Source of the DNA: a virus
DNA: 32,829 nt
Reading direction: 5' to 3' (one strand)
IMG/VR virus record: IMGVR_UViG_3300045988_113022
Both the position numbers and the translations under genes were made by a program. The notes under the pieces are model-generated. The model had not been told where the DNA came from, made no database searches, and saw nothing but the letters and a program-made list of their open reading frames with translations. Positions 1-32,829 of the stretch are shown here, piece by piece (positions within the stretch are counted from its first letter, which is position 1; each line of letters begins with the position of its first letter).

Positions 1-55
1 TTCATAGACTATATAATCCAGGCTGTAAATTTGACGATATGGCGGTTTTTATTGG
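1..55. repeat. Terminal direct repeat identical to 32775..32829, interpreted as the assembly overlap of a circular or circularly permuted genome
   Basis: nt 1-55 (TTCATAGACTATATAATCCAGGCTGTAAATTTGACGATATGGCGGTTTTTATTGG) recur exactly as the last 55 nt. An ORF reads through the join in frame. Confidence 0.9.
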
Positions 56-821
56 CACAAGGCAAGGAGAAGGCAAGTCAACGCTGATAAGGTGGTTAGC
101 TTTAGATGATAAGTATTTTACTGAGGTTTCCGAGTTTGACGGTCAGCGTGGCATAGAAGCCCTTGAGGGTGCGTGGATTTGCGAGGTAGGCGAAATGTTA
201 GCTATGGTAAAAGCACAGCAGCAGGAAGCCGTTAAAGCGTATCTGACACGCATTAACGATAAGTATCGCAAGCCATTTGACAAGCGTGTGACAGAACACC
301 CTCGGCAGTGTATCTTCATCGGAACGACAAACAAGGCGCAGTTTCTCACCGATAAGACAGGGAACCGCAGATTTTACCCCGTTGTCGTTCACCAGTCGGG
401 CTATGAGTTGTTCGAGCACGAAGAAGAAATCAAAGCTGACATAAAGCAGTGCTGGGCTGAAGCATTGCACTTGTTCAAAGAAAACAAGCTCCTGCCGTAT
501 GCCGACCGCAAGCTGATTGATGTTATCCGCAAGGAGCAGGCAAACGCCGTTGAAGATGATTACCGTATCGGTATGATTACCGAGTACTTAAACGGCAAGT
601 CAGAAGTATGCGTTTTGCAGATATGGCAACACGCCTTGAATATGGGCGAATTTTCCAAACCGACTAAAAAAGACAGTCAGGAAATCGGCTTGATAATGCA
701 AAACCTTGAAAACTGGAAGAAACAGCCATATCCGAAAACTTTCGCAGGCTTCGGCTCGCAGCGATGGTGGCGAAAAGAAGGCTGTGCGGACATAGACAGC
801 TTTGACGATATAGACCTTTAA
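1..821 (+). CDS. VirE-family P-loop replication protein (primase/helicase-associated), C-terminal part. Continues from 32126..32829 across the circular junction.
   Basis: Walker A GTRQGEGKST. Blocks such as YNPGCKFDDMAVFIG, CIFIGTTN and GNRRFYPV are typical of the virulence-associated protein E domain. Codon phase at nt 3 matches the open frame at the window end. The track ORF 39..821 is the same frame. Confidence 0.8.
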   Translation, partial: HRLYNPGCKFDDMAVFIGTRQGEGKSTLIRWLALDDKYFTEVSEFDGQRGIEALEGAWICEVGEMLAMVKAQQQEAVKAYLTRINDKYRKPFDKRVTEHPRQCIFIGTTNKAQFLTDKTGNRRFYPVVVHQSGYELFEHEEEIKADIKQCWAEALHLFKENKLLPYADRKLIDVIRKEQANAVEDDYRIGMITEYLNGKSEVCVLQIWQHALNMGEFSKPTKKDSQEIGLIMQNLENWKKQPYPKTFAGFGSQRWWRKEGCADIDSFDDIDL

Positions 822-1118
822 CGGCAAAAATCACTACAAAGTACCCCGAAAATCTACTTTGTAGTGGACTTTGTAGAGGACTTTGTAGAGGTCGTAAAAC
901 CGCACTACAAAGCCGTTTTCCCTTAGTTAAACTACAAACTCTACAATAAATTGAGTATTTATATAAAATAGGGATAAAAAAATAAAAATGTATTTTTATA
1001 TTTTATGCAAACTTTGTAGAGTTTGTAGAGGTTTTCTGAAAAACCGCATAACAAAGCCAAAAACAAGCACTACAACGCAAAATCTACATTGTAGTTTGTA
1101 GAGAAAGGAGCTGAAACA
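822..1118. repeat. Iteron / inverted-repeat / AT-rich noncoding element, copy 1 (candidate origin or regulatory hub)
   Basis: Many copies of CTTTGTAGAG and its complement CTACAAAG. Tandem GGACTTTGTAGAG x2 at 866-890. Perfect 15-nt inverted repeat CTACAAACTCTACAA (932-946) / TTGTAGAGTTTGTAG (1014-1028) around a 67-nt AT-rich spacer. Palindromes CTACTTTGTAG (854-864) and CTACATTGTAG (1084-1094). Confidence 0.8.
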
Positions 1119-1322
1119 ATGGAACGTAAAGAATTTTTGCTGATATGTCAGAAAAACGCTATAAGCGGAGATGAACTTGTAACGTATGATGGGATTAAAT
1201 ACCGCCCGATAAGCTATGCGATACGGTTTGACAAGCTCGGCAAGGCAAAGCATACGGCGGTTTTGCATTCGGTTAAAGCCGATAGCATTTTGAACGTCAG
1301 CCTTGAAGATGTCGAGCTGTAA
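1119..1322 (+). CDS. Hypothetical protein (67 aa)
   Basis: ORF with AAAGGAG RBS 8 nt upstream. No recognisable motif. Confidence 0.5.
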   Translation: MERKEFLLICQKNAISGDELVTYDGIKYRPISYAIRFDKLGKAKHTAVLHSVKADSILNVSLEDVEL

Positions 1323-1325
1323 ATC

Positions 1326-1354
1326 TTGACATTTTCAAGGCAAAATGGTATAAT
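1326..1354 (+). promoter_or_regulatory. SigA/sigma-70-type promoter (TTGACA-17-TATAAT, TG-extended -10)
   Basis: TTGACA 1326-1331, 17-nt spacer ending in TGG, TATAAT 1349-1354. Confidence 0.6.
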
Positions 1355-1401
1355 GGAAGTATGAAAAAAGACAAGAAGCGAGTGTCGAATAGGAGGAAAC
1401 G

Positions 1402-2028
1402 TTGAAAATCACTGAAATAAGCGTAAAGGAGCTAAAGCCTTACGCAAAAAACACGAAGAAGCACGACAAGGCGCAGATTGCAAACGTTGCAGAGAGTATC
1501 AAGCAGTATGGCTTTGTTCAGCCAATAGTCGTTGATAAGGACAACAACATTGTTATCGGACATTGCAGATATGAAGCGGCTAAAAAGCTGAAGATTGAAA
1601 CCGTTCCCTGCGTTTGCGTTGATGAGCTGACGGACGAACAAGTAAAGGCTCTGCGGATTGTTGATAACAAGAGCAATGAAAGCCCGTGGAATGTTGAAGC
1701 CCTGTTAGACGAGTTGGAAGATATTGATTTAAGCTGTTTTGATTTTGGCTTTGATGAAACCGAAAACGTTAAAGAAGAAGAAAGCAAAAACAAGCAGAAC
1801 AAAGAGTTAGAAAAAATGGAGCTGAAACAGTTTGAACACCACGATTACGTTGTTTTTGTTTTTGATAACACGCAAGATTGGCTTAATGTTGTAAACAAGT
1901 TCGGATTGAAAAGAATAGACGCAGGTTGGGAAAAGAGAAAAGTCGGACTTGGGAGGGTTGTAAAAGGTGAAAGACTTATTGAAGCGCTTGGATGTGAAAA
2001 TTTTGATACTGAGCCGTTCGAGGTTTAA
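1402..2028 (+). CDS. ParB/Srx N-terminal (ParB-like nuclease) domain protein
   Basis: TTG start 5 nt after AGGAGG. LKPYAKNTKKH...FVQPIVVD...IVIGHCRYEAAKKLKIETVPCV...ALRIVDNK matches the ParB-like domain usually fused to phage N6/N4 DNA methyltransferases. The C-terminal half is unassigned. Confidence 0.75.
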   Translation: MKITEISVKELKPYAKNTKKHDKAQIANVAESIKQYGFVQPIVVDKDNNIVIGHCRYEAAKKLKIETVPCVCVDELTDEQVKALRIVDNKSNESPWNVEALLDELEDIDLSCFDFGFDETENVKEEESKNKQNKELEKMELKQFEHHDYVVFVFDNTQDWLNVVNKFGLKRIDAGWEKRKVGLGRVVKGERLIEALGCENFDTEPFEV

Positions 2029-2716
2029 CAGTATTACTACAAACAAGCTGTTGCCAAATTTCGTTGAAATTCTTGTACCCGAAACGCAAAAAAGTGATTA
2101 TGAAAAAGCAGTCGAAAATCCAATTATTGCTATTCCTGATGAAATTAAAGGTTTGGGAGAAGTTCGAAATTGGGTTTTAGACCATTTCAAAGAACGTATC
2201 GTTATTATGATTGACGATGATATAAAATACGTTTATCGCTTGACAGGAGCTAAAAGTGAGCGTGTTGAAGATAAGGACGAAGTTCTTGACATCATTGTCA
2301 ACACAGCAGTAATGGCAGATGATGCAGGAGCTAAAGTTTTTGGATTTAATCAGAGTGATATTAGAAAGTTCAACGGTGCAGAGCCTTTTTCGCTGTGTGG
2401 TTGGCTCGGTTGTGTTATCGGCGTTATAGGTCGTGAACACAAATTTAGAAGTGACAAGTACAAAGTTGATATAGACTTTTGTATGAAATGCTTGCTGACC
2501 GACAGGATAATTTGGGAAGATAACCGTTACTTTTTTTCTCAAAGCCGAGATGATAATGTCGGAGGGAACAGCGAGTTCCGAACAGCTAAAGACTTCGAAA
2601 AGAGTTTAAACAGTTTGCAAAAAAAATGGGGTAAATACCTGATAGTCGGAATGCACAAAAATCAAATTCGTATAAGAACAAATGTTCAGAGAAAGCAGAG
2701 GTTAAAGTATGAGTGA
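1967..2716 (+). CDS. Putative GT-A-fold glycosyltransferase (DxD type), soluble
   Basis: GTG start 9-10 nt after GGGAGGG. The 62-nt overlap with the upstream gene leaves the start uncertain, and GTG 1994 is an alternative. N-terminal beta-strand KILILSRSR, then IVIMIDDDI about 85-95 aa in, as in GT-A enzymes. No TM segment. Family assignment is from pattern only. Confidence 0.5.
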   Translation: MKDLLKRLDVKILILSRSRFNSITTNKLLPNFVEILVPETQKSDYEKAVENPIIAIPDEIKGLGEVRNWVLDHFKERIVIMIDDDIKYVYRLTGAKSERVEDKDEVLDIIVNTAVMADDAGAKVFGFNQSDIRKFNGAEPFSLCGWLGCVIGVIGREHKFRSDKYKVDIDFCMKCLLTDRIIWEDNRYFFSQSRDDNVGGNSEFRTAKDFEKSLNSLQKKWGKYLIVGMHKNQIRIRTNVQRKQRLKYE

Positions 2717-3452
2717 TGTTTTAATAATCGGTTGTGGAGTTGTCGGAAACAATCTGTTAAAAGAACTTTCGGTATTAACTCCCGATGTTGTTGACAAATA
2801 CAAAAAGGAAAAAACAACAAAGAAAAAGGAAAAATACAAGTTCGGATTTGTTTGCGTAGACACGCCTTATGACAAGGAAAAAGAATTGTTTGACACAAGC
2901 GAAGTTGTTAATGCAATAAGAGAAAACGATTGCGAAATTTATGTTATAAAATCTACAGTTCCGATAGGCTTTGTTAATTCGCTCGGAAAAGAAAACATTG
3001 TTTTTTCGCCCGAGTATTACGGCGGTACACAGCATTGCAATAATTTTAAATTTGATTTTACAATTTTAGGCGGTTGTGAAAAGACTTGCAACAAGGTTAT
3101 ACAGCTTTTGCAAAAAGTGTATGACGCAAGACACAGATTTTTAAAAATGAAATCGTCGGAAGCCGAAATGGTTAAGCTGATGGAAAATTGTTTCCTTGCT
3201 ACAAAAGTTTCGTTCTGCAATTCTTTTTTTGAAATGTGCAAAGTATATAATTGTTCTTATGAAAGCGTTAGAGAGGGCTTTATCCTCGATGAGCGTTGCG
3301 GAGCTTCCCACTCGTTTGTTTATGAAGATAAACCGTACTGGGACAGTCACTGCTTGAACAAGGACACAGTTTGTGCCGCTATGCAAGGAAATGATTTCGT
3401 TAAAAATATTATCAAGTATAACGAAAGAGCAAAAAGTAGTAAAAAAATATAA
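2709..3452 (+). CDS. UDP-glucose/GDP-mannose dehydrogenase-family protein lacking the C-terminal nucleotide-sugar-binding domain
   Basis: Rossmann IIGCGVVGN, VCVDTP, IKSTVPIG, SPEY, central-domain block AEMVKLMENCFLATKVSFCNSFFEMC, and catalytic-Cys block WDSHCLNKD about 32 aa before the stop. Only 247 aa, where I recall roughly 390-440 aa for typical family members. Confidence 0.7.
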   Translation: MSDVLIIGCGVVGNNLLKELSVLTPDVVDKYKKEKTTKKKEKYKFGFVCVDTPYDKEKELFDTSEVVNAIRENDCEIYVIKSTVPIGFVNSLGKENIVFSPEYYGGTQHCNNFKFDFTILGGCEKTCNKVIQLLQKVYDARHRFLKMKSSEAEMVKLMENCFLATKVSFCNSFFEMCKVYNCSYESVREGFILDERCGASHSFVYEDKPYWDSHCLNKDTVCAAMQGNDFVKNIIKYNERAKSSKKI

Positions 3453-3460
3453 AAAACGTA

Positions 3461-3489
3461 TTGATTTTAAACCTTGTCTGTGATATAAT
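3461..3489 (+). promoter_or_regulatory. SigA-type promoter (TTGATT-17-TATAAT, TG-extended)
   Basis: TTGATT 3461-3466, 17-nt spacer ending in TGTGA, TATAAT 3484-3489. Confidence 0.6.
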
Positions 3490-3525
3490 TATTATAGAGC
3501 AGAAGCTCAGAAAGGAAGTAATTGT

Positions 3526-4071
3526 ATGAAATTATTTACACAGAGAGGTTATGATTTTTACGAGGTTGCAAGTGCTTTGCAGAAGTCGATAAGACGTGGA
3601 GATGTTAAACTTGCAGGGTATATGGCGTTAGAACTGTTCCCAAAGTATTCTGAATATTGTTGGAAAAGGCTGTTAACAATATCGGCAGAGGACTGTTACG
3701 GCGTGATAACAAAAGAGATAATGGCGTTGTATGACGCTTTTCACGTTATCAACAAAGGGAAAAAAGGTGAGGAACTGAAAGGCAGGGTTTTTATTTCAAA
3801 GGCTGTGATTCTTCTGTGTTCTGTTAAGCATAATCGTGACGCTGATTTACTCAGCAATTACGTTTATGATGCGTATTGCGGAGTATCTGATGAAATGATT
3901 GAAAAATTGTTTGACGAAGTAAGAAAAGAGCCTATTGACGTTCCCGAATATGTTTTTGACTGTCACACTTTGAAAGGGAAAAGAGCAGGGAAAACGAAAG
4001 AAGATTTTTTTAAGGAAGAAGAAGCGGCGTTAAAAAATAAACAAGCTTCTATTTTTGAATTTAAAGTATAG
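3526..4071 (+). CDS. Stand-alone MgsA/RarA C-terminal (MgsA_C-like) domain protein
   Basis: YDFYEVASALQKSIRRGDVKLAGYMALEL...LLTISAEDCYG...ISKAVILLCSVKHNRDA parallels the RarA block YDLISALHKSVRGS..DAALYW...LAIASEDVG...AIVYLACAPKSNA. There is no AAA+ ATPase module. Confidence 0.65.
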   Translation: MKLFTQRGYDFYEVASALQKSIRRGDVKLAGYMALELFPKYSEYCWKRLLTISAEDCYGVITKEIMALYDAFHVINKGKKGEELKGRVFISKAVILLCSVKHNRDADLLSNYVYDAYCGVSDEMIEKLFDEVRKEPIDVPEYVFDCHTLKGKRAGKTKEDFFKEEEAALKNKQASIFEFKV

Positions 4072-4075
4072 AGGT

Positions 4076-4216
4076 GATTAAACAATGCCAAACGTACAGA
4101 ATTTAAAGCCAGGCGCATACAAGCTGTCAAAGGAAGAAATGGCGAAAGGTGGAAGAAACTCGGCAGTGAAATGCTTGCCGCTATGTTGATGAAAAAAGCA
4201 ATGAATGGCGATGTCA
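4076..4216 (+). pseudogene. Degenerate duplicate of the terS 5' end (RBS + first ~26 codons, 91-nt internal deletion, frameshifted)
   Basis: 4076-4161 aligns with 5461-5546 and 4162-4216 with 5638-5693, with a few substitutions. The deletion joint lies at the 11-nt direct repeat GGAAGAAACTC that occurs twice in the intact gene. The reading frame breaks after about 30 codons. Confidence 0.8.
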
Positions 4217-4412
4217 GCGCTCCCGAAAGGCTTAGTGAAATCGTTCGGGCTTACCGAGATGTATCCGAAATGCCCCTCGCTTTTTAACAAAAGAGGTCAC
4301 GACCTGTTTTATGGTTTGCTTTATGAGTACGGCGTGAGAAAAGTAACAGAATATCGCTCTGATACCAGTTTTGAAAAAACTTATGGATTTTTCGTTTTTT
4401 AGCTTAAAATTG

Positions 4413-4441
4413 TTGACTTTTGTGTTAAATTGTGATATAAT
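4413..4441 (+). promoter_or_regulatory. SigA-type promoter (TTGACT-17-TATAAT, TG-extended)
   Basis: TTGACT 4413-4418, 17-nt spacer ending in TGTGA, TATAAT 4436-4441. Confidence 0.6.
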
Positions 4442-4494
4442 AATAATGTAGCAAAAAGCTACGAAAATCACATTGATTAAAGGAGAAAAAAGTT

Positions 4495-5277
4495 ATGCCG
4501 ATGATTTATGAACCCGCAGGAAAAGCTAGAGAGTACAGCCCTCTCGCACTCAACGTTTATTTAGGTTGTAGTCACAAATGCGAGTATTGTTACGCAAATG
4601 CGATGGCAAGAAGGAACGGAAACAGTTGTTATTTTGGAAACCCAAGCCCGAGAACAAAGGTTCTTGAAACACTTCCGAAAGAACTCAAAAAATGCAAAAG
4701 AGAGCAGGTGCTTCTTTCGTTTATCGGAGATGCTTATTGCGAAACAACAGACGATAATGCACTTACACGTTCTGTTCTTGAAATGCTTCTCGAAGCTAAA
4801 ATGCCTGTTGCAATCCTTACAAAAGGTGGAAAGCGTTGTCTTAAAGACCTTGACCTTTTTAAACGTTTCGGCGAGCATATTCAGATAGGCGCAACACTTA
4901 CGTTTGACAATGACGCTGATTCCCTCAAGTGGGAAAGTGGTGCGGTTCTTCCGTCAGAAAGACTTGAAACGCTTAAGATTTTACACGATAACGGAATTAG
5001 GACATTTGTAAGTTTTGAGCCTGTTATCGTTCCCGAACAGAGTTTACATCTTATGGAACAGAGCCTTGATTTTGTAGATGTTTATAAAGTCGGAAAGCTT
5101 AACAATTACAAAGGTCTTGACAAAGCTATAAACTGGACTGATTTTCTTGAGAAAACAGTAAAGCTTTTAAGAGAAAACAAAAAATCATTTTATATCAAAC
5201 ACGATTTAAGACTTGCCGCTCCGACCGTTAGACTTTACGGAAACGAAGTCCTTGCGGACGAACACAATGTCCAGTAA
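4495..5277 (+). CDS. Radical SAM protein (SplB/COG1533 'DNA repair photolyase'-like)
   Basis: LNVYLGCSHKCEYCYA contains the CxxxCxxC cluster in the context typical of SplB-like radical SAM enzymes. RBS AAAGGAG. It has its own promoter and terminator. Confidence 0.8.
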   Translation: MPMIYEPAGKAREYSPLALNVYLGCSHKCEYCYANAMARRNGNSCYFGNPSPRTKVLETLPKELKKCKREQVLLSFIGDAYCETTDDNALTRSVLEMLLEAKMPVAILTKGGKRCLKDLDLFKRFGEHIQIGATLTFDNDADSLKWESGAVLPSERLETLKILHDNGIRTFVSFEPVIVPEQSLHLMEQSLDFVDVYKVGKLNNYKGLDKAINWTDFLEKTVKLLRENKKSFYIKHDLRLAAPTVRLYGNEVLADEHNVQ

Positions 5278-5288
5278 ATTGTTTTATA

Positions 5289-5321
5289 GCGGTGGGCTTA
5301 TAGCCTGCCGCTTTTTATTTT
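5289..5321 (+). terminator. Rho-independent terminator
   Basis: 9-bp stem GCGGTGGGC/GCCTGCCGC (two G-U pairs), 5-nt loop, then TTTTTATTTT. Confidence 0.6.
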
Positions 5322-5337
5322 AGGAGGAAGCATTATA

Positions 5338-5466
5338 ATGACGATTGACGAAGCAAAGGAAATCATCAGAAAAACGAAAAGCCCGTATCTAAAAAGGGAT
5401 ATGGAAAAATTTATTAAACGCACTCAGAAAAAGCTAAAAGAAAAAGCTTTGCAGAAAGGAGATTAA
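5338..5466 (+). CDS. Small hypothetical protein (42 aa, basic)
   Basis: ATG 7 nt after TAGGAGGAAG. It is not in the ORF track because it is under 60 aa. No homology recognised. Confidence 0.35.
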   Translation: MTIDEAKEIIRKTKSPYLKRDMEKFIKRTQKKLKEKALQKGD

Positions 5467-5469
5467 ACA

Positions 5470-5814
5470 ATGCCAAACGCACAGAATTTAAAGCCGGGAG
5501 CATACAAGCTGTCAAAGGAAGAAATGGCGAAAGGTGGAAGAAACTCACATAAAAAGATGAGGGAGCGCAAGCTCCTTCGTGAATGCCTTTCCGAACTTTT
5601 GCAAATGGAATATGACACGAAACAGGGGAAGAAACTCGGCAGTGAAATGCTTGCCGCTATGCTGATGAAAAAAGCTATGAACGGCGATGTCAAGGCTTTT
5701 GAAGTCCTGCGTGACACAGCAGGAGAAAAGCCAGTTGATAAGGTTATGGTTGCAGATGTCGAAAAGACTATCATTGACGAAGTGGAGAAAATGGTAAAAG
5801 ATGAAACCGATTGA
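5470..5814 (+). CDS. terS: Putative terminase small subunit
   Basis: 114 aa, lying upstream of terL across the interposed methyltransferase gene. The basic N-terminus (NLKPGAYKLSKEEMAKGGRNSHKK) resembles small terminases of Firmicutes phages. The call rests on position and pattern only. Confidence 0.55.
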   Translation: MPNAQNLKPGAYKLSKEEMAKGGRNSHKKMRERKLLRECLSELLQMEYDTKQGKKLGSEMLAAMLMKKAMNGDVKAFEVLRDTAGEKPVDKVMVADVEKTIIDEVEKMVKDETD

Positions 5815-6769
5815 ATTATGGCACGGTGATTGCCTTGAATTGATGAAAGACATTCCTGACGGCTCTGTTGATTTGGTGCTGGCTGACCCGCCGTATGGAA
5901 CAACAGCTTGCAAATGGGATAGCGTTATTCCTTTTGAACCGATGTGGGAACAGTTGAAACGCATTGTAAAAAGAGGAGGTACAATTGTTCTCTTTGGTAG
6001 CGAGCCATTTTCAAGTCTTTTGAGGATAAGCAACATTGATTGGTATAAATACGATTGGGTTTGGGAAAAAGAGCAAAGCTCAAGCGGATTACAATCCAAA
6101 ATTGCACCAATGAAAAAGCACGAAAATATAAGTGTGTTTTTCCAAGCACCAACTGATGATACAACAAACGCATATCAATCCTTGAAAGAGTATTTTCAAT
6201 CCGAAAAAGAAAAAAGCGGATTAAATTCAAAGCAAATCAAAGAGCTGCTTGGAAACTATATGTCAAGTCATTATTTTACAAATGGATCGCAGTTTTGCAT
6301 ACCGTCTGAAGAAAACTATAAAAAATTGCAAAGCACGGGATTTTTTCAAGTGCCGTTTGAAGAAATAAGAAAGCAATATAAAGAAGATTGCCAAAACACA
6401 TACAATCCACAAATGACAGAGGGAAAGGCATACAAGGGGCATTTCGCGCCCGGAGCAGAGGTACACGGAAAGGCAACCCATTATGTGAAAGATAATAGCG
6501 GAACAAGATACCCTACAAGTATTTTGAAATTCAACAGAGCAAAAGGACTGCACCTGACACAAAAACCCGTTGCCTTGCTTGAATACCTTATCCGTACATA
6601 TACTAACAGCTGTGAAACCGTTCTTGACTTTACGATGGGTAGCGGAAGCACTGGCGTTGCTTGCGTAAACACTAACCACCGCTTTATCGGCATTGAACTT
6701 GATGAGGGATATTTCAACACCGCAAAAAAAAGAATTGAGGAAGCCTATGACGAGAGAACAAGCGGTTAA
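5801..6769 (+). CDS. DNA methyltransferase, beta-class N6-adenine/N4-cytosine family (DPPY)
   Basis: Motif IV VLADPPYG near the N-terminus and motif I FTMGSGSTGVAC near the C-terminus, with LTQKPVALLEYLI between them. Overlaps terS by 14 nt and terL by 23 nt. Confidence 0.85.
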   Translation: MKPIELWHGDCLELMKDIPDGSVDLVLADPPYGTTACKWDSVIPFEPMWEQLKRIVKRGGTIVLFGSEPFSSLLRISNIDWYKYDWVWEKEQSSSGLQSKIAPMKKHENISVFFQAPTDDTTNAYQSLKEYFQSEKEKSGLNSKQIKELLGNYMSSHYFTNGSQFCIPSEENYKKLQSTGFFQVPFEEIRKQYKEDCQNTYNPQMTEGKAYKGHFAPGAEVHGKATHYVKDNSGTRYPTSILKFNRAKGLHLTQKPVALLEYLIRTYTNSCETVLDFTMGSGSTGVACVNTNHRFIGIELDEGYFNTAKKRIEEAYDERTSG

Positions 6770-8015
6770 ATTTCTGCTTGAACAGCCTGCAAAATTTGGT
6801 GCAATGATAGGTTTCGACAAATTGACCGATTTGCACAACAAATGGATAATCGAGATGATAAGAGGTGACGGCGACAAGACACTGCAAGCTCACCGTAATT
6901 CGTACAAAACGACTTGTGCTTCCATCGCCCTTGCAATAATCATTATCTTGCTCCCGACACGCAGAACAATGTTTATGAGAAAAACGGACGCAGATATAAA
7001 GGAAATCGTCAAGCAAGTGCAGAAGATATTGCAGGACGAACATACGATATATTTTGTCCAGTCGATATACGGGGTTAATCTGAAATTGACGGTTGCAACG
7101 GCGACAGAAGTTTCAACAAATTTAAGCGTTGACGCTAAAGGTACGTCACAGCTTGTAGGCACTGGTTGCGGCGGCTCGATAACTGGTAAGCATTTCGATT
7201 TTATTTTCACGGACGATATTGTCAACGTACAAGACCGAGTATCAAAAGCCGAGCGTGACAGAACTAAGCTGATTTATCAAGAGTTGCAGAACATCAAAAA
7301 CAGGGGCGGCAGGATATTTAACACAGGTACGCCGTGGCACGCAGACGATTGCTTTACGATTATGCCGACACCCGAAGTTTATGACTGCTATTCGACAGGG
7401 CTTCTCTCCGCCGAGCAAATAGAAGAAAAAAAGCAGTCAATGACAGCTTCCCTTTTCGCCGCAAACTATGAGTTACGGCATATCGCCGCTGAGGACGTTA
7501 TTTTTACAAGCCCTCAGATAAACGCCGAGCCTTGCAACGTTGAACAGGGCGAAGGACATATTGATGCCGCTTACGGCGGTGAAGATTACACTGCGTTTTC
7601 TATCGTCCGAAAGAAAGACGGCAAGTATTACGTTTTAGGCAAGATGTGGCGAAAACACATTGATGATTGCCTTGATGAAATACAGTCGCTCCGACAGGCT
7701 TTCAACGCAGGCAAGATTTTTTGCGAAGACAACGGCGACAAAGGATATTTGGCAAAAGAACTCCGCAGGCGTGGCGAAAGAGCCGTCCTTTATCACGAAA
7801 ATATGAATAAATTTCTGAAAATCACGTCCTATCTGAAAGCAGAGTGGAACAACGTGATTTTTGTTGCAGGAACGGACAAAGAGTTTATCAATCAGATTTG
7901 CGACTATAACGAAAATGCGGAACACGATGATGCACCCGATAGTGTCGCAAGTCAGATAAGAAGGCTATGGAACAAGAAAGATAAGGTATCAACGTATCAA
8001 TCAATTTTGAGGTGA
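6747..8015 (+). CDS. terL: Terminase large subunit
   Basis: ATG 6747 follows GAGGAAG, so the track start at 6693 is less likely. ATPase blocks HFDFIFTDDIVN and TGTPWHADD. RNaseH-like nuclease blocks IDAAYGGEDYTAF, FCEDNGDKGY and HDDAPDS. Confidence 0.8.
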   Translation: MTREQAVKFLLEQPAKFGAMIGFDKLTDLHNKWIIEMIRGDGDKTLQAHRNSYKTTCASIALAIIIILLPTRRTMFMRKTDADIKEIVKQVQKILQDEHTIYFVQSIYGVNLKLTVATATEVSTNLSVDAKGTSQLVGTGCGGSITGKHFDFIFTDDIVNVQDRVSKAERDRTKLIYQELQNIKNRGGRIFNTGTPWHADDCFTIMPTPEVYDCYSTGLLSAEQIEEKKQSMTASLFAANYELRHIAAEDVIFTSPQINAEPCNVEQGEGHIDAAYGGEDYTAFSIVRKKDGKYYVLGKMWRKHIDDCLDEIQSLRQAFNAGKIFCEDNGDKGYLAKELRRRGERAVLYHENMNKFLKITSYLKAEWNNVIFVAGTDKEFINQICDYNENAEHDDAPDSVASQIRRLWNKKDKVSTYQSILR

Positions 8016-8018
8016 TTT

Positions 8019-9425
8019 ATGAAAACATATCAAGATTTACTTGCCCTCGGCGAAAATGAGGAAAGCCGTAAAACGTTTATAATTGACGCAATATACGAGC
8101 ATAAATGCTCAAGTGCGTTTGTTACGGCTGTAGACGCACACGGCTATTACAAAGGCTTGAACCCTACGATTATGAAGTACGAAAAGATTATCTATGATTT
8201 GCAGGGCATCGCTCACAATGACGAGTGGACAGCAAATCACAAGATAGCAAGCAATTTCTTTAACTTCGCCGTAACGCAGGAAAATCAGTATCTGCTCGGC
8301 AACGGTGCGGTTTTTGGCAACGACAGCACAAAAGAGAAACTTGGCAAGAATTTTGACGAAACGTTGCAGGAGTTAGGCAAATACGCACTTGTAAGCGGTG
8401 TATCTTTCGGGCTATGGAATTTAGACCATATCGAAGCGTTCGATTTAACCGAATTTGTGCCGTTGTATGATGAAGAAAACGGAGCATTAAGAGCAGGAGT
8501 GCGCTTTTGGCAGATAGACGGCGATAAGCCGCTAAGAGCAACACTGTACGAGGAAGACGGTTATACCGACTATATCCGCAGAAAGAACAGCAAGGTTGAA
8601 ACGCTTCACGAAAAGCGACCGTACAAGCTGAAAACAAGGACTTCTGCGGTTGACGGTGAGGTCATTTATGACGGTGAGAATTATCCCGACTTTCCGATAA
8701 TTCCGCTGTGGGCAAACGATAAAAAGCAGTCGGAGCTTGTAGGCAGGAAAGGTACGCTTGACGCATTTGACCTGCTGAATAGTAACCTTGTAAACAACCT
8801 TGACGAAGCAAATTTTATTTACTGGGTCATTTCGAATTGCGGCGGTATGGACGATGTTGACGATGCGAAATTTATCGAGCGGTTGAAAACAATGCACGTT
8901 GCCCACGTTGACGGGGATAACGTAAGTGGTGCAAATGTACAGGCAAACACAATTGACGTTCCGTATCAAGCAAGCGAAACGGCGATAAGTGCGATAAAAA
9001 GCAGATTGTACGAAGACTTTATGTGCTTAAACATTGCAGATATTTCCGCAGGAAACAAGACCGCAACAGAAATCCGTGCGGCGTATCAGCCATTAGACAG
9101 CAAATGCGATATGTACGAGTATTGCATTGACACGTTCATCCGCAAGCTGTTTACTTTAATCGGAATTGACGATACTGTATCGTTCAGACGGTCAAAAATT
9201 ATTAACCAATCGGAAGAAGTACAGACGATATTATCTGCGGCAGAGTACCTTGACGCTGATACAGTAACAGAGCAAATTTGCCAAATACTCGGTATGGGTG
9301 ATAAAGCGGAAGAAATTATCCGCAAAAAGCAGGACGAAAACACAGCCCGATATGCTGATATGCTCGCACAGCAGACAGCGAACGAGGGAAACAGCGGAGG
9401 AGCTGACGAACAGGGGGCTGAATAA
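8019..9425 (+). CDS. Portal protein
   Basis: 468 aa, immediately after terL and before a MuF-like gene, with an acidic C-terminus. Called from synteny and size. Confidence 0.7.
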   Translation: MKTYQDLLALGENEESRKTFIIDAIYEHKCSSAFVTAVDAHGYYKGLNPTIMKYEKIIYDLQGIAHNDEWTANHKIASNFFNFAVTQENQYLLGNGAVFGNDSTKEKLGKNFDETLQELGKYALVSGVSFGLWNLDHIEAFDLTEFVPLYDEENGALRAGVRFWQIDGDKPLRATLYEEDGYTDYIRRKNSKVETLHEKRPYKLKTRTSAVDGEVIYDGENYPDFPIIPLWANDKKQSELVGRKGTLDAFDLLNSNLVNNLDEANFIYWVISNCGGMDDVDDAKFIERLKTMHVAHVDGDNVSGANVQANTIDVPYQASETAISAIKSRLYEDFMCLNIADISAGNKTATEIRAAYQPLDSKCDMYEYCIDTFIRKLFTLIGIDDTVSFRRSKIINQSEEVQTILSAAEYLDADTVTEQICQILGMGDKAEEIIRKKQDENTARYADMLAQQTANEGNSGGADEQGAE

Positions 9426-10363
9426 TGGACGCTCTGGCAACCGCACACGCCGCAACGGATAAAGCCCTTGACGCAATGGAAAAATACGTTAGGTCAATTT
9501 ATCTGCGGTCGGTGCGTGAAATTTATAAGTCGTGGCAAAAGTTTTTTGAACAGGAACGCAAGGAAATTGACAAACTGCAAGAGGACTACGAAAAAGCAAA
9601 AAAGAGCGGAGATAAAACGCTGACAAAAAAAGCGGGAATTGCACTTGCGAGAGAAAAGAAAAAAGAAACTGTGCAAAATAAATGGTTTAGCGACACGGTA
9701 AAACAAACGGCTGAAAATCTGCTCCACGTCAACGAAACTGCGGTATCGTACTTGAACGGCAGACTTCCCGAAACGTATGTGACAAATTTTAATGCGGTCG
9801 GAGAATTATGCGAAAGCGCAATTACTGGATATTCTTACCATATCGTTGACGAAAATACCGTTCGTGAACTTGCAATGTCGGATACAAGTCTTTTGCCGTA
9901 TAAAGAAATTGACCCCGTGAAAGACATTGCGTGGAATGTGCGGCAGATGAAAAGTGAAGTGCTACAAGGGATTTTGCAAGGCGAAGATATGCAAGCAATA
10001 GCGAGCAGGCTGTCAAACGTAATCGGTATGAATGAGAACTCTGCTGTCAGAAACGCTCGGACAATGGTTACTTCTGCCGAAAACAAAGGAAGGCAAGACG
10101 GATTTTATCAAGCTGAAGAAGACGGCATTATCCTTGAAAAGTATTGGCTTTGCGTCCACGGCGAGAGGACGAGAGAAGCACACGCCGCCGCAGGAAATGA
10201 TTATTCAAAGTCAAAATCCATTCCGCAAAGTCAGCCGTTTATCGTAGGCGGTGAAAAGCTGATGTTTCCAGGCGACAGCAGTATGGGAGCGAGCGGTTGG
10301 AATTTGTACAATTGCCGTTGCTCCGTTGCGGCGGTAGTCAAAGGGTTTCGCAAAGTCGATTGA
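9425..10363 (+). CDS. Minor head protein (Mu F / SPP1 gp7-like)
   Basis: The C-terminal region ...GWNLYNCRCSV matches the Phage_Mu_F signature. It sits directly after the portal gene. Confidence 0.75.
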   Translation: MDALATAHAATDKALDAMEKYVRSIYLRSVREIYKSWQKFFEQERKEIDKLQEDYEKAKKSGDKTLTKKAGIALAREKKKETVQNKWFSDTVKQTAENLLHVNETAVSYLNGRLPETYVTNFNAVGELCESAITGYSYHIVDENTVRELAMSDTSLLPYKEIDPVKDIAWNVRQMKSEVLQGILQGEDMQAIASRLSNVIGMNENSAVRNARTMVTSAENKGRQDGFYQAEEDGIILEKYWLCVHGERTREAHAAAGNDYSKSKSIPQSQPFIVGGEKLMFPGDSSMGASGWNLYNCRCSVAAVVKGFRKVD

Positions 10364-10387
10364 TGAAAGCAAGGTGAAAGTTAAGCT

Positions 10388-10843
10388 ATGGGTGTTAAAG
10401 TAACAAGTAAAGATAACACGGACGAAGTGCTTGACCGTATGGAAAAGGCTTTTGAACGTGGCTTAAAGGCTTGCGGAATGACCGCAGAAGCATATGCAAA
10501 AGACACGCTTACCGACCAAGTATACAGTGTTGACGAAAGCAAGCTTGACTATGTGCTGACAGGCAGACTGCGAAACAGCATAACTTACGCTATCGGGGGC
10601 AAGTCTGCCGCCATAAGCAGTTACAAAGCTGATAAGCCAGGCTATAAAGGCGGCTCTTATTCGGGCAATGCACCCGAGGAAGATAAGCCATACGTTGCAG
10701 TAGGTACGAACGTAAAGTATGCTATCGGCATTGAAGAAGGAACGCATCGTAAAAAAGGAGCAGTGCATTTTCTGTTGAAAGCGGCTTCCGGACATCAAGA
10801 AGAGTACGAAAAGCTGATAAAAGAAAGCATGGAAAACGCTTGA
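10388..10843 (+). CDS. HK97 gp10-family-like virion protein
   Basis: GRLRNSITY...VAVGTNVKYAIGIEEGT resembles the gp10 family signature. Its position ahead of the scaffold gene is atypical. Confidence 0.5.
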   Translation: MGVKVTSKDNTDEVLDRMEKAFERGLKACGMTAEAYAKDTLTDQVYSVDESKLDYVLTGRLRNSITYAIGGKSAAISSYKADKPGYKGGSYSGNAPEEDKPYVAVGTNVKYAIGIEEGTHRKKGAVHFLLKAASGHQEEYEKLIKESMENA

Positions 10844-10868
10844 CAAAAAAGAAAAAATTGTATATAAT
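10840..10868 (+). promoter_or_regulatory. SigA-type promoter (TTGACA-17-TATAAT)
   Basis: TTGACA 10840-10845, 17-nt spacer, TATAAT 10863-10868. Confidence 0.5.
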
Positions 10869-10885
10869 GAGAATCGAGGTAAGAT

Positions 10886-11020
10886 ATGCAAGAAATACCG
10901 ATAAAATGTAACTGTGGAAAACTCGTTGCGAAATGGCGTGACGGTAAGTTATATGTGTGGTGTAAGTCTTGCAAACGGGAGTTTGAAATCCCGATACCAA
11001 AATTGAAAAGCAAAAGATGA
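10886..11020 (+). CDS. Small zinc-ribbon protein (44 aa, CxC...CxxC)
   Basis: MQEIPIKCNCGKLVAKWRDGKLYVWCKSCKREFEIPIPKLKSKR. RBS GAGGTAAG. Bracketed by its own promoter and terminator. Confidence 0.4.
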   Translation: MQEIPIKCNCGKLVAKWRDGKLYVWCKSCKREFEIPIPKLKSKR

Positions 11021-11026
11021 GCCATT

Positions 11027-11066
11027 GAGCCGTAGGAAATAACTCCTGCGGCTCTTTTTATCTTTT
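11027..11066 (+). terminator. Rho-independent terminator
   Basis: 11-bp stem GAGCCGTAGGA/TCCTGCGGCTC (one G-U pair), 6-nt loop, then TTTTTATCTTTT. Confidence 0.6.
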
Positions 11067-11126
11067 GTGAAAAAAATACATCAAATGGCAACGAAAAGCC
11101 ACCGAAGAAAAGGAGAATGTATAAGT

Positions 11127-11693
11127 ATGGCACTTTCAAGAAGAATGCTGAAGGCAATGGGCATTGAAGAGGAAAAAATAGAACAGATTATCGAAGCACA
11201 CGCCGAAACCGTTGACACGTTAAAGGAACAGCGTGATACCTTAAAGGCTGACGCAGATAAGCTGTCAGAAGTGCAGAAAGAACTTGACGAAGCGAAAAAG
11301 AGCCTTGAAGACGCAGGCAAGGACAGTTACAAAGTCAAGTATGAAGCTGTCAAAGAGGAATTTGAAAACTACAAGTCGGACGTTGAAAACAAGGAGAAGC
11401 ACACCGCAAAAGAAGCGGCTTACCGTGATATGTTAAAGGCGGCAGGAGTTTCCGAAAAGCGTATCGACAGCGTGTTAAAGGTTTCAGACGTTGACAGCGT
11501 GGAACTGGACGAAAACGGCAAAATCAAGGACAATGATAAGCTGACGGAAAGCATAAAAACAGAATGGGCGGACTTTATCACCGCCGAGGGTACAAAGGGA
11601 GCGAACGTTCCTACCCCCCCCTCGAAAAACGGAGAAAGCGACCCGAATAAAATGACTTTCGCCGAGTACAAAGAATGGCGAAAGAATAATTGA
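11127..11693 (+). CDS. Scaffolding protein (phage GP20-like)
   Basis: ATG 11127 follows AAAGGAG. MALSRRMLKAMGIEEEKIEQIIEAHAETV... followed by long charged coiled-coil sequence. Lies immediately upstream of the capsid gene. Confidence 0.65.
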   Translation: MALSRRMLKAMGIEEEKIEQIIEAHAETVDTLKEQRDTLKADADKLSEVQKELDEAKKSLEDAGKDSYKVKYEAVKEEFENYKSDVENKEKHTAKEAAYRDMLKAAGVSEKRIDSVLKVSDVDSVELDENGKIKDNDKLTESIKTEWADFITAEGTKGANVPTPPSKNGESDPNKMTFAEYKEWRKNN

Positions 11694-11713
11694 CGAAAGG
11701 AAAACTGAAAATT

Positions 11714-12811
11714 ATGGCAAACACAATTTTAACCCCTCAGGTAATTGCGAACGAAGCACTGATGGTGTTACAGGCTAATCTCGTAATGGCTGACCTTGTT
11801 CACAGAGACTACTCAAACGAGTTTGTGAAGGTCGGCGATACCATCACAATTCGTAAGCCTGCAAAATTTATTTCAAAAAACTTCACAGGCACGACCTCGA
11901 CACAGGATATAACAGAAGGCTCGACAACTGTAAAGCTTGACAGATACCGTGACATTACGGTTGATGTTACGAGCAAGGAAATGACACTTGATATAAAGGA
12001 CTTTTCCGAGCAGGTAATCGCTCCCGCAATGCAGGCTCACGCAGAAGCCGTTGACGCAGACCTCCTCGCAGTAGCGGCAAGCAAGGCAGGTAAGACTATT
12101 TCCGCAACCGCAAATCCCACAAACCTTAAGGATATTGCGGATATTGCAAAGACGCTTGACCTTGCAAAAGTACCCGTACAGAACAGAAGGCTCGTCCTGC
12201 ACCCTACACATAAGTACGCATACGCTCTGACCGATAATCTCTCAAAGGTAAGCTATGCCGGCGACAATCAGACGCTTCGTGACGCTCTGCTTGGACGTGT
12301 TTACACACTTGACACATATATGGACCAGAACGCACCTGATACTTACGCTGAAACAGCAGGCACAGCGACAGGCTACAAGGTATCTGCAACAGCAGGCGCA
12401 ACAACTGTTAAGCTGACAGGCGTTACAGCGGTAACAGGCACGATTAAGAAGGGTGATGCCTTTATCGTTGACGGATATATCTATCACTTTGAAGCTGATG
12501 CAACAGCGGCAAGCGGTGAGGTAGCAAGCGTTGCTATCGACCAGCCTGTACACGCAACACTGACCGAAGCAGTGGCAACACTCGTAAAGAAGCCTCATTC
12601 GGTAGCGTTCCATAGAAACGGTCTTGCACTCGTTACAAGAAACCTCGAACTGCCTATGGGTGCAGCTAATGCGGCAATTGCTTCCGCAGACGGTCTTGCA
12701 GTAAGAGTTGTTTACGGCTACGACATGGAGCATAAAAAGGATACAATTTCATTTGATATTCTTTACGGTATCAAAGACCTTGACGACAACATGATTGTTG
12801 CACTTGCGTAA
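11714..12811 (+). CDS. Major capsid protein (P22 coat-like N-terminal pattern)
   Basis: MANTILTPQVIANEALMVLQANLVMADLVHRDYSNEF..GDTITIRKP resembles the coat-protein family. It follows the scaffold gene. Confidence 0.75.
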   Translation: MANTILTPQVIANEALMVLQANLVMADLVHRDYSNEFVKVGDTITIRKPAKFISKNFTGTTSTQDITEGSTTVKLDRYRDITVDVTSKEMTLDIKDFSEQVIAPAMQAHAEAVDADLLAVAASKAGKTISATANPTNLKDIADIAKTLDLAKVPVQNRRLVLHPTHKYAYALTDNLSKVSYAGDNQTLRDALLGRVYTLDTYMDQNAPDTYAETAGTATGYKVSATAGATTVKLTGVTAVTGTIKKGDAFIVDGYIYHFEADATAASGEVASVAIDQPVHATLTEAVATLVKKPHSVAFHRNGLALVTRNLELPMGAANAAIASADGLAVRVVYGYDMEHKKDTISFDILYGIKDLDDNMIVALA

Positions 12812-12832
12812 ACGATGAAAGGACGGCGTGAT

Positions 12833-13258
12833 ATGCTGACGGAATTATGTAGAGAGTGTCGCAACTGGTTCACAACCGACAGCGACAAGCACAGCGGTGA
12901 CTTTACAATTTCAGACGGCGGTATCACGCCGTTTGATTTTGTACTGAGCGGGCAGTATTTCCGCATTATGGGAAGTCACTTCAATGACGGGGTTTATAAA
13001 AACGTTCCCGAAGAAGTCGCAAAACTGACGGCTGAAACGTTTACAGGGCAGATATGGGCAATGCGTGTTCCTCCTGCGTTTATTGACCTATCGGGGAAGA
13101 TTGAAGAGTACATCGCCAAAAACGAAAAAGAAATTTCTCCGTACACATCGGAGAGTTTCGGCGGTTATAGCTACACGAAAGCGGTAAACGATAAAAACGT
13201 TCCGCTGATGTGGCAAGAAGTTTTCAACAGCCAGTTGAAAGTTTGGAGGAAAATATGA
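12833..13258 (+). CDS. Hypothetical head-tail connector-region protein
   Basis: ATG 12833 has AAAGGA 9 nt upstream, whereas the track start at 12815 has no RBS. Called from position only. Confidence 0.4.
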   Translation: MLTELCRECRNWFTTDSDKHSGDFTISDGGITPFDFVLSGQYFRIMGSHFNDGVYKNVPEEVAKLTAETFTGQIWAMRVPPAFIDLSGKIEEYIAKNEKEISPYTSESFGGYSYTKAVNDKNVPLMWQEVFNSQLKVWRKI

Positions 13259-13608
13259 GTTTACTAAGCGAAGCAATGACCGACTGCGTGTTTTTGAACA
13301 AAAGCAAGGTTTCGGACGGTGAAGGCGGTTTCGTGGTAGAATGGACAGAAGGGGCTTCTTTCAAAGCGGCGATTGTTTTTGACAACTCGATGGAAGCCCG
13401 TACCGCCGAAAAGGCAGGGGTTACAAGTCTTTACACGGTTTCTGTTCCTATTTCGGTGGCGATTGAGTACCACGATGTTTTCAAACGCTTGTCGGACGGC
13501 AAGATTTTCCGTGCTACGTCTGACGGTGACGACAGCAAAACGCCCGCAAGGGCTACATTCCAAATCGCCCAGTTCACCGCCGAGGAGTTTGTGCCGACTA
13601 CAAAGTAG
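13255..13608 (+). CDS. Putative head closure / head-tail joining protein
   Basis: ATG 13255 follows GGAGGAAAAT and overlaps the upstream stop. Size and position fit a head-tail joining protein. Confidence 0.45.
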   Translation: MSLLSEAMTDCVFLNKSKVSDGEGGFVVEWTEGASFKAAIVFDNSMEARTAEKAGVTSLYTVSVPISVAIEYHDVFKRLSDGKIFRATSDGDDSKTPARATFQIAQFTAEEFVPTTK

Positions 13609-13818
13609 GCACTTTTCGGGCATTGTAGAGGGGAATGTAGTAGACTTTGTAGAGGTGCTAAAGTGGCTCTACGACTGGCTTTAAGGGTAGTTAAACTACA
13701 AACTCTACAAAATTTTTTATATTTATATAAAATAGGAGATTTTTTATAAAAGTAAATTTTATATTTATAGAAAACAATGTAGTTTTTGTAGTTTGTAGTA
13801 GAGAACGGGGGTTAGGAA
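13598..13818. repeat. Iteron / inverted-repeat / AT-rich noncoding element, copy 2 (paralog of 822..1118)
   Basis: The 23-nt TAGTTAAACTACAAACTCTACAA at 13688-13710 is identical to 924-946. The 16-nt ATTTATATAAAATAGG at 13721-13736 is identical to 957-972. AGACTTTGTAGAGG at 13642-13655. Palindrome CTACAAAGTAG at 13598-13608. Imperfect inverted arm TTTTTGTAGTTTGTAGTAGAG at 13783-13803. Confidence 0.8.
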
Positions 13819-14190
13819 ATGACAAAAGCGGCGGCACTGCATAGCTTTTATAGCTCGTTCGGGCTGACGGCTTACGAAGAAAATTCCGTCCCCGATGACG
13901 CAGAATTTCCGTATATTACTTATAATGTCACAACAGACAGCTTCGGCAATTATTCAACCGCAATGACCTTTTCGCTTTGGTATCGTTCAACGAGTTGGAA
14001 AGCGGTAAATGCAAAGTGCGAGGAAATCTCAGCGGCGATAGGTTTAGGCGGTCAGCTGATAGACTGTGACGGCGGTAAAATATGGATTAAAAGAGGACAG
14101 CCGTTTGCAAATTCAACAGGGGACGCAGACGATGAGTTAATAAAAAGAAAGATTATAAACGTGAGTGCAGATTACCTCACGTTAAACTGA
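13819..14190 (+). CDS. Hypothetical tail-completion-region protein
   Basis: RBS GGGGGTTAGGAAATG. Lies just upstream of the major tail gene. No motif recognised. Confidence 0.4.
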   Translation: MTKAAALHSFYSSFGLTAYEENSVPDDAEFPYITYNVTTDSFGNYSTAMTFSLWYRSTSWKAVNAKCEEISAAIGLGGQLIDCDGGKIWIKRGQPFANSTGDADDELIKRKIINVSADYLTLN

Positions 14191-14209
14191 CGAAAGGATA
14201 AGGTAAACA

Positions 14210-14821
14210 ATGGGTAAATTTACGGTTATACCGAAAGATACGTTTGACGATTTACAGCTTGATGCAGGTGTGCTTTTAAAAAACTTTGTACCTGCAACAG
14301 CCGCCGCTCCGCAGGATAGCGATATTATCTGCGCTACGACAGGCGGCATAAACGCAACTTGTACGCCGACATATAGCGATTTAGGCGAGGACGTTGACAA
14401 CTGCCCGAACAATATGAAGGAACTTAAACACCTTGACGGTTGGGATTGCACGCTTGCTTTTACATCACTGGGAATGAGTACAGCGGCTATTAAAATGGCG
14501 CTTGGCAGTGCGGATATTGACACGCAGGACACGACAAAGGTCACGCCGAGAAGAGATTTAAAGCAGTCTGACTTCTCGGACATTTGGTGGGTAGGCGACA
14601 AAGCTGACGGCGGTATGGTCGCTATACAGCTTAAAAATGCCCTCTCGACAGGCGGTTTTTCGTTACAGACAACCAAAAGTGGCAAGGGTCATATTTCTGT
14701 CACACTGACAGGTCATGTGTCAATTGAAGCGCAGACCGATATGCCTATGGTCTTTTACTCGACAAGCGGCACAGCAGAAGCAACACAGGCTGACAGCGGC
14801 ACTGACAGCGGTACAGTTTAA
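14210..14821 (+). CDS. Putative major tail (tube) protein
   Basis: 203 aa, immediately upstream of the chaperone/frameshift pair and the tape measure gene. Ser/Thr-rich C-terminal tail. Confidence 0.6.
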   Translation: MGKFTVIPKDTFDDLQLDAGVLLKNFVPATAAAPQDSDIICATTGGINATCTPTYSDLGEDVDNCPNNMKELKHLDGWDCTLAFTSLGMSTAAIKMALGSADIDTQDTTKVTPRRDLKQSDFSDIWWVGDKADGGMVAIQLKNALSTGGFSLQTTKSGKGHISVTLTGHVSIEAQTDMPMVFYSTSGTAEATQADSGTDSGTV

Positions 14822-14844
14822 AAGCAAAACAGGAGGAACAGCAG

Positions 14845-15213
14845 ATGAAATTATCAGACTTAACGACAGACAGGGCGGCAGACGTTCTTTGCGAGATAAG
14901 CATTTATCTTGTGAACATTACGACCGATGAGGAGTTAATGAACGAACTGAAAAAGCGGTTACAGCTGACAGGTCACGAAACTACATTTGAAACGGTAGCA
15001 ATTGCCGCTGAAAAGATGTCAAAAATTGCTCCTATCGTGCTGAAGAAGCATAAAGCTGACATTTTCGGCATCCTTGCCGCTGTGAATGGCAACACGCCCA
15101 AAAATGTGGCAAAGCAGAACATCATAAAAACAATGTCGCAGATAAAGGAACTTGTCAAAGATGAAGAGCTGATAAGTTTTTTCAAGTCGTGCGTATCGCA
15201 GGAAACAGAGTAA
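14845..15213 (+). CDS. Tail assembly chaperone (G-like)
   Basis: 122 aa ORF between the tail tube and tape measure genes. It carries a slippery heptamer near its 3' end. Confidence 0.6.
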   Translation: MKLSDLTTDRAADVLCEISIYLVNITTDEELMNELKKRLQLTGHETTFETVAIAAEKMSKIAPIVLKKHKADIFGILAAVNGNTPKNVAKQNIIKTMSQIKELVKDEELISFFKSCVSQETE

Positions 15214-15491
15214 CTTCGGCTCTGCTCGATATGCCGAGAAAAATGAGCGTAAGGGGGCTGATTGCCGCAATGCCGATGATAATACAGCGGCAGAACGAGC
15301 AGTCAGCCTTTTGCAATTATATGGCTATGTGTGCGTTTAATCTGAATGAAATCGTTGCGAAAAGATACGGCGGCGCGTATATGACAACGAAATATCACGA
15401 TGTAGTCAATCCCCCGAAGGAAGAAACACGCACAAGCGAAGAAGTCATAAATGGAATAAAAGAAAAGCTGAACGCCCTCGGAGGTGATTAA
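14845..15491 (+). CDS. Tail assembly chaperone, -1 frameshift-extended form (GT-like)
   Basis: The open -1 frame runs from the slippery site to 15491, matching track ORF 15189..15491. This is the canonical siphovirus arrangement. Confidence 0.55.
15177..15183 (+). other. Programmed -1 ribosomal frameshift slippery heptamer T_TTT_TTC
   Basis: In the zero frame this reads AG[T TTT TTC], an X_XXY_YYZ heptamer. The -1 frame is open for about 100 further codons. Confidence 0.65.
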
Positions 15492-15971
15492 AATAAATTT
15501 ATTTGAAATGTTCGTCAAAATAGGAGTTGACGACCAAGCAAGCGATAAAGTAGGCAAAATCTCCTCATCGCTGAAAAAAGGTCTTGCGGCGGCGGCTAAA
15601 GTTGGTGCGGCAGCTGTTACGGCGGCGGCTACGGCTATAGGTGTGCTTGCAAAGAAATCCCTTGACGCATATGCCGATTTTGAGCAGTTGACAGGCGGTG
15701 TAGAAACGCTTTTTAAAACGTCTGCCGATACAGTAAAAAATTACGCCGCAAATGCGTATAAAACAGCAGGCTTGTCAGCAAACGAATATATGGAAACTGT
15801 AACAAGTTTCTCTGCATCGCTGATACAATCTCTTGGCGGCGATACAAAAAAAGCCGCTGAATATGCAAATACTGCGATAACTGATATGTCGGATAATGCC
15901 AACAAAATGGGTACATCAATAGAAATGATTCAGAACGCATATCAGGGCTTTGCAAAGCAGAACTACACGAT
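15484..15971 (+). CDS. Tape measure protein, exon 1
   Basis: Ends ...NAYQGFAKQNYT + AT. The start is uncertain (GTG 15484 or ATG 15508). Alanine-rich helical N-terminus typical of tape measure proteins. Confidence 0.8.
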
Positions 15972-16125
15972 TAAGTTTATCTATAGTCCGGCGGCGTAAG
16001 TAATTCGCCGTTGAGTGTGAGTGAACCTTACCAGGGGTGTGGGAGAAATCCTGCTAACGGGGGAAATCTAAGTGCAATAGCATACGACAATCCCGTGCCA
16101 AGTCCTAAGATATAAATAATTTTAC

Positions 16126-16154
16126 TTGTATAACAGGTGAAATTGTGTTATAAT
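16126..16154 (+). promoter_or_regulatory. Possible SigA-type promoter inside the intron, upstream of the HNH ORF
   Basis: TTGTAT-17-TATAAT with TGT-extended -10. It lies in the intron core, so the match could be coincidental. Confidence 0.35.
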
Positions 16155-16254
16155 ATCTAAGGAAAGGTGTAACGACTATCGGTTCGTCACCGAGTACATT
16201 ATCTATTGGTACGATAGTGGAAGTGCTCACTAACCTTTGACGGAGGAATTGACT

Positions 16255-16734
16255 ATGGAAATTTGGAAGCCTATTGAAGAATTGCCCGGTTATTCTGTTA
16301 GCAATAAGGGCAGAGTAAGAAAAGACAGCAACGGCCAAATAATGGTGCTTAATAAAAATGGTGGCTATTGCAGGATCACCATAACAAAGCACGTTCATAG
16401 ACTTGTTGCAAAAGCGTTTCTTGATGAACCTGAAAAAGAAGAAAAATGTTGGGTAGACCACATTGACGGAAACAGGTCAAACAACGATGTAAGCAATTTG
16501 CGATGGGTTACGCCATCCGAAAATTGTATGGCTTTTGGATATAAGAGCCGAATTGAAAACAAGAAACGAAAAGTAAAGGCTACAAATATCGATGGTCAAA
16601 CAATCATTTTTGAATCTCGACAAGCGGCGGCAAAATATTTTGGCTGTAGCGATACTCTTATTGATTACGGTCGTTTGTATAAAAGAGGAAACAAAAAGGG
16701 TTGGTCTTTTGAAAAGGTTAAAGATATAGTCTAA
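16255..16734 (+). CDS. HNH homing endonuclease with NUMOD4-like N-terminus
   Basis: MEIWKPIEELPGYSVSNKGRVR (NUMOD4 pattern). VDHIDGNRSNNDVSNLRWVTPSEN (HNH_3 pattern). RBS GGAGGAATTGACT precedes the ATG. Confidence 0.85.
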   Translation: MEIWKPIEELPGYSVSNKGRVRKDSNGQIMVLNKNGGYCRITITKHVHRLVAKAFLDEPEKEEKCWVDHIDGNRSNNDVSNLRWVTPSENCMAFGYKSRIENKKRKVKATNIDGQTIIFESRQAAAKYFGCSDTLIDYGRLYKRGNKKGWSFEKVKDIV

Positions 16735-16773
16735 TCCCCTTAAAAAATATCGGGAAACCGAGGGTATAAAATG

Positions 16774-18202
16774 GTTAGATAACCTAAAACTTGGCTACGG
16801 CGGTACTAAAGAGGAAATGGCTCGATTAATCGCTGACGCATCAAAAATGACCGATGTGCAGAAGGAGCTTGGCGTAACGGTTGACGAAACTGATATGTCG
16901 TTTGCAAACATTGTAAACGCAATTCACGTTGTGCAGGCGAACCTCGATATTATGGGTACGACATCGAAAGAAGCGTCAACGACAATACAAGGCTCGATAA
17001 GCAGTATGAAGTCAGCGTGGGAAAACTTGCTTGTAGGCATAGCAGATGATAAGCAGGACTTCGGAAAGCTTGTTGATAACTTTGTTGACAGCGTTGCAAC
17101 GGTCGGCAAAAACATAATGCCGAGATTAACGAAAATCCTTAAAGGTGTAGCAAAGTTAATAAAAGAAATTGTTCCCGAAATAGCAAAAAAACTGCCTGGA
17201 ATTGTCAACGATATACTCCCCGACCTTGCGAATGCGGCGGTTGATATTGTAAAGGGACTTGTTGACGCTTTGCTTGATAACGCAGAAACGTTGTTAGATA
17301 CTGGTATCAAAATCCTTGACACGATAATCAACGGCATAATCGAGTGCATACCGAAAATTAAAGACTTGATACCCACGATTATAAACGCCATTCTGCGCAT
17401 AATTGATGTTTTAACGGAACATCTTGATGAGTTTATAGAAGGCGGTATACAAATAGCACTTGCGTTGTTAGACGGTATCATAAAAGCCGTGCCAAAAATC
17501 CTTGAGAAGTTACCCGAAATTTGTCAAAAGATAATTGACGGTGTTTTACAGGGCTTATTTGGACTTGATGAAGGCGTATCAAATACATTCAGCACGGCTT
17601 TCGGGGGTGCTGTAGGCGGAGCAATTGAAATAATCAAGGGCATTTTATCATTCTTGAACGGCGATTTTAGCACAGGTCTTGAAAGTGCAGGAAAAGGTTT
17701 AAGTGATGTTGTCGGTGGTATTCTCGGCACAATAGACACTTTGTTTGGCACAAGTTTGTCACAGTGGTATGACGATACAAGGACGTTTTTTAATCAGTTC
17801 GGACAGGACTTATACAACGCAACGCACCAAATGGAACTTGCAAAGCTTGAGGAAAACGAACGCTTACAACAGCAGTCAAGCGGAGTAGGAATTACCGCGA
17901 ACGAGTATATGCGGCAGGGCTTGGCGGCGGCTGACGCTTTTGCAAAGGCTCTGAGTGATAAAGGTATAAACGAAGCAATATGGCAAGAAGCTGTTGAAAA
18001 GGGTATCGTCACTTATGATGTAAACGAAGCATATCAAACGTTAAAGGAAACAGGGCAGATAAAGACTGCAACAGCTGAGGGGACATCAAATCAGATAAAT
18101 ATATCGATGAAAATGAATAACGGCGTTGAGCTGGCAAGAGCGACCGCATATGACAATAGCAAAGCAAACCGTGTTGCAGGCAGGCAGATACCCGCGTACT
18201 AA
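16774..18202 (+). CDS. Tape measure protein, exon 2
   Basis: G16774 completes the ATG codon started by AT at the end of exon 1, and the frame continues LDNLKLGYGGTKEEMARLIADA.... The product is long, helical and Gly/Ile/Leu-rich. The track ATG at 16817 is internal. Confidence 0.8.
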
Positions 18203-18217
18203 GGAAAGGAGCAGTAA

Positions 18218-18583
18218 ATGAAATATTATTTGAAAATAAATAACACGGAGTTTGCAAACTGCTCCGCTCTTGAGGTGACTTGCGAAAGCAGAAGCGAAAG
18301 TGTTAAAACTACGCTGTCGGGGAAATATCTTATCGACCGTATCGGCGGCACGAAGCTGAACGTATCGGCTAAAGTGAATATGCTGTCGGAGAGCGAAATG
18401 GGCGTTCTCCGCTCGGCGTATCAGAGCATAAAGGCGAACGTGACGTTTTACTACGGTGCAAGTCTTGTGACAAAGTCAATGCGTATCAAAGCGTTTAACG
18501 AACCGTCACCTCTGCCATATTACGGCAATAGAGCAAACGGCTATGTATACGGCTCGATTGAACTGGAAATGGAGGAGATGTAA
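18218..18583 (+). CDS. Hypothetical tail protein (distal tail position, small)
   Basis: 121 aa directly after the tape measure gene. RBS AAAGGAG. Confidence 0.4.
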   Translation: MKYYLKINNTEFANCSALEVTCESRSESVKTTLSGKYLIDRIGGTKLNVSAKVNMLSESEMGVLRSAYQSIKANVTFYYGASLVTKSMRIKAFNEPSPLPYYGNRANGYVYGSIELEMEEM

Positions 18584-18584
18584 A

Positions 18585-21506
18585 ATGCGTGATTTATCGG
18601 CGGCATACAAAACGTCTGCAAGTGGTGACGCGAGAAATTACACGATACTTTTACACGTTTTGAAAAAAACAGTTGATGATAGCGGCAATGTATCTTTTCC
18701 CGAAAATACAAAAGTGATTTACAGTTCGGGAGATAGCCTTATTTCGATGTCTATCGTTGACGGTCAGACTTCGGGTAATTCGTTTCAGCTCGGACAGACT
18801 TTTTGCCCGATAATTTCTTTCACAACCGTACCAAATTTGAATATCAAGACAGGCGATAAAGTACAAGTCGAGTTAGTCTTCACATCGTCTGTAAGAGCAA
18901 TACTGGCGACAGGATATATTGACGAGTACAGTTATGACAGTATCGATTATGCGGTGTCTTACACGGCATATGGCAAGATGTTACAGCTTGACAAAGACTA
19001 CAATTCTGCGTTGACATATCCTGCGACATTTTCAGCTGTAGTCGGGGAAATCTGCTCACAAAACGGCTTGGCTTTTGACGCGTTTACTTGGAAGTGCAAC
19101 GCAAAACTGAAATCAAAGCCTATTTTCGGAAACCTTGGCAACGGCGACCCTGCGTATGCTTCCGCTCGTGAGATGCTCGGTATAATCGCAGGCGTAAATG
19201 GCTGTAATGTCATTATAACCGCAGACGAAAAGGTAAAATTTGTTCCGTACACAGACACAAAAACAGGCATAACGTATGAGAACGCTTTTTCTCGACAGGT
19301 CAACAATGAAAAATACATTATCAAAAAAGCGGTGCTGAATGACGGCGGACAGACAACAGGCGATGAAGCAGGATATGTAGAATTGTACTTCCCGCTTGAA
19401 ACGGTTGAGGGTAAGGCGAGTTGCCTTGAAAAGTTGAACAGCGTTATAACTGGATTGTCGGTTATGGGAATGACCGTGCAAATGCAAGGAAAAGGATATT
19501 ACGAAATCGGCGATATGCTGTCTTATACCGATTTTGACGGTGAAAAATATACGATTGGCGTAATGGGCATAAAGTACGACTTTAGCGGTGGGTATTTTAC
19601 CGAAACGCTTTACTCCCTCGCACCGTCCGAGATGGAAGAACAGCACAAAGGAAACGTAAGATATTCTTCGGCGAGTACAACACTGAAAAATCCCGTTGTT
19701 ATCTCCGAGAATACAAGCTCGTACCTCGGTTATCAGTATCACACGATAGGTTATCGCAAGGGCGATAAAATAACGTATGGATTAGACGGCGGCAATCCTG
19801 ACATTATCGTGCAGGGATACAAAGCGACATATGCCGTTACTGGAATAGGCGCACTATGTGGCGATTTTAACGTTGTTAACGGAATTTACGGTGTCCAAAT
19901 GAATTATGCTACCCCGTTCACAAAATTAAGTTTTTATTTAGAAATAACACGAGTTATCCAGCATACAGAATACACAGAGTATTGGATAGATCTAATATCT
20001 GAGTACACGACAAAAGATGGCGAGACGGTGAAAAAAGTCGAATCGAGCAAAAAAGCAAGGCACGGTAATTTTTCGCCAGCGTTAAAGTGGCGGGAAATTA
20101 TCCCTCCGTCTAACGCTTATCCTAATGGTTACGCAGTAATATACTATGGATTAAATTTCCACGACAACAGGTCGAGCAATCCAGATGAATATAGTTTTTC
20201 AACGGCAAACAACGCAGGAGTTTCTTTTTCGTCAATAGCGGAATATAACGCCGCTGTACAGCTTTCGGGCGAATCACTGACAATGTATGACATAACGCAA
20301 GATGTTATGAAAATAGGCGAAGCAGACGAGCCTACAGACCTACCGACTATAGGCGATGTTGACACGCTTTACATCACCTATCAGCCTCCTGCGTGTTGGA
20401 AGTATAGCACGATAACAAGCAAGTACTACTGTGTGGGAAGAAACTACCGTGAGTTACAGCGTATCAAGTCAAGCACGGAAGCAAGCAATGCGCTTGAAGT
20501 GCTTAATGTCCCTGTGATTTTTGATTGCCGAACCAAAACCGAGTGGGAGTTGGAAGCAAACACGGTCTACCCGAAAGGCTTTATGATTTTTGAGCAAAAT
20601 CCCGAAAGCCGAGAAATCACGCACTTAAAAATTGCCAACGGCATTGACAAATTAAGCAATTTGAAGTATACTAATGTTACGGAAAGCGACTTGTCGAAAT
20701 GCTTGACAACAGAAAATGTAACCGTTAAAAAGTCAGAGACTACAGCAGGCGAAGCCGTAAACAGTCAGACGGTGCAAAATACGATAACGACAAGCGTTAG
20801 CGGAGCGGAAAGCCCTGCTACATCTGCAACATTTGATACCGTGACATACGGAGAAGCAAGCACAGAAAAATCGGGATTGCTGTCTTTCGCCGACAAAACC
20901 AAAATTGACAGCTTTACAAGCCCGACCGATATTGCAGGGCAAACGGTGGATTTGAACACGCTGACCGCAAACACAACGGCTGATAAGGGCAAAAGCAAAA
21001 AATATTATTGTGCGTCTGCGAATGCAAGCGGAATTGCGCATCGCCCTGTATCCGTCAATGAAGCGTTTGAACTGACAGTAACGAACATCCTGTTTACAGA
21101 CGAAAGTACCTACAGGACGATGCAGAGATATGTGTCAGCGGAAAGAGAACGAGCGTATGTCAGATGGTGCGAAAACGGAACGTGGAAAGCGTGGGCTTGC
21201 GAAACCGACAGACTGATTTACGCAACGGCAACAGTTGCAACGCCGAAAACGCTTGAAGCAAGCAATCTTGAGGGTTATCAGTATGCGTGGATAGAAGCAT
21301 ACTATGATAACATATCCGCTCCGCTGACGAATAAGAAGTTTTTCCGAATTTCGTCAACCACGAACGTTGCCGAGTGTAATTTGCTGAAATATCCGAACGG
21401 CACGATAGCAAAAATGGCGATTACAAACGGCAAGATTATTTTGTCGGTTACGGGCGTTGAAGACTACACAGTGCCGTTTAGGATTACCTATACTAATAAC
21501 GCTTGA
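18585..21506 (+). CDS. Large tail protein (tail-associated / receptor-binding candidate)
   Basis: 973 aa counted from ATG 18585, which follows GGAGGAG. It lies after the tape measure and distal-tail genes and before the lysis genes. Confidence 0.6.
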   Translation: MRDLSAAYKTSASGDARNYTILLHVLKKTVDDSGNVSFPENTKVIYSSGDSLISMSIVDGQTSGNSFQLGQTFCPIISFTTVPNLNIKTGDKVQVELVFTSSVRAILATGYIDEYSYDSIDYAVSYTAYGKMLQLDKDYNSALTYPATFSAVVGEICSQNGLAFDAFTWKCNAKLKSKPIFGNLGNGDPAYASAREMLGIIAGVNGCNVIITADEKVKFVPYTDTKTGITYENAFSRQVNNEKYIIKKAVLNDGGQTTGDEAGYVELYFPLETVEGKASCLEKLNSVITGLSVMGMTVQMQGKGYYEIGDMLSYTDFDGEKYTIGVMGIKYDFSGGYFTETLYSLAPSEMEEQHKGNVRYSSASTTLKNPVVISENTSSYLGYQYHTIGYRKGDKITYGLDGGNPDIIVQGYKATYAVTGIGALCGDFNVVNGIYGVQMNYATPFTKLSFYLEITRVIQHTEYTEYWIDLISEYTTKDGETVKKVESSKKARHGNFSPALKWREIIPPSNAYPNGYAVIYYGLNFHDNRSSNPDEYSFSTANNAGVSFSSIAEYNAAVQLSGESLTMYDITQDVMKIGEADEPTDLPTIGDVDTLYITYQPPACWKYSTITSKYYCVGRNYRELQRIKSSTEASNALEVLNVPVIFDCRTKTEWELEANTVYPKGFMIFEQNPESREITHLKIANGIDKLSNLKYTNVTESDLSKCLTTENVTVKKSETTAGEAVNSQTVQNTITTSVSGAESPATSATFDTVTYGEASTEKSGLLSFADKTKIDSFTSPTDIAGQTVDLNTLTANTTADKGKSKKYYCASANASGIAHRPVSVNEAFELTVTNILFTDESTYRTMQRYVSAERERAYVRWCENGTWKAWACETDRLIYATATVATPKTLEASNLEGYQYAWIEAYYDNISAPLTNKKFFRISSTTNVAECNLLKYPNGTIAKMAITNGKIILSVTGVEDYTVPFRITYTNNA

Positions 21507-21522
21507 TGAAGGGAGAGCATAA

Positions 21523-21663
21523 ATGATAGTCTACGAAGACGGAACTTTTGTTTTTGGAAGTACGGAAGAAGACGTACCAGAAAACGCAAGAGTTATCCCC
21601 GATGACAGCGAGGAAGCACTTGCGTTACTGGCAGGGCAGGGAGAGAGCGTGAATGGAAAGTAA
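21523..21663 (+). CDS. Small acidic hypothetical protein (46 aa)
   Basis: ATG after GAAGGGAGAG. Overlaps the next gene start. Under 60 aa, so absent from the track. Confidence 0.3.
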   Translation: MIVYEDGTFVFGSTEEDVPENARVIPDDSEEALALLAGQGESVNGK

Positions 21664-21886
21664 CATAATCGTTGCGGGCATTTCGCTGATAGGAACGCTT
21701 GTAGGTTCGGCAAGCGGTATTCTTGTCAGCGGTAAACTGACAAATTTTAGGATAAAACAATTGGAAGAAAAAGTCGCCCGACATAACAATTTTGCCGAGC
21801 GATTACCAGTTGTTGAAGAGCATATCAAGGGTATGGATAAGAGGATTTCGGAGCTTGAAAGTGAGGTGAAAAAGCGTGAAGATTGA
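21653..21886 (+). CDS. Membrane-anchored coiled-coil protein of the lysis cassette
   Basis: N-terminal TM segment IIVAGISLIGTLVGSASGILV followed by a charged helix. Adjacent to the holin gene. Confidence 0.45.
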   Translation: MESNIIVAGISLIGTLVGSASGILVSGKLTNFRIKQLEEKVARHNNFAERLPVVEEHIKGMDKRISELESEVKKRED

Positions 21887-22088
21887 TTGGAAGAGAAAAC
21901 TTACAAGCAGAAAGCTGTGGCTTGCGATTGCAGGATTTGTGACTGGACTTATAGTCGCTTTCGGTGGCAGTGAAAACACAGCGAACACGGTTAGTGGATG
22001 CATTATGAGCGGCGCGGCAGTGATTGCCTATGTGATAGGCGAAGGACTTGCAGACAGTTCAAGCGGTAGCAAGGGAGGAAAAGAATAA
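21876..22088 (+). CDS. Holin (two predicted TM segments)
   Basis: KIDWKRKLTSRKLWLAIAGFVTGLIVAF...IMSGAAVIAYVIGEGLAD resembles small Firmicutes phage holins. It lies directly upstream of the endolysin gene. Confidence 0.6.
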   Translation: MKIDWKRKLTSRKLWLAIAGFVTGLIVAFGGSENTANTVSGCIMSGAAVIAYVIGEGLADSSSGSKGGKE

Positions 22089-22960
22089 TGACAGGCAGAA
22101 TGAATTTTAAGCGTCACGTTCTCGAAACGAACGCGGAGTATTGCACGGCTGACTATGGCACACGCCAGCCCGATTACCCGTCACATCACGGAATGGACTT
22201 CGTGAATGACCTTGGCGGCGTGTGCCACGCAGTAGCAGTAGCAGACGGCGAAGTAGTATATGTGCAGAATGGCATTGAAGGCTTTGATAGCGTGACTTAC
22301 ACGGCAGGAAACTATGTCAAGATACTGCACGAGAACGGCACGATAAGCCGTTATCTGCACTTAAGAAACGGCTCTATTTGCGTTAGGATAGGTGATAAAG
22401 TCAAGGCAGGTGACAAGCTCGGCATCGAGGGTAACACAGGGTACTCATACGGAACGCACCTACACTTTGACGTGCAGGTCTGCGGTGAGTATGTAGACCC
22501 TCTGCCGTATCTGACGGGCGAGAAGGGTTTCGGCAATGAAAAACCCTCCTCCGACAAGTCGGAAATCAAAATCGGCGACAGGGTGAAGATGAAGCAGGGT
22601 GCAACGTTTTCTGACGGCACAAAACCGTTTGACTACGTTTATGAGCAGATTTTTGAAGTCTACAACATATCCCGTGACGGCAAAGAAGCCTTGATAGGCT
22701 TATCGGGCGATTACACAGGGTGGGTATATCTCGCAGACCTTGAAAAAGTGTCAGGCTCTACCACGCAGAAGAAAAGTATCAAGGTAGGTGATACGGTAAA
22801 AGTCAAGTCGGGAGCAAAAACATATAACGGCGGTTCTTTAGCGGTATTTGTCTATACGCAGAAGTACAAGGTTATGGAGCTAAAGGGCAACAGGGCGGTC
22901 ATCGGTCAGCACGGACAGGTAACAGCGGCGGTTAATAAAGCTGACCTTACGGCTGTGTAA
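22088..22960 (+). CDS. Endolysin: M23 peptidase plus two SH3-like wall-binding repeats
   Basis: HHGMD (HxxxD) and GTHLHFDV (HxH) motifs. Two C-terminal repeats begin IKIGDRVKMKQGA... and IKVGDTVKVKSGA.... Confidence 0.85.
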   Translation: MTGRMNFKRHVLETNAEYCTADYGTRQPDYPSHHGMDFVNDLGGVCHAVAVADGEVVYVQNGIEGFDSVTYTAGNYVKILHENGTISRYLHLRNGSICVRIGDKVKAGDKLGIEGNTGYSYGTHLHFDVQVCGEYVDPLPYLTGEKGFGNEKPSSDKSEIKIGDRVKMKQGATFSDGTKPFDYVYEQIFEVYNISRDGKEALIGLSGDYTGWVYLADLEKVSGSTTQKKSIKVGDTVKVKSGAKTYNGGSLAVFVYTQKYKVMELKGNRAVIGQHGQVTAAVNKADLTAV

Positions 22961-22989
22961 CGTGCGTATTCAACGCAGAAAGGCTCAAA

Positions 22990-23241
22990 ATGGACGATAA
23001 GACACAGATACCCTATATAGTGTACGAAGCAGAAATGACACGCTCAGAGCGCAATTTTAAGCGTCTTTGGGTGGTTGTAATTATCCTTATATCGTTATTG
23101 GTTACAACAAATCTATGTTGGCTTGCGTATGAAAGTCAGTTTGAAACGGTTGAGCAGACAACTGAGATAAGTGCGGAGCAGGACGGTAACGGTGTAAATA
23201 TAGTCGGTGCAGGAGATGTTGATTATGGCACAGAAAGTTAG
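22990..23241 (+). CDS. Single-pass membrane protein (lysis-associated?)
   Basis: TM segment LWVVVIILISLLVTTNLCWLA. Lies after the endolysin gene. Confidence 0.45.
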   Translation: MDDKTQIPYIVYEAEMTRSERNFKRLWVVVIILISLLVTTNLCWLAYESQFETVEQTTEISAEQDGNGVNIVGAGDVDYGTES

Positions 23242-23344
23242 CATCAAGAGAACCGTAAAAACACGAGTACGCAAAGCAAGCCCGTCCGCTCAGTATAAAA
23301 AATGCCCACGATGCAATGGGCTGGGAAAAATCAAAAAGGGGTAG
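23225..23344 (+). CDS. Small basic CxxC protein (39 aa)
   Basis: MAQKVSIKRTVKTRVRKASPSAQYKKCPRCNGLGKIKKG. Fills the gap between neighbouring genes. No strong RBS. Confidence 0.3.
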   Translation: MAQKVSIKRTVKTRVRKASPSAQYKKCPRCNGLGKIKKG

Positions 23345-23347
23345 CCG

Positions 23348-23557
23348 ATGAAAGCAGAAGATTTCGGCAAGAGCCGTTCCGAGTGGGAAGCCCTGATTGA
23401 CGAGTGGGTATTTTCCGAGCGTGACAGACGTATCTTGAAGCTCCGCTTGCTTGACGGTCTGACTTATGAACGGCTTGCAGAAGCGGTTGATATGTCGGTA
23501 AGGCAAGTCAAAACTATCGTGTATCGTTGCGAAAAATTGCTGATAAAGCATATATGA
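23348..23557 (+). CDS. Sigma-70 region-4-like HTH protein (69 aa)
   Basis: RILKLRLLDGLTYERLAEAVDMSVRQVKTIVYRCEKLL matches the region 4 helix-turn-helix pattern. It is the last gene before a strong terminator. Confidence 0.55.
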   Translation: MKAEDFGKSRSEWEALIDEWVFSERDRRILKLRLLDGLTYERLAEAVDMSVRQVKTIVYRCEKLLIKHI

Positions 23558-23564
23558 ACAAAAG

Positions 23565-23592
23565 GCAGGGCTTCGGCTCTGCTTTTCGTTTT
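23565..23592 (+). terminator. Rho-independent terminator (UUCG tetraloop)
   Basis: Stem GCAGGGC/GCTCTGC, loop TTCG, then TTTTCGTTTT. Marks the end of the late operon. Confidence 0.65.
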
Positions 23593-23637
23593 GCAAAAAA
23601 AAAAATTAAAAAATATAAAAAAAGTGTTAAAAAAGTA

Positions 23638-23666
23638 TTGACAAATAGCCGTTTATCTGTTATAAT
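23638..23666 (+). promoter_or_regulatory. SigA-type promoter (TTGACA-17-TATAAT, TG-extended), likely the early promoter
   Basis: TTGACA 23638-23643, 17-nt spacer ending in TGT, TATAAT 23661-23666. Preceded by an A-rich UP-like tract. Confidence 0.6.
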
Positions 23667-23738
23667 ATATTACAGAGAGGGAAAGATAAATCCCTTAAAG
23701 AAAAAGACTATAAGCCCTAAAGGGCAGGAGGTAAAGAT

Positions 23739-24032
23739 ATGAAACAGTATTTAATAGCAACATCATTCACGATGAGCAACGTGCCACTTGAGTATGAGTA
23801 CACAGTCGAAAAGTGTGATATGCGTACTTGCCAAAGTAAGAATCACGAAAAGTATGTGTGGAGCGCAAGCCTTGAAAAGCTGTTTAAACTGGCTGACACG
23901 CTTGATGTAAAAATCAAGATAGGCAGAAGCGGAGAAATCCGTCTGATAATGCTTAACGGTGCAATGGCAAGATTGTTCTTGAAGCACATAAGGGAAAACG
24001 GTTGGAAAGGAGTAGAACAAAATGAACGCTGA
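23739..24032 (+). CDS. Hypothetical early protein (97 aa)
   Basis: Strong RBS GGAGGT. No motif recognised. Confidence 0.5.
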   Translation: MKQYLIATSFTMSNVPLEYEYTVEKCDMRTCQSKNHEKYVWSASLEKLFKLADTLDVKIKIGRSGEIRLIMLNGAMARLFLKHIRENGWKGVEQNER

Positions 24033-24249
24033 ACAGGTACTGGAAGAAATTAAGGAACTCGTTGCTTCTTTTGAAGAAGAAAAAGAGAAAGCCGAGAGTG
24101 AAATTGAAAAGGTTAACGCACAAATCGCCGTTAGGAAAGGTCAGAAGCTAAACGACTTATACTGCACTTCATACTGGGTTACGAGCAGAAAAGCTACACT
24201 TGAAACAGTGGTTTTACTGCTGAAGTTAAAGCTAGACAGCCTGAAATAA
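24022..24249 (+). CDS. Hypothetical coiled-coil protein (75 aa)
   Basis: RBS AAAGGAG. Glu/Lys-rich helix. Confidence 0.45.
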   Translation: MNAEQVLEEIKELVASFEEEKEKAESEIEKVNAQIAVRKGQKLNDLYCTSYWVTSRKATLETVVLLLKLKLDSLK

Positions 24250-24299
24250 AAAAAGCAAACACCGAGCGGAGCGGTTAATCTCCGCAGAAGGAGGAAAAT

Positions 24300-24509
24300 A
24301 TGATTATTAAAGCAGGAACAAAATTAACGGTAAAGCACAGCAGAAAGGGAACATTTGAGGGCATAGCGGAAAAAGACTTTGACACGGAAACGACAGAGTT
24401 TTATCCGATTATTACGCTCGAATATGTTTGCGGAATGGTTAATAAATGGTTTGAAGGCGAACGTATTTCTTGCAGAAAAAGCTTGTGCGCAATAGCGCCG
24501 CATGAGTAA
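24300..24509 (+). CDS. Hypothetical protein (69 aa)
   Basis: RBS GAAGGAGG. Confidence 0.5.
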   Translation: MIIKAGTKLTVKHSRKGTFEGIAEKDFDTETTEFYPIITLEYVCGMVNKWFEGERISCRKSLCAIAPHE

Positions 24510-24560
24510 AGAAAAGTACAAATACGAGGTATAATCCCTACAGAAAGAGAGGTTGTAGAA

Positions 24561-24848
24561 ATGTGGAAAATACACGTTGAGATTGTCAAAGCAGGCACAG
24601 GAACAAACGCAGAAAAGGTGTTTGAGGAACTGCGTAAAAGCGGTCTGAGAAAAGGAAGATACGGTGTGCTTGCAGTTTGCGAAACGGAAGAAGACGCGCA
24701 AGCACTGGTAAGGCTTAATCCTTCGTTTTTGAATCCCTCACTTTTGAGTGGTGAAAAGAGCTTTATCGTGTATGCGCAAAAGTATGAAGGCACATCTCCG
24801 ATGGACGAGTTTATCGTTTCGCAAGCGTTTGAGAAAGAGAGGTCGTAA
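24561..24848 (+). CDS. Hypothetical protein (95 aa)
   Basis: RBS AGAGAGG. Confidence 0.45.
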   Translation: MWKIHVEIVKAGTGTNAEKVFEELRKSGLRKGRYGVLAVCETEEDAQALVRLNPSFLNPSLLSGEKSFIVYAQKYEGTSPMDEFIVSQAFEKERS

Positions 24849-24850
24849 CG

Positions 24851-25102
24851 ATGAAAGCGAGAACGGTTATTCTTTTCGTGATAGCGAAGGTGATGGCTTT
24901 TGCGATTACAGCAAGTGCGGCGGTGATGTCATATCTGCCGTTGGCGTGTTTAGCGTATGAGCAACGAGGATATTTTGCGATAGGCGGCGAAATTCTCGGG
25001 GCGTTGATTATCACCGCCGTTGTCGGTTGGGCGGCGAACATCGTGATGAAAGACTGGTTTCGGGGTATGCTGAAACTGGTCGGAAAGGAGAAGAAAATAT
25101 GA
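24851..25102 (+). CDS. Small membrane protein (two TM segments)
   Basis: Hydrophobic stretches VILFVIAKVMAFAITASAAVM and ILGALIITAVVGWAANIV. Confidence 0.45.
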   Translation: MKARTVILFVIAKVMAFAITASAAVMSYLPLACLAYEQRGYFAIGGEILGALIITAVVGWAANIVMKDWFRGMLKLVGKEKKI

Positions 25103-25470
25103 GAGAGATTTTGTTCAGAGCAAAATCAATGTTTAACGACAAAGTCTGGGTATATGGCAACTTTGTCAAAACAAATTATGACGGTTTACAGAACGTCATA
25201 TACGATGAGGACGGCTGGGCGTATGAAGTTATCCCCGAAACCGTAGGGCAGTACATAGGACTTCTTGACAAGAACGGTACGAAGATTTTCGAAGGGGATA
25301 TTGTTCGTGATGCCGAAACGTCAGATGTCGGGAAAATTTTTTTTGATAAATATGCGGCAATGTTTGTCATAGGCTTTGAAAATACGATAGCTGATTTTAA
25401 TGCCAGCTATAGCCTTGAAGTCATCGGCAACATTTACGATAATCCTGAATTGATAAGAAACGAGGTGTAA
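25099..25470 (+). CDS. YopX-family protein
   Basis: ILFRAK...TVGQYIGLLDKNGTKIFEGDIV...EVIGNIYDNPEL is the YopX signature. ATG 25099 overlaps the upstream stop (ATATGA). Confidence 0.8.
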   Translation: MREILFRAKSMFNDKVWVYGNFVKTNYDGLQNVIYDEDGWAYEVIPETVGQYIGLLDKNGTKIFEGDIVRDAETSDVGKIFFDKYAAMFVIGFENTIADFNASYSLEVIGNIYDNPELIRNEV

Positions 25471-25472
25471 AA

Positions 25473-25661
25473 ATGGATTTATTTCTCAAAATCGTGTACA
25501 GTCTGATAATGAATTTTGTTTGCTTTTTTGCGGGTTATCTCGCTTGCAGACAAGAAGAACAGCGGAAGCGCAACGAAACAAGTCGCAAGCTGATATTGCA
25601 AATAGCGGACGAACTGAAAAAACTTGAAAAGGAGAAAGCGGACGATGAACGCAAGGGATAA
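25473..25661 (+). CDS. Small membrane protein (62 aa)
   Basis: N-terminal TM segment followed by a charged tail. Confidence 0.4.
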   Translation: MDLFLKIVYSLIMNFVCFFAGYLACRQEEQRKRNETSRKLILQIADELKKLEKEKADDERKG

Positions 25662-25965
25662 GTTGTTACCGTGTACTTGCGGCGGAAATGGTGTGACGGT
25701 TGACGCAGAGCCGCCACAACGAGAGGTAGAGCAGTGTGAAAAGTACGGCTGTGAACCTCGCCGACATTACGCCGTCCGCTGTGATAAGTGCGGCAAGCAA
25801 ACAAAGTCGTACACGTTAAAATGTCCTGCGTGGAAAGAATGGAATCGCTCAAACCGTGAAAAGTGCAAGTACAAGCTGTTTAACTGCAAGCAAAAAGCTA
25901 TGGTAATGCGGCTAAGAACGGTCGTAAGCCCGTCAAGCAAGCATAAGAAAGGAGCGCTTTTATGA
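25645..25965 (+). CDS. Lar-like restriction alleviation zinc protein
   Basis: LLPCTCGG...VRCDKCGKQT...CPAWKEWNRSN resembles the Lar family pattern (PCPFCGG ... C..CG ... A...WN+R). ATG 25645 follows GGAGAAAG. Confidence 0.55.
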   Translation: MNARDKLLPCTCGGNGVTVDAEPPQREVEQCEKYGCEPRRHYAVRCDKCGKQTKSYTLKCPAWKEWNRSNREKCKYKLFNCKQKAMVMRLRTVVSPSSKHKKGALL

Positions 25966-26414
25966 GCGATAAGATGATATGCCTTGACTGCGGAACTGTG
26001 TTTGACGCAAACGAGGTGGAAAGAGTGCAGGACTATCGTGGTGAGTGTTGGGGTCGCCCTGCATACGAGGAAGAGTTGATATGCCCACACTGCAAAAGTA
26101 GTGATATCGAAGACGCAGATGAATGCGAAATCTGCGGTAGTTGGTGTTCGACAGAAGAACTGTATGAGAACGGCGGTCTTTGCACCGCTTGCCTTGAAAC
26201 GTATAGCACCGACAAAGAATGCTTTGAAGCGTGTGAACGCAACAAAGACACGGAAAGCGTTGAGCTGAATTCTTACCTTGCGTATGTGTTCAGCGAGGAC
26301 GAAATAGAAGATATTCTGCTTGCGGAACTGGCGAAGTCGGCGAACAGCACGAACGTTGCGAAGCTCCGTGAAGAGTTCGTCAAGGAAAACAGCTTTGTGT
26401 TCAGAAAGGGGTGA
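25962..26414 (+). CDS. Cys-rich zinc-finger protein with acidic C-terminus (150 aa)
   Basis: Four CxxC pairs (CLDC, CPHC, CEIC, CTAC). RBS AAAGGAG. Confidence 0.5.
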   Translation: MSDKMICLDCGTVFDANEVERVQDYRGECWGRPAYEEELICPHCKSSDIEDADECEICGSWCSTEELYENGGLCTACLETYSTDKECFEACERNKDTESVELNSYLAYVFSEDEIEDILLAELAKSANSTNVAKLREEFVKENSFVFRKG

Positions 26415-26418
26415 TAAG

Positions 26419-26586
26419 GTGAAGGAGAACAAGTTAAACTCACGGCTTGTCTTGATAAGCGGTTTATCGGTACTTCCAGAAATAAAGCGAATGCTTGAAG
26501 AAATCGCATACCGCAAAGGCAAGACGCTTGTCGGGCTATTTCGTGAAGAGATAATTCCGATGTATCTTAAGAAAGAAAGGAAATAG
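26419..26586 (+). CDS. Possible ribbon-helix-helix-like small protein
   Basis: GTG start after AAAGGGG. The portion of track ORF 26320.. upstream of 26419 overlaps the previous gene. The fold call is weak. Confidence 0.3.
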   Translation: MKENKLNSRLVLISGLSVLPEIKRMLEEIAYRKGKTLVGLFREEIIPMYLKKERK

Positions 26587-26590
26587 GAAA

Positions 26591-27202
26591 ATGGCGGTAC
26601 TCGTTATGATTTACGGTCAGAGCGGCACAGGAAAATCAACAAGTTTGCGAAACTTTACGAACGATGAAGTGGCGGTTATCAACGTGTCAGGCAAGCCGTT
26701 GCCATTCCGAAGCAAGTTGACAACATACGACACGGATAACTACGCAAAAATATCCAGTGCGCTTGGCAAAATCGAGAGAAAGTCTATCGTGATAGATGAC
26801 GCAACGTATCTGATGGTCAACGAGTTTATGCGCACGGCAAAGGTCGCAGGGTATCAGAAGTACACGGATATGGCGGTTAATTTCAATTCGCTTGTCGCAC
26901 AGGCTTCACAGCTTGCAAATGACAAAATCGTATATTTTCTCGGACATTCCGACCTCAAGGACGATGGCACAGAGCATTTTAAAACTATCGGCAAAATGCT
27001 TGATAATTACGTCACGGTCGAGGGAAAATTTACTATCGTTCTGAAAACGGTTGTGCAAGACGGAAAATATTATTTTGCAACGCACAATAGCGGACAAGAC
27101 ACGGTAAAATCTCCGCTCGGTATGTTTGAGAGCAATTACGTTGACAACGATTTGAAAGCCGTTGATGCGATTATCCGTGAGTATTACGGGATAGGAGGCT
27201 AA
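26591..27202 (+). CDS. P-loop ATPase (AAA_24 / Sak4-like phage nucleotide-binding protein)
   Basis: Walker A YGQSGTGKST at the extreme N-terminus and Walker B-like SIVIDDATY. Size and context next to an SSB-like gene fit. Confidence 0.65.
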   Translation: MAVLVMIYGQSGTGKSTSLRNFTNDEVAVINVSGKPLPFRSKLTTYDTDNYAKISSALGKIERKSIVIDDATYLMVNEFMRTAKVAGYQKYTDMAVNFNSLVAQASQLANDKIVYFLGHSDLKDDGTEHFKTIGKMLDNYVTVEGKFTIVLKTVVQDGKYYFATHNSGQDTVKSPLGMFESNYVDNDLKAVDAIIREYYGIGG

Positions 27203-27206
27203 GGCT

Positions 27207-27452
27207 ATGGCGTTTGAGAACGGCATATCGGGATATGTAGAAGCTCACGCAACGGTGACAGTTTACTTTCCGATAGACAGCAGAGGGAACGCATTTATCG
27301 ACTGCAAACACTGCCCGTTTTTATCGAGTAATGAGCGGATTTGTCAGCTGAATAAAGAAGCGGTAGCATTCCCGACAAAATATGTAGGCGGCAGATGTCC
27401 GCTTGAACCGATTGAAATCAAAAAAACAACACAGGAGAAAAACGAAAAATGA
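27207..27452 (+). CDS. Cys-rich hypothetical protein (81 aa)
   Basis: RBS AGGAGG. Contains CKHCPF...C...C. Confidence 0.45.
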   Translation: MAFENGISGYVEAHATVTVYFPIDSRGNAFIDCKHCPFLSSNERICQLNKEAVAFPTKYVGGRCPLEPIEIKKTTQEKNEK

Positions 27453-28009
27453 AAAAGGTAAACGTTGAAGCAAAAAAGATGAGCGAGGGCGGTCAGATAC
27501 CCGTTGACGGATATGTAGTCAGCATTCTGAGCGCAAAGGTCGAGGAAACAAACTACGGTGAAAAACTTGCGATAGGCTTTGACATCGCAGAAGGCGAGTA
27601 CAAGGACTTTTACAAGCAGAAGTTTGACGGCGACACAAGCGAAAATAAGAAGTGGAAGGGCGTAATTCGCCTCAACGTCCCAGATGAAAAGAACCAGTAT
27701 TATGACACGCAGAAAAAGGTGTTCGGTAACTTCCTTGCTTGCGTTGAAGAAAGCAACGAGGGTTACCATTGGGATTGGGACGAGAAGAAGCTGAAAGGCA
27801 AGTCGCTTGGCATAGTGTTCCGTAACAAGGAGTGGGAAAAAGACGGTCACAGCGGTTGGTATTCAGAACCGTACAGCGTCAAGAGTGCGCAGGACATTCG
27901 TGACGGTAAGTTTAGGATACCTAAAGATAAGCCGTTAGCGAACAAGCAGGAAACCGCCGCTCCCGTAGTGGCACAGCCCGAAGAGATTGACGAAGATTAT
28001 CCGTTCTGA
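27449..28009 (+). CDS. DUF669-like single-stranded DNA-binding protein with SSB-type acidic tip
   Basis: DGYVVSILSAKVEETNYGEKLAIGFDIAEGEYKDFY matches the DUF669 pattern. The C-terminus EEIDEDYPF mimics the bacterial SSB tip DDDIPF. Confidence 0.65.
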   Translation: MKKVNVEAKKMSEGGQIPVDGYVVSILSAKVEETNYGEKLAIGFDIAEGEYKDFYKQKFDGDTSENKKWKGVIRLNVPDEKNQYYDTQKKVFGNFLACVEESNEGYHWDWDEKKLKGKSLGIVFRNKEWEKDGHSGWYSEPYSVKSAQDIRDGKFRIPKDKPLANKQETAAPVVAQPEEIDEDYPF

Positions 28010-28022
28010 GAAAGGAGAAACT

Positions 28023-28250
28023 ATGGCAAGATATGTCACAAACTCATCGGACAAGAGTAAAACAATAACGCTTGTACTCTGTCTGATACTCGGTCTGATA
28101 GGCGGTCACGACTTTTATCTCGGTAAAATCGGCAGTGGGCTTTTAAAGCTTTTCACTTGCAATTTGTTTGGCATAGGTTGGTTCATCGACCTTATAAAAA
28201 TAGCGACAGGCAGTTACCGTGATAATGTCGGCGCACCAATAAGAAAGTAA
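28023..28250 (+). CDS. TM2-domain membrane protein
   Basis: LGLIGGHDFYLGKIGSGLLKLFTCNLFGIGWFIDLIKI matches the TM2 pattern. RBS AAAGGAG. Confidence 0.7.
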   Translation: MARYVTNSSDKSKTITLVLCLILGLIGGHDFYLGKIGSGLLKLFTCNLFGIGWFIDLIKIATGSYRDNVGAPIRK

Positions 28251-28284
28251 AAAAAACAACACGAAGAAAAAAGGAGTAAATGGT

Positions 28285-28938
28285 ATGGCAACAGCAAAGA
28301 AAGCAGAAGTAGTAGAGATTAAGCCCGTAGAGCTTAGAAGCGTTACGTTAAAGATAGTCGGTGATACGCCGCTTATAGTACATGCTTGGTCGGAAAAGGC
28401 AAAGCGTATGATGCTCGAAGCGCAGATGGGTCTTGCAAAGGGCAAGAAAAAGGAAGTAAAAAACCCTGTCGATGACTTTATACAGTCTATGTATTGGCTG
28501 ACCGACAAGCCAAAAGAAAGCACGGAAGAAGCCTTTATGCAGGCAATAAAGGACGGAGCAAGGTTTGGTTTCCCTGCGACAGCGTTCAAGCAGTCGGCAA
28601 TTTCAGCGGCTTATCGCTTAGGCTATGTTAAGGATAAAATGGGCTTGCGAGGAGCATTCTTCATAAACGGCGATGAAAACGGAATGATTGAAATTCACTC
28701 CGATACGCCGATTATGCGTGAGGATATGGTAAAAATCGGTATGGGAACGGCTGATTTACGTTATCGTGGCGAGTTCCGCAACTGGTGGGCGGAGTTGAAT
28801 ATCAGCTACAATGCAAACGGCTCGTTCTCGCTTGAAAACATTGTCAACATAATCAACGCAGGTGGTTATGCTTGCGGCGTAGGTGAATGGCGTGTTGAAA
28901 AGGACGGTCAGAACGGTGCGTTTCACGTTGTAGGTTAA
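28285..28938 (+). CDS. Conserved-looking hypothetical protein (217 aa)
   Basis: RBS AAAGGAG. Blocks such as GDTPLIVHAW and GVGEWRVEKDGQNGAFHV look like a phage family I cannot name. Confidence 0.5.
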   Translation: MATAKKAEVVEIKPVELRSVTLKIVGDTPLIVHAWSEKAKRMMLEAQMGLAKGKKKEVKNPVDDFIQSMYWLTDKPKESTEEAFMQAIKDGARFGFPATAFKQSAISAAYRLGYVKDKMGLRGAFFINGDENGMIEIHSDTPIMREDMVKIGMGTADLRYRGEFRNWWAELNISYNANGSFSLENIVNIINAGGYACGVGEWRVEKDGQNGAFHVVG

Positions 28939-28943
28939 TTTTT

Positions 28944-29165
28944 AGGTAGTCGTGGTTCGGCAGGTATGGCAAGGCTCGTTCCGTTAAGGCTTGGCAAGGT
29001 TAGGCAGGTAAGGTGTGGTTAGGCATAGCGAGGTGCGGTCTGTTATGGCCGGCGAGGTGAGGTTAGGCAAGTCAAGGTAGGGTTCGTCCCGTTAAGGTTT
29101 GGCAGGTGCGGCAAGGCGTGTTTGGGTGAGTTCCGTTAAGGCTCGGTATGGTAAGGCAGGCTTGG
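28944..29165 (+). repeat. G/T-rich degenerate pentanucleotide (GGNNN) tract with embedded longer repeats
   Basis: GG dinucleotides recur every 4-5 nt about 35-45 times. CCGTTAAGG occurs 3 times (28981, 29089, 29133) and GGTTAGGCA 3 times (28998, 29017, 29061). Imperfect ~28-nt repeat 28972-29000 vs 29080-29108. Stops in all three forward frames before 29099. Confidence 0.8.
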
Positions 29166-29195
29166 AAAGCCAAAAATCGAAAGGAGTTATTTTTT

Positions 29196-29675
29196 ATGGT
29201 CTACGAATGGAAAGATTTAGCGTCTGTGCGAAACATCAAGGCAGACGCACAGGTAGCAGGAGAGGTTTGCGAGGAACTGGAGCGAGAGGGGCGATTAACA
29301 CCCGAAAATCTCGTTGAAGTAAGCAAAGATGAAAACGCTCCGCTACATAACGAATTTGAATGGAATGACGCTACAGCGGCGAAAAAATACCGCCGCTCAC
29401 AAGCACAGTTTATCATTCAAATGCTTGTCGTGAAATCGTCCGATGACGAGGAAGAAGAAAAGAAACCGCCTGTGAGAGCGTTTTTTGCTATCGACAGAGA
29501 ACGCAGAAGCTATGAAAGCGTTGTTTCGATACTGGAAAGCAAAGACAAAACAGCTACTCTGCGTGAGCAGGTAGTCAAAGAACTTGCTTGCTTTTACGGC
29601 AAGTATCAGGCGATTTTTGACGGCGATTTAGCTAAACTCGGCGAGGAGATACGCAATGTCATTACTCCCGATTGA
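29196..29675 (+). CDS. Hypothetical protein (159 aa)
   Basis: ATG 29196 follows AAAGGAG. The track extension to 29148 runs into the repeat tract. Motif APLHNEFEWNDATAAKKYRRSQAQ looks conserved, but I cannot name the family. Confidence 0.5.
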   Translation: MVYEWKDLASVRNIKADAQVAGEVCEELEREGRLTPENLVEVSKDENAPLHNEFEWNDATAAKKYRRSQAQFIIQMLVVKSSDDEEEEKKPPVRAFFAIDRERRSYESVVSILESKDKTATLREQVVKELACFYGKYQAIFDGDLAKLGEEIRNVITPD

Positions 29676-30174
29676 GCAAGAACAAGCGTTAGAAACGCTG
29701 ACAATTCTTGTCGATACAAGGGAACACGAAACAGCCGAAGCAGTCCGTAGGTGGTCTGCTTTCGGCAAACCCTGGCGAAAGGAGAAGCTCGACAGCGGAG
29801 ATTATTCCGCAGAGCTTCTCCTGCCGAGCGGCGAAACTTGGCGTGTGCCTTGTGTTATCGAAAGGAAAATGAATTTATCTGAAATCTGCGGTAACTTTGG
29901 CACAAACCGAGGACGGTTTATCCGAGAATTTGAGCGGATAAAAGAAAGCGGTTTGAAGTGCTATCTGCTGATAGAAAACGACAGCTGGGAAAATGCGTAT
30001 GCAGGGCGGTATAATTCGATGATGAAGCCGAAAGCCCTCATATCGAGTTTAACGGCGTGGTCGGCAAGATACAACGCTCATATCGTGTTTTGCAAAGACC
30101 GCACAACACCAAAATTGATAGCGGAGATACTATACCGAGAAGCAAAGGAGATTTTGAAAAATGGCGATTGGTGA
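29656..30174 (+). CDS. ERCC4-type nuclease (Hef/Mus81-like; candidate junction resolvase)
   Basis: ILVDTREH, SGDY and VIERKMNLSE are the ERCC4 catalytic blocks. Confidence 0.7.
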   Translation: MSLLPIEQEQALETLTILVDTREHETAEAVRRWSAFGKPWRKEKLDSGDYSAELLLPSGETWRVPCVIERKMNLSEICGNFGTNRGRFIREFERIKESGLKCYLLIENDSWENAYAGRYNSMMKPKALISSLTAWSARYNAHIVFCKDRTTPKLIAEILYREAKEILKNGDW

Positions 30175-30601
30175 TGAAAATAAATTTGACGGCGAAAAGG
30201 TAAGACTTGACCTTGTCGAGCCGAGCCTTATCGAAGCGATAGGCAAGATAAGAACATACGGCATTAAAAAGTATACCGATGAGCAGTCGTGGAGAAAAGT
30301 TGAGAAGCCGAGATATGTAGCGGCGGCTATGCGGCATTTTGAAGCATATCGTAAGGGCGAAAGCAACGATGCCGAAAGCGGTATGCCGCATTTATGGCAC
30401 TGCGCTTGTAATCTTATGTTCCTTATCGAGCTTGAAAAAGAACAGCAGGCAAAGCAGACCTTTAGCGATGGGTTCGAGCTTGATAACGAAGTGAAGTGCA
30501 AGCACTGCAAGTATCATAGTGAAAAAACACAGCATTGCATACGCAAGGCGGAAGTCACAGACGACAGCTATTCGTGCGGAATGGGAGTGTTGCGAAAATG
30601 A
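30161..30601 (+). CDS. DUF5664-like (dATP/dGTP diphosphohydrolase N-terminal-like) protein with C-terminal Cys cluster
   Basis: FDGEKVRLDLVEPSLIEAIGKIRTYGIKKY...AAAMRHFEAYRKGESNDAESGMPHLWHCACNLMFLIE matches the DUF5664 pattern. C-terminus CKHCKYH...C...C. Confidence 0.6.
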   Translation: MAIGDENKFDGEKVRLDLVEPSLIEAIGKIRTYGIKKYTDEQSWRKVEKPRYVAAAMRHFEAYRKGESNDAESGMPHLWHCACNLMFLIELEKEQQAKQTFSDGFELDNEVKCKHCKYHSEKTQHCIRKAEVTDDSYSCGMGVLRK

Positions 30602-30774
30602 GCGTATGCAGATATTGTGAAAAGCGGCATATCGGCTGTCACAGCACTTGTAAAGAGTACATCGAGGAAAGCAACAGCCGAGAAGCTGAGCGTGAAGATA
30701 GAAGAATAAGGGTTTCGTTACGAGAGTATTCTCGGGAAACGCATCGGCGATTAACAAAGAAGGGTAAAGTCTGA
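30598..30774 (+). CDS. Small Cys/His-rich protein (58 aa)
   Basis: MSVCRYCEKRHIGCHSTCKEY. The ATG overlaps the upstream stop. Confidence 0.4.
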   Translation: MSVCRYCEKRHIGCHSTCKEYIEESNSREAEREDRRIRVSLREYSRETHRRLTKKGKV

Positions 30775-30775
30775 T

Positions 30776-31381
30776 ATGGGAACGGTATTTAAAGACCGTG
30801 TTGCAAAAGGTTTATGCGGTTACTGCGGAAAGGAAAACGATAATCTGCCGCTAACATACTGCAAGGCTTGCTCCGAAAAGCGAAGCCAACAATACAAAGA
30901 ACGCAAAGAATATTACGAGCGACATGGTTGGTGCAACGTTTGCGGAAATCCCGAAAAAATGGAAAACGGGAAAATGTGCTATCATTGTTGGGAAGTCGCT
31001 TATAACGCTCGGCAGAAGCGCAAAAAGCCTATGACGGACGAGCAACGGCAGAAAGTATATAAGCGAAACACTGAAAAAAGGAGAAAACAGCTTGAAAACG
31101 GTTTTTGTTGGTATTGCGGAAAAAGAAAAGTCCTTGATGGCAGGAGAGAGTGTATCGACTGCTATACGAAAAGAAAACGCATAGCGGAGCTGGTTCACGC
31201 AGAAATGGAAGCCCAAAATGCGGCAATTCGGGAGGAACGGCTGAAAAATCATTTATGCACGAAATGCGGTGAACCTGCAAAGGACGGTTACAAAGTCTGT
31301 GAGCGGCATTATCAGATAAGCATAAAAAATCAAAAAAGAGCTAAAGAAGCAGTAAGAAAAATGCTTGACAAATGGGATTAA
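30776..31381 (+). CDS. Protein with four tandem zinc-ribbon + basic-helix repeats
   Basis: Four units of C-x2-CG-x(8-11)-C-x2-C, each followed by a Lys/Arg-rich helix (CGYCG..YCKAC, CNVCG..CYHC, CWYCG..CIDC, CTKCG..VCERH). Confidence 0.55.
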   Translation: MGTVFKDRVAKGLCGYCGKENDNLPLTYCKACSEKRSQQYKERKEYYERHGWCNVCGNPEKMENGKMCYHCWEVAYNARQKRKKPMTDEQRQKVYKRNTEKRRKQLENGFCWYCGKRKVLDGRRECIDCYTKRKRIAELVHAEMEAQNAAIREERLKNHLCTKCGEPAKDGYKVCERHYQISIKNQKRAKEAVRKMLDKWD

Positions 31382-31393
31382 ATGCGCTATAAT
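31365..31393 (+). promoter_or_regulatory. SigA-type promoter (TTGACA-17-TATAAT)
   Basis: TTGACA 31365-31370, 17-nt spacer, TATAAT 31388-31393. Overlaps the 3' end of the upstream gene. Confidence 0.55.
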
Positions 31394-31432
31394 TAAAGTA
31401 TAACGAGTAATGCAATGGGTTTCATATTTTTT

Positions 31433-31503
31433 ACTCCTTTCTTATTTGTTTCACGGCGTTGTTAAGAGTGGTGGCTTGATAACGGCGACAACTTAATAAC
31501 GCC
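31433..31503 (+). promoter_or_regulatory. Structured leader: anti-SD-like CTCCTTT tract plus a 12-bp hairpin
   Basis: ACTCCTTT (31433-31440) is complementary to the downstream RBS AAAGGAGG. GGCGTTGTTAAG (31455-31466) pairs with CTTAATAACGCC (31492-31503). Loop GTGGTGG (31468-31474) is complementary to the terminator loop. Confidence 0.45.
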
Positions 31504-31510
31504 CGAAAAG

Positions 31511-31548
31511 CCGCTTACTGTCCCACCACGACAGCAGGCGGTTTTTTT
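31511..31548 (+). terminator. Rho-independent terminator / attenuator upstream of the primase genes
   Basis: Stem CCGCTTACTGTC/GACAGCAGGCGG (one mismatch, one G-U pair), loop CCACCAC, T7 run. It lies between the promoter and the RBS. Confidence 0.55.
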
Positions 31549-31572
31549 GCACCGAAAAAGGAGGAATGCGGT

Positions 31573-32139
31573 GTGATTTATGAGTACATAGCAGAAGAAA
31601 TCAAAGCACGAGTAAAAATCGGCGATGTGCTTTTTATGTATGGTTTTTCGGCAAATCCGAACAGCAAAAAACGCATACCTTGTCCGTTGCATAACGGCAA
31701 AGACAACAATTTCAGTTTTACTGACAAAATATATCATTGTTGGGTTTGCGGAGAACACGGAGATGTGATAAACCTTGTTCGCAAATTGTTTGGCTTATCT
31801 TTCGCCGAAGCTTGCGTAAAGATTAACCTTGATTTCGGGCTTGGCTTACCGTGTGGAGAAAAAATGTCATTGCGTGATAAATACAGGCTTGACAAAAAAG
31901 CAAAAGAACGCAAGGCAATAGCTCTTGCAGAAAAAGCTGAAACAGAACGCATTGACAACGAATTTTGGGATGCCTTGCACGAGTGGAGCAGACTTGACAG
32001 ACATCTTCGTGAACATAAACCAAAAACGCCAGATGAGCCATTGCATCCGTTGTTTGTAGAAGCATTGCAGAAAATCGGCTATGCTGAGTATAGGCTTGAC
32101 ATAGCAGAAACGAGGAAAAATAAAAATGATGGACGATAA
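31573..32139 (+). CDS. DnaG-type CHC2 zinc-finger protein (primase zinc-binding domain only)
   Basis: CPLHNGKDNNFSF...YHCWVCGEHGDVINLV is the zf-CHC2 signature. GTG start 10 nt after AAGGAGG. No TOPRIM domain recognised. Confidence 0.75.
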   Translation: MIYEYIAEEIKARVKIGDVLFMYGFSANPNSKKRIPCPLHNGKDNNFSFTDKIYHCWVCGEHGDVINLVRKLFGLSFAEACVKINLDFGLGLPCGEKMSLRDKYRLDKKAKERKAIALAEKAETERIDNEFWDALHEWSRLDRHLREHKPKTPDEPLHPLFVEALQKIGYAEYRLDIAETRKNKNDGR

Positions 32140-32829
32140 CCGCATACAGGCAATCACCGCTCCCGAGCAGCTATTTGACACAGAGTTGCTTCTTGACGTG
32201 TTCGATGAGGAAAATCCGCCCGAAGAACAGGCAAGGCTTGTTTCCGTGATGAGTATAAAGGCAAGAATGCTTGGAGTATACAAAGAATTTGCGGCAACGA
32301 TAAAAGCGTTCCAGAAGGCGCAACAGAAGTTGGCTAACGAGTACCAGCGGATAAATGCAAAGCAAAACGGCGGTATGATTTTGGATTTTGCGAGTGACGG
32401 AAAACCGCTAGCAACGATTGACAATTTTGTGCAGGTAATCGAAAACGACAGCAAGTTTGATAATCTGCGGTTTAATCTGTTGACCGAAAGCCCTGAAAAA
32501 ATAATTGACGGCAAAGCAGAGCGGTGGACAGATGCGGACGATGCCGAATTAAGGCGGTACATAGAAAAGAAGTATAAATTCCATTCGGCGCAGAAAAGCG
32601 ATGATGCGTTGAGGATAGTCCTTAAAGGTCGGCAATATCACCCGATAAGGCAGTTGATTGACCATTTCGAGTGGGACGGTGTAAGCAGGATAAACACATT
32701 CCTCACGAAGTGGACGAAATGCGATGATAACGAGTATACACGGGAAGTATCACGCTTAATCTTTTCAGGCGGCATTCATAGACTATATAATCCAGGCTGT
32801 AAATTTGACGATATGGCGGTTTTTATTGG
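32126..32829 (+). CDS. VirE-family replication protein, N-terminal part (open at the window end, continues at nt 1)
   Basis: ATG after GAGGA. The frame is open to the last nucleotide, and the track omits it because there is no stop. HPIRQLIDHFEWDGVSRINTFL is the typical VirE N-terminal block. Joined with 1..821 it gives about 489 aa. Confidence 0.8.
   Translation, partial: MMDDNRIQAITAPEQLFDTELLLDVFDEENPPEEQARLVSVMSIKARMLGVYKEFAATIKAFQKAQQKLANEYQRINAKQNGGMILDFASDGKPLATIDNFVQVIENDSKFDNLRFNLLTESPEKIIDGKAERWTDADDAELRRYIEKKYKFHSAQKSDDALRIVLKGRQYHPIRQLIDHFEWDGVSRINTFLTKWTKCDDNEYTREVSRLIFSGGIHRLYNPGCKFDDMAVFI
32775..32829. repeat. Terminal direct repeat identical to 1..55
   Basis: Exact 55-nt identity with the window start. 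Confidence 0.9.

What the first reader, a model, noticed from the sequence alone, without database searches (positions are those of the whole stretch)
822..1118. Iteron array with a perfect inverted repeat around an AT-rich core, downstream of the replication genes
This 297-nt gap is packed with the 8-10-nt motif CTTTGTAGAG / CTACAAAG in both orientations. It contains tandem GGACTTTGTAGAG units with 12-nt spacing, CTAC-N3-GTAG palindromes at both ends, a repeated AAAACCGCAYWACAAAGCC block (896-914 and 1040-1058), and a perfect 15-nt inverted repeat flanking 67 nt of almost pure A/T. This architecture is typical of an iteron-type replication origin with a DNA-unwinding element, and it lies directly after the VirE gene. 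It also sits upstream of a ParB-domain gene, so a centromere or silencing-site role is possible, and a phage-specific promoter or operator hub cannot be excluded.
Basis: partly seen in the sequence, partly recalled or inferred. Interest (0 to 1): 0.65.

Follow-up and report, generated by a model that had tools for sequence, protein, structure and literature searches.

The report
Phage replication origin, present in two copies
The repeat-packed gap after the VapE gene is most likely the phage's replication origin, of the type known from staphylococcal pathogenicity islands, but this phage lineage carries a second complete copy between its head and tail genes.

Summary
Region 822-1118 holds 13 TGTAG cores (12 TTGTAG). 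A perfect 15-nt inverted repeat (932-946 / 1014-1028) flanks a 67-nt core that is 87% A+T.

The origin interpretation is well supported.
- The gene ending at 821 encodes a 489-aa VapE protein homologous to SaPI1 Rep1 (PDB 7PDS; E 4e-49; full-length fold match). Rep1 is an initiator-helicase whose C-terminal winged helix binds hexanucleotide iterons immediately 3' of rep, arranged as opposed pairs around an A+T-rich centre.
- A primase-type gene lies upstream.
- In dozens of VapE relatives the same architecture follows the stop codon. The repeat word changes by clade and tracks the Rep C-terminal domain (partial Mantel r 0.48, 0/2000 permutations).
- ParB is absent from most loci that carry arrays.
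- The phage has four perfect sigma-70 promoters elsewhere.

Unexpected: a complete second module sits at 13597-13818, inserted between head and tail genes. Of the 21 contigs of 30 kb or more that carry this origin type, 19 hold two such widely separated copies, and the two copies evolve in concert.

This is a new member of a known origin type. The two-copy arrangement is an unexplained variant. No experimental data were available.

The parts
32126..32829 (+). N-terminal part of the VapE/Rep initiator-helicase gene. The gene (489 aa) continues at window position 56 because the window is a circular genome with a 55-nt terminal overlap.
   Evidence: Searches give the overlap and the reconstructed ORF. 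One search gives Pfam VapE-like_dom with E 4.8e-63.
1..821 (+). C-terminal part of VapE/Rep: the SF3 ATPase core and a predicted C-terminal winged-helix domain. Protein residues 404-476 form the domain, with recognition helix DSQEIGLIMQNLE and wing WKKQPYPKTFAGFGSQRWWRK. The stop codon is at 819-821.
   Evidence: PDB 7PDS (SaPI1 Rep1), E 4.3e-49. AF2 model with pLDDT 84.9 and H-S-H-H-hairpin topology. Foldseek top hits are all six 7PDS chains, E about 1e-26, 453-465 aligned columns.
31573..32139 (+). Primase-type gene (188 aa, DnaG CHC2 zinc ribbon) immediately upstream of rep. This gives the gene order pri-rep-ori.
   Evidence: PF01807, E 5.8e-11; a homologue lies upstream of VapE in 51 of 80 related loci.
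834..909 (.). Origin copy 1, left iteron arm. TGTAG cores lie at 834-838 (-), 860-864 (+), 872-876 (+), 884-888 (+) and 905-909 (-). The arm includes the CTAC-N3-GTAG palindrome at 854-864 and the AAAACCGCACTACAAAGCC box at 896-914.
   Evidence: the cores are nearly invariant among close relatives.
932..946 (-). Origin copy 1, inner iteron pair to the left of the A+T core (CTACAAACTCTACAA). It is one arm of the perfect inverted repeat.
   Evidence: (I3).
947..1013 (.). Origin copy 1, A+T-rich core (67 nt, 87% A+T). It is the proposed DNA-unwinding element.
   Evidence: second most A+T-rich 60-nt window of the genome.
1014..1028 (+). Origin copy 1, inner iteron pair to the right of the core (TTGTAGAGTTTGTAG). 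It points opposite to the left pair.
   Evidence: (I3).
1035..1103 (.). Origin copy 1, right arm. It holds the second AAAACCGCATAACAAAGCC box (1040-1058) and TGTAG cores at 1070-1074 (-), 1084-1088 (-), 1090-1094 (+) and 1097-1101 (+). It ends at the ribosome-binding site of the 67-aa ORF.
13597..13818 (.). Origin copy 2, a complete second module between the head-completion gene and the first tail gene. Left-arm cores lie at 13598 (-), 13624, 13636 and 13648 (+). The inner pair is at 13696-13710 (-). The A+T core at 13711-13777 is 91% A+T. The right-hand cores lie at 13778, 13787 and 13794 (+).
   Evidence: structural relatives have no spacer at this position; 19 of the 21 contigs of 30 kb or more with this origin type hold two such widely separated copies; the copies evolve in concert.
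1119..1322 (+). A 67-aa ORF of unknown function between the origin and the ParB-domain gene. It is listed as context and is not proposed as part of the origin.
   Evidence: no Pfam family; homologues in only 7 of 80 loci.
1326..1354 (+). Perfect sigma-70 promoter (TTGACA-17-TATAAT with an upstream TG) that serves the ParB/DNA-modification genes. It shows that the downstream genes do not depend on the array for transcription.
   Evidence: an analogous promoter follows the array in L151-L156.

Best explanation
The 297-nt gap is the phage's replication origin. It is of the kind used by self-loading SF3 initiator-helicases of the VapE/Rep family, for which SaPI1 Rep1 is the experimentally studied example.

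Proposed mechanism:
1. The winged-helix domain at the C-terminus of the VapE protein recognises the hexanucleotide iteron TTGTAG (extended consensus aCTTTGTAGaG).
2. Two inner iteron pairs point in opposite directions and bracket a 67-bp core that is 87% A+T.
3. Rep oligomers assemble on each side, melt the core and load themselves as replicative helicases, one for each direction.
4. The small zinc-ribbon primase encoded just upstream, together with the host replisome, does the rest. No DNA polymerase gene was detected among the roughly 40 ORFs scanned against Pfam.
5. The outer iterons (three or four direct copies on the left, a cluster on the right) probably provide cooperative Rep recruitment.

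The second complete module at 13597-13818 binds the same protein. It is either a second firing origin or a distal partner that Rep pairs with the first, for control or enhancement.

What is shown: the anatomy, the homology of Rep, the predicted winged helix, the pri-rep-array synteny, the co-variation of word and C-terminal domain, and the fixation of two copies. What is inferred: binding, melting, helicase loading and the role of copy 2.
For: 1. Homology. Rep is homologous to SaPI1 Rep1 (7PDS, E 4.3e-49). The AF2 model (pLDDT 84.9) matches 7PDS over almost its full length (E 1e-26, TM 0.61-0.69). Its C-terminus has winged-helix topology.

2. Published anatomy. PMC9371898 describes SaPI origins as follows: immediately downstream of rep, 6-12 penta- or hexanucleotide iterons, a central A+T-rich region, at least two iterons on each side pointing in opposite directions, and a primase gene upstream. 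Every one of these points is met here.

3. Comparative data. A word array with the same layout follows the VapE stop codon in 44 non-redundant Rep variants from viral contigs. The same holds in prophage and MAG loci from Clostridia, Bacteroidales and Novosphingobium. The layout is 3-4 direct words, a spacer, 2 inverted words, an A+T core, then 2-3 words. The word differs by clade: CTACAA, GTTACA, TTTACA, GGTATAC, GGAAACC, TGGAAC, GTTGAC, CGTTTAC, GTAGTC and others.

4. Co-variation. Word similarity is predicted by identity of the Rep C-terminal domain after controlling for the ATPase core (partial Mantel r 0.48, 0/2000 permutations). The converse partial correlation is -0.19. Reps that share the helix KDSIEITQIITNIPGW but differ in the wing use different words.

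5. Linkage. The primase homologue is upstream in 51 of 80 loci. ParB is downstream in only 24 of 80, and the downstream genes vary.

6. Other features. The two A+T cores are the two most A+T-rich 60-nt windows of the genome. No DnaA-box match (TTATCCACA, up to one mismatch) lies in either array, which fits a self-loading initiator.
Against: - There is no experimental evidence of binding or of origin activity for this phage or its close relatives.
- A second full copy inside the late operon is not part of the SaPI model. It would fit a repeated regulatory element equally well at first sight.
- Each inner iteron pair lies about 16 nt from a TATAAA/TATAAT-like hexamer. A promoter role, alone or in addition, is therefore not excluded.
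- The co-variation of word and C-terminal domain is correlative. The Mantel permutation controls only partly for shared ancestry, and the 74% clade is over-represented.
- The Rep C-terminal domain did not align to 7PDS by sequence. The winged helix rests on a predicted model.
- The 188-aa primase-like protein shows only the zinc ribbon. No catalytic domain was identified.
Confidence: 0.8

Rival explanations
1. Both modules are phage-specific, activator-dependent promoters or operators. A phage DNA-binding protein would bind the TTGTAG words upstream of, over and downstream of a weak core promoter and so switch on the middle/late operons. The 69-aa sigma-70 region-4-like protein at 23348-23557 is one candidate.
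For: - Both modules sit at module boundaries, directly upstream of a ribosome-binding site and gene.
- A TCTACA-N16-TATAAA/TATAAT geometry is conserved in copy 1, in copy 2 and in the 74% clade.
- A stand-alone region-4 helix-turn-helix protein exists.
- Direct repeats upstream of late promoters are known for lactococcal phage TP901-1 Alt (from my own knowledge, not checked here).
Against: - The promoter-like geometry is mirror-symmetric. It occurs on both strands, facing inward, which is unexpected for a promoter.
- The matches score only 9 of 12, whereas the phage has four 12-of-12 sigma-70 promoters at 1326, 10840, 23638 and 31365. One of these lies just downstream of copy 1, and a like one follows the array in L151-L156.
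- The array tracks VapE rather than the downstream genes, and its word tracks the VapE C-terminal domain.
- Phages L207-L209 and L234 carry a region-4 homologue (58-81% identical), and L207 also a near-identical tail module. They have no TTGTAG array in 16-20 kb.
Confidence: 0.1
2. The arrays are centromere-like or silencing sites (parS) for the ParB-domain protein encoded at 1402-2028.
For: A ParB_N-domain gene lies 280 nt downstream of copy 1. Multiple dispersed sites are typical of parS.
Against: - A ParB homologue is found downstream of VapE in only 24 of 80 loci, while arrays persist in the others.
- The protein has only the N-terminal ParB domain. No helix-turn-helix domain was detected.
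- It sits in a DNA-modification cluster (TAGT glycosyltransferase, sugar dehydrogenase-like protein, radical SAM, methylase).
- The words are short 5-6 bp iterons around an A+T core, not 16-bp palindromes.
Confidence: 0.03
3. This rival concerns copy 2 only. Copy 1 is the origin. Copy 2 is not an origin but a Rep-binding control locus. It would titrate Rep or pair with copy 1 (handcuffing or looping), in the way incA does in plasmid P1 or crr does in satellite phage P4.
For: - Copy 2 uses the same iterons and evolves in concert with copy 1.
- Of the 21 contigs of 30 kb or more with this origin type, 19 hold two copies about 10-13 kb apart.
- P4 alpha, a primase-helicase, needs ori plus a distant crr that carries the same iterons. 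P1 incA is an iteron cluster outside the origin. Both statements are from my own knowledge and were not retrievable in the library.
Against: Copy 2 keeps the whole origin anatomy: opposed inner pairs and the most A+T-rich core of the genome at 93%. A mere titration site would not need these features.
Confidence: 0.3
4. The two modules are copies of a small non-autonomous mobile element (MITE-like, with terminal inverted repeats) and have no role in replication.
For: - Copy 2 is an insertion relative to phages with homologous head and tail genes.
- The modules are rich in inverted repeats.
- Insertions and mosaic junctions occur at their edges in L123, L126 and L207.
Against: - There are exactly two copies, at fixed positions, in all near-complete genomes of two clades.
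- No target-site duplication is evident.
- The copies are 67% identical, so the duplication is old.
- The position after VapE is conserved in relatives down to 30% protein identity, with clade-specific words. This fits a host function and not transposition.
Confidence: 0.02

Closest known systems
SaPI/PICI replicons: SaPI1 pri-rep-ori (Rep1, PDB 7PDS; PMC9371898)
   Same: - The initiator-helicase is homologous in sequence and fold.
- A C-terminal winged helix is predicted here and known in Rep1.
- The primase gene lies upstream.
- The origin starts just after the rep stop codon.
- It has 6-12 hexanucleotide iterons and a central A+T-rich region with at least two iterons on each side in opposite orientation.
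   Different: - The carrier is a complete 32.8-kb phage with its own structural genes, not a satellite island. The likely host is a gut clostridial bacterium (Acutalibacteraceae-type MAGs), not Staphylococcus.
- The iteron word is different.
- There are two complete origin modules per genome instead of one.
Satellite phage P4: alpha primase-helicase with ori and crr (own knowledge; Ziegelin, Lanka, Calendar and colleagues)
   Same: A primase-helicase-type initiator has a C-terminal DNA-binding domain that recognises short iterons in two separated clusters on one small genome.
   Different: - P4 alpha fuses primase and helicase.
- crr differs in structure from ori, whereas here copy 2 is a full replica of copy 1.
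- Homology of this Rep to alpha was not tested.
- The literature on P4 could not be retrieved in the library.
Origins of SF3-helicase initiators of eukaryotic DNA viruses (SV40 large T antigen, papillomavirus E1)
   Same: Short 5-6 bp words are arranged as inverted pairs next to an A+T-rich, easily melted segment. Two hexamers of a self-loading SF3 helicase assemble on them. More distant fold matches to D5/E5-type helicases appear.
   Different: The origin-binding domain has a different fold and position (N-terminal to the helicase in T antigen and E1, a C-terminal winged helix here). There is no sequence relationship between the origins.
Iteron plasmids with auxiliary iteron clusters (P1 oriR/incA, F, RK2; reviewed in PMC4980987, seen)
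   Same: Initiator-specific iterons lie beside an A+T-rich unwinding element. A second iteron cluster outside the origin can control replication by titration or handcuffing.
   Different: Plasmid Rep proteins are not helicases and need DnaA and DnaB. No DnaA box is present in either array here. The iterons are 5-6 bp instead of about 19-22 bp.
Putative origin of Streptococcus thermophilus phage Sfi21: a non-coding repeat region downstream of the primase-like gene (own knowledge; Foley et al. 1998)
   Same: It is a non-coding, repeat-rich region directly after the primase/VirE-like replication gene of a Firmicute siphophage, and it has been proposed as the origin.
   Different: It was not verified here, because the paper was not found in the library. 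A single copy is described.

Membership tests
SaPI-type Rep/iteron origin (self-loading SF3 initiator-helicase replicon) | The adjacent gene encodes a Rep initiator-helicase of the VapE/SF3 type. | tested here: met
   Pfam VapE-like_dom, E 4.8e-63. 7PDS (SaPI1 Rep1), E 4.3e-49. Foldseek top six hits are 7PDS chains, E about 1e-26, 453-465 aligned columns.
SaPI-type Rep/iteron origin (self-loading SF3 initiator-helicase replicon) | Rep has a C-terminal winged-helix DNA-binding domain. | tested here: met
   The AF2 model shows H404-413, S418-420, H421-428, H439-451 and a beta hairpin at 455-475, with pLDDT about 80-89. This is a prediction only. The domain did not align to 7PDS by sequence.
SaPI-type Rep/iteron origin (self-loading SF3 initiator-helicase replicon) | The origin lies immediately downstream of the rep ORF. 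| tested here: met
   The stop codon is at 819-821 and the first iteron core is at 834-838. The same placement is seen in 44 non-redundant relatives.
SaPI-type Rep/iteron origin (self-loading SF3 initiator-helicase replicon) | The origin holds six to twelve penta- or hexanucleotide iterons. | tested here: met
   12 TTGTAG and 13 TGTAG cores in 297 nt.
SaPI-type Rep/iteron origin (self-loading SF3 initiator-helicase replicon) | There is a central A+T-rich region with at least two iterons on each side pointing in opposite directions. | tested here: met
   CTACAAACTCTACAA (932-946), a 67-nt core of 87% A+T, then TTGTAGAGTTTGTAG (1014-1028).
SaPI-type Rep/iteron origin (self-loading SF3 initiator-helicase replicon) | A primase gene lies upstream of rep. 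| tested here: inconclusive
   The 188-aa product of 31573-32139 has a DnaG-type CHC2 zinc ribbon (E 5.8e-11), but no catalytic domain was detected. The gene is syntenic in 51 of 80 loci.
SaPI-type Rep/iteron origin (self-loading SF3 initiator-helicase replicon) | Iteron specificity is determined by the Rep C-terminal domain. | tested here: met
   This is correlative. Partial Mantel r 0.48, 0/2000 permutations, for C-terminal domain versus word after controlling for the ATPase core. Wing variants map to words.
SaPI-type Rep/iteron origin (self-loading SF3 initiator-helicase replicon) | Rep binds the iterons, melts the core and supports replication of an origin-bearing plasmid. | not testable with these tools
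   This needs EMSA or footprinting and a two-plasmid replication assay.
Phage-inducible chromosomal island (SaPI/PICI) as an element | The element is a satellite that lacks structural genes and depends on a helper phage. | tested here: not met
   The window is a complete circular phage genome with portal, head-completion, tail-module and lysis (M23 peptidase) genes identified by Pfam or by synteny. It therefore works like a SaPI replicon but is not a PICI.
ParB/parS partition or silencing site | The arrays co-occur with their ParB, and ParB has a DNA-binding helix-turn-helix domain. | tested here: not met
   ParB is found in 24 of 80 VapE loci, whereas arrays were found in 44 non-redundant Rep variants. 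Only the ParB_N domain was detected.
Sigma-70 promoter | There are -35 and -10 hexamers at 16-18 nt spacing, oriented toward the downstream gene. | tested here: inconclusive
   Matches of 9 of 12 occur on both strands, facing inward, in copy 1 (940-969 on + and 1029-1000 on -), and on the + strand in copy 2. The genome's clear promoters score 12 of 12.
DnaA-dependent iteron plasmid origin | DnaA boxes lie next to the iterons. | tested here: not met
   No TTATCCACA match with up to one mismatch lies in 822-1118 or 13597-13818.

The most novel reading that the evidence does not exclude
This phage lineage has fixed two complete Rep-iteron origin modules per genome of about 33 kb. The second was inserted between the head and tail genes, at a mosaic junction. 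The two would work as a pair in one of two ways:
- as two firing origins; or
- as an origin plus a Rep-bridged distal partner that sets replication timing, couples replication to late-gene expression, or promotes modular recombination.

A duplicated full origin has not been described for SaPI-type Rep replicons.
Probability: 0.4. Interest if true: 0.55.

Novelty: new member of a known kind. Interest (0 to 1): 0.42.

Why it matters
- **Locating origins.** The analysis gives a simple rule that can be checked: in phages and prophages that carry a VapE/Rep initiator-helicase, the origin is the word array right after the rep stop codon. The rule could therefore locate origins in many uncultivated gut phages.
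- **A recognition code.** The natural series of Rep C-terminal wings paired with different 5-7 bp words is raw material for working out how this winged helix reads DNA. It could also guide the design of orthogonal replicons for clostridial hosts.
- **The second copy.** The fixed second origin copy is a concrete, testable oddity. It could show whether small phages use dual origins or origin pairing.

Tried and rejected
- **15-mer scan.** An exact 15-mer scan of viral contigs returned mostly chance hits. Only about a dozen loci were real relatives, and these were picked out afterwards by word clustering.
- **Annotated phage records.** The only matches, MT835558 and MT835551, share just a ParB-like stretch. 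They have no VapE and no arrays.
- **Portal search.** It reached only 12 close relatives and did not reach the GTTACA-word clades.
- **Second copy in other clades.** Three attempts were inconclusive. A search with an L151 downstream protein ran into the contig end. An exact 18-mer from L145 matched only once in its contig, and 13 kb of that contig showed no second array. Loci from genome contigs show no second same-word array within +/-10 kb, but copy 2 in the window lies 12.7 kb away, so absence is not proven.
- **GC skew.** It is uninformative, because it rises monotonically with all genes on one strand.
- **RNA genes.** No Rfam family and no tRNA were found in the window.
- **Literature.** Papers on P4 crr and Sfi21 ori were not retrievable in the library.
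- **L036, L058 and L064.** These have similar words but share no proteins with the window, so they gave no test.

Full report
**What the window is.** The last 55 nt of the window repeat the first 55, so it is a circular assembly of 32,774 bp. All plausible genes are on the + strand.
- The gene that ends at 821 starts at 32126 and encodes a 489-aa VapE-family protein.
- Upstream lie a 188-aa protein with a DnaG-type zinc ribbon (31573-32139), a dATP/dGTP diphosphohydrolase-like protein, an ERCC4 nuclease, an AAA_24 ATPase and YopX.
- Downstream of the gap come a 67-aa ORF, a perfect sigma-70 promoter, and a DNA-modification cluster (ParB_N, TAGT glycosyltransferase, a UDP-sugar dehydrogenase-like protein, radical SAM, an N6/N4 methylase).
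- Packaging, head, tail and lysis genes follow.
- Close relatives occur in contigs binned with Acutalibacteraceae and other Clostridia from gut samples.

**Checking the observation.**
- GGACTTTGTAGAG units start 12 nt apart.
- CTAC-N3-GTAG palindromes lie at 854-864 and 1084-1094.
- The AAAACCGCAYWACAAAGCC block occurs at 896-914 and 1040-1058.
- A perfect 15-nt inverted repeat lies at 932-946 and 1014-1028, around 67 nt that are 87% A+T.

TTGTAG occurs 38 times in the window against 15.1 +/- 4.2 in shuffles, and none of 100 shuffles reached 38. Nineteen of the 38 lie in two short regions. TGTAG cores are 27 times denser inside those regions than outside. ParB is not the next gene: a 67-aa ORF and a 12-of-12 sigma-70 promoter lie between it and the array. 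The array is also not unique.

**The second module.** Region 13597-13818 lies between the head-completion gene and the first tail gene. It aligns with the first array over about 200 nt and reproduces its whole plan:
- outer cores at 13598, 13624, 13636 and 13648;
- the same inner pair within an identical 23-mer, TAGTTAAACTACAAACTCTACAA;
- an A+T core of 91%;
- three cores on the right.

The two cores are the two most A+T-rich 60-nt windows of the genome.

**The neighbouring protein.** The VapE protein matches one solved structure strongly: 7PDS, the SaPI1 Rep1-DNA complex (E 4.3e-49). An AlphaFold model built on 42 homologues (pLDDT 84.9) has the six 7PDS chains as its best PDB matches. The values are E about 1e-26, 453-465 aligned columns and TM 0.61-0.69, well ahead of NrS-1, SaPI5 PriRep5 and poxvirus D5/E5 helicases. 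Residues 404-476 of the model form a helix-strand-helix-helix-hairpin unit, which is a winged helix.

The paper that reports 7PDS (PMC9371898) states the following about SaPI Rep proteins.
- They are self-loading initiator-helicases.
- Their C-terminal winged helix recognises penta- or hexanucleotide iterons.
- Six to twelve iterons lie immediately downstream of rep and form the origin.
- An A+T-rich region sits at the centre.
- At least two iterons on each side point in opposite directions.
- A primase gene lies upstream.

The window meets each of these structural points. No DnaA-box match (up to one mismatch) lies in either array, which fits a self-loading initiator.

**Comparative evidence.** A search of viral contigs with the Rep C-terminal half gave 80 loci at 30-100% identity. 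In the 74% clade the same TTGTAG architecture follows the stop codon. In other clades the architecture is kept but the word changes. Examples are TTTGTAACA, TTAGTTACAC, TTTACA, CGGTTAC, GTTGAC, TCGGTT, TGGAAC, GGAAACC, GGTATAC, CGTTTAC, GTTGACA and GTAGTCA. The common plan is three or four direct words, a spacer, two inverted words, an A+T core of 50-75 nt, then two or three words that end at the next gene's ribosome-binding site. The same holds in prophage and MAG loci from Clostridia, Bacteroidales and an alphaproteobacterium, Novosphingobium, where GTCCAC occurs nine times.

The genes after the array differ between clades. A ParB homologue is present in 24 of 80 loci. The zinc-ribbon primase is upstream of VapE in 51 of 80.

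Among Reps that share the helix KDSIEITQIITNIPGW, different wing sequences go with different words, and similar wings go with the same word. Over 44 non-redundant Reps, identity of the C-terminal domain predicts word similarity after controlling for ATPase-core identity (partial Mantel r 0.48, 0 of 2000 permutations). The converse partial correlation is negative. This is correlation and not proof, but it is the pattern expected if the Rep C-terminal domain reads the iterons.

**Rivals.**
- Promoter or operator hub. This reading rests on a TCTACA-N16-TATAAA/T geometry shared by both copies and the 74% clade, and on the position in front of genes. Against it, the geometry occurs on both strands, facing inward. 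It scores 9 of 12, whereas the genome has four 12-of-12 promoters at 1326, 10840, 23638 and 31365. In L151-L156 a consensus promoter follows the array, as in the window. Phages with a sigma region-4-like homologue (58-81% identical), one of them (L207) also with a near-identical tail module, have no TTGTAG array in 16-20 kb. A subsidiary promoter activity of the A+T core is not excluded.
- ParB centromere. This is disfavoured by the lack of co-occurrence and by the ParB_N-only protein sitting within a modification cluster.
- Mobile element. This reading does not fit two fixed positions, old divergence, and conservation of the post-VapE position down to 30% protein identity.

**The second copy as the real oddity.** Phages whose head-completion and tail genes are 70-93% identical to the window's have those two genes abutting, with no spacer. 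Copy 2 is therefore an insertion. In L207 the tail module is 91-98% identical, while the genes to the left are 28-76% identical. Copy 2 thus sits exactly at a mosaic junction.

A gapped pattern specific for this origin type found 45 stretches in viral contigs. Of the 21 contigs of 30 kb or more, 19 hold two copies about 10-13 kb apart. One further contig shows one exact match. An unrelated 44-kb contig shows two modules 440 nt apart.

Within a genome the two copies are more alike (66.7% in the window, 69.2% in the 74% clade) than copies at the same position in the two clades (61.4% and 56.7%). The copies therefore evolve in concert, as expected if one protein constrains both or if they exchange sequence. 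Among close relatives the TGTAG cores are almost invariant, while the spacers and the base after the core vary.

I could not establish whether clades with other words also have a second copy.

**Mechanism proposed.** Rep's winged helix binds the TTGTAG iterons. Opposed inner pairs position Rep oligomers on both sides of the A+T core. The core melts and Rep loads itself as the helicase. The zinc-ribbon primase and the host replisome complete initiation.

Copy 2 binds the same Rep. Because it keeps the opposed pairs and the most A+T-rich core of the genome, I lean toward a second firing origin (about 0.4). A Rep-bridged control or enhancer partner is the main alternative (about 0.3). P4 ori/crr and P1 incA would be precedents for that alternative, but I recall them from memory and did not verify them here.

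Binding, melting and firing are all inferences.

**Verdict.** It is a new member of a known kind, a SaPI-type Rep/iteron origin, carried here by a complete gut phage and not by a satellite. The conserved two-copy arrangement and the broad word/wing co-variation series are the parts worth a follow-up.

Noticed in passing
window 1402-6769 and 30161-30601: A DNA-modification gene cluster follows the origin. It comprises a ParB_N-only protein, a TET-associated glycosyltransferase (TAGT), a UDP-glucose/GDP-mannose dehydrogenase-like protein, a radical SAM enzyme and an N6/N4 DNA methylase. The early region also has a dATP/dGTP diphosphohydrolase (MazZ-like). Together these suggest a hypermodified genome. 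No TET/JBP or PurZ gene was noticed.
   Followed up: partly
window 1326-1354, 10840-10868, 23638-23666, 31365-31393: Four perfect 12-of-12 sigma-70 promoters (TTGACA-17-TATAAT) lie on the coding strand, plus near-perfect ones at 4413 and 20644. Good terminators lie at 5288-5312 and 11027-11054. They outline the transcription units.
   Followed up: partly
window 896-914 and 1040-1058; L127, L147, L151, L159, L163, L169 just after VapE: A second, word-independent box (CAAAGCC/CAAAGCATTGA-like, often preceded by CCGC or CCCT) recurs in the spacers of origins whose iterons differ. This hints at a site for a conserved second factor, either host or primase.
   Followed up: no
L207 (IMGVR_UViG_3300045988_089165) compared with window 12815-23557: This is a mosaic relative. 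Its tail-to-lysis module is 91-98% identical to the window, apart from the 18543-21506 gene (65%). Its head genes are only 28-76% identical, and the junction falls exactly where copy 2 sits in the window.
   Followed up: partly
L126 4346-5000; L123 about 5094-7085: In close relatives, extra DNA is inserted at the edges of origin copy 1. L126 has a gene of about 650 nt between the VapE stop and the array. L123 has about 2 kb replacing the right arm before the 67-aa ORF. The iteron core is kept in both.
   Followed up: no
L456 6150-7050 (IMGVR_UViG_3300021579_000016, 44 kb): An unrelated contig carries two adjacent origin-like modules about 440 nt apart, built from CCTACA words. Each has opposed word clusters around an A+T core. 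No homologue of any window protein lies in the locus.
   Followed up: partly
L036/L058 about 1280-1450; L064 about 800-1100: Other unrelated phage contigs have TTGTAGAG x3 ... CTCTACAA x3, or CTGCTACA arrays, around A+T-rich spacers. In the short contigs available these are not next to a VapE gene.
   Followed up: partly
window 23348-23557: A stand-alone 69-aa protein matches sigma-70 region 4 (E 2e-7). It lies near the start of the early region, close to the perfect promoter at 23638 and to the third most A+T-rich segment of the genome (23588-23647).
   Followed up: no
window 32775-32829 = 1-55: A 55-nt terminal direct repeat marks a circular assembly. The rep gene is split across the window ends.
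   Followed up: yes

Follow-up and report, generated by a model that had tools for sequence, protein, structure and literature searches.

The six co-oriented genes analysed here form a mosaic of three things, a four-gene module, a radical SAM insert and a methylase insert. The module (1326-4071), which as judged from sequence comparisons is mobile, promoter-led and widespread in phages, probably attaches a sugar to DNA while bypassing the customary hydroxymethyl-base step, by analogy with characterised systems. Sequence, a structural model and analogy point to DNA as its target, and the reading as a whole, a mosaic that includes a putative DNA-glycosylating module, is held with about even confidence. 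A preliminary description of this DNA had treated the six genes as one hypermodification unit fitting no known pathway, with a sugar on DNA, possibly a uronic acid, as the simplest reading. DNA glycosylation still accounts best for four of the six genes and does not extend to the radical SAM and methylase genes. The lack of a fit to known pathways was overstated, since the glycosyltransferase (GT) belongs to the known TAGT family and a ParB activator has been published; what stands is that no hydroxymethyl route was found.

The window, that is, the whole stretch of 32,829 nucleotides that was analysed, overlaps itself by 55 bp at its ends and represents a complete circular phage genome of 32,774 bp, so that the absence of base-modification families could be checked genome-wide. 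All six ORFs were recovered at their described positions on the plus strand (Table 1), and the domain calls made earlier for the six proteins were upheld by domain and family searches, e.g. Pfam and PHROG. Iteron-like ACTTTGTAGAG repeats lie at 853-1103, and an inverted repeat (1300-1316/1325-1341) overlaps the -35 element of the predicted promoter heading the module, which had been described as near-consensus and matches at every position. The ParB and GT ORFs overlap by 62 nt and the GT and UGDH ORFs by 8 nt, which suggests coupled expression of the three genes.

Table 1. Features of the module and of the two inserts, with positions in the window.
Feature	Position	Strand	Basis
Predicted promoter, sigma-70-type, heads module	1326-1354	+	TTGACA-17-TATAAT, upstream TG, 12/12 consensus
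ParB-like protein, core module member	1402-2028	+	ParB_N E 1.2e-12; phrog_620 2e-45
TAGT-family GT-A glycosyltransferase, core module member	1967-2716	+	PF20691 TAGT, 60.5 bits vs cut-off 27.5
Short UGDH-family dehydrogenase, optional sub-clade member	2709-3452	+	profile to ~60-290 of solved UGDHs, E 1e-21
Promoter-like site 5' of MgsA_C-like gene	3461-3489	+	10/12 with TG; consensus match only
Standalone MgsA/RarA C-terminal-domain protein, core member	3526-4071	+	phrog_16866; profile vs PDB 3bge, 2r9g, 3pvs
Remnant terS 5'-end copy, left scar of radical SAM insertion	4072-4221	+	RBS, ATG, ~25 codons, then later terS segment
Predicted promoter of radical SAM cassette	4413-4441	+	11/12 with TG
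SplB-like (PA0069/Rv2578c-type) radical SAM protein, accessory	4495-5277	+	C25-x3-C29-x2-C32
Predicted intrinsic terminator, radical SAM cassette	5288-5312	+	11-bp stem then T run
Small terminase-like gene terS	5470-5814	+	directly 3' of MgsA_C-like gene in relatives
N6/N4 DNA methyltransferase, strain-variable accessory	5801-6769	+	N6_N4 methylase; DPPY 29-32; DPPY ... FxGxG order

By comparison across loci, the conserved core of the module is the ParB-like protein, the GT and the MgsA_C-like protein, a trio missed by the preliminary description. The gene just ahead of the GT was ParB in 76/76 viral-contig loci, and MgsA_C accompanied the GT in 58/62; in the reverse test, ParB and GT lay upstream of MgsA_C in all 59 viral loci. 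Alone among the six genes, these three co-occur across phages of 29-68% GC, and de novo clustering of 36 dereplicated loci (GC 32-68%) returned only their families as common across lineages. The UGDH gene, always in the slot between GT and MgsA_C (30/30 loci), is an optional insert of a sub-clade and not part of the core. The full order ParB-GT-UGDH-MgsA_C recurs in Microbacterium phage Paschalis (gp84-87; 30/34/27/49% identity) and in metagenomic phages and a prophage with different replication and packaging modules. Co-occurrence in related phages, which the preliminary description had proposed to examine, was therefore found for these four genes and not for the radical SAM and methylase genes. 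As a rule the terminase genes begin just behind the module, and the capsid, portal and terminase types in its company are unrelated between loci; in strain L250 the ParB and GT ORFs are broken, which counts against the glycosylation reading. Its hosts belong to the Bacillota, Actinomycetota, Bacteroidota, Verrucomicrobiota and Planctomycetota, and this spread over five phyla argues for a universal target rather than a single envelope polymer. Standalone MgsA_C-like homologs number more than 1,000 and stand mostly beside ParB and GT in phages. The link between MgsA_C and GT is not absolute, as no ParB or GT was found within 8 kb in 31/62 genome/MAG loci, mostly of Verrucomicrobiota, where amidoligase, GATase and AAA+ genes come next in the loci examined.

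The other two genes could be separated from the module by their surroundings. The 5' end of terS is duplicated around the radical SAM gene (4072-4161 vs 5457-5546, 96%; 4151-4221 vs 5627-5697, 93%), which indicates an insertion, and the promoter and terminator previously assigned to this gene alone were both recovered. It was absent from all 85 loci inspected, of which 81 were GT-seeded relatives and four came from other phages or prophages, and in particular from L006, the closest relative, and from a relative whose GT is 93% identical. From these comparisons the cassette (~4222-5456) is best described as a self-contained accessory inserted at the MgsA_C/terS junction, outside the module. Its product shares CxxxCxxC and the radical SAM core with SplB/COG1533 'DNA repair photolyase'-type proteins (PA0069, Rv2578c), the best NCBIfam matches, but scores far below every equivalog cut-off (68.6 vs 360 bits), and unlike them it is an isolated accessory in this genome. 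The DPPY methyltransferase is wedged, as previously described, between terS and terL (6693-8015); it is best read as an ordinary orphan DNA methylase and as a second independent accessory at that position. Participation of all six genes in one novel hypermodification would be in keeping with their adjacency and common orientation, and in Dulem virus 36 the closest radical SAM homolog (64.5% identity) likewise stands behind a pair of ParB and methylase-like genes. Given the 0/85 count, the cassette's own promoter and terminator, the duplication scar, and strains with an identical MgsA_C protein that carry both the radical SAM and the methylase genes, one of them or neither, the six-gene unit was abandoned as hardly credible.

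The ParB-like protein has an N-terminal NTP-binding (ParB/Srx) domain, an acidic linker, a conserved C-terminal domain and no HTH, and its profile matched solved ParB/Noc structures in the NTP-binding domain only. It also matched the N-terminus of the ParB-methylase family phrog_498 (1e-38), in agreement with its earlier assignment to the methyltransferase-fused kind; SerK was a weak match. An HTH-less ParB-like protein of the same architecture, NTP-binding domain, linker and C-terminal domain, is the 5mYOX activator in phage thymine-dioxygenase/GT hypermodification neighbourhoods beside terminase genes, where GTs occur in 31%, ParBs in 27% and terminases in 19% (PMC13229309). These ParB-dependent 5mYOX/GT neighbourhoods (O'Toole et al., PNAS 2026, PMC13229309; Pyle et al., bioRxiv 10.1101/2023.12.21.572611) have in common with the present locus the HTH-less ParB, a GT-A enzyme (TAGT/JGT-like), the terminase-side position and nearby sugar-tailoring enzymes. 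The present locus differs in that no 5mYOX, ThyA-like enzyme or C5-methylase was found, in its MgsA_C partner, unmentioned in either report, and in a UGDH-like enzyme without the UDP-binding domain.

The GT carries an invariant DDD at residues 83-85, so that the GT-A-like DxD protein of the earlier account can be placed more precisely in the Pfam TAGT family. In Foldseek its AF2 model (pLDDT 90.2) reached TM scores of 0.75-0.82 against phage TAGT proteins and against a T4-like beta-glucosyl-HMC-alpha-glucosyltransferase; with the Pfam threshold also passed, an unclassifiable enzyme was ruled out. The T2/T6-type beta-glucosyl-HMC-alpha-glucosyltransferase (PF20691, phrog_842) has the same Pfam family, GT-A fold and DxD at only ~15% sequence identity, and its counterpart in Klebsiella phage PKO111 matched with TM 0.78 and E 6e-14. 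The substrate of the T-even enzyme, which receives a second glucose, is glucosyl-5hmC from a dCMP-hydroxymethylase pathway that is absent here; unlike the present GT, this enzyme has no ParB or MgsA_C partner. Alternatively, GT and dehydrogenase could glycosylate a protein of the virion or of the host, or else an envelope polymer as prophage TarP does, with ParB and MgsA_C serving an unrelated function. Among solved structures the best matches of the GT model were indeed TarS/TarP and other polysaccharide GT-A enzymes, no hydroxymethyl-base pathway was found in the scanned ORFs, Paschalis and KellEzio encode additional glycosyltransferases, and virion glycosylation is known in actinobacteriophages. 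We nevertheless consider a non-DNA target unlikely. The GT is far nearer to phage TAGT/DNA GTs (TM ~0.8) than to the wall-teichoic-acid enzymes TarS/TarP (~0.5), its pairing with ParB, whose ORF overlaps its own, holds throughout in hosts whose envelopes differ widely, and the varying capsid, portal and terminase types leave no fixed virion substrate that travels along. A role in lysogenic conversion is disfavoured by the lytic nature of the Microbacterium EC phages (PMC7302621).

None of TET/JBP, 5mYOX, ThyA-like, C5-methylase, DpdA/Que or PurZ was detected, even at lax E-values, by Pfam and PHROG scans covering the non-structural ORFs of at least ~95 aa and a minority of the structural ones, which bears out the absences reported earlier. 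Likewise, neither the annotated Paschalis genome nor the sampled module neighbourhoods yielded an enzyme that would generate an acceptor (5mYOX, ThyA-like). Since no hydroxymethyl-pyrimidine-forming enzyme was found, the acceptor would not be classical 5hmC or 5hmU from a recognisable enzyme. To our knowledge, all characterised TAGT enzymes require a hydroxyl on the modified base or on a sugar. GT contigs without 5mYOX/ThyS were rated less likely to be DNA-modifying by Pyle et al. (bioRxiv 10.1101/2023.12.21.572611). The module might alternatively glycosylate hydroxymethyl-pyrimidines made by an unrecognisable hydroxylase, either a divergent 5mYOX or another enzyme class. Thousands of 5mYOX-like contigs have no TET/JBP Pfam annotation (O'Toole et al., PMC13229309), several replication-module ORFs of 150-217 aa have no family assignment, and the MgsA_C-like protein occupies a frequent 5mYOX slot and has many invariant Asp/Glu/His. 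We regard this as distinctly improbable, as every unassigned ORF is below the size of phage 5mYOX (at least 280 aa, from residue C280 of 5mYOX176; PMC13229309) and none co-occurs with the module across lineages. The MgsA_C-like protein itself was rejected as the hydroxylase, being an all-alpha RarA C-terminal homolog with no jelly-roll and one invariant His only, and so was the radical SAM protein, whose gene is missing from relatives.

The dehydrogenase retains the Rossmann motif and catalytic Lys/Asn/Cys/Asp and lacks the C-terminal UDP-binding domain (PF03720), and the truncation described earlier was thus confirmed by profile alignment. Bacterial UDP-glucose 6-dehydrogenases (PDB 7kws, 3phl, 1dli) share its GxGxxG, central domain, Lys/Asn and Cys/Asp but have 390-490 aa against ~245; the N-terminal domain of the phage protein is also shortened, and this short form is confined to the phage module. 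All 11-14 homologs conserve G8/G10/G13, K156/N160 and C215/D219 without exception, from which we infer that the enzyme is active. No column of the GT alignment splits UGDH-bearing from UGDH-less clades, so that a donor switch to uronic acid is not indicated. The loss of the domain that normally holds UDP could also fit a counter-defence or regulatory device acting on nucleotides or small molecules (nucleotide-sugars, signalling nucleotides) instead of a polymer. Mobility and accessory status are traits that the module shares with many anti-defence genes, and ParB/Srx folds, which include small-molecule kinases (compare the SerK match) and NTP-binding switches, are of varied specificity (PMC12704722). 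Such a device is very improbable, given that no precedent was found in the literature searched, that characterised members of the GT family act on DNA-linked acceptors, and that the ParB architecture is that of a DNA-dependent activator.

For the preferred reading, glycosylation of DNA, the following mechanism is proposed. Phage DNA would be glycosylated after replication with the assistance of ParB, which would make duplex DNA accessible to the enzyme, as happens with the ParB-dependent thymine dioxygenases. A hexose would be moved by the GT from a host nucleotide-sugar, and in the sub-clade the dehydrogenase may oxidise C6 of this hexose. The hexuronic acid would then arise ahead of the transfer or, a step considered because the UDP-binding domain is missing, once the sugar is bound to DNA. 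Hexuronic acid on 5hmC was reported previously (bioRxiv 10.1101/2023.12.21.572611). The MgsA_C-like protein would belong to the DNA side of the system as an obligatory partner. It is all-alpha, the slowest-evolving core member, and consists, as had been recognised, of the orphan domain alone. The domain is homologous to the C-terminal one of the RarA/MgsA/WRNIP1 AAA+ ATPases, including the SA..KS.RG.D ... AED signature, and the phage protein of ~185 aa differs from them in having no AAA+ module. Its origin as a domain of a DNA-replication/repair ATPase was counted in favour of a DNA target. A DNA target is also favoured by phage DLP3, in which an MgsA_C-like domain adjoins a sugar epimerase and the DNA contains arabinosylated 5-hydroxycytosine (PMC13326640).

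The module is present in cultured Microbacterium EC phages, which makes the glycosylation reading testable. The absent hydroxymethyl-pyrimidine route is the interesting part of the locus, and its unusual features are the missing dioxygenase, a dehydrogenase of the UGDH family without the UDP-binding domain, and MgsA_C as an obligate partner.

Bases 1-55 of the window recur exactly at 32775-32829, and an ORF for a primase/VapE helicase crosses the end-to-end junction. The window thus represents an entire genome of 32,774 bp, circular or circularly assembled, in which gene absences can be tested. The same 32,829-bp sequence is deposited at NCBI (DAISSU010000031.1 in GCA_036828165.1), where it was binned into a MAG. 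All six ORFs that the preliminary description had grouped into one glycosylation or hypermodification island were found on the + strand, and each assignment was upheld by profile searches. The promoter proposed ahead of these genes as near-consensus proved to match the consensus perfectly, and the separate promoter and terminator ascribed to the radical SAM gene were both located. Between the helicase gene and the module promoter, at 853-1103, at least six copies of ACTTTGTAGAG-like 11-14-mers, the iterons of the earlier reading (its iteron element 1), flank an AT-rich stretch in both orientations; this repeat region looks like an origin.

Coordinates of the module, the radical SAM cassette and the adjoining packaging genes in the window
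Feature	Position	Strand	Remark
Module promoter	1326-1354		extended -10; TTGACA-17-TATAAT with TG upstream; perfect consensus match
ParB_N protein (ParB-like)	1402-2028	+	also matches N-terminal part of ParB-methylase PHROG
GT-A glycosyltransferase (GT)	1967-2716	+	profile search
UDP-glucose/GDP-mannose dehydrogenase (UGDH) family	2709-3452	+	profile search
RarA/MgsA C-terminal domain alone (MgsA_C-like)	3526-4071	+	profile search
Radical SAM promoter	4413-4441		11/12 match
Radical SAM, PA0069/Rv2578c/SplB-like type	4495-5277	+	C25-x3-C29-x2-C32
Radical SAM terminator	5288-5312
terS	5470-5814
N6/N4 DNA methylase with DPPY	5801-6769	+	between terS and terL
terL	6693-8015

A DNA-level search of deposited phages gave nothing beyond patchy similarity of about 70% to the methylase gene and the radical SAM gene, and protein and profile searches were therefore needed. 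By tblastn, the GT and the short dehydrogenase were found adjacent in 56 Microbacterium phages. In one of these, Paschalis, a ParB-like protein (gp84), the GT (gp85), a "UDP-glucose dehydrogenase" of 260 aa (gp86) and an "AAA-ATPase" (gp87) follow in this order, with 30, 34, 27 and 49% identity to the window proteins. The identical four-gene order, directly upstream of packaging genes, was present in three metagenomic or prophage loci (L003-L005) from phages whose replication, portal and capsid modules are unrelated. Eighty viral loci seeded with the GT and about 75 more seeded with the MgsA_C-like protein were then scored by phmmer and HMMs. The ParB gene was present in all 76 GT-seeded viral loci with sufficient upstream sequence and the MgsA_C-like gene in 58 of the 62 with sufficient downstream sequence, while ParB and GT together accompanied the MgsA_C-like gene in every viral locus seeded with it that had at least 2 kb upstream (59/59). 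De novo ORF clustering of 36 dereplicated loci (GC 32-68%) revealed no further family common across lineages. On the co-occurrence counts and the clustering, the real unit is therefore ParB, GT and MgsA_C, and the dehydrogenase is an optional insert. The expectation that the six genes recur together in relatives held for ParB, GT and MgsA_C, and for the UGDH within a sub-clade, and failed for the radical SAM gene and the methylase. Several individual loci deviate from this layout. One with an identical MgsA_C-like protein (L250, ENA ERZ28661064 scaffold_794, 1189-2191) has a ParB ORF of 104 aa and a GT split into 68 and 169 aa; elsewhere the UGDH is shortened to 202 aa (L252) or the ParB to 128 aa (L247), and these breaks reflect either decaying modules or assembly errors. 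A sister strain (L251, Logan ERR13990688_12565, 1-604) carries a gene for a 303-aa PAPS_reduct-domain protein instead of the VapE-type helicase gene, immediately upstream of a small ORF and the module.

Neither the radical SAM gene nor the methylase belongs to the module. No radical SAM homolog was found in any of the 85 loci examined, and contigs with an identical MgsA_C-like protein, which are strains of one phage, carried both genes (three strains), neither (two) or the methylase only (one); the idea of a radical SAM gene that moves together with the module was rejected on these grounds. In the closest relative (L006; GT 93% identical, 85% nucleotide identity across 1446-4061) the MgsA_C-like gene runs straight into terS, and the slot between terS and terL is occupied by a different ORF of 355 aa without a family match. 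Within the window, 4072-4161 is 96% identical to 5457-5546, including the RBS and ATG of terS, and 4151-4221 is 93% identical to 5627-5697. The 5' end of terS is copied either side of the radical SAM cassette (RBS, start, about 25 codons, an 81-nt gap and a later segment), with a pseudo-terS remnant after the MgsA_C-like gene, and this duplication is the insertion scar of the cassette. The cluster motif and a PF04055 core (E = 5.7e-14) bear out the description of the enzyme as SplB-like, with no equivalog-level family match (PA0069, 68.6 bits against a cut-off of 360; Rv2578c, 55.6 against 430; mobile pair B, 62.7 against 410). Its best homolog in a deposited phage, 64.5% identical, is in Dulem virus 36 (L090, PP511521.1, 4846-6786), where two genes precede it: a ParB, 51% identical to the window's over the NTP-binding domain, and a 190-aa ORF with SAM-methylase-like motifs (LDCFHGKG ... 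DLDAFGSP). This placement of a radical SAM gene beside such a pair is a single case. Weaker homologs in Bacteroidales phages adjoin SSB and an ASCH protein. In Parabacteroides phage PDS1 (L091, 3980-5491) SSB and an ASCH-domain protein flank the homolog (31% identity), with a MazG pyrophosphohydrolase 1.5 kb downstream. ASCH is said to have been predicted by Iyer et al. in 2013 to be a reader of modified bases. The radical SAM enzyme may act on DNA; no tie between it and the glycosylation module was found. The methylase, placed between terS and terL as had been described, scored 100.4 bits against PF01555 (threshold 26.7), and its motif order, DPPY at residues 29-32 followed by FTMGSGSTG near 277-285 (an FxGxG SAM motif), marks it as a predicted beta-class N6-adenine/N4-cytosine DNA methyltransferase.

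The GT matched Pfam family PF20691 (TAGT, TET-associated glycosyltransferase) with 60.5 bits (gathering threshold 27.5; E = 2.8e-16) over profile positions 2-204 of 205. The same family was present in nearly all of the 120 GT homologs listed, and the GT also matched phrog_842, annotated as beta-glucosyl-HMC-alpha-glucosyltransferase. By its profile matches it is classifiable as a predicted TAGT member, a family to which the T6-type second glucosyltransferase has been assigned as well (PMC13390438, 2026). An AlphaFold (AF2) model built from 35 sequences (pLDDT 90.2) matched TAGT-domain proteins and a T4-like beta-glucosyl-HMC-alpha-glucosyltransferase among the predicted viral structures of BFVD (TM 0.75-0.82, E 1e-13 to 5e-18). 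Among solved structures the best matches were the teichoic-acid enzymes TarS and TarP (TM about 0.5, E about 1e-5), a pattern of structure matches also shown by phage DNA GT-A enzymes of experimentally proven activity (Pyle et al., bioRxiv 10.1101/2023.12.21.572611). Residues R67, D83-D84-D85, D131, R133, K166, D168 and D170 were invariant. No column of the GT alignment distinguished UGDH-bearing from UGDH-less clades as a sign of a uronic-acid donor. A minimal version of the locus, without MgsA_C and UGDH, was seen in Streptococcus phage Javan291 (L002, 5357-7152), where a ParB-like gene ("DNA modification methylase") and a TAGT-like GT are directly followed by a terS-like gene.

The likeness to TarS and TarP raises the question of an acceptor other than DNA, and the hosts of the family bear on it. 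In a scan of one genome per species, 283 MgsA_C-like relatives were found, and the best 80, placed by host, came from Bacillota, Bacteroidota, Verrucomicrobiota (the majority), Planctomycetota, Chlorobiaceae, Acholeplasmataceae and a CPR bacterium. Such a host range means that a Gram-positive wall polymer is not the target, and it weakens the case for TarP-like envelope glycosylation. That the GT acts on something other than DNA we consider unlikely. A Ructibacterium MAG (Bacillota) with an MgsA_C-like gene at 80% identity suggests the host group of the window phage.

To our knowledge, characterised TAGT enzymes depend on a hydroxyl carried by a modified base or by a sugar. The GT has the GT-A fold, the DxD-type metal/nucleotide-sugar motif and the conserved Arg of the family, but its neighbourhood contains no TET/JBP dioxygenase or other source of hydroxymethyl-pyrimidine. 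Pfam and PHROG scans, which covered the non-structural ORFs of at least about 95 aa and a minority of the structural ones, with unassigned ORFs scanned at lax thresholds too, gave no TET/JBP, thymidylate-synthase-like, C5-methylase, DpdA/Que or PurZ-like match, and the absences reported from the sequence (TET/JBP, thymidylate-synthase-like, DpdA/Que and PurZ) hold for the ORFs scanned in the complete genome. PF12851 matched none of the scanned ORFs at E up to 0.01-5, and the genome's ORFs of no assigned family concealed no dioxygenase or ThyA-like gene at Pfam E values up to 5. Relatives gave the same result: no hydroxymethyl-pyrimidine source was found in the flanks of L003-L005, no dioxygenase or ThyA-like gene in ten ORFs of the viral locus L039 scanned individually with Pfam, and no such family among the 25 listed of the 45 families matched by 149 ORFs from nine diverse loci, a list in which single occurrences may be missed. 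The genome encodes no recognisable way to make a hydroxyl acceptor for a TAGT enzyme, and a cryptic hydroxylase that supplies it is quite improbable. A 146-aa protein resembling PF18909 (dATP/dGTP diphosphohydrolase N-terminal domain, MazZ-like; E = 7e-28) is encoded at 30161-30601; no PurZ or other Z-base gene was found beside it in the genome.

A profile of 35 ParB-like sequences aligned with solved ParB, Spo0J and Noc structures only at the N-terminal NTP-binding domain (residues about 4-115), with the P-motif G53..R56 conserved. Beyond this domain come an acidic linker and a C-terminal block with conservation of its own (E145, Y149, G182, G184, R185), so that the protein has an NTP-binding and a C-terminal domain and no DNA-binding HTH. 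ParB-like activators of phage thymine dioxygenases (5mYOX) likewise combine an NTP-binding domain, a linker and a C-terminal domain without HTH; on double-stranded DNA these activators are indispensable, and glycosyltransferases (31%), ParBs (27%) and terminases (19%) are enriched in their neighbourhoods (PMC13229309). The window protein shares this domain architecture as described, but its neighbours are GT, UGDH and MgsA_C and not an Fe(II)/2OG thymine dioxygenase.

The short dehydrogenase was found only in the sub-clade nearest the window and the Microbacterium phages, and always between GT and MgsA_C (30/30). It aligned to residues of about 60-290 of solved UGDHs, full enzymes having 390-490 residues, with E = 5.5e-14 for PF00984 and 88 bits for TIGR03026 (positions 64-295 of 413; cut-off 189.8). 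The Rossmann glycines G8, G10 and G13 and the full catalytic set (K156, N160, C215, D219) were invariant, and the C-terminal UDP-binding domain (PF03720) was absent, the protein ending at the equivalent of about residue 290. This is the combination first noted, of Rossmann and catalytic-Cys blocks without the C-terminal domain. The missing domain is compatible with a dehydrogenase that would act on a DNA-bound sugar. A small-molecule role of the module appears very improbable.

The MgsA_C-like protein (181 aa) matched MgsA_C and, from the lid domain, no more than the final 19 residues; it shares the MgsA_C domain with RarA/MgsA but lacks their AAA+ ATPase module. Its profile aligned with 3bge, 2qw6, 2r9g and 3pvs (E 4e-5 to 1e-3), and all top Foldseek matches of its model, all-alpha and of moderate confidence (pLDDT 69.7; mostly 72-89 for residues 1-100), were MgsA C-terminal fragments. 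The reading as an orphan MgsA/RarA C-terminal domain therefore stands, as profile and fold searches matched nothing but such fragments. The protein is strongly conserved, with 33 columns invariant across 30 diverse sequences and 73-87% identity in the best 120 database matches versus 52-62% for the GT. It was considered as a replacement oxygenase and rejected on its all-alpha RarA-like fold and single invariant His. A distant MgsA_C-like domain occurs in DLP3_078 (356 aa) of Stenotrophomonas phage DLP3 (L087, MT110073.1, 8833-9903), with the signature of the family (EV.SA.QKS.RRGD ... AEDC; hhalign probability 97.6) and an adjoining NAD-dependent sugar epimerase. The DNA of DLP3 contains arabinosylated 5-hydroxycytosine (PMC13326640); gene numbers differ between that paper and MT110073.1. 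Arthrobacter phage KellEzio (L088/L089, KU647626.1) encodes an MgsA_C-domain protein (PF12002, E = 6e-9), a GT-B glycosyltransferase and a ParB-like protein (gp78, gp90 and gp92 within 8 kb, plus a dCMP deaminase), the MgsA_C-like domain lying about 5 kb from the other two; the set may be an analogue of the trio in a looser arrangement and with another GT fold.

The coupling of MgsA_C to ParB and GT is near-absolute in viral contigs and not universal. In genome and MAG loci, ParB and GT were within 8 kb of the MgsA_C-like gene in 31 of 62; the other 31 were mostly verrucomicrobial prophages. In one of these, from a Prosthecobacter MAG (L199, 5926-13755, scanned with Pfam), the gene is flanked by an integrase immediately upstream and a HipA toxin, with ParB and GT not nearby; in a few of the other loci, too, an integrase homolog is close by. 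Many have ligase, Amidoligase_2, GATase or AAA+ genes downstream, and in viral L039 (13141-18476) the complete trio is followed by these same genes. The verrucomicrobial set comprises an ATP-dependent DNA ligase, Amidoligase_2, a class-II GATase and one or two AAA+ (RuvB_N/clamp-loader-like) genes. It may form an extended or alternative island of modification genes, or it may represent a RarA that has been split.

Beyond what was observed directly, namely gene content, co-occurrence, kept catalytic residues and a mosaic history, the case that the module glycosylates DNA in some way is evenly balanced. Modification would fall between replication and packaging: the ParB-like protein would open duplex DNA to the GT, the GT would transfer a hexose, and the dehydrogenase would oxidise it to a uronic acid. 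The fuller proposal, that the trio glycosylates DNA without a hydroxymethyl-pyrimidine precursor and that the UGDH of the sub-clade oxidises the attached sugar to give uronic-acid-decorated DNA, is tentative and rather doubtful as a whole. The acceptor would then be a canonical base, the backbone, a DNA end or the product of new chemistry involving MgsA_C. No published description of the ParB, GT and MgsA_C trio was found in the literature searched: the genes are merely listed by Jacobs-Sera et al. and in the Merry/Sunny genome announcement, and the surveys that cover ParB folds and phage GTs note ParB-like neighbours without describing the MgsA_C partner or the trio architecture. We infer that the module belongs, as a variant, to the phage DNA glycosylation modules with ParB-like accessory proteins, with a genuine possibility of its being more distinct.

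Phage DNA glycosylation is presently understood as the tailoring of 5hmC, 5hmU or 5hoC. About two-thirds of mined phage GT contigs had no precursor enzymes and were set aside (Pyle et al., bioRxiv 10.1101/2023.12.21.572611). The loci collected here show that at least some of these "orphan" contigs carry one coherent, mobile module that includes two obligate partners. Its range extends from Actinomycetota to Verrucomicrobiota, and its MgsA_C component has more than 1,000 homologs. Since 56 cultured Microbacterium phages of cluster EC carry the complete four-gene version, the question of DNA modification is testable now. If the module modifies DNA, it would represent a route to glycosylated DNA without a precursor base, or with a cryptic one, and would give the conserved MgsA_C domain its first function, with consequences for restriction and CRISPR evasion, for how such phages are sequenced and assembled, and for the enzymatic labelling of DNA.

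Follow-up and report, generated by a model that had tools for sequence, protein, structure and literature searches.

Two copies of a candidate SaPI-type replication origin, one of them between head and tail genes, in an uncultured tailed phage with a VapE-type helicase

The sequence examined here (IMG/VR record IMGVR_UViG_3300045988_113022; 32,829 nucleotides, hereafter the window) is a circular assembly, positions 1-55 being identical to 32775-32829, with a unit of 32,774 bp, an AT content of 57%, and all credible genes on the + strand. It carries two noncoding repeat elements: A, next to a VapE/Rep1-like helicase gene, and B, between the head-completion and tail genes. A megablast search with 25 kb of the window found no match among GenBank phages, and the element core gave 0 matches in 185,579 reference genomes, hence no host or prophage context. 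Rfam at gathering thresholds returned nothing in the window, so that no known RNA accounts for A or B. The genes that bear on the argument are the following.

32126-32829, + strand: VapE/Rep1-like helicase gene, 5' part; frame rebuilt on the circularised sequence, continuing at 56-821
1-821, + strand: helicase gene, 3' part, including a predicted C-terminal winged-helix domain; stop codon at 819-821; PHROG match to DNA helicase (6.7e-61)
31573-32139, + strand: DnaG-type CHC2 zinc-ribbon protein (putative primase partner), just 5' of the helicase gene; Pfam Zn_ribbon_DnaG (5.8e-11)
29656-30174: ERCC4-type nuclease, upstream of the helicase gene
27449-28009: ORF at the position expected for an SSB, without family assignment
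26591-27202: Sak4-like annealing protein, upstream of the helicase gene
23348-23557: sigma-region-4-like protein, 69 aa, the only small HTH candidate
1402-2028: ParB_N-domain protein, ~280 nt downstream of A
13210-13608, + strand: upstream flanking gene of B (phrog_17977), which comes after the head proteins
13819-14190, + strand: downstream flanking gene of B (phrog_17405/957, labelled head protein), with the major tail protein next but one
14210-14821: major tail protein

The helicase gene spans the circular junction (32126..821) and in full encodes 489 aa; its stop codon is followed, one base later, by A. Downstream of A the genes run from a 67-aa ORF and the ParB_N protein through DNA-modification genes to the terminase, portal, and capsid genes. 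No helicase other than the VapE-type one was found, with no DnaB-type protein among the replication-module ORFs scanned, and the pairing of zinc-ribbon and helicase genes recurs in three of the related loci surveyed below (L059, L060, and L061).

Both elements are built from the pentamer TGTAG and its inverse CTACA, arranged around an AT-rich centre:

822-1118: element A, predicted SaPI-type repeat origin, presumably the primary one; 13 TGTAG/CTACA pentamers, between 834 and 1101
860-888, + strand: A, three direct TGTAG at 12-nt spacing (860, 872, 884)
932-945, - strand: A, left arm, two CTACA at 9-nt spacing (932, 941)
946-1014: A, AT-rich centre, 69 nt, 87% AT; presumed DNA unwinding element
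1015-1028, + strand: A, right arm, two TGTAG (1015, 1024), inverted relative to the left arm
1070-1101: A, distal right repeat set, two inverted and two direct pentamers; missing from B
13598-13818: element B, second origin-type copy; nine pentamers and one degenerate copy
13624-13652, + strand: B, three direct TGTAG at 12-nt spacing (13624, 13636, 13648)
13696-13709, - strand: B, left arm, two CTACA at 9-nt spacing (13696, 13705), within a 23-nt block identical to A
13710-13777: B, AT-rich centre, 68 nt, 91% AT
13778-13798, + strand: B, right arm, three TGTAG (13778, 13787, 13794); 38-nt imperfect inverted repeat I1

The two elements are collinear paralogs. Each presents, in the same order, one inverted pentamer, three direct ones, another inverted (degenerate in B), two further inverted pentamers, the AT core, and two (A) or three (B) direct pentamers, and they align collinearly over ~220 nt with a mean column identity of 74%. 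Three exact blocks lie in register at a single offset of 12,764, with lengths of 23 nt (924/13688), 17 nt (956/13720), and 14 nt (879/13643); a preliminary description of the locus had listed two, the first correctly and the second as 16 nt. The octamer TTGTAGWG occurs 13 times in the window, always within A or B, against an expectation of 1.57, and 0 of 100 shuffles reached 13; TGTAG itself occurs 72 times (43 expected), with 22 of the 72 inside A or B. Given these shared blocks, the repeat enrichment, and the common order of parts, the likeness of A and B is not low-complexity AT similarity, and the common iteron motif and layout reported in that description are confirmed. Because the window is circular, the elements are separated by 12,764 bp in one direction and 20,010 bp in the other, so that the ~12.8 kb first given is accurate for one of two arcs. 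The arms of A pair in a single-strand fold, and the cores have significant hairpin or cruciform potential (z = -6.6 for A and -4.2 for B), a trivial consequence of the inverted repeats.

B occupies the gap between the ORFs at 13210-13608 and 13819-14190, its first pentamer overlapping the final codons and the stop of the former. The gap is noncoding and lies where the preliminary description had placed it, between head-completion and tail genes, although at 13609-13818 it measures 210 nt rather than 220. Relatives of the gene at 13819 are encoded in 36 loci, and in 29 of them the genes on either side directly adjoin or overlap each other (spacing of -26 to +14 nt, mostly with a 4- or 8-nt overlap), including loci whose downstream genes are 93%, 80%, 74%, and 70% identical to that of the window. 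Among the 36, B is carried only by four near-identical contigs. Three other gaps at the junction were checked and two of these (L010, L025) are filled by small ORFs, for which reason we rejected them as independent insertions of other origin types. By comparison with these relatives, B is an insertion into a normally tight junction within the morphogenesis operon. Thus, both the alignment and the synteny of relatives bear out the initial proposal of a second, paralogous, origin-like element inserted there.

This insertion is not confined to the closest relatives. In a second clade with TGTAG repeats, whose helicase is 68% identical, each of the four loci that extend to this junction has a second copy there. 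When IMG/VR was scanned for the pattern of the TGTAG-type core, 27 contigs were recovered, 20 of which have two copies, as do 17 of the 19 that are at least 30 kb long; of the two exceptions in this size class, one (L078) has a second TGTAG cluster. The CCTGTCC-type core was found in 17 contigs, with one copy each. The contigs with an empty site gave no match to the TGTAG core pattern, and two GTTACA-class phages with the homologous junction (L089, L090) have no element there. B thus goes with the TGTAG replicon and not with the structural genes. Among five close relatives, the pentamers of B are invariant (0 of 45 sites), whereas 23 of 163 other positions of B and 21 of 61 third-codon positions of the flanking genes (34%) vary. 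The invariant pentamers, the use of the same junction in the second clade, and the presence of two copies in most TGTAG contigs together indicate that B is under selection; we propose that it has been so kept in every lineage that uses TGTAG repeats.

What might recognize these repeats is suggested by the gene next to A. In Pfam the helicase matches VapE-like_dom (4.8e-63), plus DUF5906, and in a phmmer search of the PDB its best match is 7PDS_A (SaPI1 Rep1 with DNA; E=4.3e-49), the alignment spanning residues 133-414 and leaving the C-terminal domain outside it. Among cultured phages, tblastn finds relatives of the helicase at no more than 39% identity. AlphaFold2 modelling of a helicase fragment (mean pLDDT 55.6) yielded a single confident part, the C-terminal domain (fragment residues ~170-250, or ~400-480 of the full-length protein; pLDDT 77-94), with the topology helix-strand-helix-helix-strand-strand. 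Its top Foldseek match is again 7PDS, weakly (E=2.6e-3); the winged-helix domains that rank after it are at E>0.3. The domain is accordingly predicted, on the model, to be a winged helix, and among helicase homologs it varies more than the ATPase core.

The likeness to Rep1 brings with it a published definition of an origin. In SaPIs the Rep helicase is also the initiator, and its C-terminal winged helix recognizes penta- or hexanucleotide repeats (Qiao et al. 2022, PMC9371898, citing Ubeda 2007 and 2012; 7PDS is the SaPI1 Rep1-DNA complex of that study). The SaPI origin consists of 6-12 repeats immediately downstream of the rep ORF, grouped about an AT-rich central region that is flanked on either side by two or more repeats in opposite directions (PMC9371898). 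Each of these sequence features is found in A, whose 13 repeats start after the stop codon of the helicase gene. In B the AT centre and its oppositely oriented flanking pentamers are likewise present, but the element lies 12.8 kb away from the helicase gene instead of immediately downstream, and it is without the distal right repeat set of A. The resemblance to the SaPI systems (SaPI1 Rep1, SaPI5 PriRep5) therefore includes a homologous helicase, pentamers right after its ORF, an AT-rich centre between opposed repeats, and, as described below, a specificity that shifts with the C-terminal domain. The differences are that the present replicon is that of a 33-kb tailed phage and not of a satellite, that A has 13 repeats with extra distal sets, and that a second copy lies 12.8 kb off, whereas none is described for SaPIs in PMC9371898.

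A similar arrangement is annotated in Streptococcus thermophilus phage Sfi21, in which a misc_feature at 34487-34784 of GenBank NC_000872 is labelled [quoted passage not shown]. Like A, this is a noncoding element of ~300 bp directly 3' of a primase/NTPase gene, with paired, opposed repeats (GTTACT) around an AT-rich core and further repeats outside. Unlike in the window, a single origin feature is annotated in the 12-kb stretch examined, and the Sfi21 primase is no detectable homolog of the helicase (E=0.27); Sfi21 is thus an analogue in layout only.

If the helicase reads the repeats through its C-terminal domain, the two should change together. We surveyed 79 IMG/VR loci encoding helicase homologs (44-99% identity), of which 76 extended far enough past the gene, along with three contigs drawn from other collections. 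In most of the 76 loci and three contigs, one short motif is strongly enriched in the 450 nt after the helicase stop, and the layout matches that of A wherever it was read by eye. The motif itself varies between loci (TGTAG, GTTACA, GGAACAA, CTGTCC variants, GTCAAC, GTTAAC), and the repeat class shifts with the helicase clade. Individual loci are assigned as follows.

TGTAG: L059, L065
GGTTACA: L060, L090
GGAACAA: L061
CTGTCC variants: L110, L114, L127

The sharpest comparison is between L114 and L127, whose helicases share 100% identity in the ATPase core but 56% in the C-terminal domain. The repeats of the two loci are different as well (CTGTCCTA versus CCTGTCCC), while flanking a nearly identical AT core on both sides. 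By comparison, where two helicases belong with one repeat class and are 97-99% identical in the core, their C-terminal domains are 92-100% identical. Across these loci, repeat sequence tracks the helicase C-terminal domain. Physical linkage could explain part of this co-variation, the C-terminal coding region adjoining A; yet the AT core conserved between the changed repeats of L114 and L127 speaks against simple linkage. Across repeat classes the AT cores also carry a common short motif (TATAAAATAGG, TAATATAAAATGG, ATAATAAATAGGG).

Overall, we favour the explanation that the VapE-type initiator-helicase encoded by the phage itself loads at both A and B, and assign to it a probability of about 0.72. 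From the homology, the anatomy, the conservation, and the co-variation of repeats and C-terminal domain, we infer binding, melting, and then either firing or stalling. By analogy with SaPI Rep, the C-terminal winged helix would recognize the TGTAG pentamers, and hexamers would assemble on the oppositely oriented repeat pairs either side of the ~69-nt AT-rich centre; this centre would then melt, and the zinc-ribbon primase partner and a host polymerase would begin synthesis. A would be the ancestral origin, directly 3' of the helicase gene, and B a duplicate of A's core, placed between the head-completion and tail genes. On its sequence and on the SaPI analogy, we commit to the view that B is a functional helicase-binding, origin-type site. 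Within the loading-site explanation, firing of B as a second origin is the likeliest role, since no core feature of the published definition is missing from it. Four mechanisms had been suggested when the locus was first described, and two origins is the one favoured here, given the SaPI-type fit, the adjacent Rep1-like helicase, and the change of repeats with the C-terminal domain.

A precedent for such a pair exists in the Bacillus phage SPP1, whose circularised genome carries oriL and oriR at a distance of ~13 kb, with oriR breaking into the late morphogenesis genes (Godinho et al. 2018, PMC6316719; Zecchi et al. 2012, PMC3485210). There, gp38 bound at oriR has been proposed to stall the fork, leading to recombination-dependent concatemer synthesis (PMC6316719, PMC3485210). 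The parallel is close in that both genomes have two similar elements of repeats and AT-rich sequence ~13 kb apart, the second of which breaks the late gene order, and in that our phage, too, has an annealing recombinase and a resolvase-type nuclease. It differs in that SPP1 uses an origin binder (gp38), a loader (gp39), and a DnaB-type helicase (gp40), whereas here there is a single VapE-type candidate initiator, and in that oriL lies inside gene 38, whereas the putative primary origin of our phage, A, is intergenic. To call two dispersed copies in a phage of this size unusual, as was done at first, was therefore an overstatement: SPP1 has two origins at a similar distance, and in the present group of phages two copies are the norm.

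Satellite phage P4 offers a second comparison. Its primase-helicase, alpha, has a C-terminal DNA-binding domain and binds short repeats at both ori and crr, the latter a required partner site that is not built like ori. P4 thus resembles the present phage in having short repeats at two separate sites of one small replicon, and differs in that crr is unlike ori in build, whereas B is built like A.

These two systems suggest how B could bind the helicase without firing, either as a roadblock that stalls the fork arriving from A and triggers a recombination-dependent switch from circle-to-circle replication to concatemers, or as a partner site of the crr kind. We hold this as a tentative possibility; it refines the loading-site explanation rather than opposing it, and the fork barrier in particular is a close alternative. 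In SPP1 the fork probably stalls at gp38 on oriR and is restarted by a resolvase, an annealing recombinase, and an SSB, and a comparable recombination toolkit is at hand in the Sak4-like annealing protein and the ERCC4-type nuclease; B, being without the distal repeat set of A, may also be the weaker site or not fire at all. On the other hand, the barrier model of SPP1 is itself a proposal, and B retains all the core features of the origin definition, including an AT-rich centre that would be superfluous in a pure binding site. In the same vein, the conserved pair could perhaps form a fixed two-site replicon, in which B acts as a helicase-bound fork barrier or timing device for the concatemer switch or for linking the expression of tail genes with replication. 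This would amount to the SPP1 layout reinvented with an unrelated initiator, a speculative extension drawn from the analogy.

The remaining explanations dispense with helicase loading. According to one, A and B are regulated middle or late promoter-operators, on whose TGTAG repeats a phage activator or repressor would act and from whose AT cores transcription would run into the downstream gene blocks. The position of both elements, each directly 5' of gene blocks on the coding strand, would suit such a role, as would the short motif common to the cores of different repeat classes and the lack of terminator-like sites in or just before A or B. Both AT cores also contain, at the same relative position, a TCTACA-18-TAAAAT match, albeit a weak one (9/12). 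The promoter-operator suggestion of the preliminary description is weakened by several findings. Perfect TTGACA-17-TATAAT promoters are found in other gaps (1326, 10840, 23638, 31365), one of them ~200 nt after A. The weak match recurs in mirror image on the minus strand of A, which follows from the palindromic layout. In relatives, these tail genes are expressed without any gap in front of them, and changes in the repeats accompany changes in the helicase C-terminal domain. L059, L060, and L061, each with an element, contain no match to the sigma-region-4-like protein, the only small HTH candidate, and as a general repeat binder it was rejected because no homolog is present in the 14.7 kb of L059 despite TGTAG repeats identical to those of the window. 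We thus regard a promoter-operator function as improbable.

B might instead be a functionless relic, a selfish MITE-like insertion, or a mere recombination substrate with A. It is indeed inserted relative to most relatives, its ends are inverted repeat copies (CTACAAA ... TTTGTAG), and A and B are direct repeats, recombination between which could take place and would give 12.8-kb and 20-kb circles. The distribution and conservation of the element nevertheless make this very unlikely. A mobile element of the MITE type would be expected in many dispersed copies with terminal inverted repeats and target-site duplications, whereas here each genome has just two copies, in positions that do not change, and there is no evident target-site duplication when filled and empty sites are compared. 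The longest exact block shared by A and B is merely 23 nt, the pentamers are invariant against 34% variation at synonymous sites, and the arrangement is kept across clades with 68%-identical helicases.

Finally, the early suggestion of dispersed partition or ParB-loading sites, which here would serve the ParB_N protein (1402-2028), is extremely doubtful: the gene for this protein does lie ~280 nt 3' of A, but L060 has a repeat element of its own and no ParB_N gene in the 19.6 kb examined, L061 carries the ParB_N domain fused to a DNA methylase ~5 kb upstream of its element, no ParA was seen among the ORFs scanned, and DNA-modification genes follow the ParB_N gene, so that neither the cognate ParB with its ParA nor the constant company of site and ParB that mark a ParABS system is found. 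The ParB_N protein was rejected as the repeat binder on this co-occurrence, and the DNA-modification genes that follow it suggest a nuclease or modification role.

With helicase loading at both elements as the preferred reading, A would belong with the SaPI and Sfi21 kind of origin, and the conserved pair of A and B would parallel the dual origin of SPP1 with an unrelated initiator. If this is correct, the SaPI Rep/origin module is not limited to satellites and would be the standard replicon of many uncultured tailed phages. It would, moreover, follow a readable rule, with repeats directly after the helicase gene and specificity drawn from its C-terminal domain, so that origins could be annotated from sequence alone. 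The conserved B would then be a second, independent case of the SPP1-like dual-origin layout, and the role of a late origin copy, be it a second start or a fork barrier, could be addressed with a simpler, one-protein initiator. The natural swaps, in which the same ATPase core is joined to a different C-terminal domain and different repeats, provide material on the evolution of initiator specificity.

Concerted evolution of the two copies was considered and not adopted. Within a genome, A and B are 67-73% identical, little more than the 62-65% for A against A or B against B between genomes; shared indels and blocks hint at it without being decisive. Elsewhere in the genome, the replication module contains a G-rich triple repeat of 31 nt at 28978-29160, which could be another cis-acting replication site and as such weighs against the favoured explanation.

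Among the relatives of the window's VapE-type helicase, those encoded at three IMG/VR loci (L114, L127 and L110) have ATPase cores that are 97-100% identical, yet their C-terminal domains share only 56-60% identity. The repeats that follow the helicase stop differ among the same three loci (CTGTCCTA, CCTGTCCC and GTGTCCAC), on either side of an AT core that is nearly unchanged.

Loci with differing repeats
11480-11700, L114
11440-11650, L127
10370-10570, L110

From these comparisons, the three loci appear to represent a natural specificity swap. A narrower divergence separates the helicases of L108 and L109, at 99% identity in the core and 86% in the C-terminal domain. Between these two loci a single base distinguishes the repeats, GTCAAC versus GTTAAC, these classes having been assigned by 6-mer enrichment alone and not read by eye. 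The position of the origin also varies: in L064 (4371-5000; IMG/VR 3300045988_100371), a near-identical relative, an inserted 209-aa ORF, a possible cytosine methylase that carries a PPC motif, separates the helicase stop from element A, the TGTAG-repeat and AT-rich predicted origin, and thus the origin does not always directly adjoin the helicase gene.

Elsewhere in the replication module of the window phage, a 209-nt gap is filled by three copies, 71-87% identical, of a G-rich 31-nt repeat, GTTCCGTTAAGGCTTGGCAAGGTTAGGCAGG (window 28978-29160). This triple repeat lacks an AT-rich tract, and could be another cis-acting site for replication or recombination. The window ends overlap exactly by 55 nt (1-55 = 32775-32829), so the genome is circular, or circularly assembled, at 32,774 bp, and the helicase gene crosses the junction.

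On the 3' side of element A lies a cluster of DNA-modification genes; the phage DNA is probably hypermodified.

DNA-modification cluster (window 1402-6769)
within the cluster, ParB_N protein
1967-2716, TET-associated glycosyltransferase
2709-3452, UDP-glucose-dehydrogenase-like protein
4495-5277, radical-SAM gene
5801-6769, N6/N4 methylase

The 5' end of a small-terminase-like gene is present twice (4072-4238 versus 5457-5714; 96% and 85% identity), and the 65-aa ORF and radical-SAM gene (4495-5277) enclosed between the two copies look like a cassette inserted with copying of its target. The tape-measure gene (15484-18202) is divided, an endonuclease gene lying between its parts, and no Rfam intron family match was found for the split region.

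Split tape-measure region
15484-15999, tape-measure, N-terminal part
16237-16734, HNH/NUMOD4 endonuclease gene
16817-18202, tape-measure, C-terminal part

Four perfect TTGACA-17-TATAAT matches occur at or just 5' of intergenic gaps, that at 23638 inside an ORF (23527-23742), and two further sites, at 4413 and 20644, match at 11 of 12 positions.

Perfect promoter matches
1326-1354, coding strand
10840-10868, coding strand
23638-23666, coding strand
31365-31393, coding strand

The early region starts directly behind the lysis genes with a gene for a 69-aa protein consisting solely of a sigma-70 region-4-like HTH (23348-23557).

What the first reader, a model, noticed from the sequence alone, without database searches (positions are those of the whole stretch)
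28944..29165. 220-nt G/T-rich tract with 5-nt GG periodicity and telomere-like or TRAP-site-like units
Between two + strand genes of the replication/recombination module lies a tract that can be parsed almost end to end as GGNNN pentamers (GGTTA GGCAG GTAAG GTGTG GTTAG GCATA ...). There are few C residues. CCGTTAAGG occurs three times, GGTTAGGCA three times, and there is a ~28-nt imperfect repeat. A 5-nt period is incompatible with coding, and all three frames carry stops. One stretch (29054-29083) reads GAG-GT-GAG-GT-TAG-GC-AAG-TC-AAG-GT-AGG-GT. This NAG-N2 pattern is the spacing used by ring-shaped RNA-binding proteins such as TRAP, which binds (G/U)AG triplets 2-3 nt apart. GG-N3 repeats could also form two-tetrad G-quadruplexes, or provide a repetitive loading site for an ssDNA-binding, annealing or primase protein, making this an alternative origin candidate. 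I know of no described phage element like it.
Basis: partly seen in the sequence, partly recalled or inferred. Interest (0 to 1): 0.7.

Follow-up and report, generated by a model that had tools for sequence, protein, structure and literature searches.

The report
Phage VIPR guide-RNA array (GGYNN repeats)
The odd 5-base-periodic G-rich tract is an array of four guide RNAs for a small CRISPR-like phage protein encoded just upstream, a system (VIPR) first described in 2026 preprints, and at least two of the guides are aimed at replication genes of rival phages.

Summary
The tract has a strong 5-nt G/GG period (z = 8.4 against shuffles) that occurs nowhere else in the window. It is not a TRAP site, a G-quadruplex element or an origin. 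It is a vrRNA array of a VIPR system (Viral Interference Programmable Repeat; bioRxiv 10.64898/2026.04.26.720920 and .720927).

- **Protein:** the upstream 217-aa gene is a Vipr homologue (profile against PDB SUSP1 Vipr, E = 8.8e-12). Its GG-reading residues are conserved and its model resembles Cas7-type proteins.
- **Repeat code:** 2285 pentamers from 40 related arrays give the published GGY/NN code (G 91%, G/T 92%, Y 89%, NN about 0.1 bit).
- **Array layout:** 4-nt GGCA junctions cut the tract into four guides of 8, 8, 10 and 10 units.
- **Targets:** read by the published rule (NN pairs, one base skipped), guide 4 matches at least 120 viral contigs exactly; a shuffled control matches 1. All hits are in frame on the N-terminus of an Enc34-type SSB. 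Guide 2 matches a primase-helicase in the same rival phages. Guides 1 and 3 have no identified target.
- **Self-targeting:** none found.

This is a new member of a known kind.

The parts
28285..28938 (+). vipr gene. It encodes a 217-aa minimal RAMP (Cas7-like) protein that should bind one GGYNN unit per protomer.
   Evidence: phmmer against PDB 36pp_D 'SUSP1 Vipr protein' gives E = 3e-4. A profile of 17 homologues gives E = 8.8e-12. R161, E201, W202 and R203 are invariant in the family and correspond to SUSP1 R138, D177, W178 and R179 in the significant alignment; invariant H33 pairs with SUSP1 H17 only in an alignment that is not significant on its own. The AF2 model has pLDDT 73, and its best PDB fold matches are all Cas7-family subunits. 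There is no Pfam or PADLOC hit.
28939..28962 (+). Array leader (TTTTTAGGTAGTCGTGGTTC) followed by the first GGCA junction at 28959-28962.
   Evidence: Parse of the tract. In relatives the array also begins with GGCAGG a few bases after the vipr stop codon.
28963..29006 (+). Guide 1: eight pentamers (NN = AT AA TC CC AA TT AA TA) plus the GGCA junction at 29003-29006.
   Evidence: Parse. Its 16-base pattern gives 100 heterogeneous IMG/VR hits, which is chance level, so no target is assigned.
29007..29050 (+). Guide 2: eight pentamers (NN = AA GT TA AT GA GC CT AT) plus the GGCC junction at 29047-29050.
   Evidence: It has 79 exact IMG/VR hits against 12 for a shuffled control. Of these, 67 belong to one family and read in frame as KVY(I/M)EALI, just before the Walker A motif of a D5_N/DUF5906 primase-helicase.
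29051..29104 (+). Guide 3: ten pentamers (NN = GA GA TA AA AA AG TC CC AA TT) plus the GGCA junction at 29101-29104.
   Evidence: Parse. There is no exact hit in IMG/VR and no hit at 88% or better in the target loci. The target is unknown.
29105..29158 (+). Guide 4: ten pentamers (NN = GC AA GT TG GA CC AA TC AT AA) plus the GGCA junction at 29155-29158.
   Evidence: A shuffled control has 1. All hits read in frame as ANVW(E/D)PKSIN, with the skipped base at the wobble position, in an Enc34-type SSB (PF10991, E = 8.5e-78).
29159..29171 (+). Small terminal hairpin GGCTT-GGA-AAGCC that closes the array.
   Evidence: Read directly from the sequence. A short hairpin with a different stem sequence sits at the same place in about half of the diverse relatives (GGCT/AGCC, GGTAT/ATACC, GGCAA/TTGCC) and is absent in others. 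Its role is unknown.
29196..29675 (+). 159-aa conserved partner gene and candidate vipr-accessory protein (vap). Its SD (GGAG) is at 29183-29186.
   Evidence: A homologue follows vipr, after the array, in 38 of 38 loci, including actinophages. The AF2 model is confident (pLDDT 89) but has no PDB fold match. The only matches are uncharacterised phage proteins. There is no Pfam or PADLOC hit.

Best explanation
The tract is the guide-RNA (vrRNA) array of a VIPR system.

**Proposed mechanism**
1. The tract is transcribed with the upstream vipr gene.
2. The RNA is cut or delimited at the 4-nt GGCA junctions, giving four guides of 8-10 GGYNN units.
3. Vipr protomers polymerise along each guide, one per pentamer. 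They hold G1, G2 and Y3 and present the two variable bases.
4. The 16-20 presented bases pair with double-stranded DNA that reads NNxNNx..., skipping one target base per unit.
5. The filament sits on the target and blocks its expression.

At least two of the four guides are directed at essential replication genes of a rival family of Bacillota phages and prophages: an Enc34-type SSB and a primase-helicase. The array is therefore a weapon in phage-against-phage competition.

**Shown here**
- The repeat code.
- Homology of the protein to Vipr.
- The vipr / array / 159-aa gene module.
- Turnover of guides between near-identical phages.
- The exact, in-frame, wobble-skipping target matches.
- The absence of self-targets.

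**Inferred from the published SUSP1 and P. fulva work**
- Filament assembly.
- Binding to dsDNA through an R-loop triplex.
- Transcriptional silencing.

**My own inference**
- Processing at GGCA|G.
- The idea that the one-base frame slip ends each filament.
For: **Periodicity and code**
- Lag-5 z = 8.4.
- The logo over 2285 units from 40 arrays is G 91% / G 69% + T 23% / Y 89% / NN 0.14 and 0.10 bit. This equals the published GGY/NN.

**Units per guide**
- The junction is GGCA in 210 of 280 cases.
- Junction spacing peaks at 44, 49, 54 and 59 nt, which is 9-12 units. The published range is 9-16.

**Protein**
- Profile against the SUSP1 Vipr structure gives E = 8.8e-12.
- The GG-reading residues are conserved.
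- The fold matches are Csm3, Cmr and Cas7.

**Conservation of the arrangement**
- Arrays are adjacent to vipr in 35 of 36 IMG/VR relatives, directly downstream in 34, down to 48% identity. Their sequences differ but the pattern is the same.
- The 159-aa gene is a partner in 38 of 38 loci.

**Targets**
- Guide 4 has at least 120 exact 20-base matches against 1 for a shuffled control.
- Guide 2 has 79 against 12, with 67 in one gene family.
- The two target sites lie 4.2-5.6 kb apart in the same genomes.
- Fourteen of 166 guides from related arrays hit the same rival replication module at 95% or better. Shuffled guides give about 1.
- The skipped base falls at the codon wobble position, as published.

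**Other**
- There is no self-target: the best match is 70-75%, the level of shuffled guides.
- The RNA is less structured than its shuffles (z = +1.57).
- Phages with 100% identical Vipr carry different sets of guides.
Against: - There is no expression or processing data for this array. Transcription, the ends of the guides and RNP formation are inferred.
- Guides 1 and 3 have no identified target.
- No structured ~40-nt 3' tail follows each guide, unlike the experimentally studied type II systems. The preprint mentions a 'staggered' architecture that fits, but does not list it among the architectures confirmed by sRNA-seq.
- D177 of SUSP1 Vipr is glutamate here.
- The N-terminal part of the Vipr alignment, which gives H33 = H17, is not significant on its own.
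- The Vipr model has only moderate confidence (pLDDT 73) and its fold matches have TM scores of 0.3-0.5.
- The VIPR type (I-VII) could not be assigned because the preprint's supplementary tables are not available.
Confidence: 0.93

Rival explanations
1. The tract is a VIPR array, but in this clade it destroys the target or acts on RNA instead of only repressing transcription. It could do this through the conserved 159-aa partner or the adjacent ERCC4 nuclease.
For: - An ERCC4-type nuclease gene overlaps the end of the 159-aa gene (29656..30174).
- The preprint reports that some VIPR types pair with nucleases or helicases.
- Most identified guides have the sense of the target mRNA.
- The function of the 159-aa protein is unknown.
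Against: - ERCC4 is a neighbour only in the closest relatives (2 of 38 loci). It is not part of the conserved module.
- Guides with the sense of the mRNA cannot pair with that mRNA, which points to DNA as the target.
- At least one related guide targets the other strand. This fits DNA targeting on either strand, as published.
Confidence: 0.1
2. The tract is an RNA or ssDNA site wrapped by a ring-shaped host or phage protein of the TRAP, HutP or Hfq kind. It would regulate translation of the downstream gene or act as a protein sponge.
For: - The period is 5 nt, and super-units of 44-54 nt resemble the 11 x 5 nt of a TRAP site.
- The tract lies in the 5' UTR of the next gene.
Against: - The conserved letters are GGY. 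The base before GG is free, so there is no (G/U)AG triplet.
- The number of super-units varies from 1 to about 15 between relatives, and between phages with identical proteins.
- The variable dinucleotides match foreign genes exactly and in frame. A regulatory or sponge site would not do this.
- A dedicated RAMP protein that reads GGY is encoded next door.
Confidence: 0.02
3. The tract is a G-rich element that forms G-quadruplexes or R-loops and serves as a replication origin or a primase/annealing-protein loading site.
For: - The strand is G-rich and C-poor, and the tract lies inside a replication/recombination module.
- GG-N3 repeats could in principle stack into two-tetrad quadruplexes.
Against: - 23% of units have GT in place of GG, and position 3 is constrained to a pyrimidine. 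Neither feature is explained by G4 formation.
- The tract moves with vipr and the 159-aa gene into unrelated genomic contexts, including actinophages. The Sak4, SSB and ERCC4 genes do not follow it.
- Some genomes have two or three arrays flanking vipr.
- The NN content encodes foreign gene sequence.
Confidence: 0.02
4. The tract is a neutral, fast-evolving minisatellite with no function. The matches to other phages would be coincidence.
For: Length and content vary even between near-identical phages.
Against: - The same unit grammar is kept across Vipr proteins that are only 36-48% identical, while the sequence itself is not conserved.
- Shuffled-order controls give 1 and 12 hits against at least 120 and 79 for the real guides.
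- Substitutions between related guides avoid G1 and G2: 8 of 61, where about 24 would be expected.
Confidence: 0.01

Closest known systems
VIPR systems (Vipr protein + vrRNA), Escherichia phage SUSP1 and Pseudomonas fulva prophage, type II (bioRxiv 10.64898/2026.04.26.720920 and 10.64898/2026.04.26.720927)
   Same: - It has a small RAMP protein homologous to SUSP1 Vipr, with the GG-reading residues conserved.
- Its guides are made of 8-10 GGYNN pentamers with hypervariable NN.
- The targets obey the 1-nt skip rule, with the skipped base at the codon wobble position.
- The targets are other phages.
- There is no self-targeting.
- The locus is a two-gene module (vipr plus one accessory gene).
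- It is encoded by a phage.
   Different: - No ~40-nt structured or pseudoknot tail follows each guide. The guides abut, separated only by a 4-nt GGCA unit that shifts the register by one base.
- All guides sit in one array between vipr and the accessory gene.
- The accessory protein has no recognisable winged-helix or HTH fold match.
- D177 is glutamate.
- The host is probably a gut Bacillota bacterium, not a proteobacterium.
- The targets are the SSB, DNA polymerase and primase-helicase genes of a DUF2800/DUF2815-type replication module.
'Staggered' vrRNA arrays mentioned in the VIPR preprint (its fig. S18)
   Same: The legend describes vrRNAs taken from positions that overlap by 1 nt, with the end of one marking the start of the next. 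This fits GGCAG|GGYNN sharing one G.
   Different: - Only the legend could be read.
- The preprint does not list this architecture among those confirmed by sRNA-seq.
Class 1 CRISPR-Cas effector backbones (Cas7, Csm3, Cmr4 on crRNA)
   Same: - The protein shares the RAMP fold.
- One protomer binds per fixed RNA step.
- The array holds many guides against mobile elements, and guides turn over between strains.
   Different: - The step is 5 nt with three bases sequestered and two read, rather than a 6-nt step with five bases read.
- There are no long repeats, no cas1/cas2, no other cas genes and no PAM.
- The guide information is interleaved with the protein-binding motif instead of forming a contiguous spacer.
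TRAP-trp leader RNA of Bacillus
   Same: Identical protein subunits read a short motif repeated about every 5 nt on single-stranded RNA, over about 50 nt.
   Different: - TRAP is an 11-mer ring that reads (G/U)AG and regulates its own operon.
- Here the motif is GGY, the protein is a RAMP that forms a helical filament in the homologous system, and the output is base-pairing with foreign DNA.

Membership tests
VIPR system | A Vipr protein (minimal RAMP with RRM core, G-loop and thumb) is encoded next to the repeats. | tested here: met
   - Profile against PDB 36pp_D SUSP1 Vipr gives E = 8.8e-12; the single sequence gives E = 3e-4.
- The G-loop motif CGVGEWR aligns with SUSP1 CGVGDWR, and thumb R161 aligns with R138. 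All are invariant in the family.
- The Foldseek top 50 hits are Cas7-family RAMPs.
VIPR system | vrRNA is made of tandem pentamers with conserved GGY alternating with hypervariable NN, 9-16 units per guide. | tested here: met
   - Logo: G 91%, G 69% + T 23%, Y 89%; NN carries 0.14 and 0.10 bit.
- The window guides have 8, 8, 10 and 10 pentamers plus a GGCA unit.
- Across the family, junction spacing peaks at 44-59 nt, which is 9-12 units.
VIPR system | NN dinucleotides specify DNA targets by the 1-nt skip rule (target NNxNNx...), typically in other mobile elements, with the skip at the codon wobble position. | tested here: met
   - Guide 4: at least 120 exact hits against 1 for the control.
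- Guide 2: 79 against 12.
- The hits are in frame with the skip at wobble.
- The targets are phage SSB and primase-helicase genes.
- Guides 1 and 3 remain unassigned.
- Other skip lengths were not compared.
VIPR system | No self-targeting by the guides. | tested here: met
   The best match of each guide in the window is 70-75% of NN positions, the same as for shuffled guides.
VIPR system | Minimal locus of vipr plus one accessory (vap) gene. | tested here: inconclusive
   - A 159-aa gene follows vipr, after the array, in 38 of 38 loci.
- It could not be matched to vap1-6 because the preprint's sequences are not held.
- Its confident model has no PDB fold match.
VIPR system | vrRNAs are expressed as discrete small RNAs that co-purify with Vipr and form a filament with one protomer per repeat. 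| not testable with these tools
   This needs sRNA-seq, pull-down and cryo-EM. The only indirect support is that the RNA is less structured than shuffles (z = +1.57).
VIPR type II (SUSP1 / P. fulva architecture) | Each repeat tract is followed by an invariant ~40-nt structured 3' tail (a pseudoknot in the SUSP1 clade). | tested here: not met
   - Guides are separated by only a 4-nt GGCA unit, and the flanking units are only weakly conserved.
- Only one short hairpin closes the whole array, and it is absent in many relatives.
- Rfam finds nothing.
TRAP-binding RNA | 9-11 (G/U)AG triplets separated by 2-3 non-conserved bases. | tested here: not met
   In register, the base before GG is A in only 36% of units. 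The conserved triplet is GGY.
CRISPR array | Direct repeats of 20-40 nt alternate with unique spacers, and cas genes are adjacent. | tested here: not met
   The only recurring separator is GGCA(G). There are no cas genes and no PADLOC hits among the neighbours.

The most novel reading that the evidence does not exclude
This clade may represent a VIPR architecture that has not been characterised experimentally. In it, guides would have no structured handle at all. A single 4-nt GGCA unit, a one-base slip in the pentamer register, would be the only punctuation. The slip would both end each Vipr filament and mark the processing site, so the protein's own 5-nt ruler would define guide boundaries. 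If so, this would be the most compact multiplexed guide array known, at 44-54 nt per guide with no repeat overhead. It also has tractable models in cultured mycobacteriophages and Gordonia phages.
Probability: 0.35. Interest if true: 0.6.

Novelty: new member of a known kind. Interest (0 to 1): 0.4.

Why it matters
**Assignment.** The finding moves a striking 'unknown' element into a mechanism described only months ago, and it confirms that mechanism's rules independently. The GGY/NN code, the 1-nt skip and the wobble alignment were recovered from sequence alone in a distant gut-phage clade.

**Size of the clade.** More than 7000 protein clusters at 90% identity match the profile.

**Natural targets.** The rival family uses the DUF2800 / Enc34-type SSB / PolA / primase-helicase replication module and is widespread in Bacillota prophages. 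This gives a concrete map of phage-against-phage conflict in the gut.

**Tail-less architecture.** The GGCA-punctuated array has not been validated experimentally. It is attractive for engineering because several guides fit in about 200 nt.

**Annotation errors.** Gene callers extend the downstream ORF into the array, and at least one GenBank phage record annotates the array itself as a protein.

Tried and rejected
- **Rfam.** Searches at gathering and permissive thresholds gave nothing relevant.
- **blastn.** The region has no match in INPHARED phages.
- **Pfam and PADLOC.** The two flanking proteins give no hit.
- **First structure run.** It was redone with a shallower alignment.
- **Guides against the arrays' own neighbourhoods.** A search of 155 guides against L001-L036 and the window showed no enrichment over shuffled guides.
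- **Guide 3.** Its exact pattern has 0 hits in IMG/VR.
- **Guide 1.**
  - The pattern has 100 hits, but they are heterogeneous.
  - The largest group is an unrelated environmental family.
  - A gut-phage group is hit out of frame in a 459-aa ORF.
  - I treated both as chance.
- **Sense-strand-only targeting.** I dropped this idea after one related guide proved to be antisense in all 24 of its hits.
- **Excess of substitutions at NN.** A test between related guides was not significant (46% against 40% expected). Only the depletion at G1 and G2 is clear.
- **The 159-aa protein.** Fold searches returned no informative match.
- **VIPR type.** The type could not be assigned because the preprint's supplements are not held.
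- **Ideas considered early and abandoned.** These were a Rho rut site on the opposite strand, an array of Chi-like sites, an R-loop origin resembling Ig switch regions, rings of Rad52/Sak-type annealing proteins, and a pac site. None explains the GGY grammar together with the foreign in-frame matches.

Full report
**1. The observation**

The tract fills the gap between the stop codon of a 217-aa gene (28285..28938) and the ATG at 29196 of a 159-aa gene. It is G-rich and C-poor: G 92, T 57, A 39 and C 34 in 222 nt. The autocorrelation of G is +0.56 at lag 5 and stays positive at lags 10, 15, 20 and 25. Successive GG dinucleotides are 5 nt apart in 20 of 36 intervals and 4 nt apart in 6. Against 2000 dinucleotide-preserving shuffles, the lag-5 value has z = 8.4. 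No other part of the window shows this.

**2. Anatomy**

A simple parser splits the tract cleanly:

GGTTC GGCA | 8 pentamers + GGCA | 8 pentamers + GGCC | 10 pentamers + GGCA | 10 pentamers + GGCA | GGCTT-GGA-AAGCC hairpin

An A-rich linker, an SD and the ATG follow. The 4-nt units lie at 28959, 29003, 29047, 29101 and 29155. They explain the 4-nt spacings and the drift of the Fourier peak away from exactly 5.

**3. Relatives**

The 217-aa protein has 36 relatives in IMG/VR (100% to 37% identity).

- In 34 of them, down to 48% identity, a tract with the same grammar lies directly after the gene. Its sequence differs, and its length ranges from about 50 to about 800 nt.
- One more distant relative carries the tract upstream of the gene. 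Two loci have two or three tracts around it.
- Over 40 tracts and 2285 pentamers, position 1 is G in 91%, position 2 is G in 69% and T in 23%, and position 3 is a pyrimidine in 89% (G in 1%). Positions 4-5 carry 0.14 and 0.10 bit.
- The 4-nt unit is GGCA in 210 of 280 cases. Junction-to-junction distances peak at 44, 49, 54 and 59 nt.
- The units next to a junction are only weakly conserved.
- Between closely related guides, substitutions avoid G1 and G2: 8 of 61.

**4. Identification**

The 217-aa protein has no Pfam, PHROG-function or PADLOC assignment. It does match PDB chain 36pp_D, 'SUSP1 Vipr protein' (E = 3e-4). A profile of 17 diverse homologues raises this to E = 8.8e-12.

That name led to two 2026 preprints. 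They describe VIPR systems. These consist of a minimal RAMP protein (Vipr) and vrRNAs made of 9-16 tandem pentamers.

- **Code.** In each pentamer GGY is conserved and NN is hypervariable.
- **Assembly.** One protomer binds per repeat in a helical filament.
- **Targeting rule.** The NN bases pair with dsDNA while one target base per unit is skipped.
- **Function.** The system silences competing phages.

The residues reported to read the motif are H17, D177, R138, W178 and R179. They align with H33, E201, R161, W202 and R203 here, all invariant in the family. The H33/H17 pairing rests on an alignment that is not significant on its own.

An AF2 model (pLDDT 73, pTM 0.71) finds only Cas7-family RAMPs in the PDB: Csm3, Cmr4/6, type VII Cas7 and Cascade Cas7. 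The best E-value is 2e-4, with probability about 1 and TM scores of 0.3-0.5.

**5. Functional test by target prediction**

I converted each window guide into the published NNx pattern.

*Guide 4.* The pattern GCNAANGTNTGNGANCCNAANTCNATNAA has 20 specified bases. The same dinucleotides in shuffled order give 1. Every hit reads in frame as A-N-V-W-(E/D)-P-K-S-I-N, with the skipped base at the wobble position. The site lies at the N-terminus of an Enc34-type ssDNA-binding protein (PF10991, E = 8.5e-78). The host genomes are mostly Bacillota: Lachnospiraceae, Oscillospiraceae, other Clostridia, Veillonellaceae and Bacilli.

*Guide 2.* It has 16 specified bases and 79 matches, against 12 for its shuffled control. 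Of these, 67 fall in one family and read KVY(I/M)EALI, immediately before the Walker A motif of a D5_N/DUF5906 primase-helicase. In 16 of those loci a guide-4 site (17/20 or better, five of them perfect) lies 4.2-5.6 kb upstream. Both guides therefore aim at the same genomes.

*Guides 1 and 3.* No target could be assigned.

*Related arrays.* Guides from distant relatives hit the same rival module. Of 166 guides, 14 match at 95% or better and 8 match perfectly, against about 1 for shuffled guides. The sites include DNA polymerase A motifs (KGKIAELALGY, MFGVPVEKHGV), other SSB segments, and a VapE-type primase-helicase. The skip is at wobble, and both strands are used.

*Self-targeting.* The window contains no self-target. 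Its own SSB-like protein (27449..28009) is not of the Enc34 type.

**6. Module and dynamics**

A homologue of the 159-aa protein follows vipr, after the array, in 38 of 38 loci. The Sak4, SSB, TM2 and ERCC4 genes are neighbours only in the closest relatives. The unit is therefore vipr + array + 159-aa gene. This matches the two-gene layout in the preprint. The 159-aa protein folds confidently (pLDDT 89) but matches nothing informative.

Phages whose Vipr protein is 100% identical to the window's carry arrays of about 120-325 nt (165-367 nt between the two genes). Guides have been inserted, lost or replaced, and some have point changes at NN positions.

The array RNA is less structured than its shuffles (z = +1.57). 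No promoter or terminator consensus lies inside it. It is probably co-transcribed with vipr.

**7. How this differs from the characterised systems**

The studied type II vrRNAs end in a conserved ~40-nt structured tail. Here the guides abut, separated only by GGCA, which shifts the register by one base. This fits the preprint's one-line description of 'staggered arrays' made of vrRNAs that overlap by 1 nt. The preprint does not list that architecture among those confirmed by sRNA-seq. I infer, without evidence, that the frame slip ends each filament and marks the processing site.

**8. Verdict**

The intuition that protein subunits read an RNA at 5-nt steps is close to the truth. The named candidates (TRAP-like site, G-quadruplex, origin or loading site) are not supported. 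The element is a VIPR vrRNA array and so a new member of a recently described kind. Interest is moderate. The class is known, but this clade is very large in gut viromes (more than 7000 protein clusters). Its natural targets are now identified. Its tail-less array architecture has not been tested. Cultured models exist.

Noticed in passing
window 29148-29195 (ORF 29148..29675); proteins P0213-P0218: Gene callers extend the 159-aa gene upstream into the array, giving products of 175-224 aa in public collections. The real start is the ATG at 29196, which has an SD at 29183-29186.
   Followed up: partly
L462 (Gordonia phage Pipp, MN234179.1) 2620-2835; L463 (Mycobacterium phage Quico, NC_028751.1) 1626-1866: Cultured actinophages carry the same Vipr clade (36-38% identity) with GGCAG-punctuated GGCNN arrays. 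In Pipp the array is annotated as CDS gene 43, 'hypothetical protein'. In Quico it lies in an unannotated gap upstream of QUICO_57. At least 33 INPHARED records have the protein, all annotated as hypothetical. These phages are ready experimental models.
   Followed up: partly
L035 2431-2940: A distant relative (37% identity) has its array upstream of vipr. Each unit starts with a longer conserved head (GGCAGTAAYGGNANTGG...), and the following pentamers are more degenerate. This may be a different handle architecture.
   Followed up: no
window 28976-28992, 29084-29100, 29128-29144: Guides 1, 3 and 4 share a segment GT(T/C)CC GTTAA GG(C/T)T(T/C), with NN = CC AA T(T/C). In guide 4 this segment reads the P-K-S of the SSB target. 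Across the family, NN = CC is usually preceded by GTY rather than GGY. Guides 1 and 3 may target diverged variants of a similar '..SPK(F/L)' site, but none was found.
   Followed up: partly
window 27449-28009: The 186-aa protein upstream ends in an acidic DEDYPF tail typical of SSB proteins but has no Pfam hit. Together with the Sak4-like ATPase (26591..27202), it looks like the phage's own SSB/annealing pair. It differs from the Enc34-type SSB that the array targets.
   Followed up: partly
window 1967-2716, 2709-3452, 4495-5277, 5801-6769 (assigned by matching ORF lengths to the genes called in L456): The window is a circular permutation of NCBI contig DAISSU010000031.1. It carries a TAGT-family gene, a UDP-glucose/GDP-mannose dehydrogenase-like gene, a radical SAM gene and an N6/N4 methyltransferase, plus a dATP/dGTP diphosphohydrolase N-domain gene at 30161..30601. 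These may be DNA-modification genes. Whether modified DNA affects VIPR targeting of or by this phage is unknown.
   Followed up: no
L037-L156, L336-L455: The guide-4 target motif (Y)ANVW(E/D)PKSIN of Enc34-type SSBs is conserved at codon positions 1-2 across prophages of many Bacillota families and a few other phyla. One 50-nt guide therefore covers a very broad set of rivals.
   Followed up: partly
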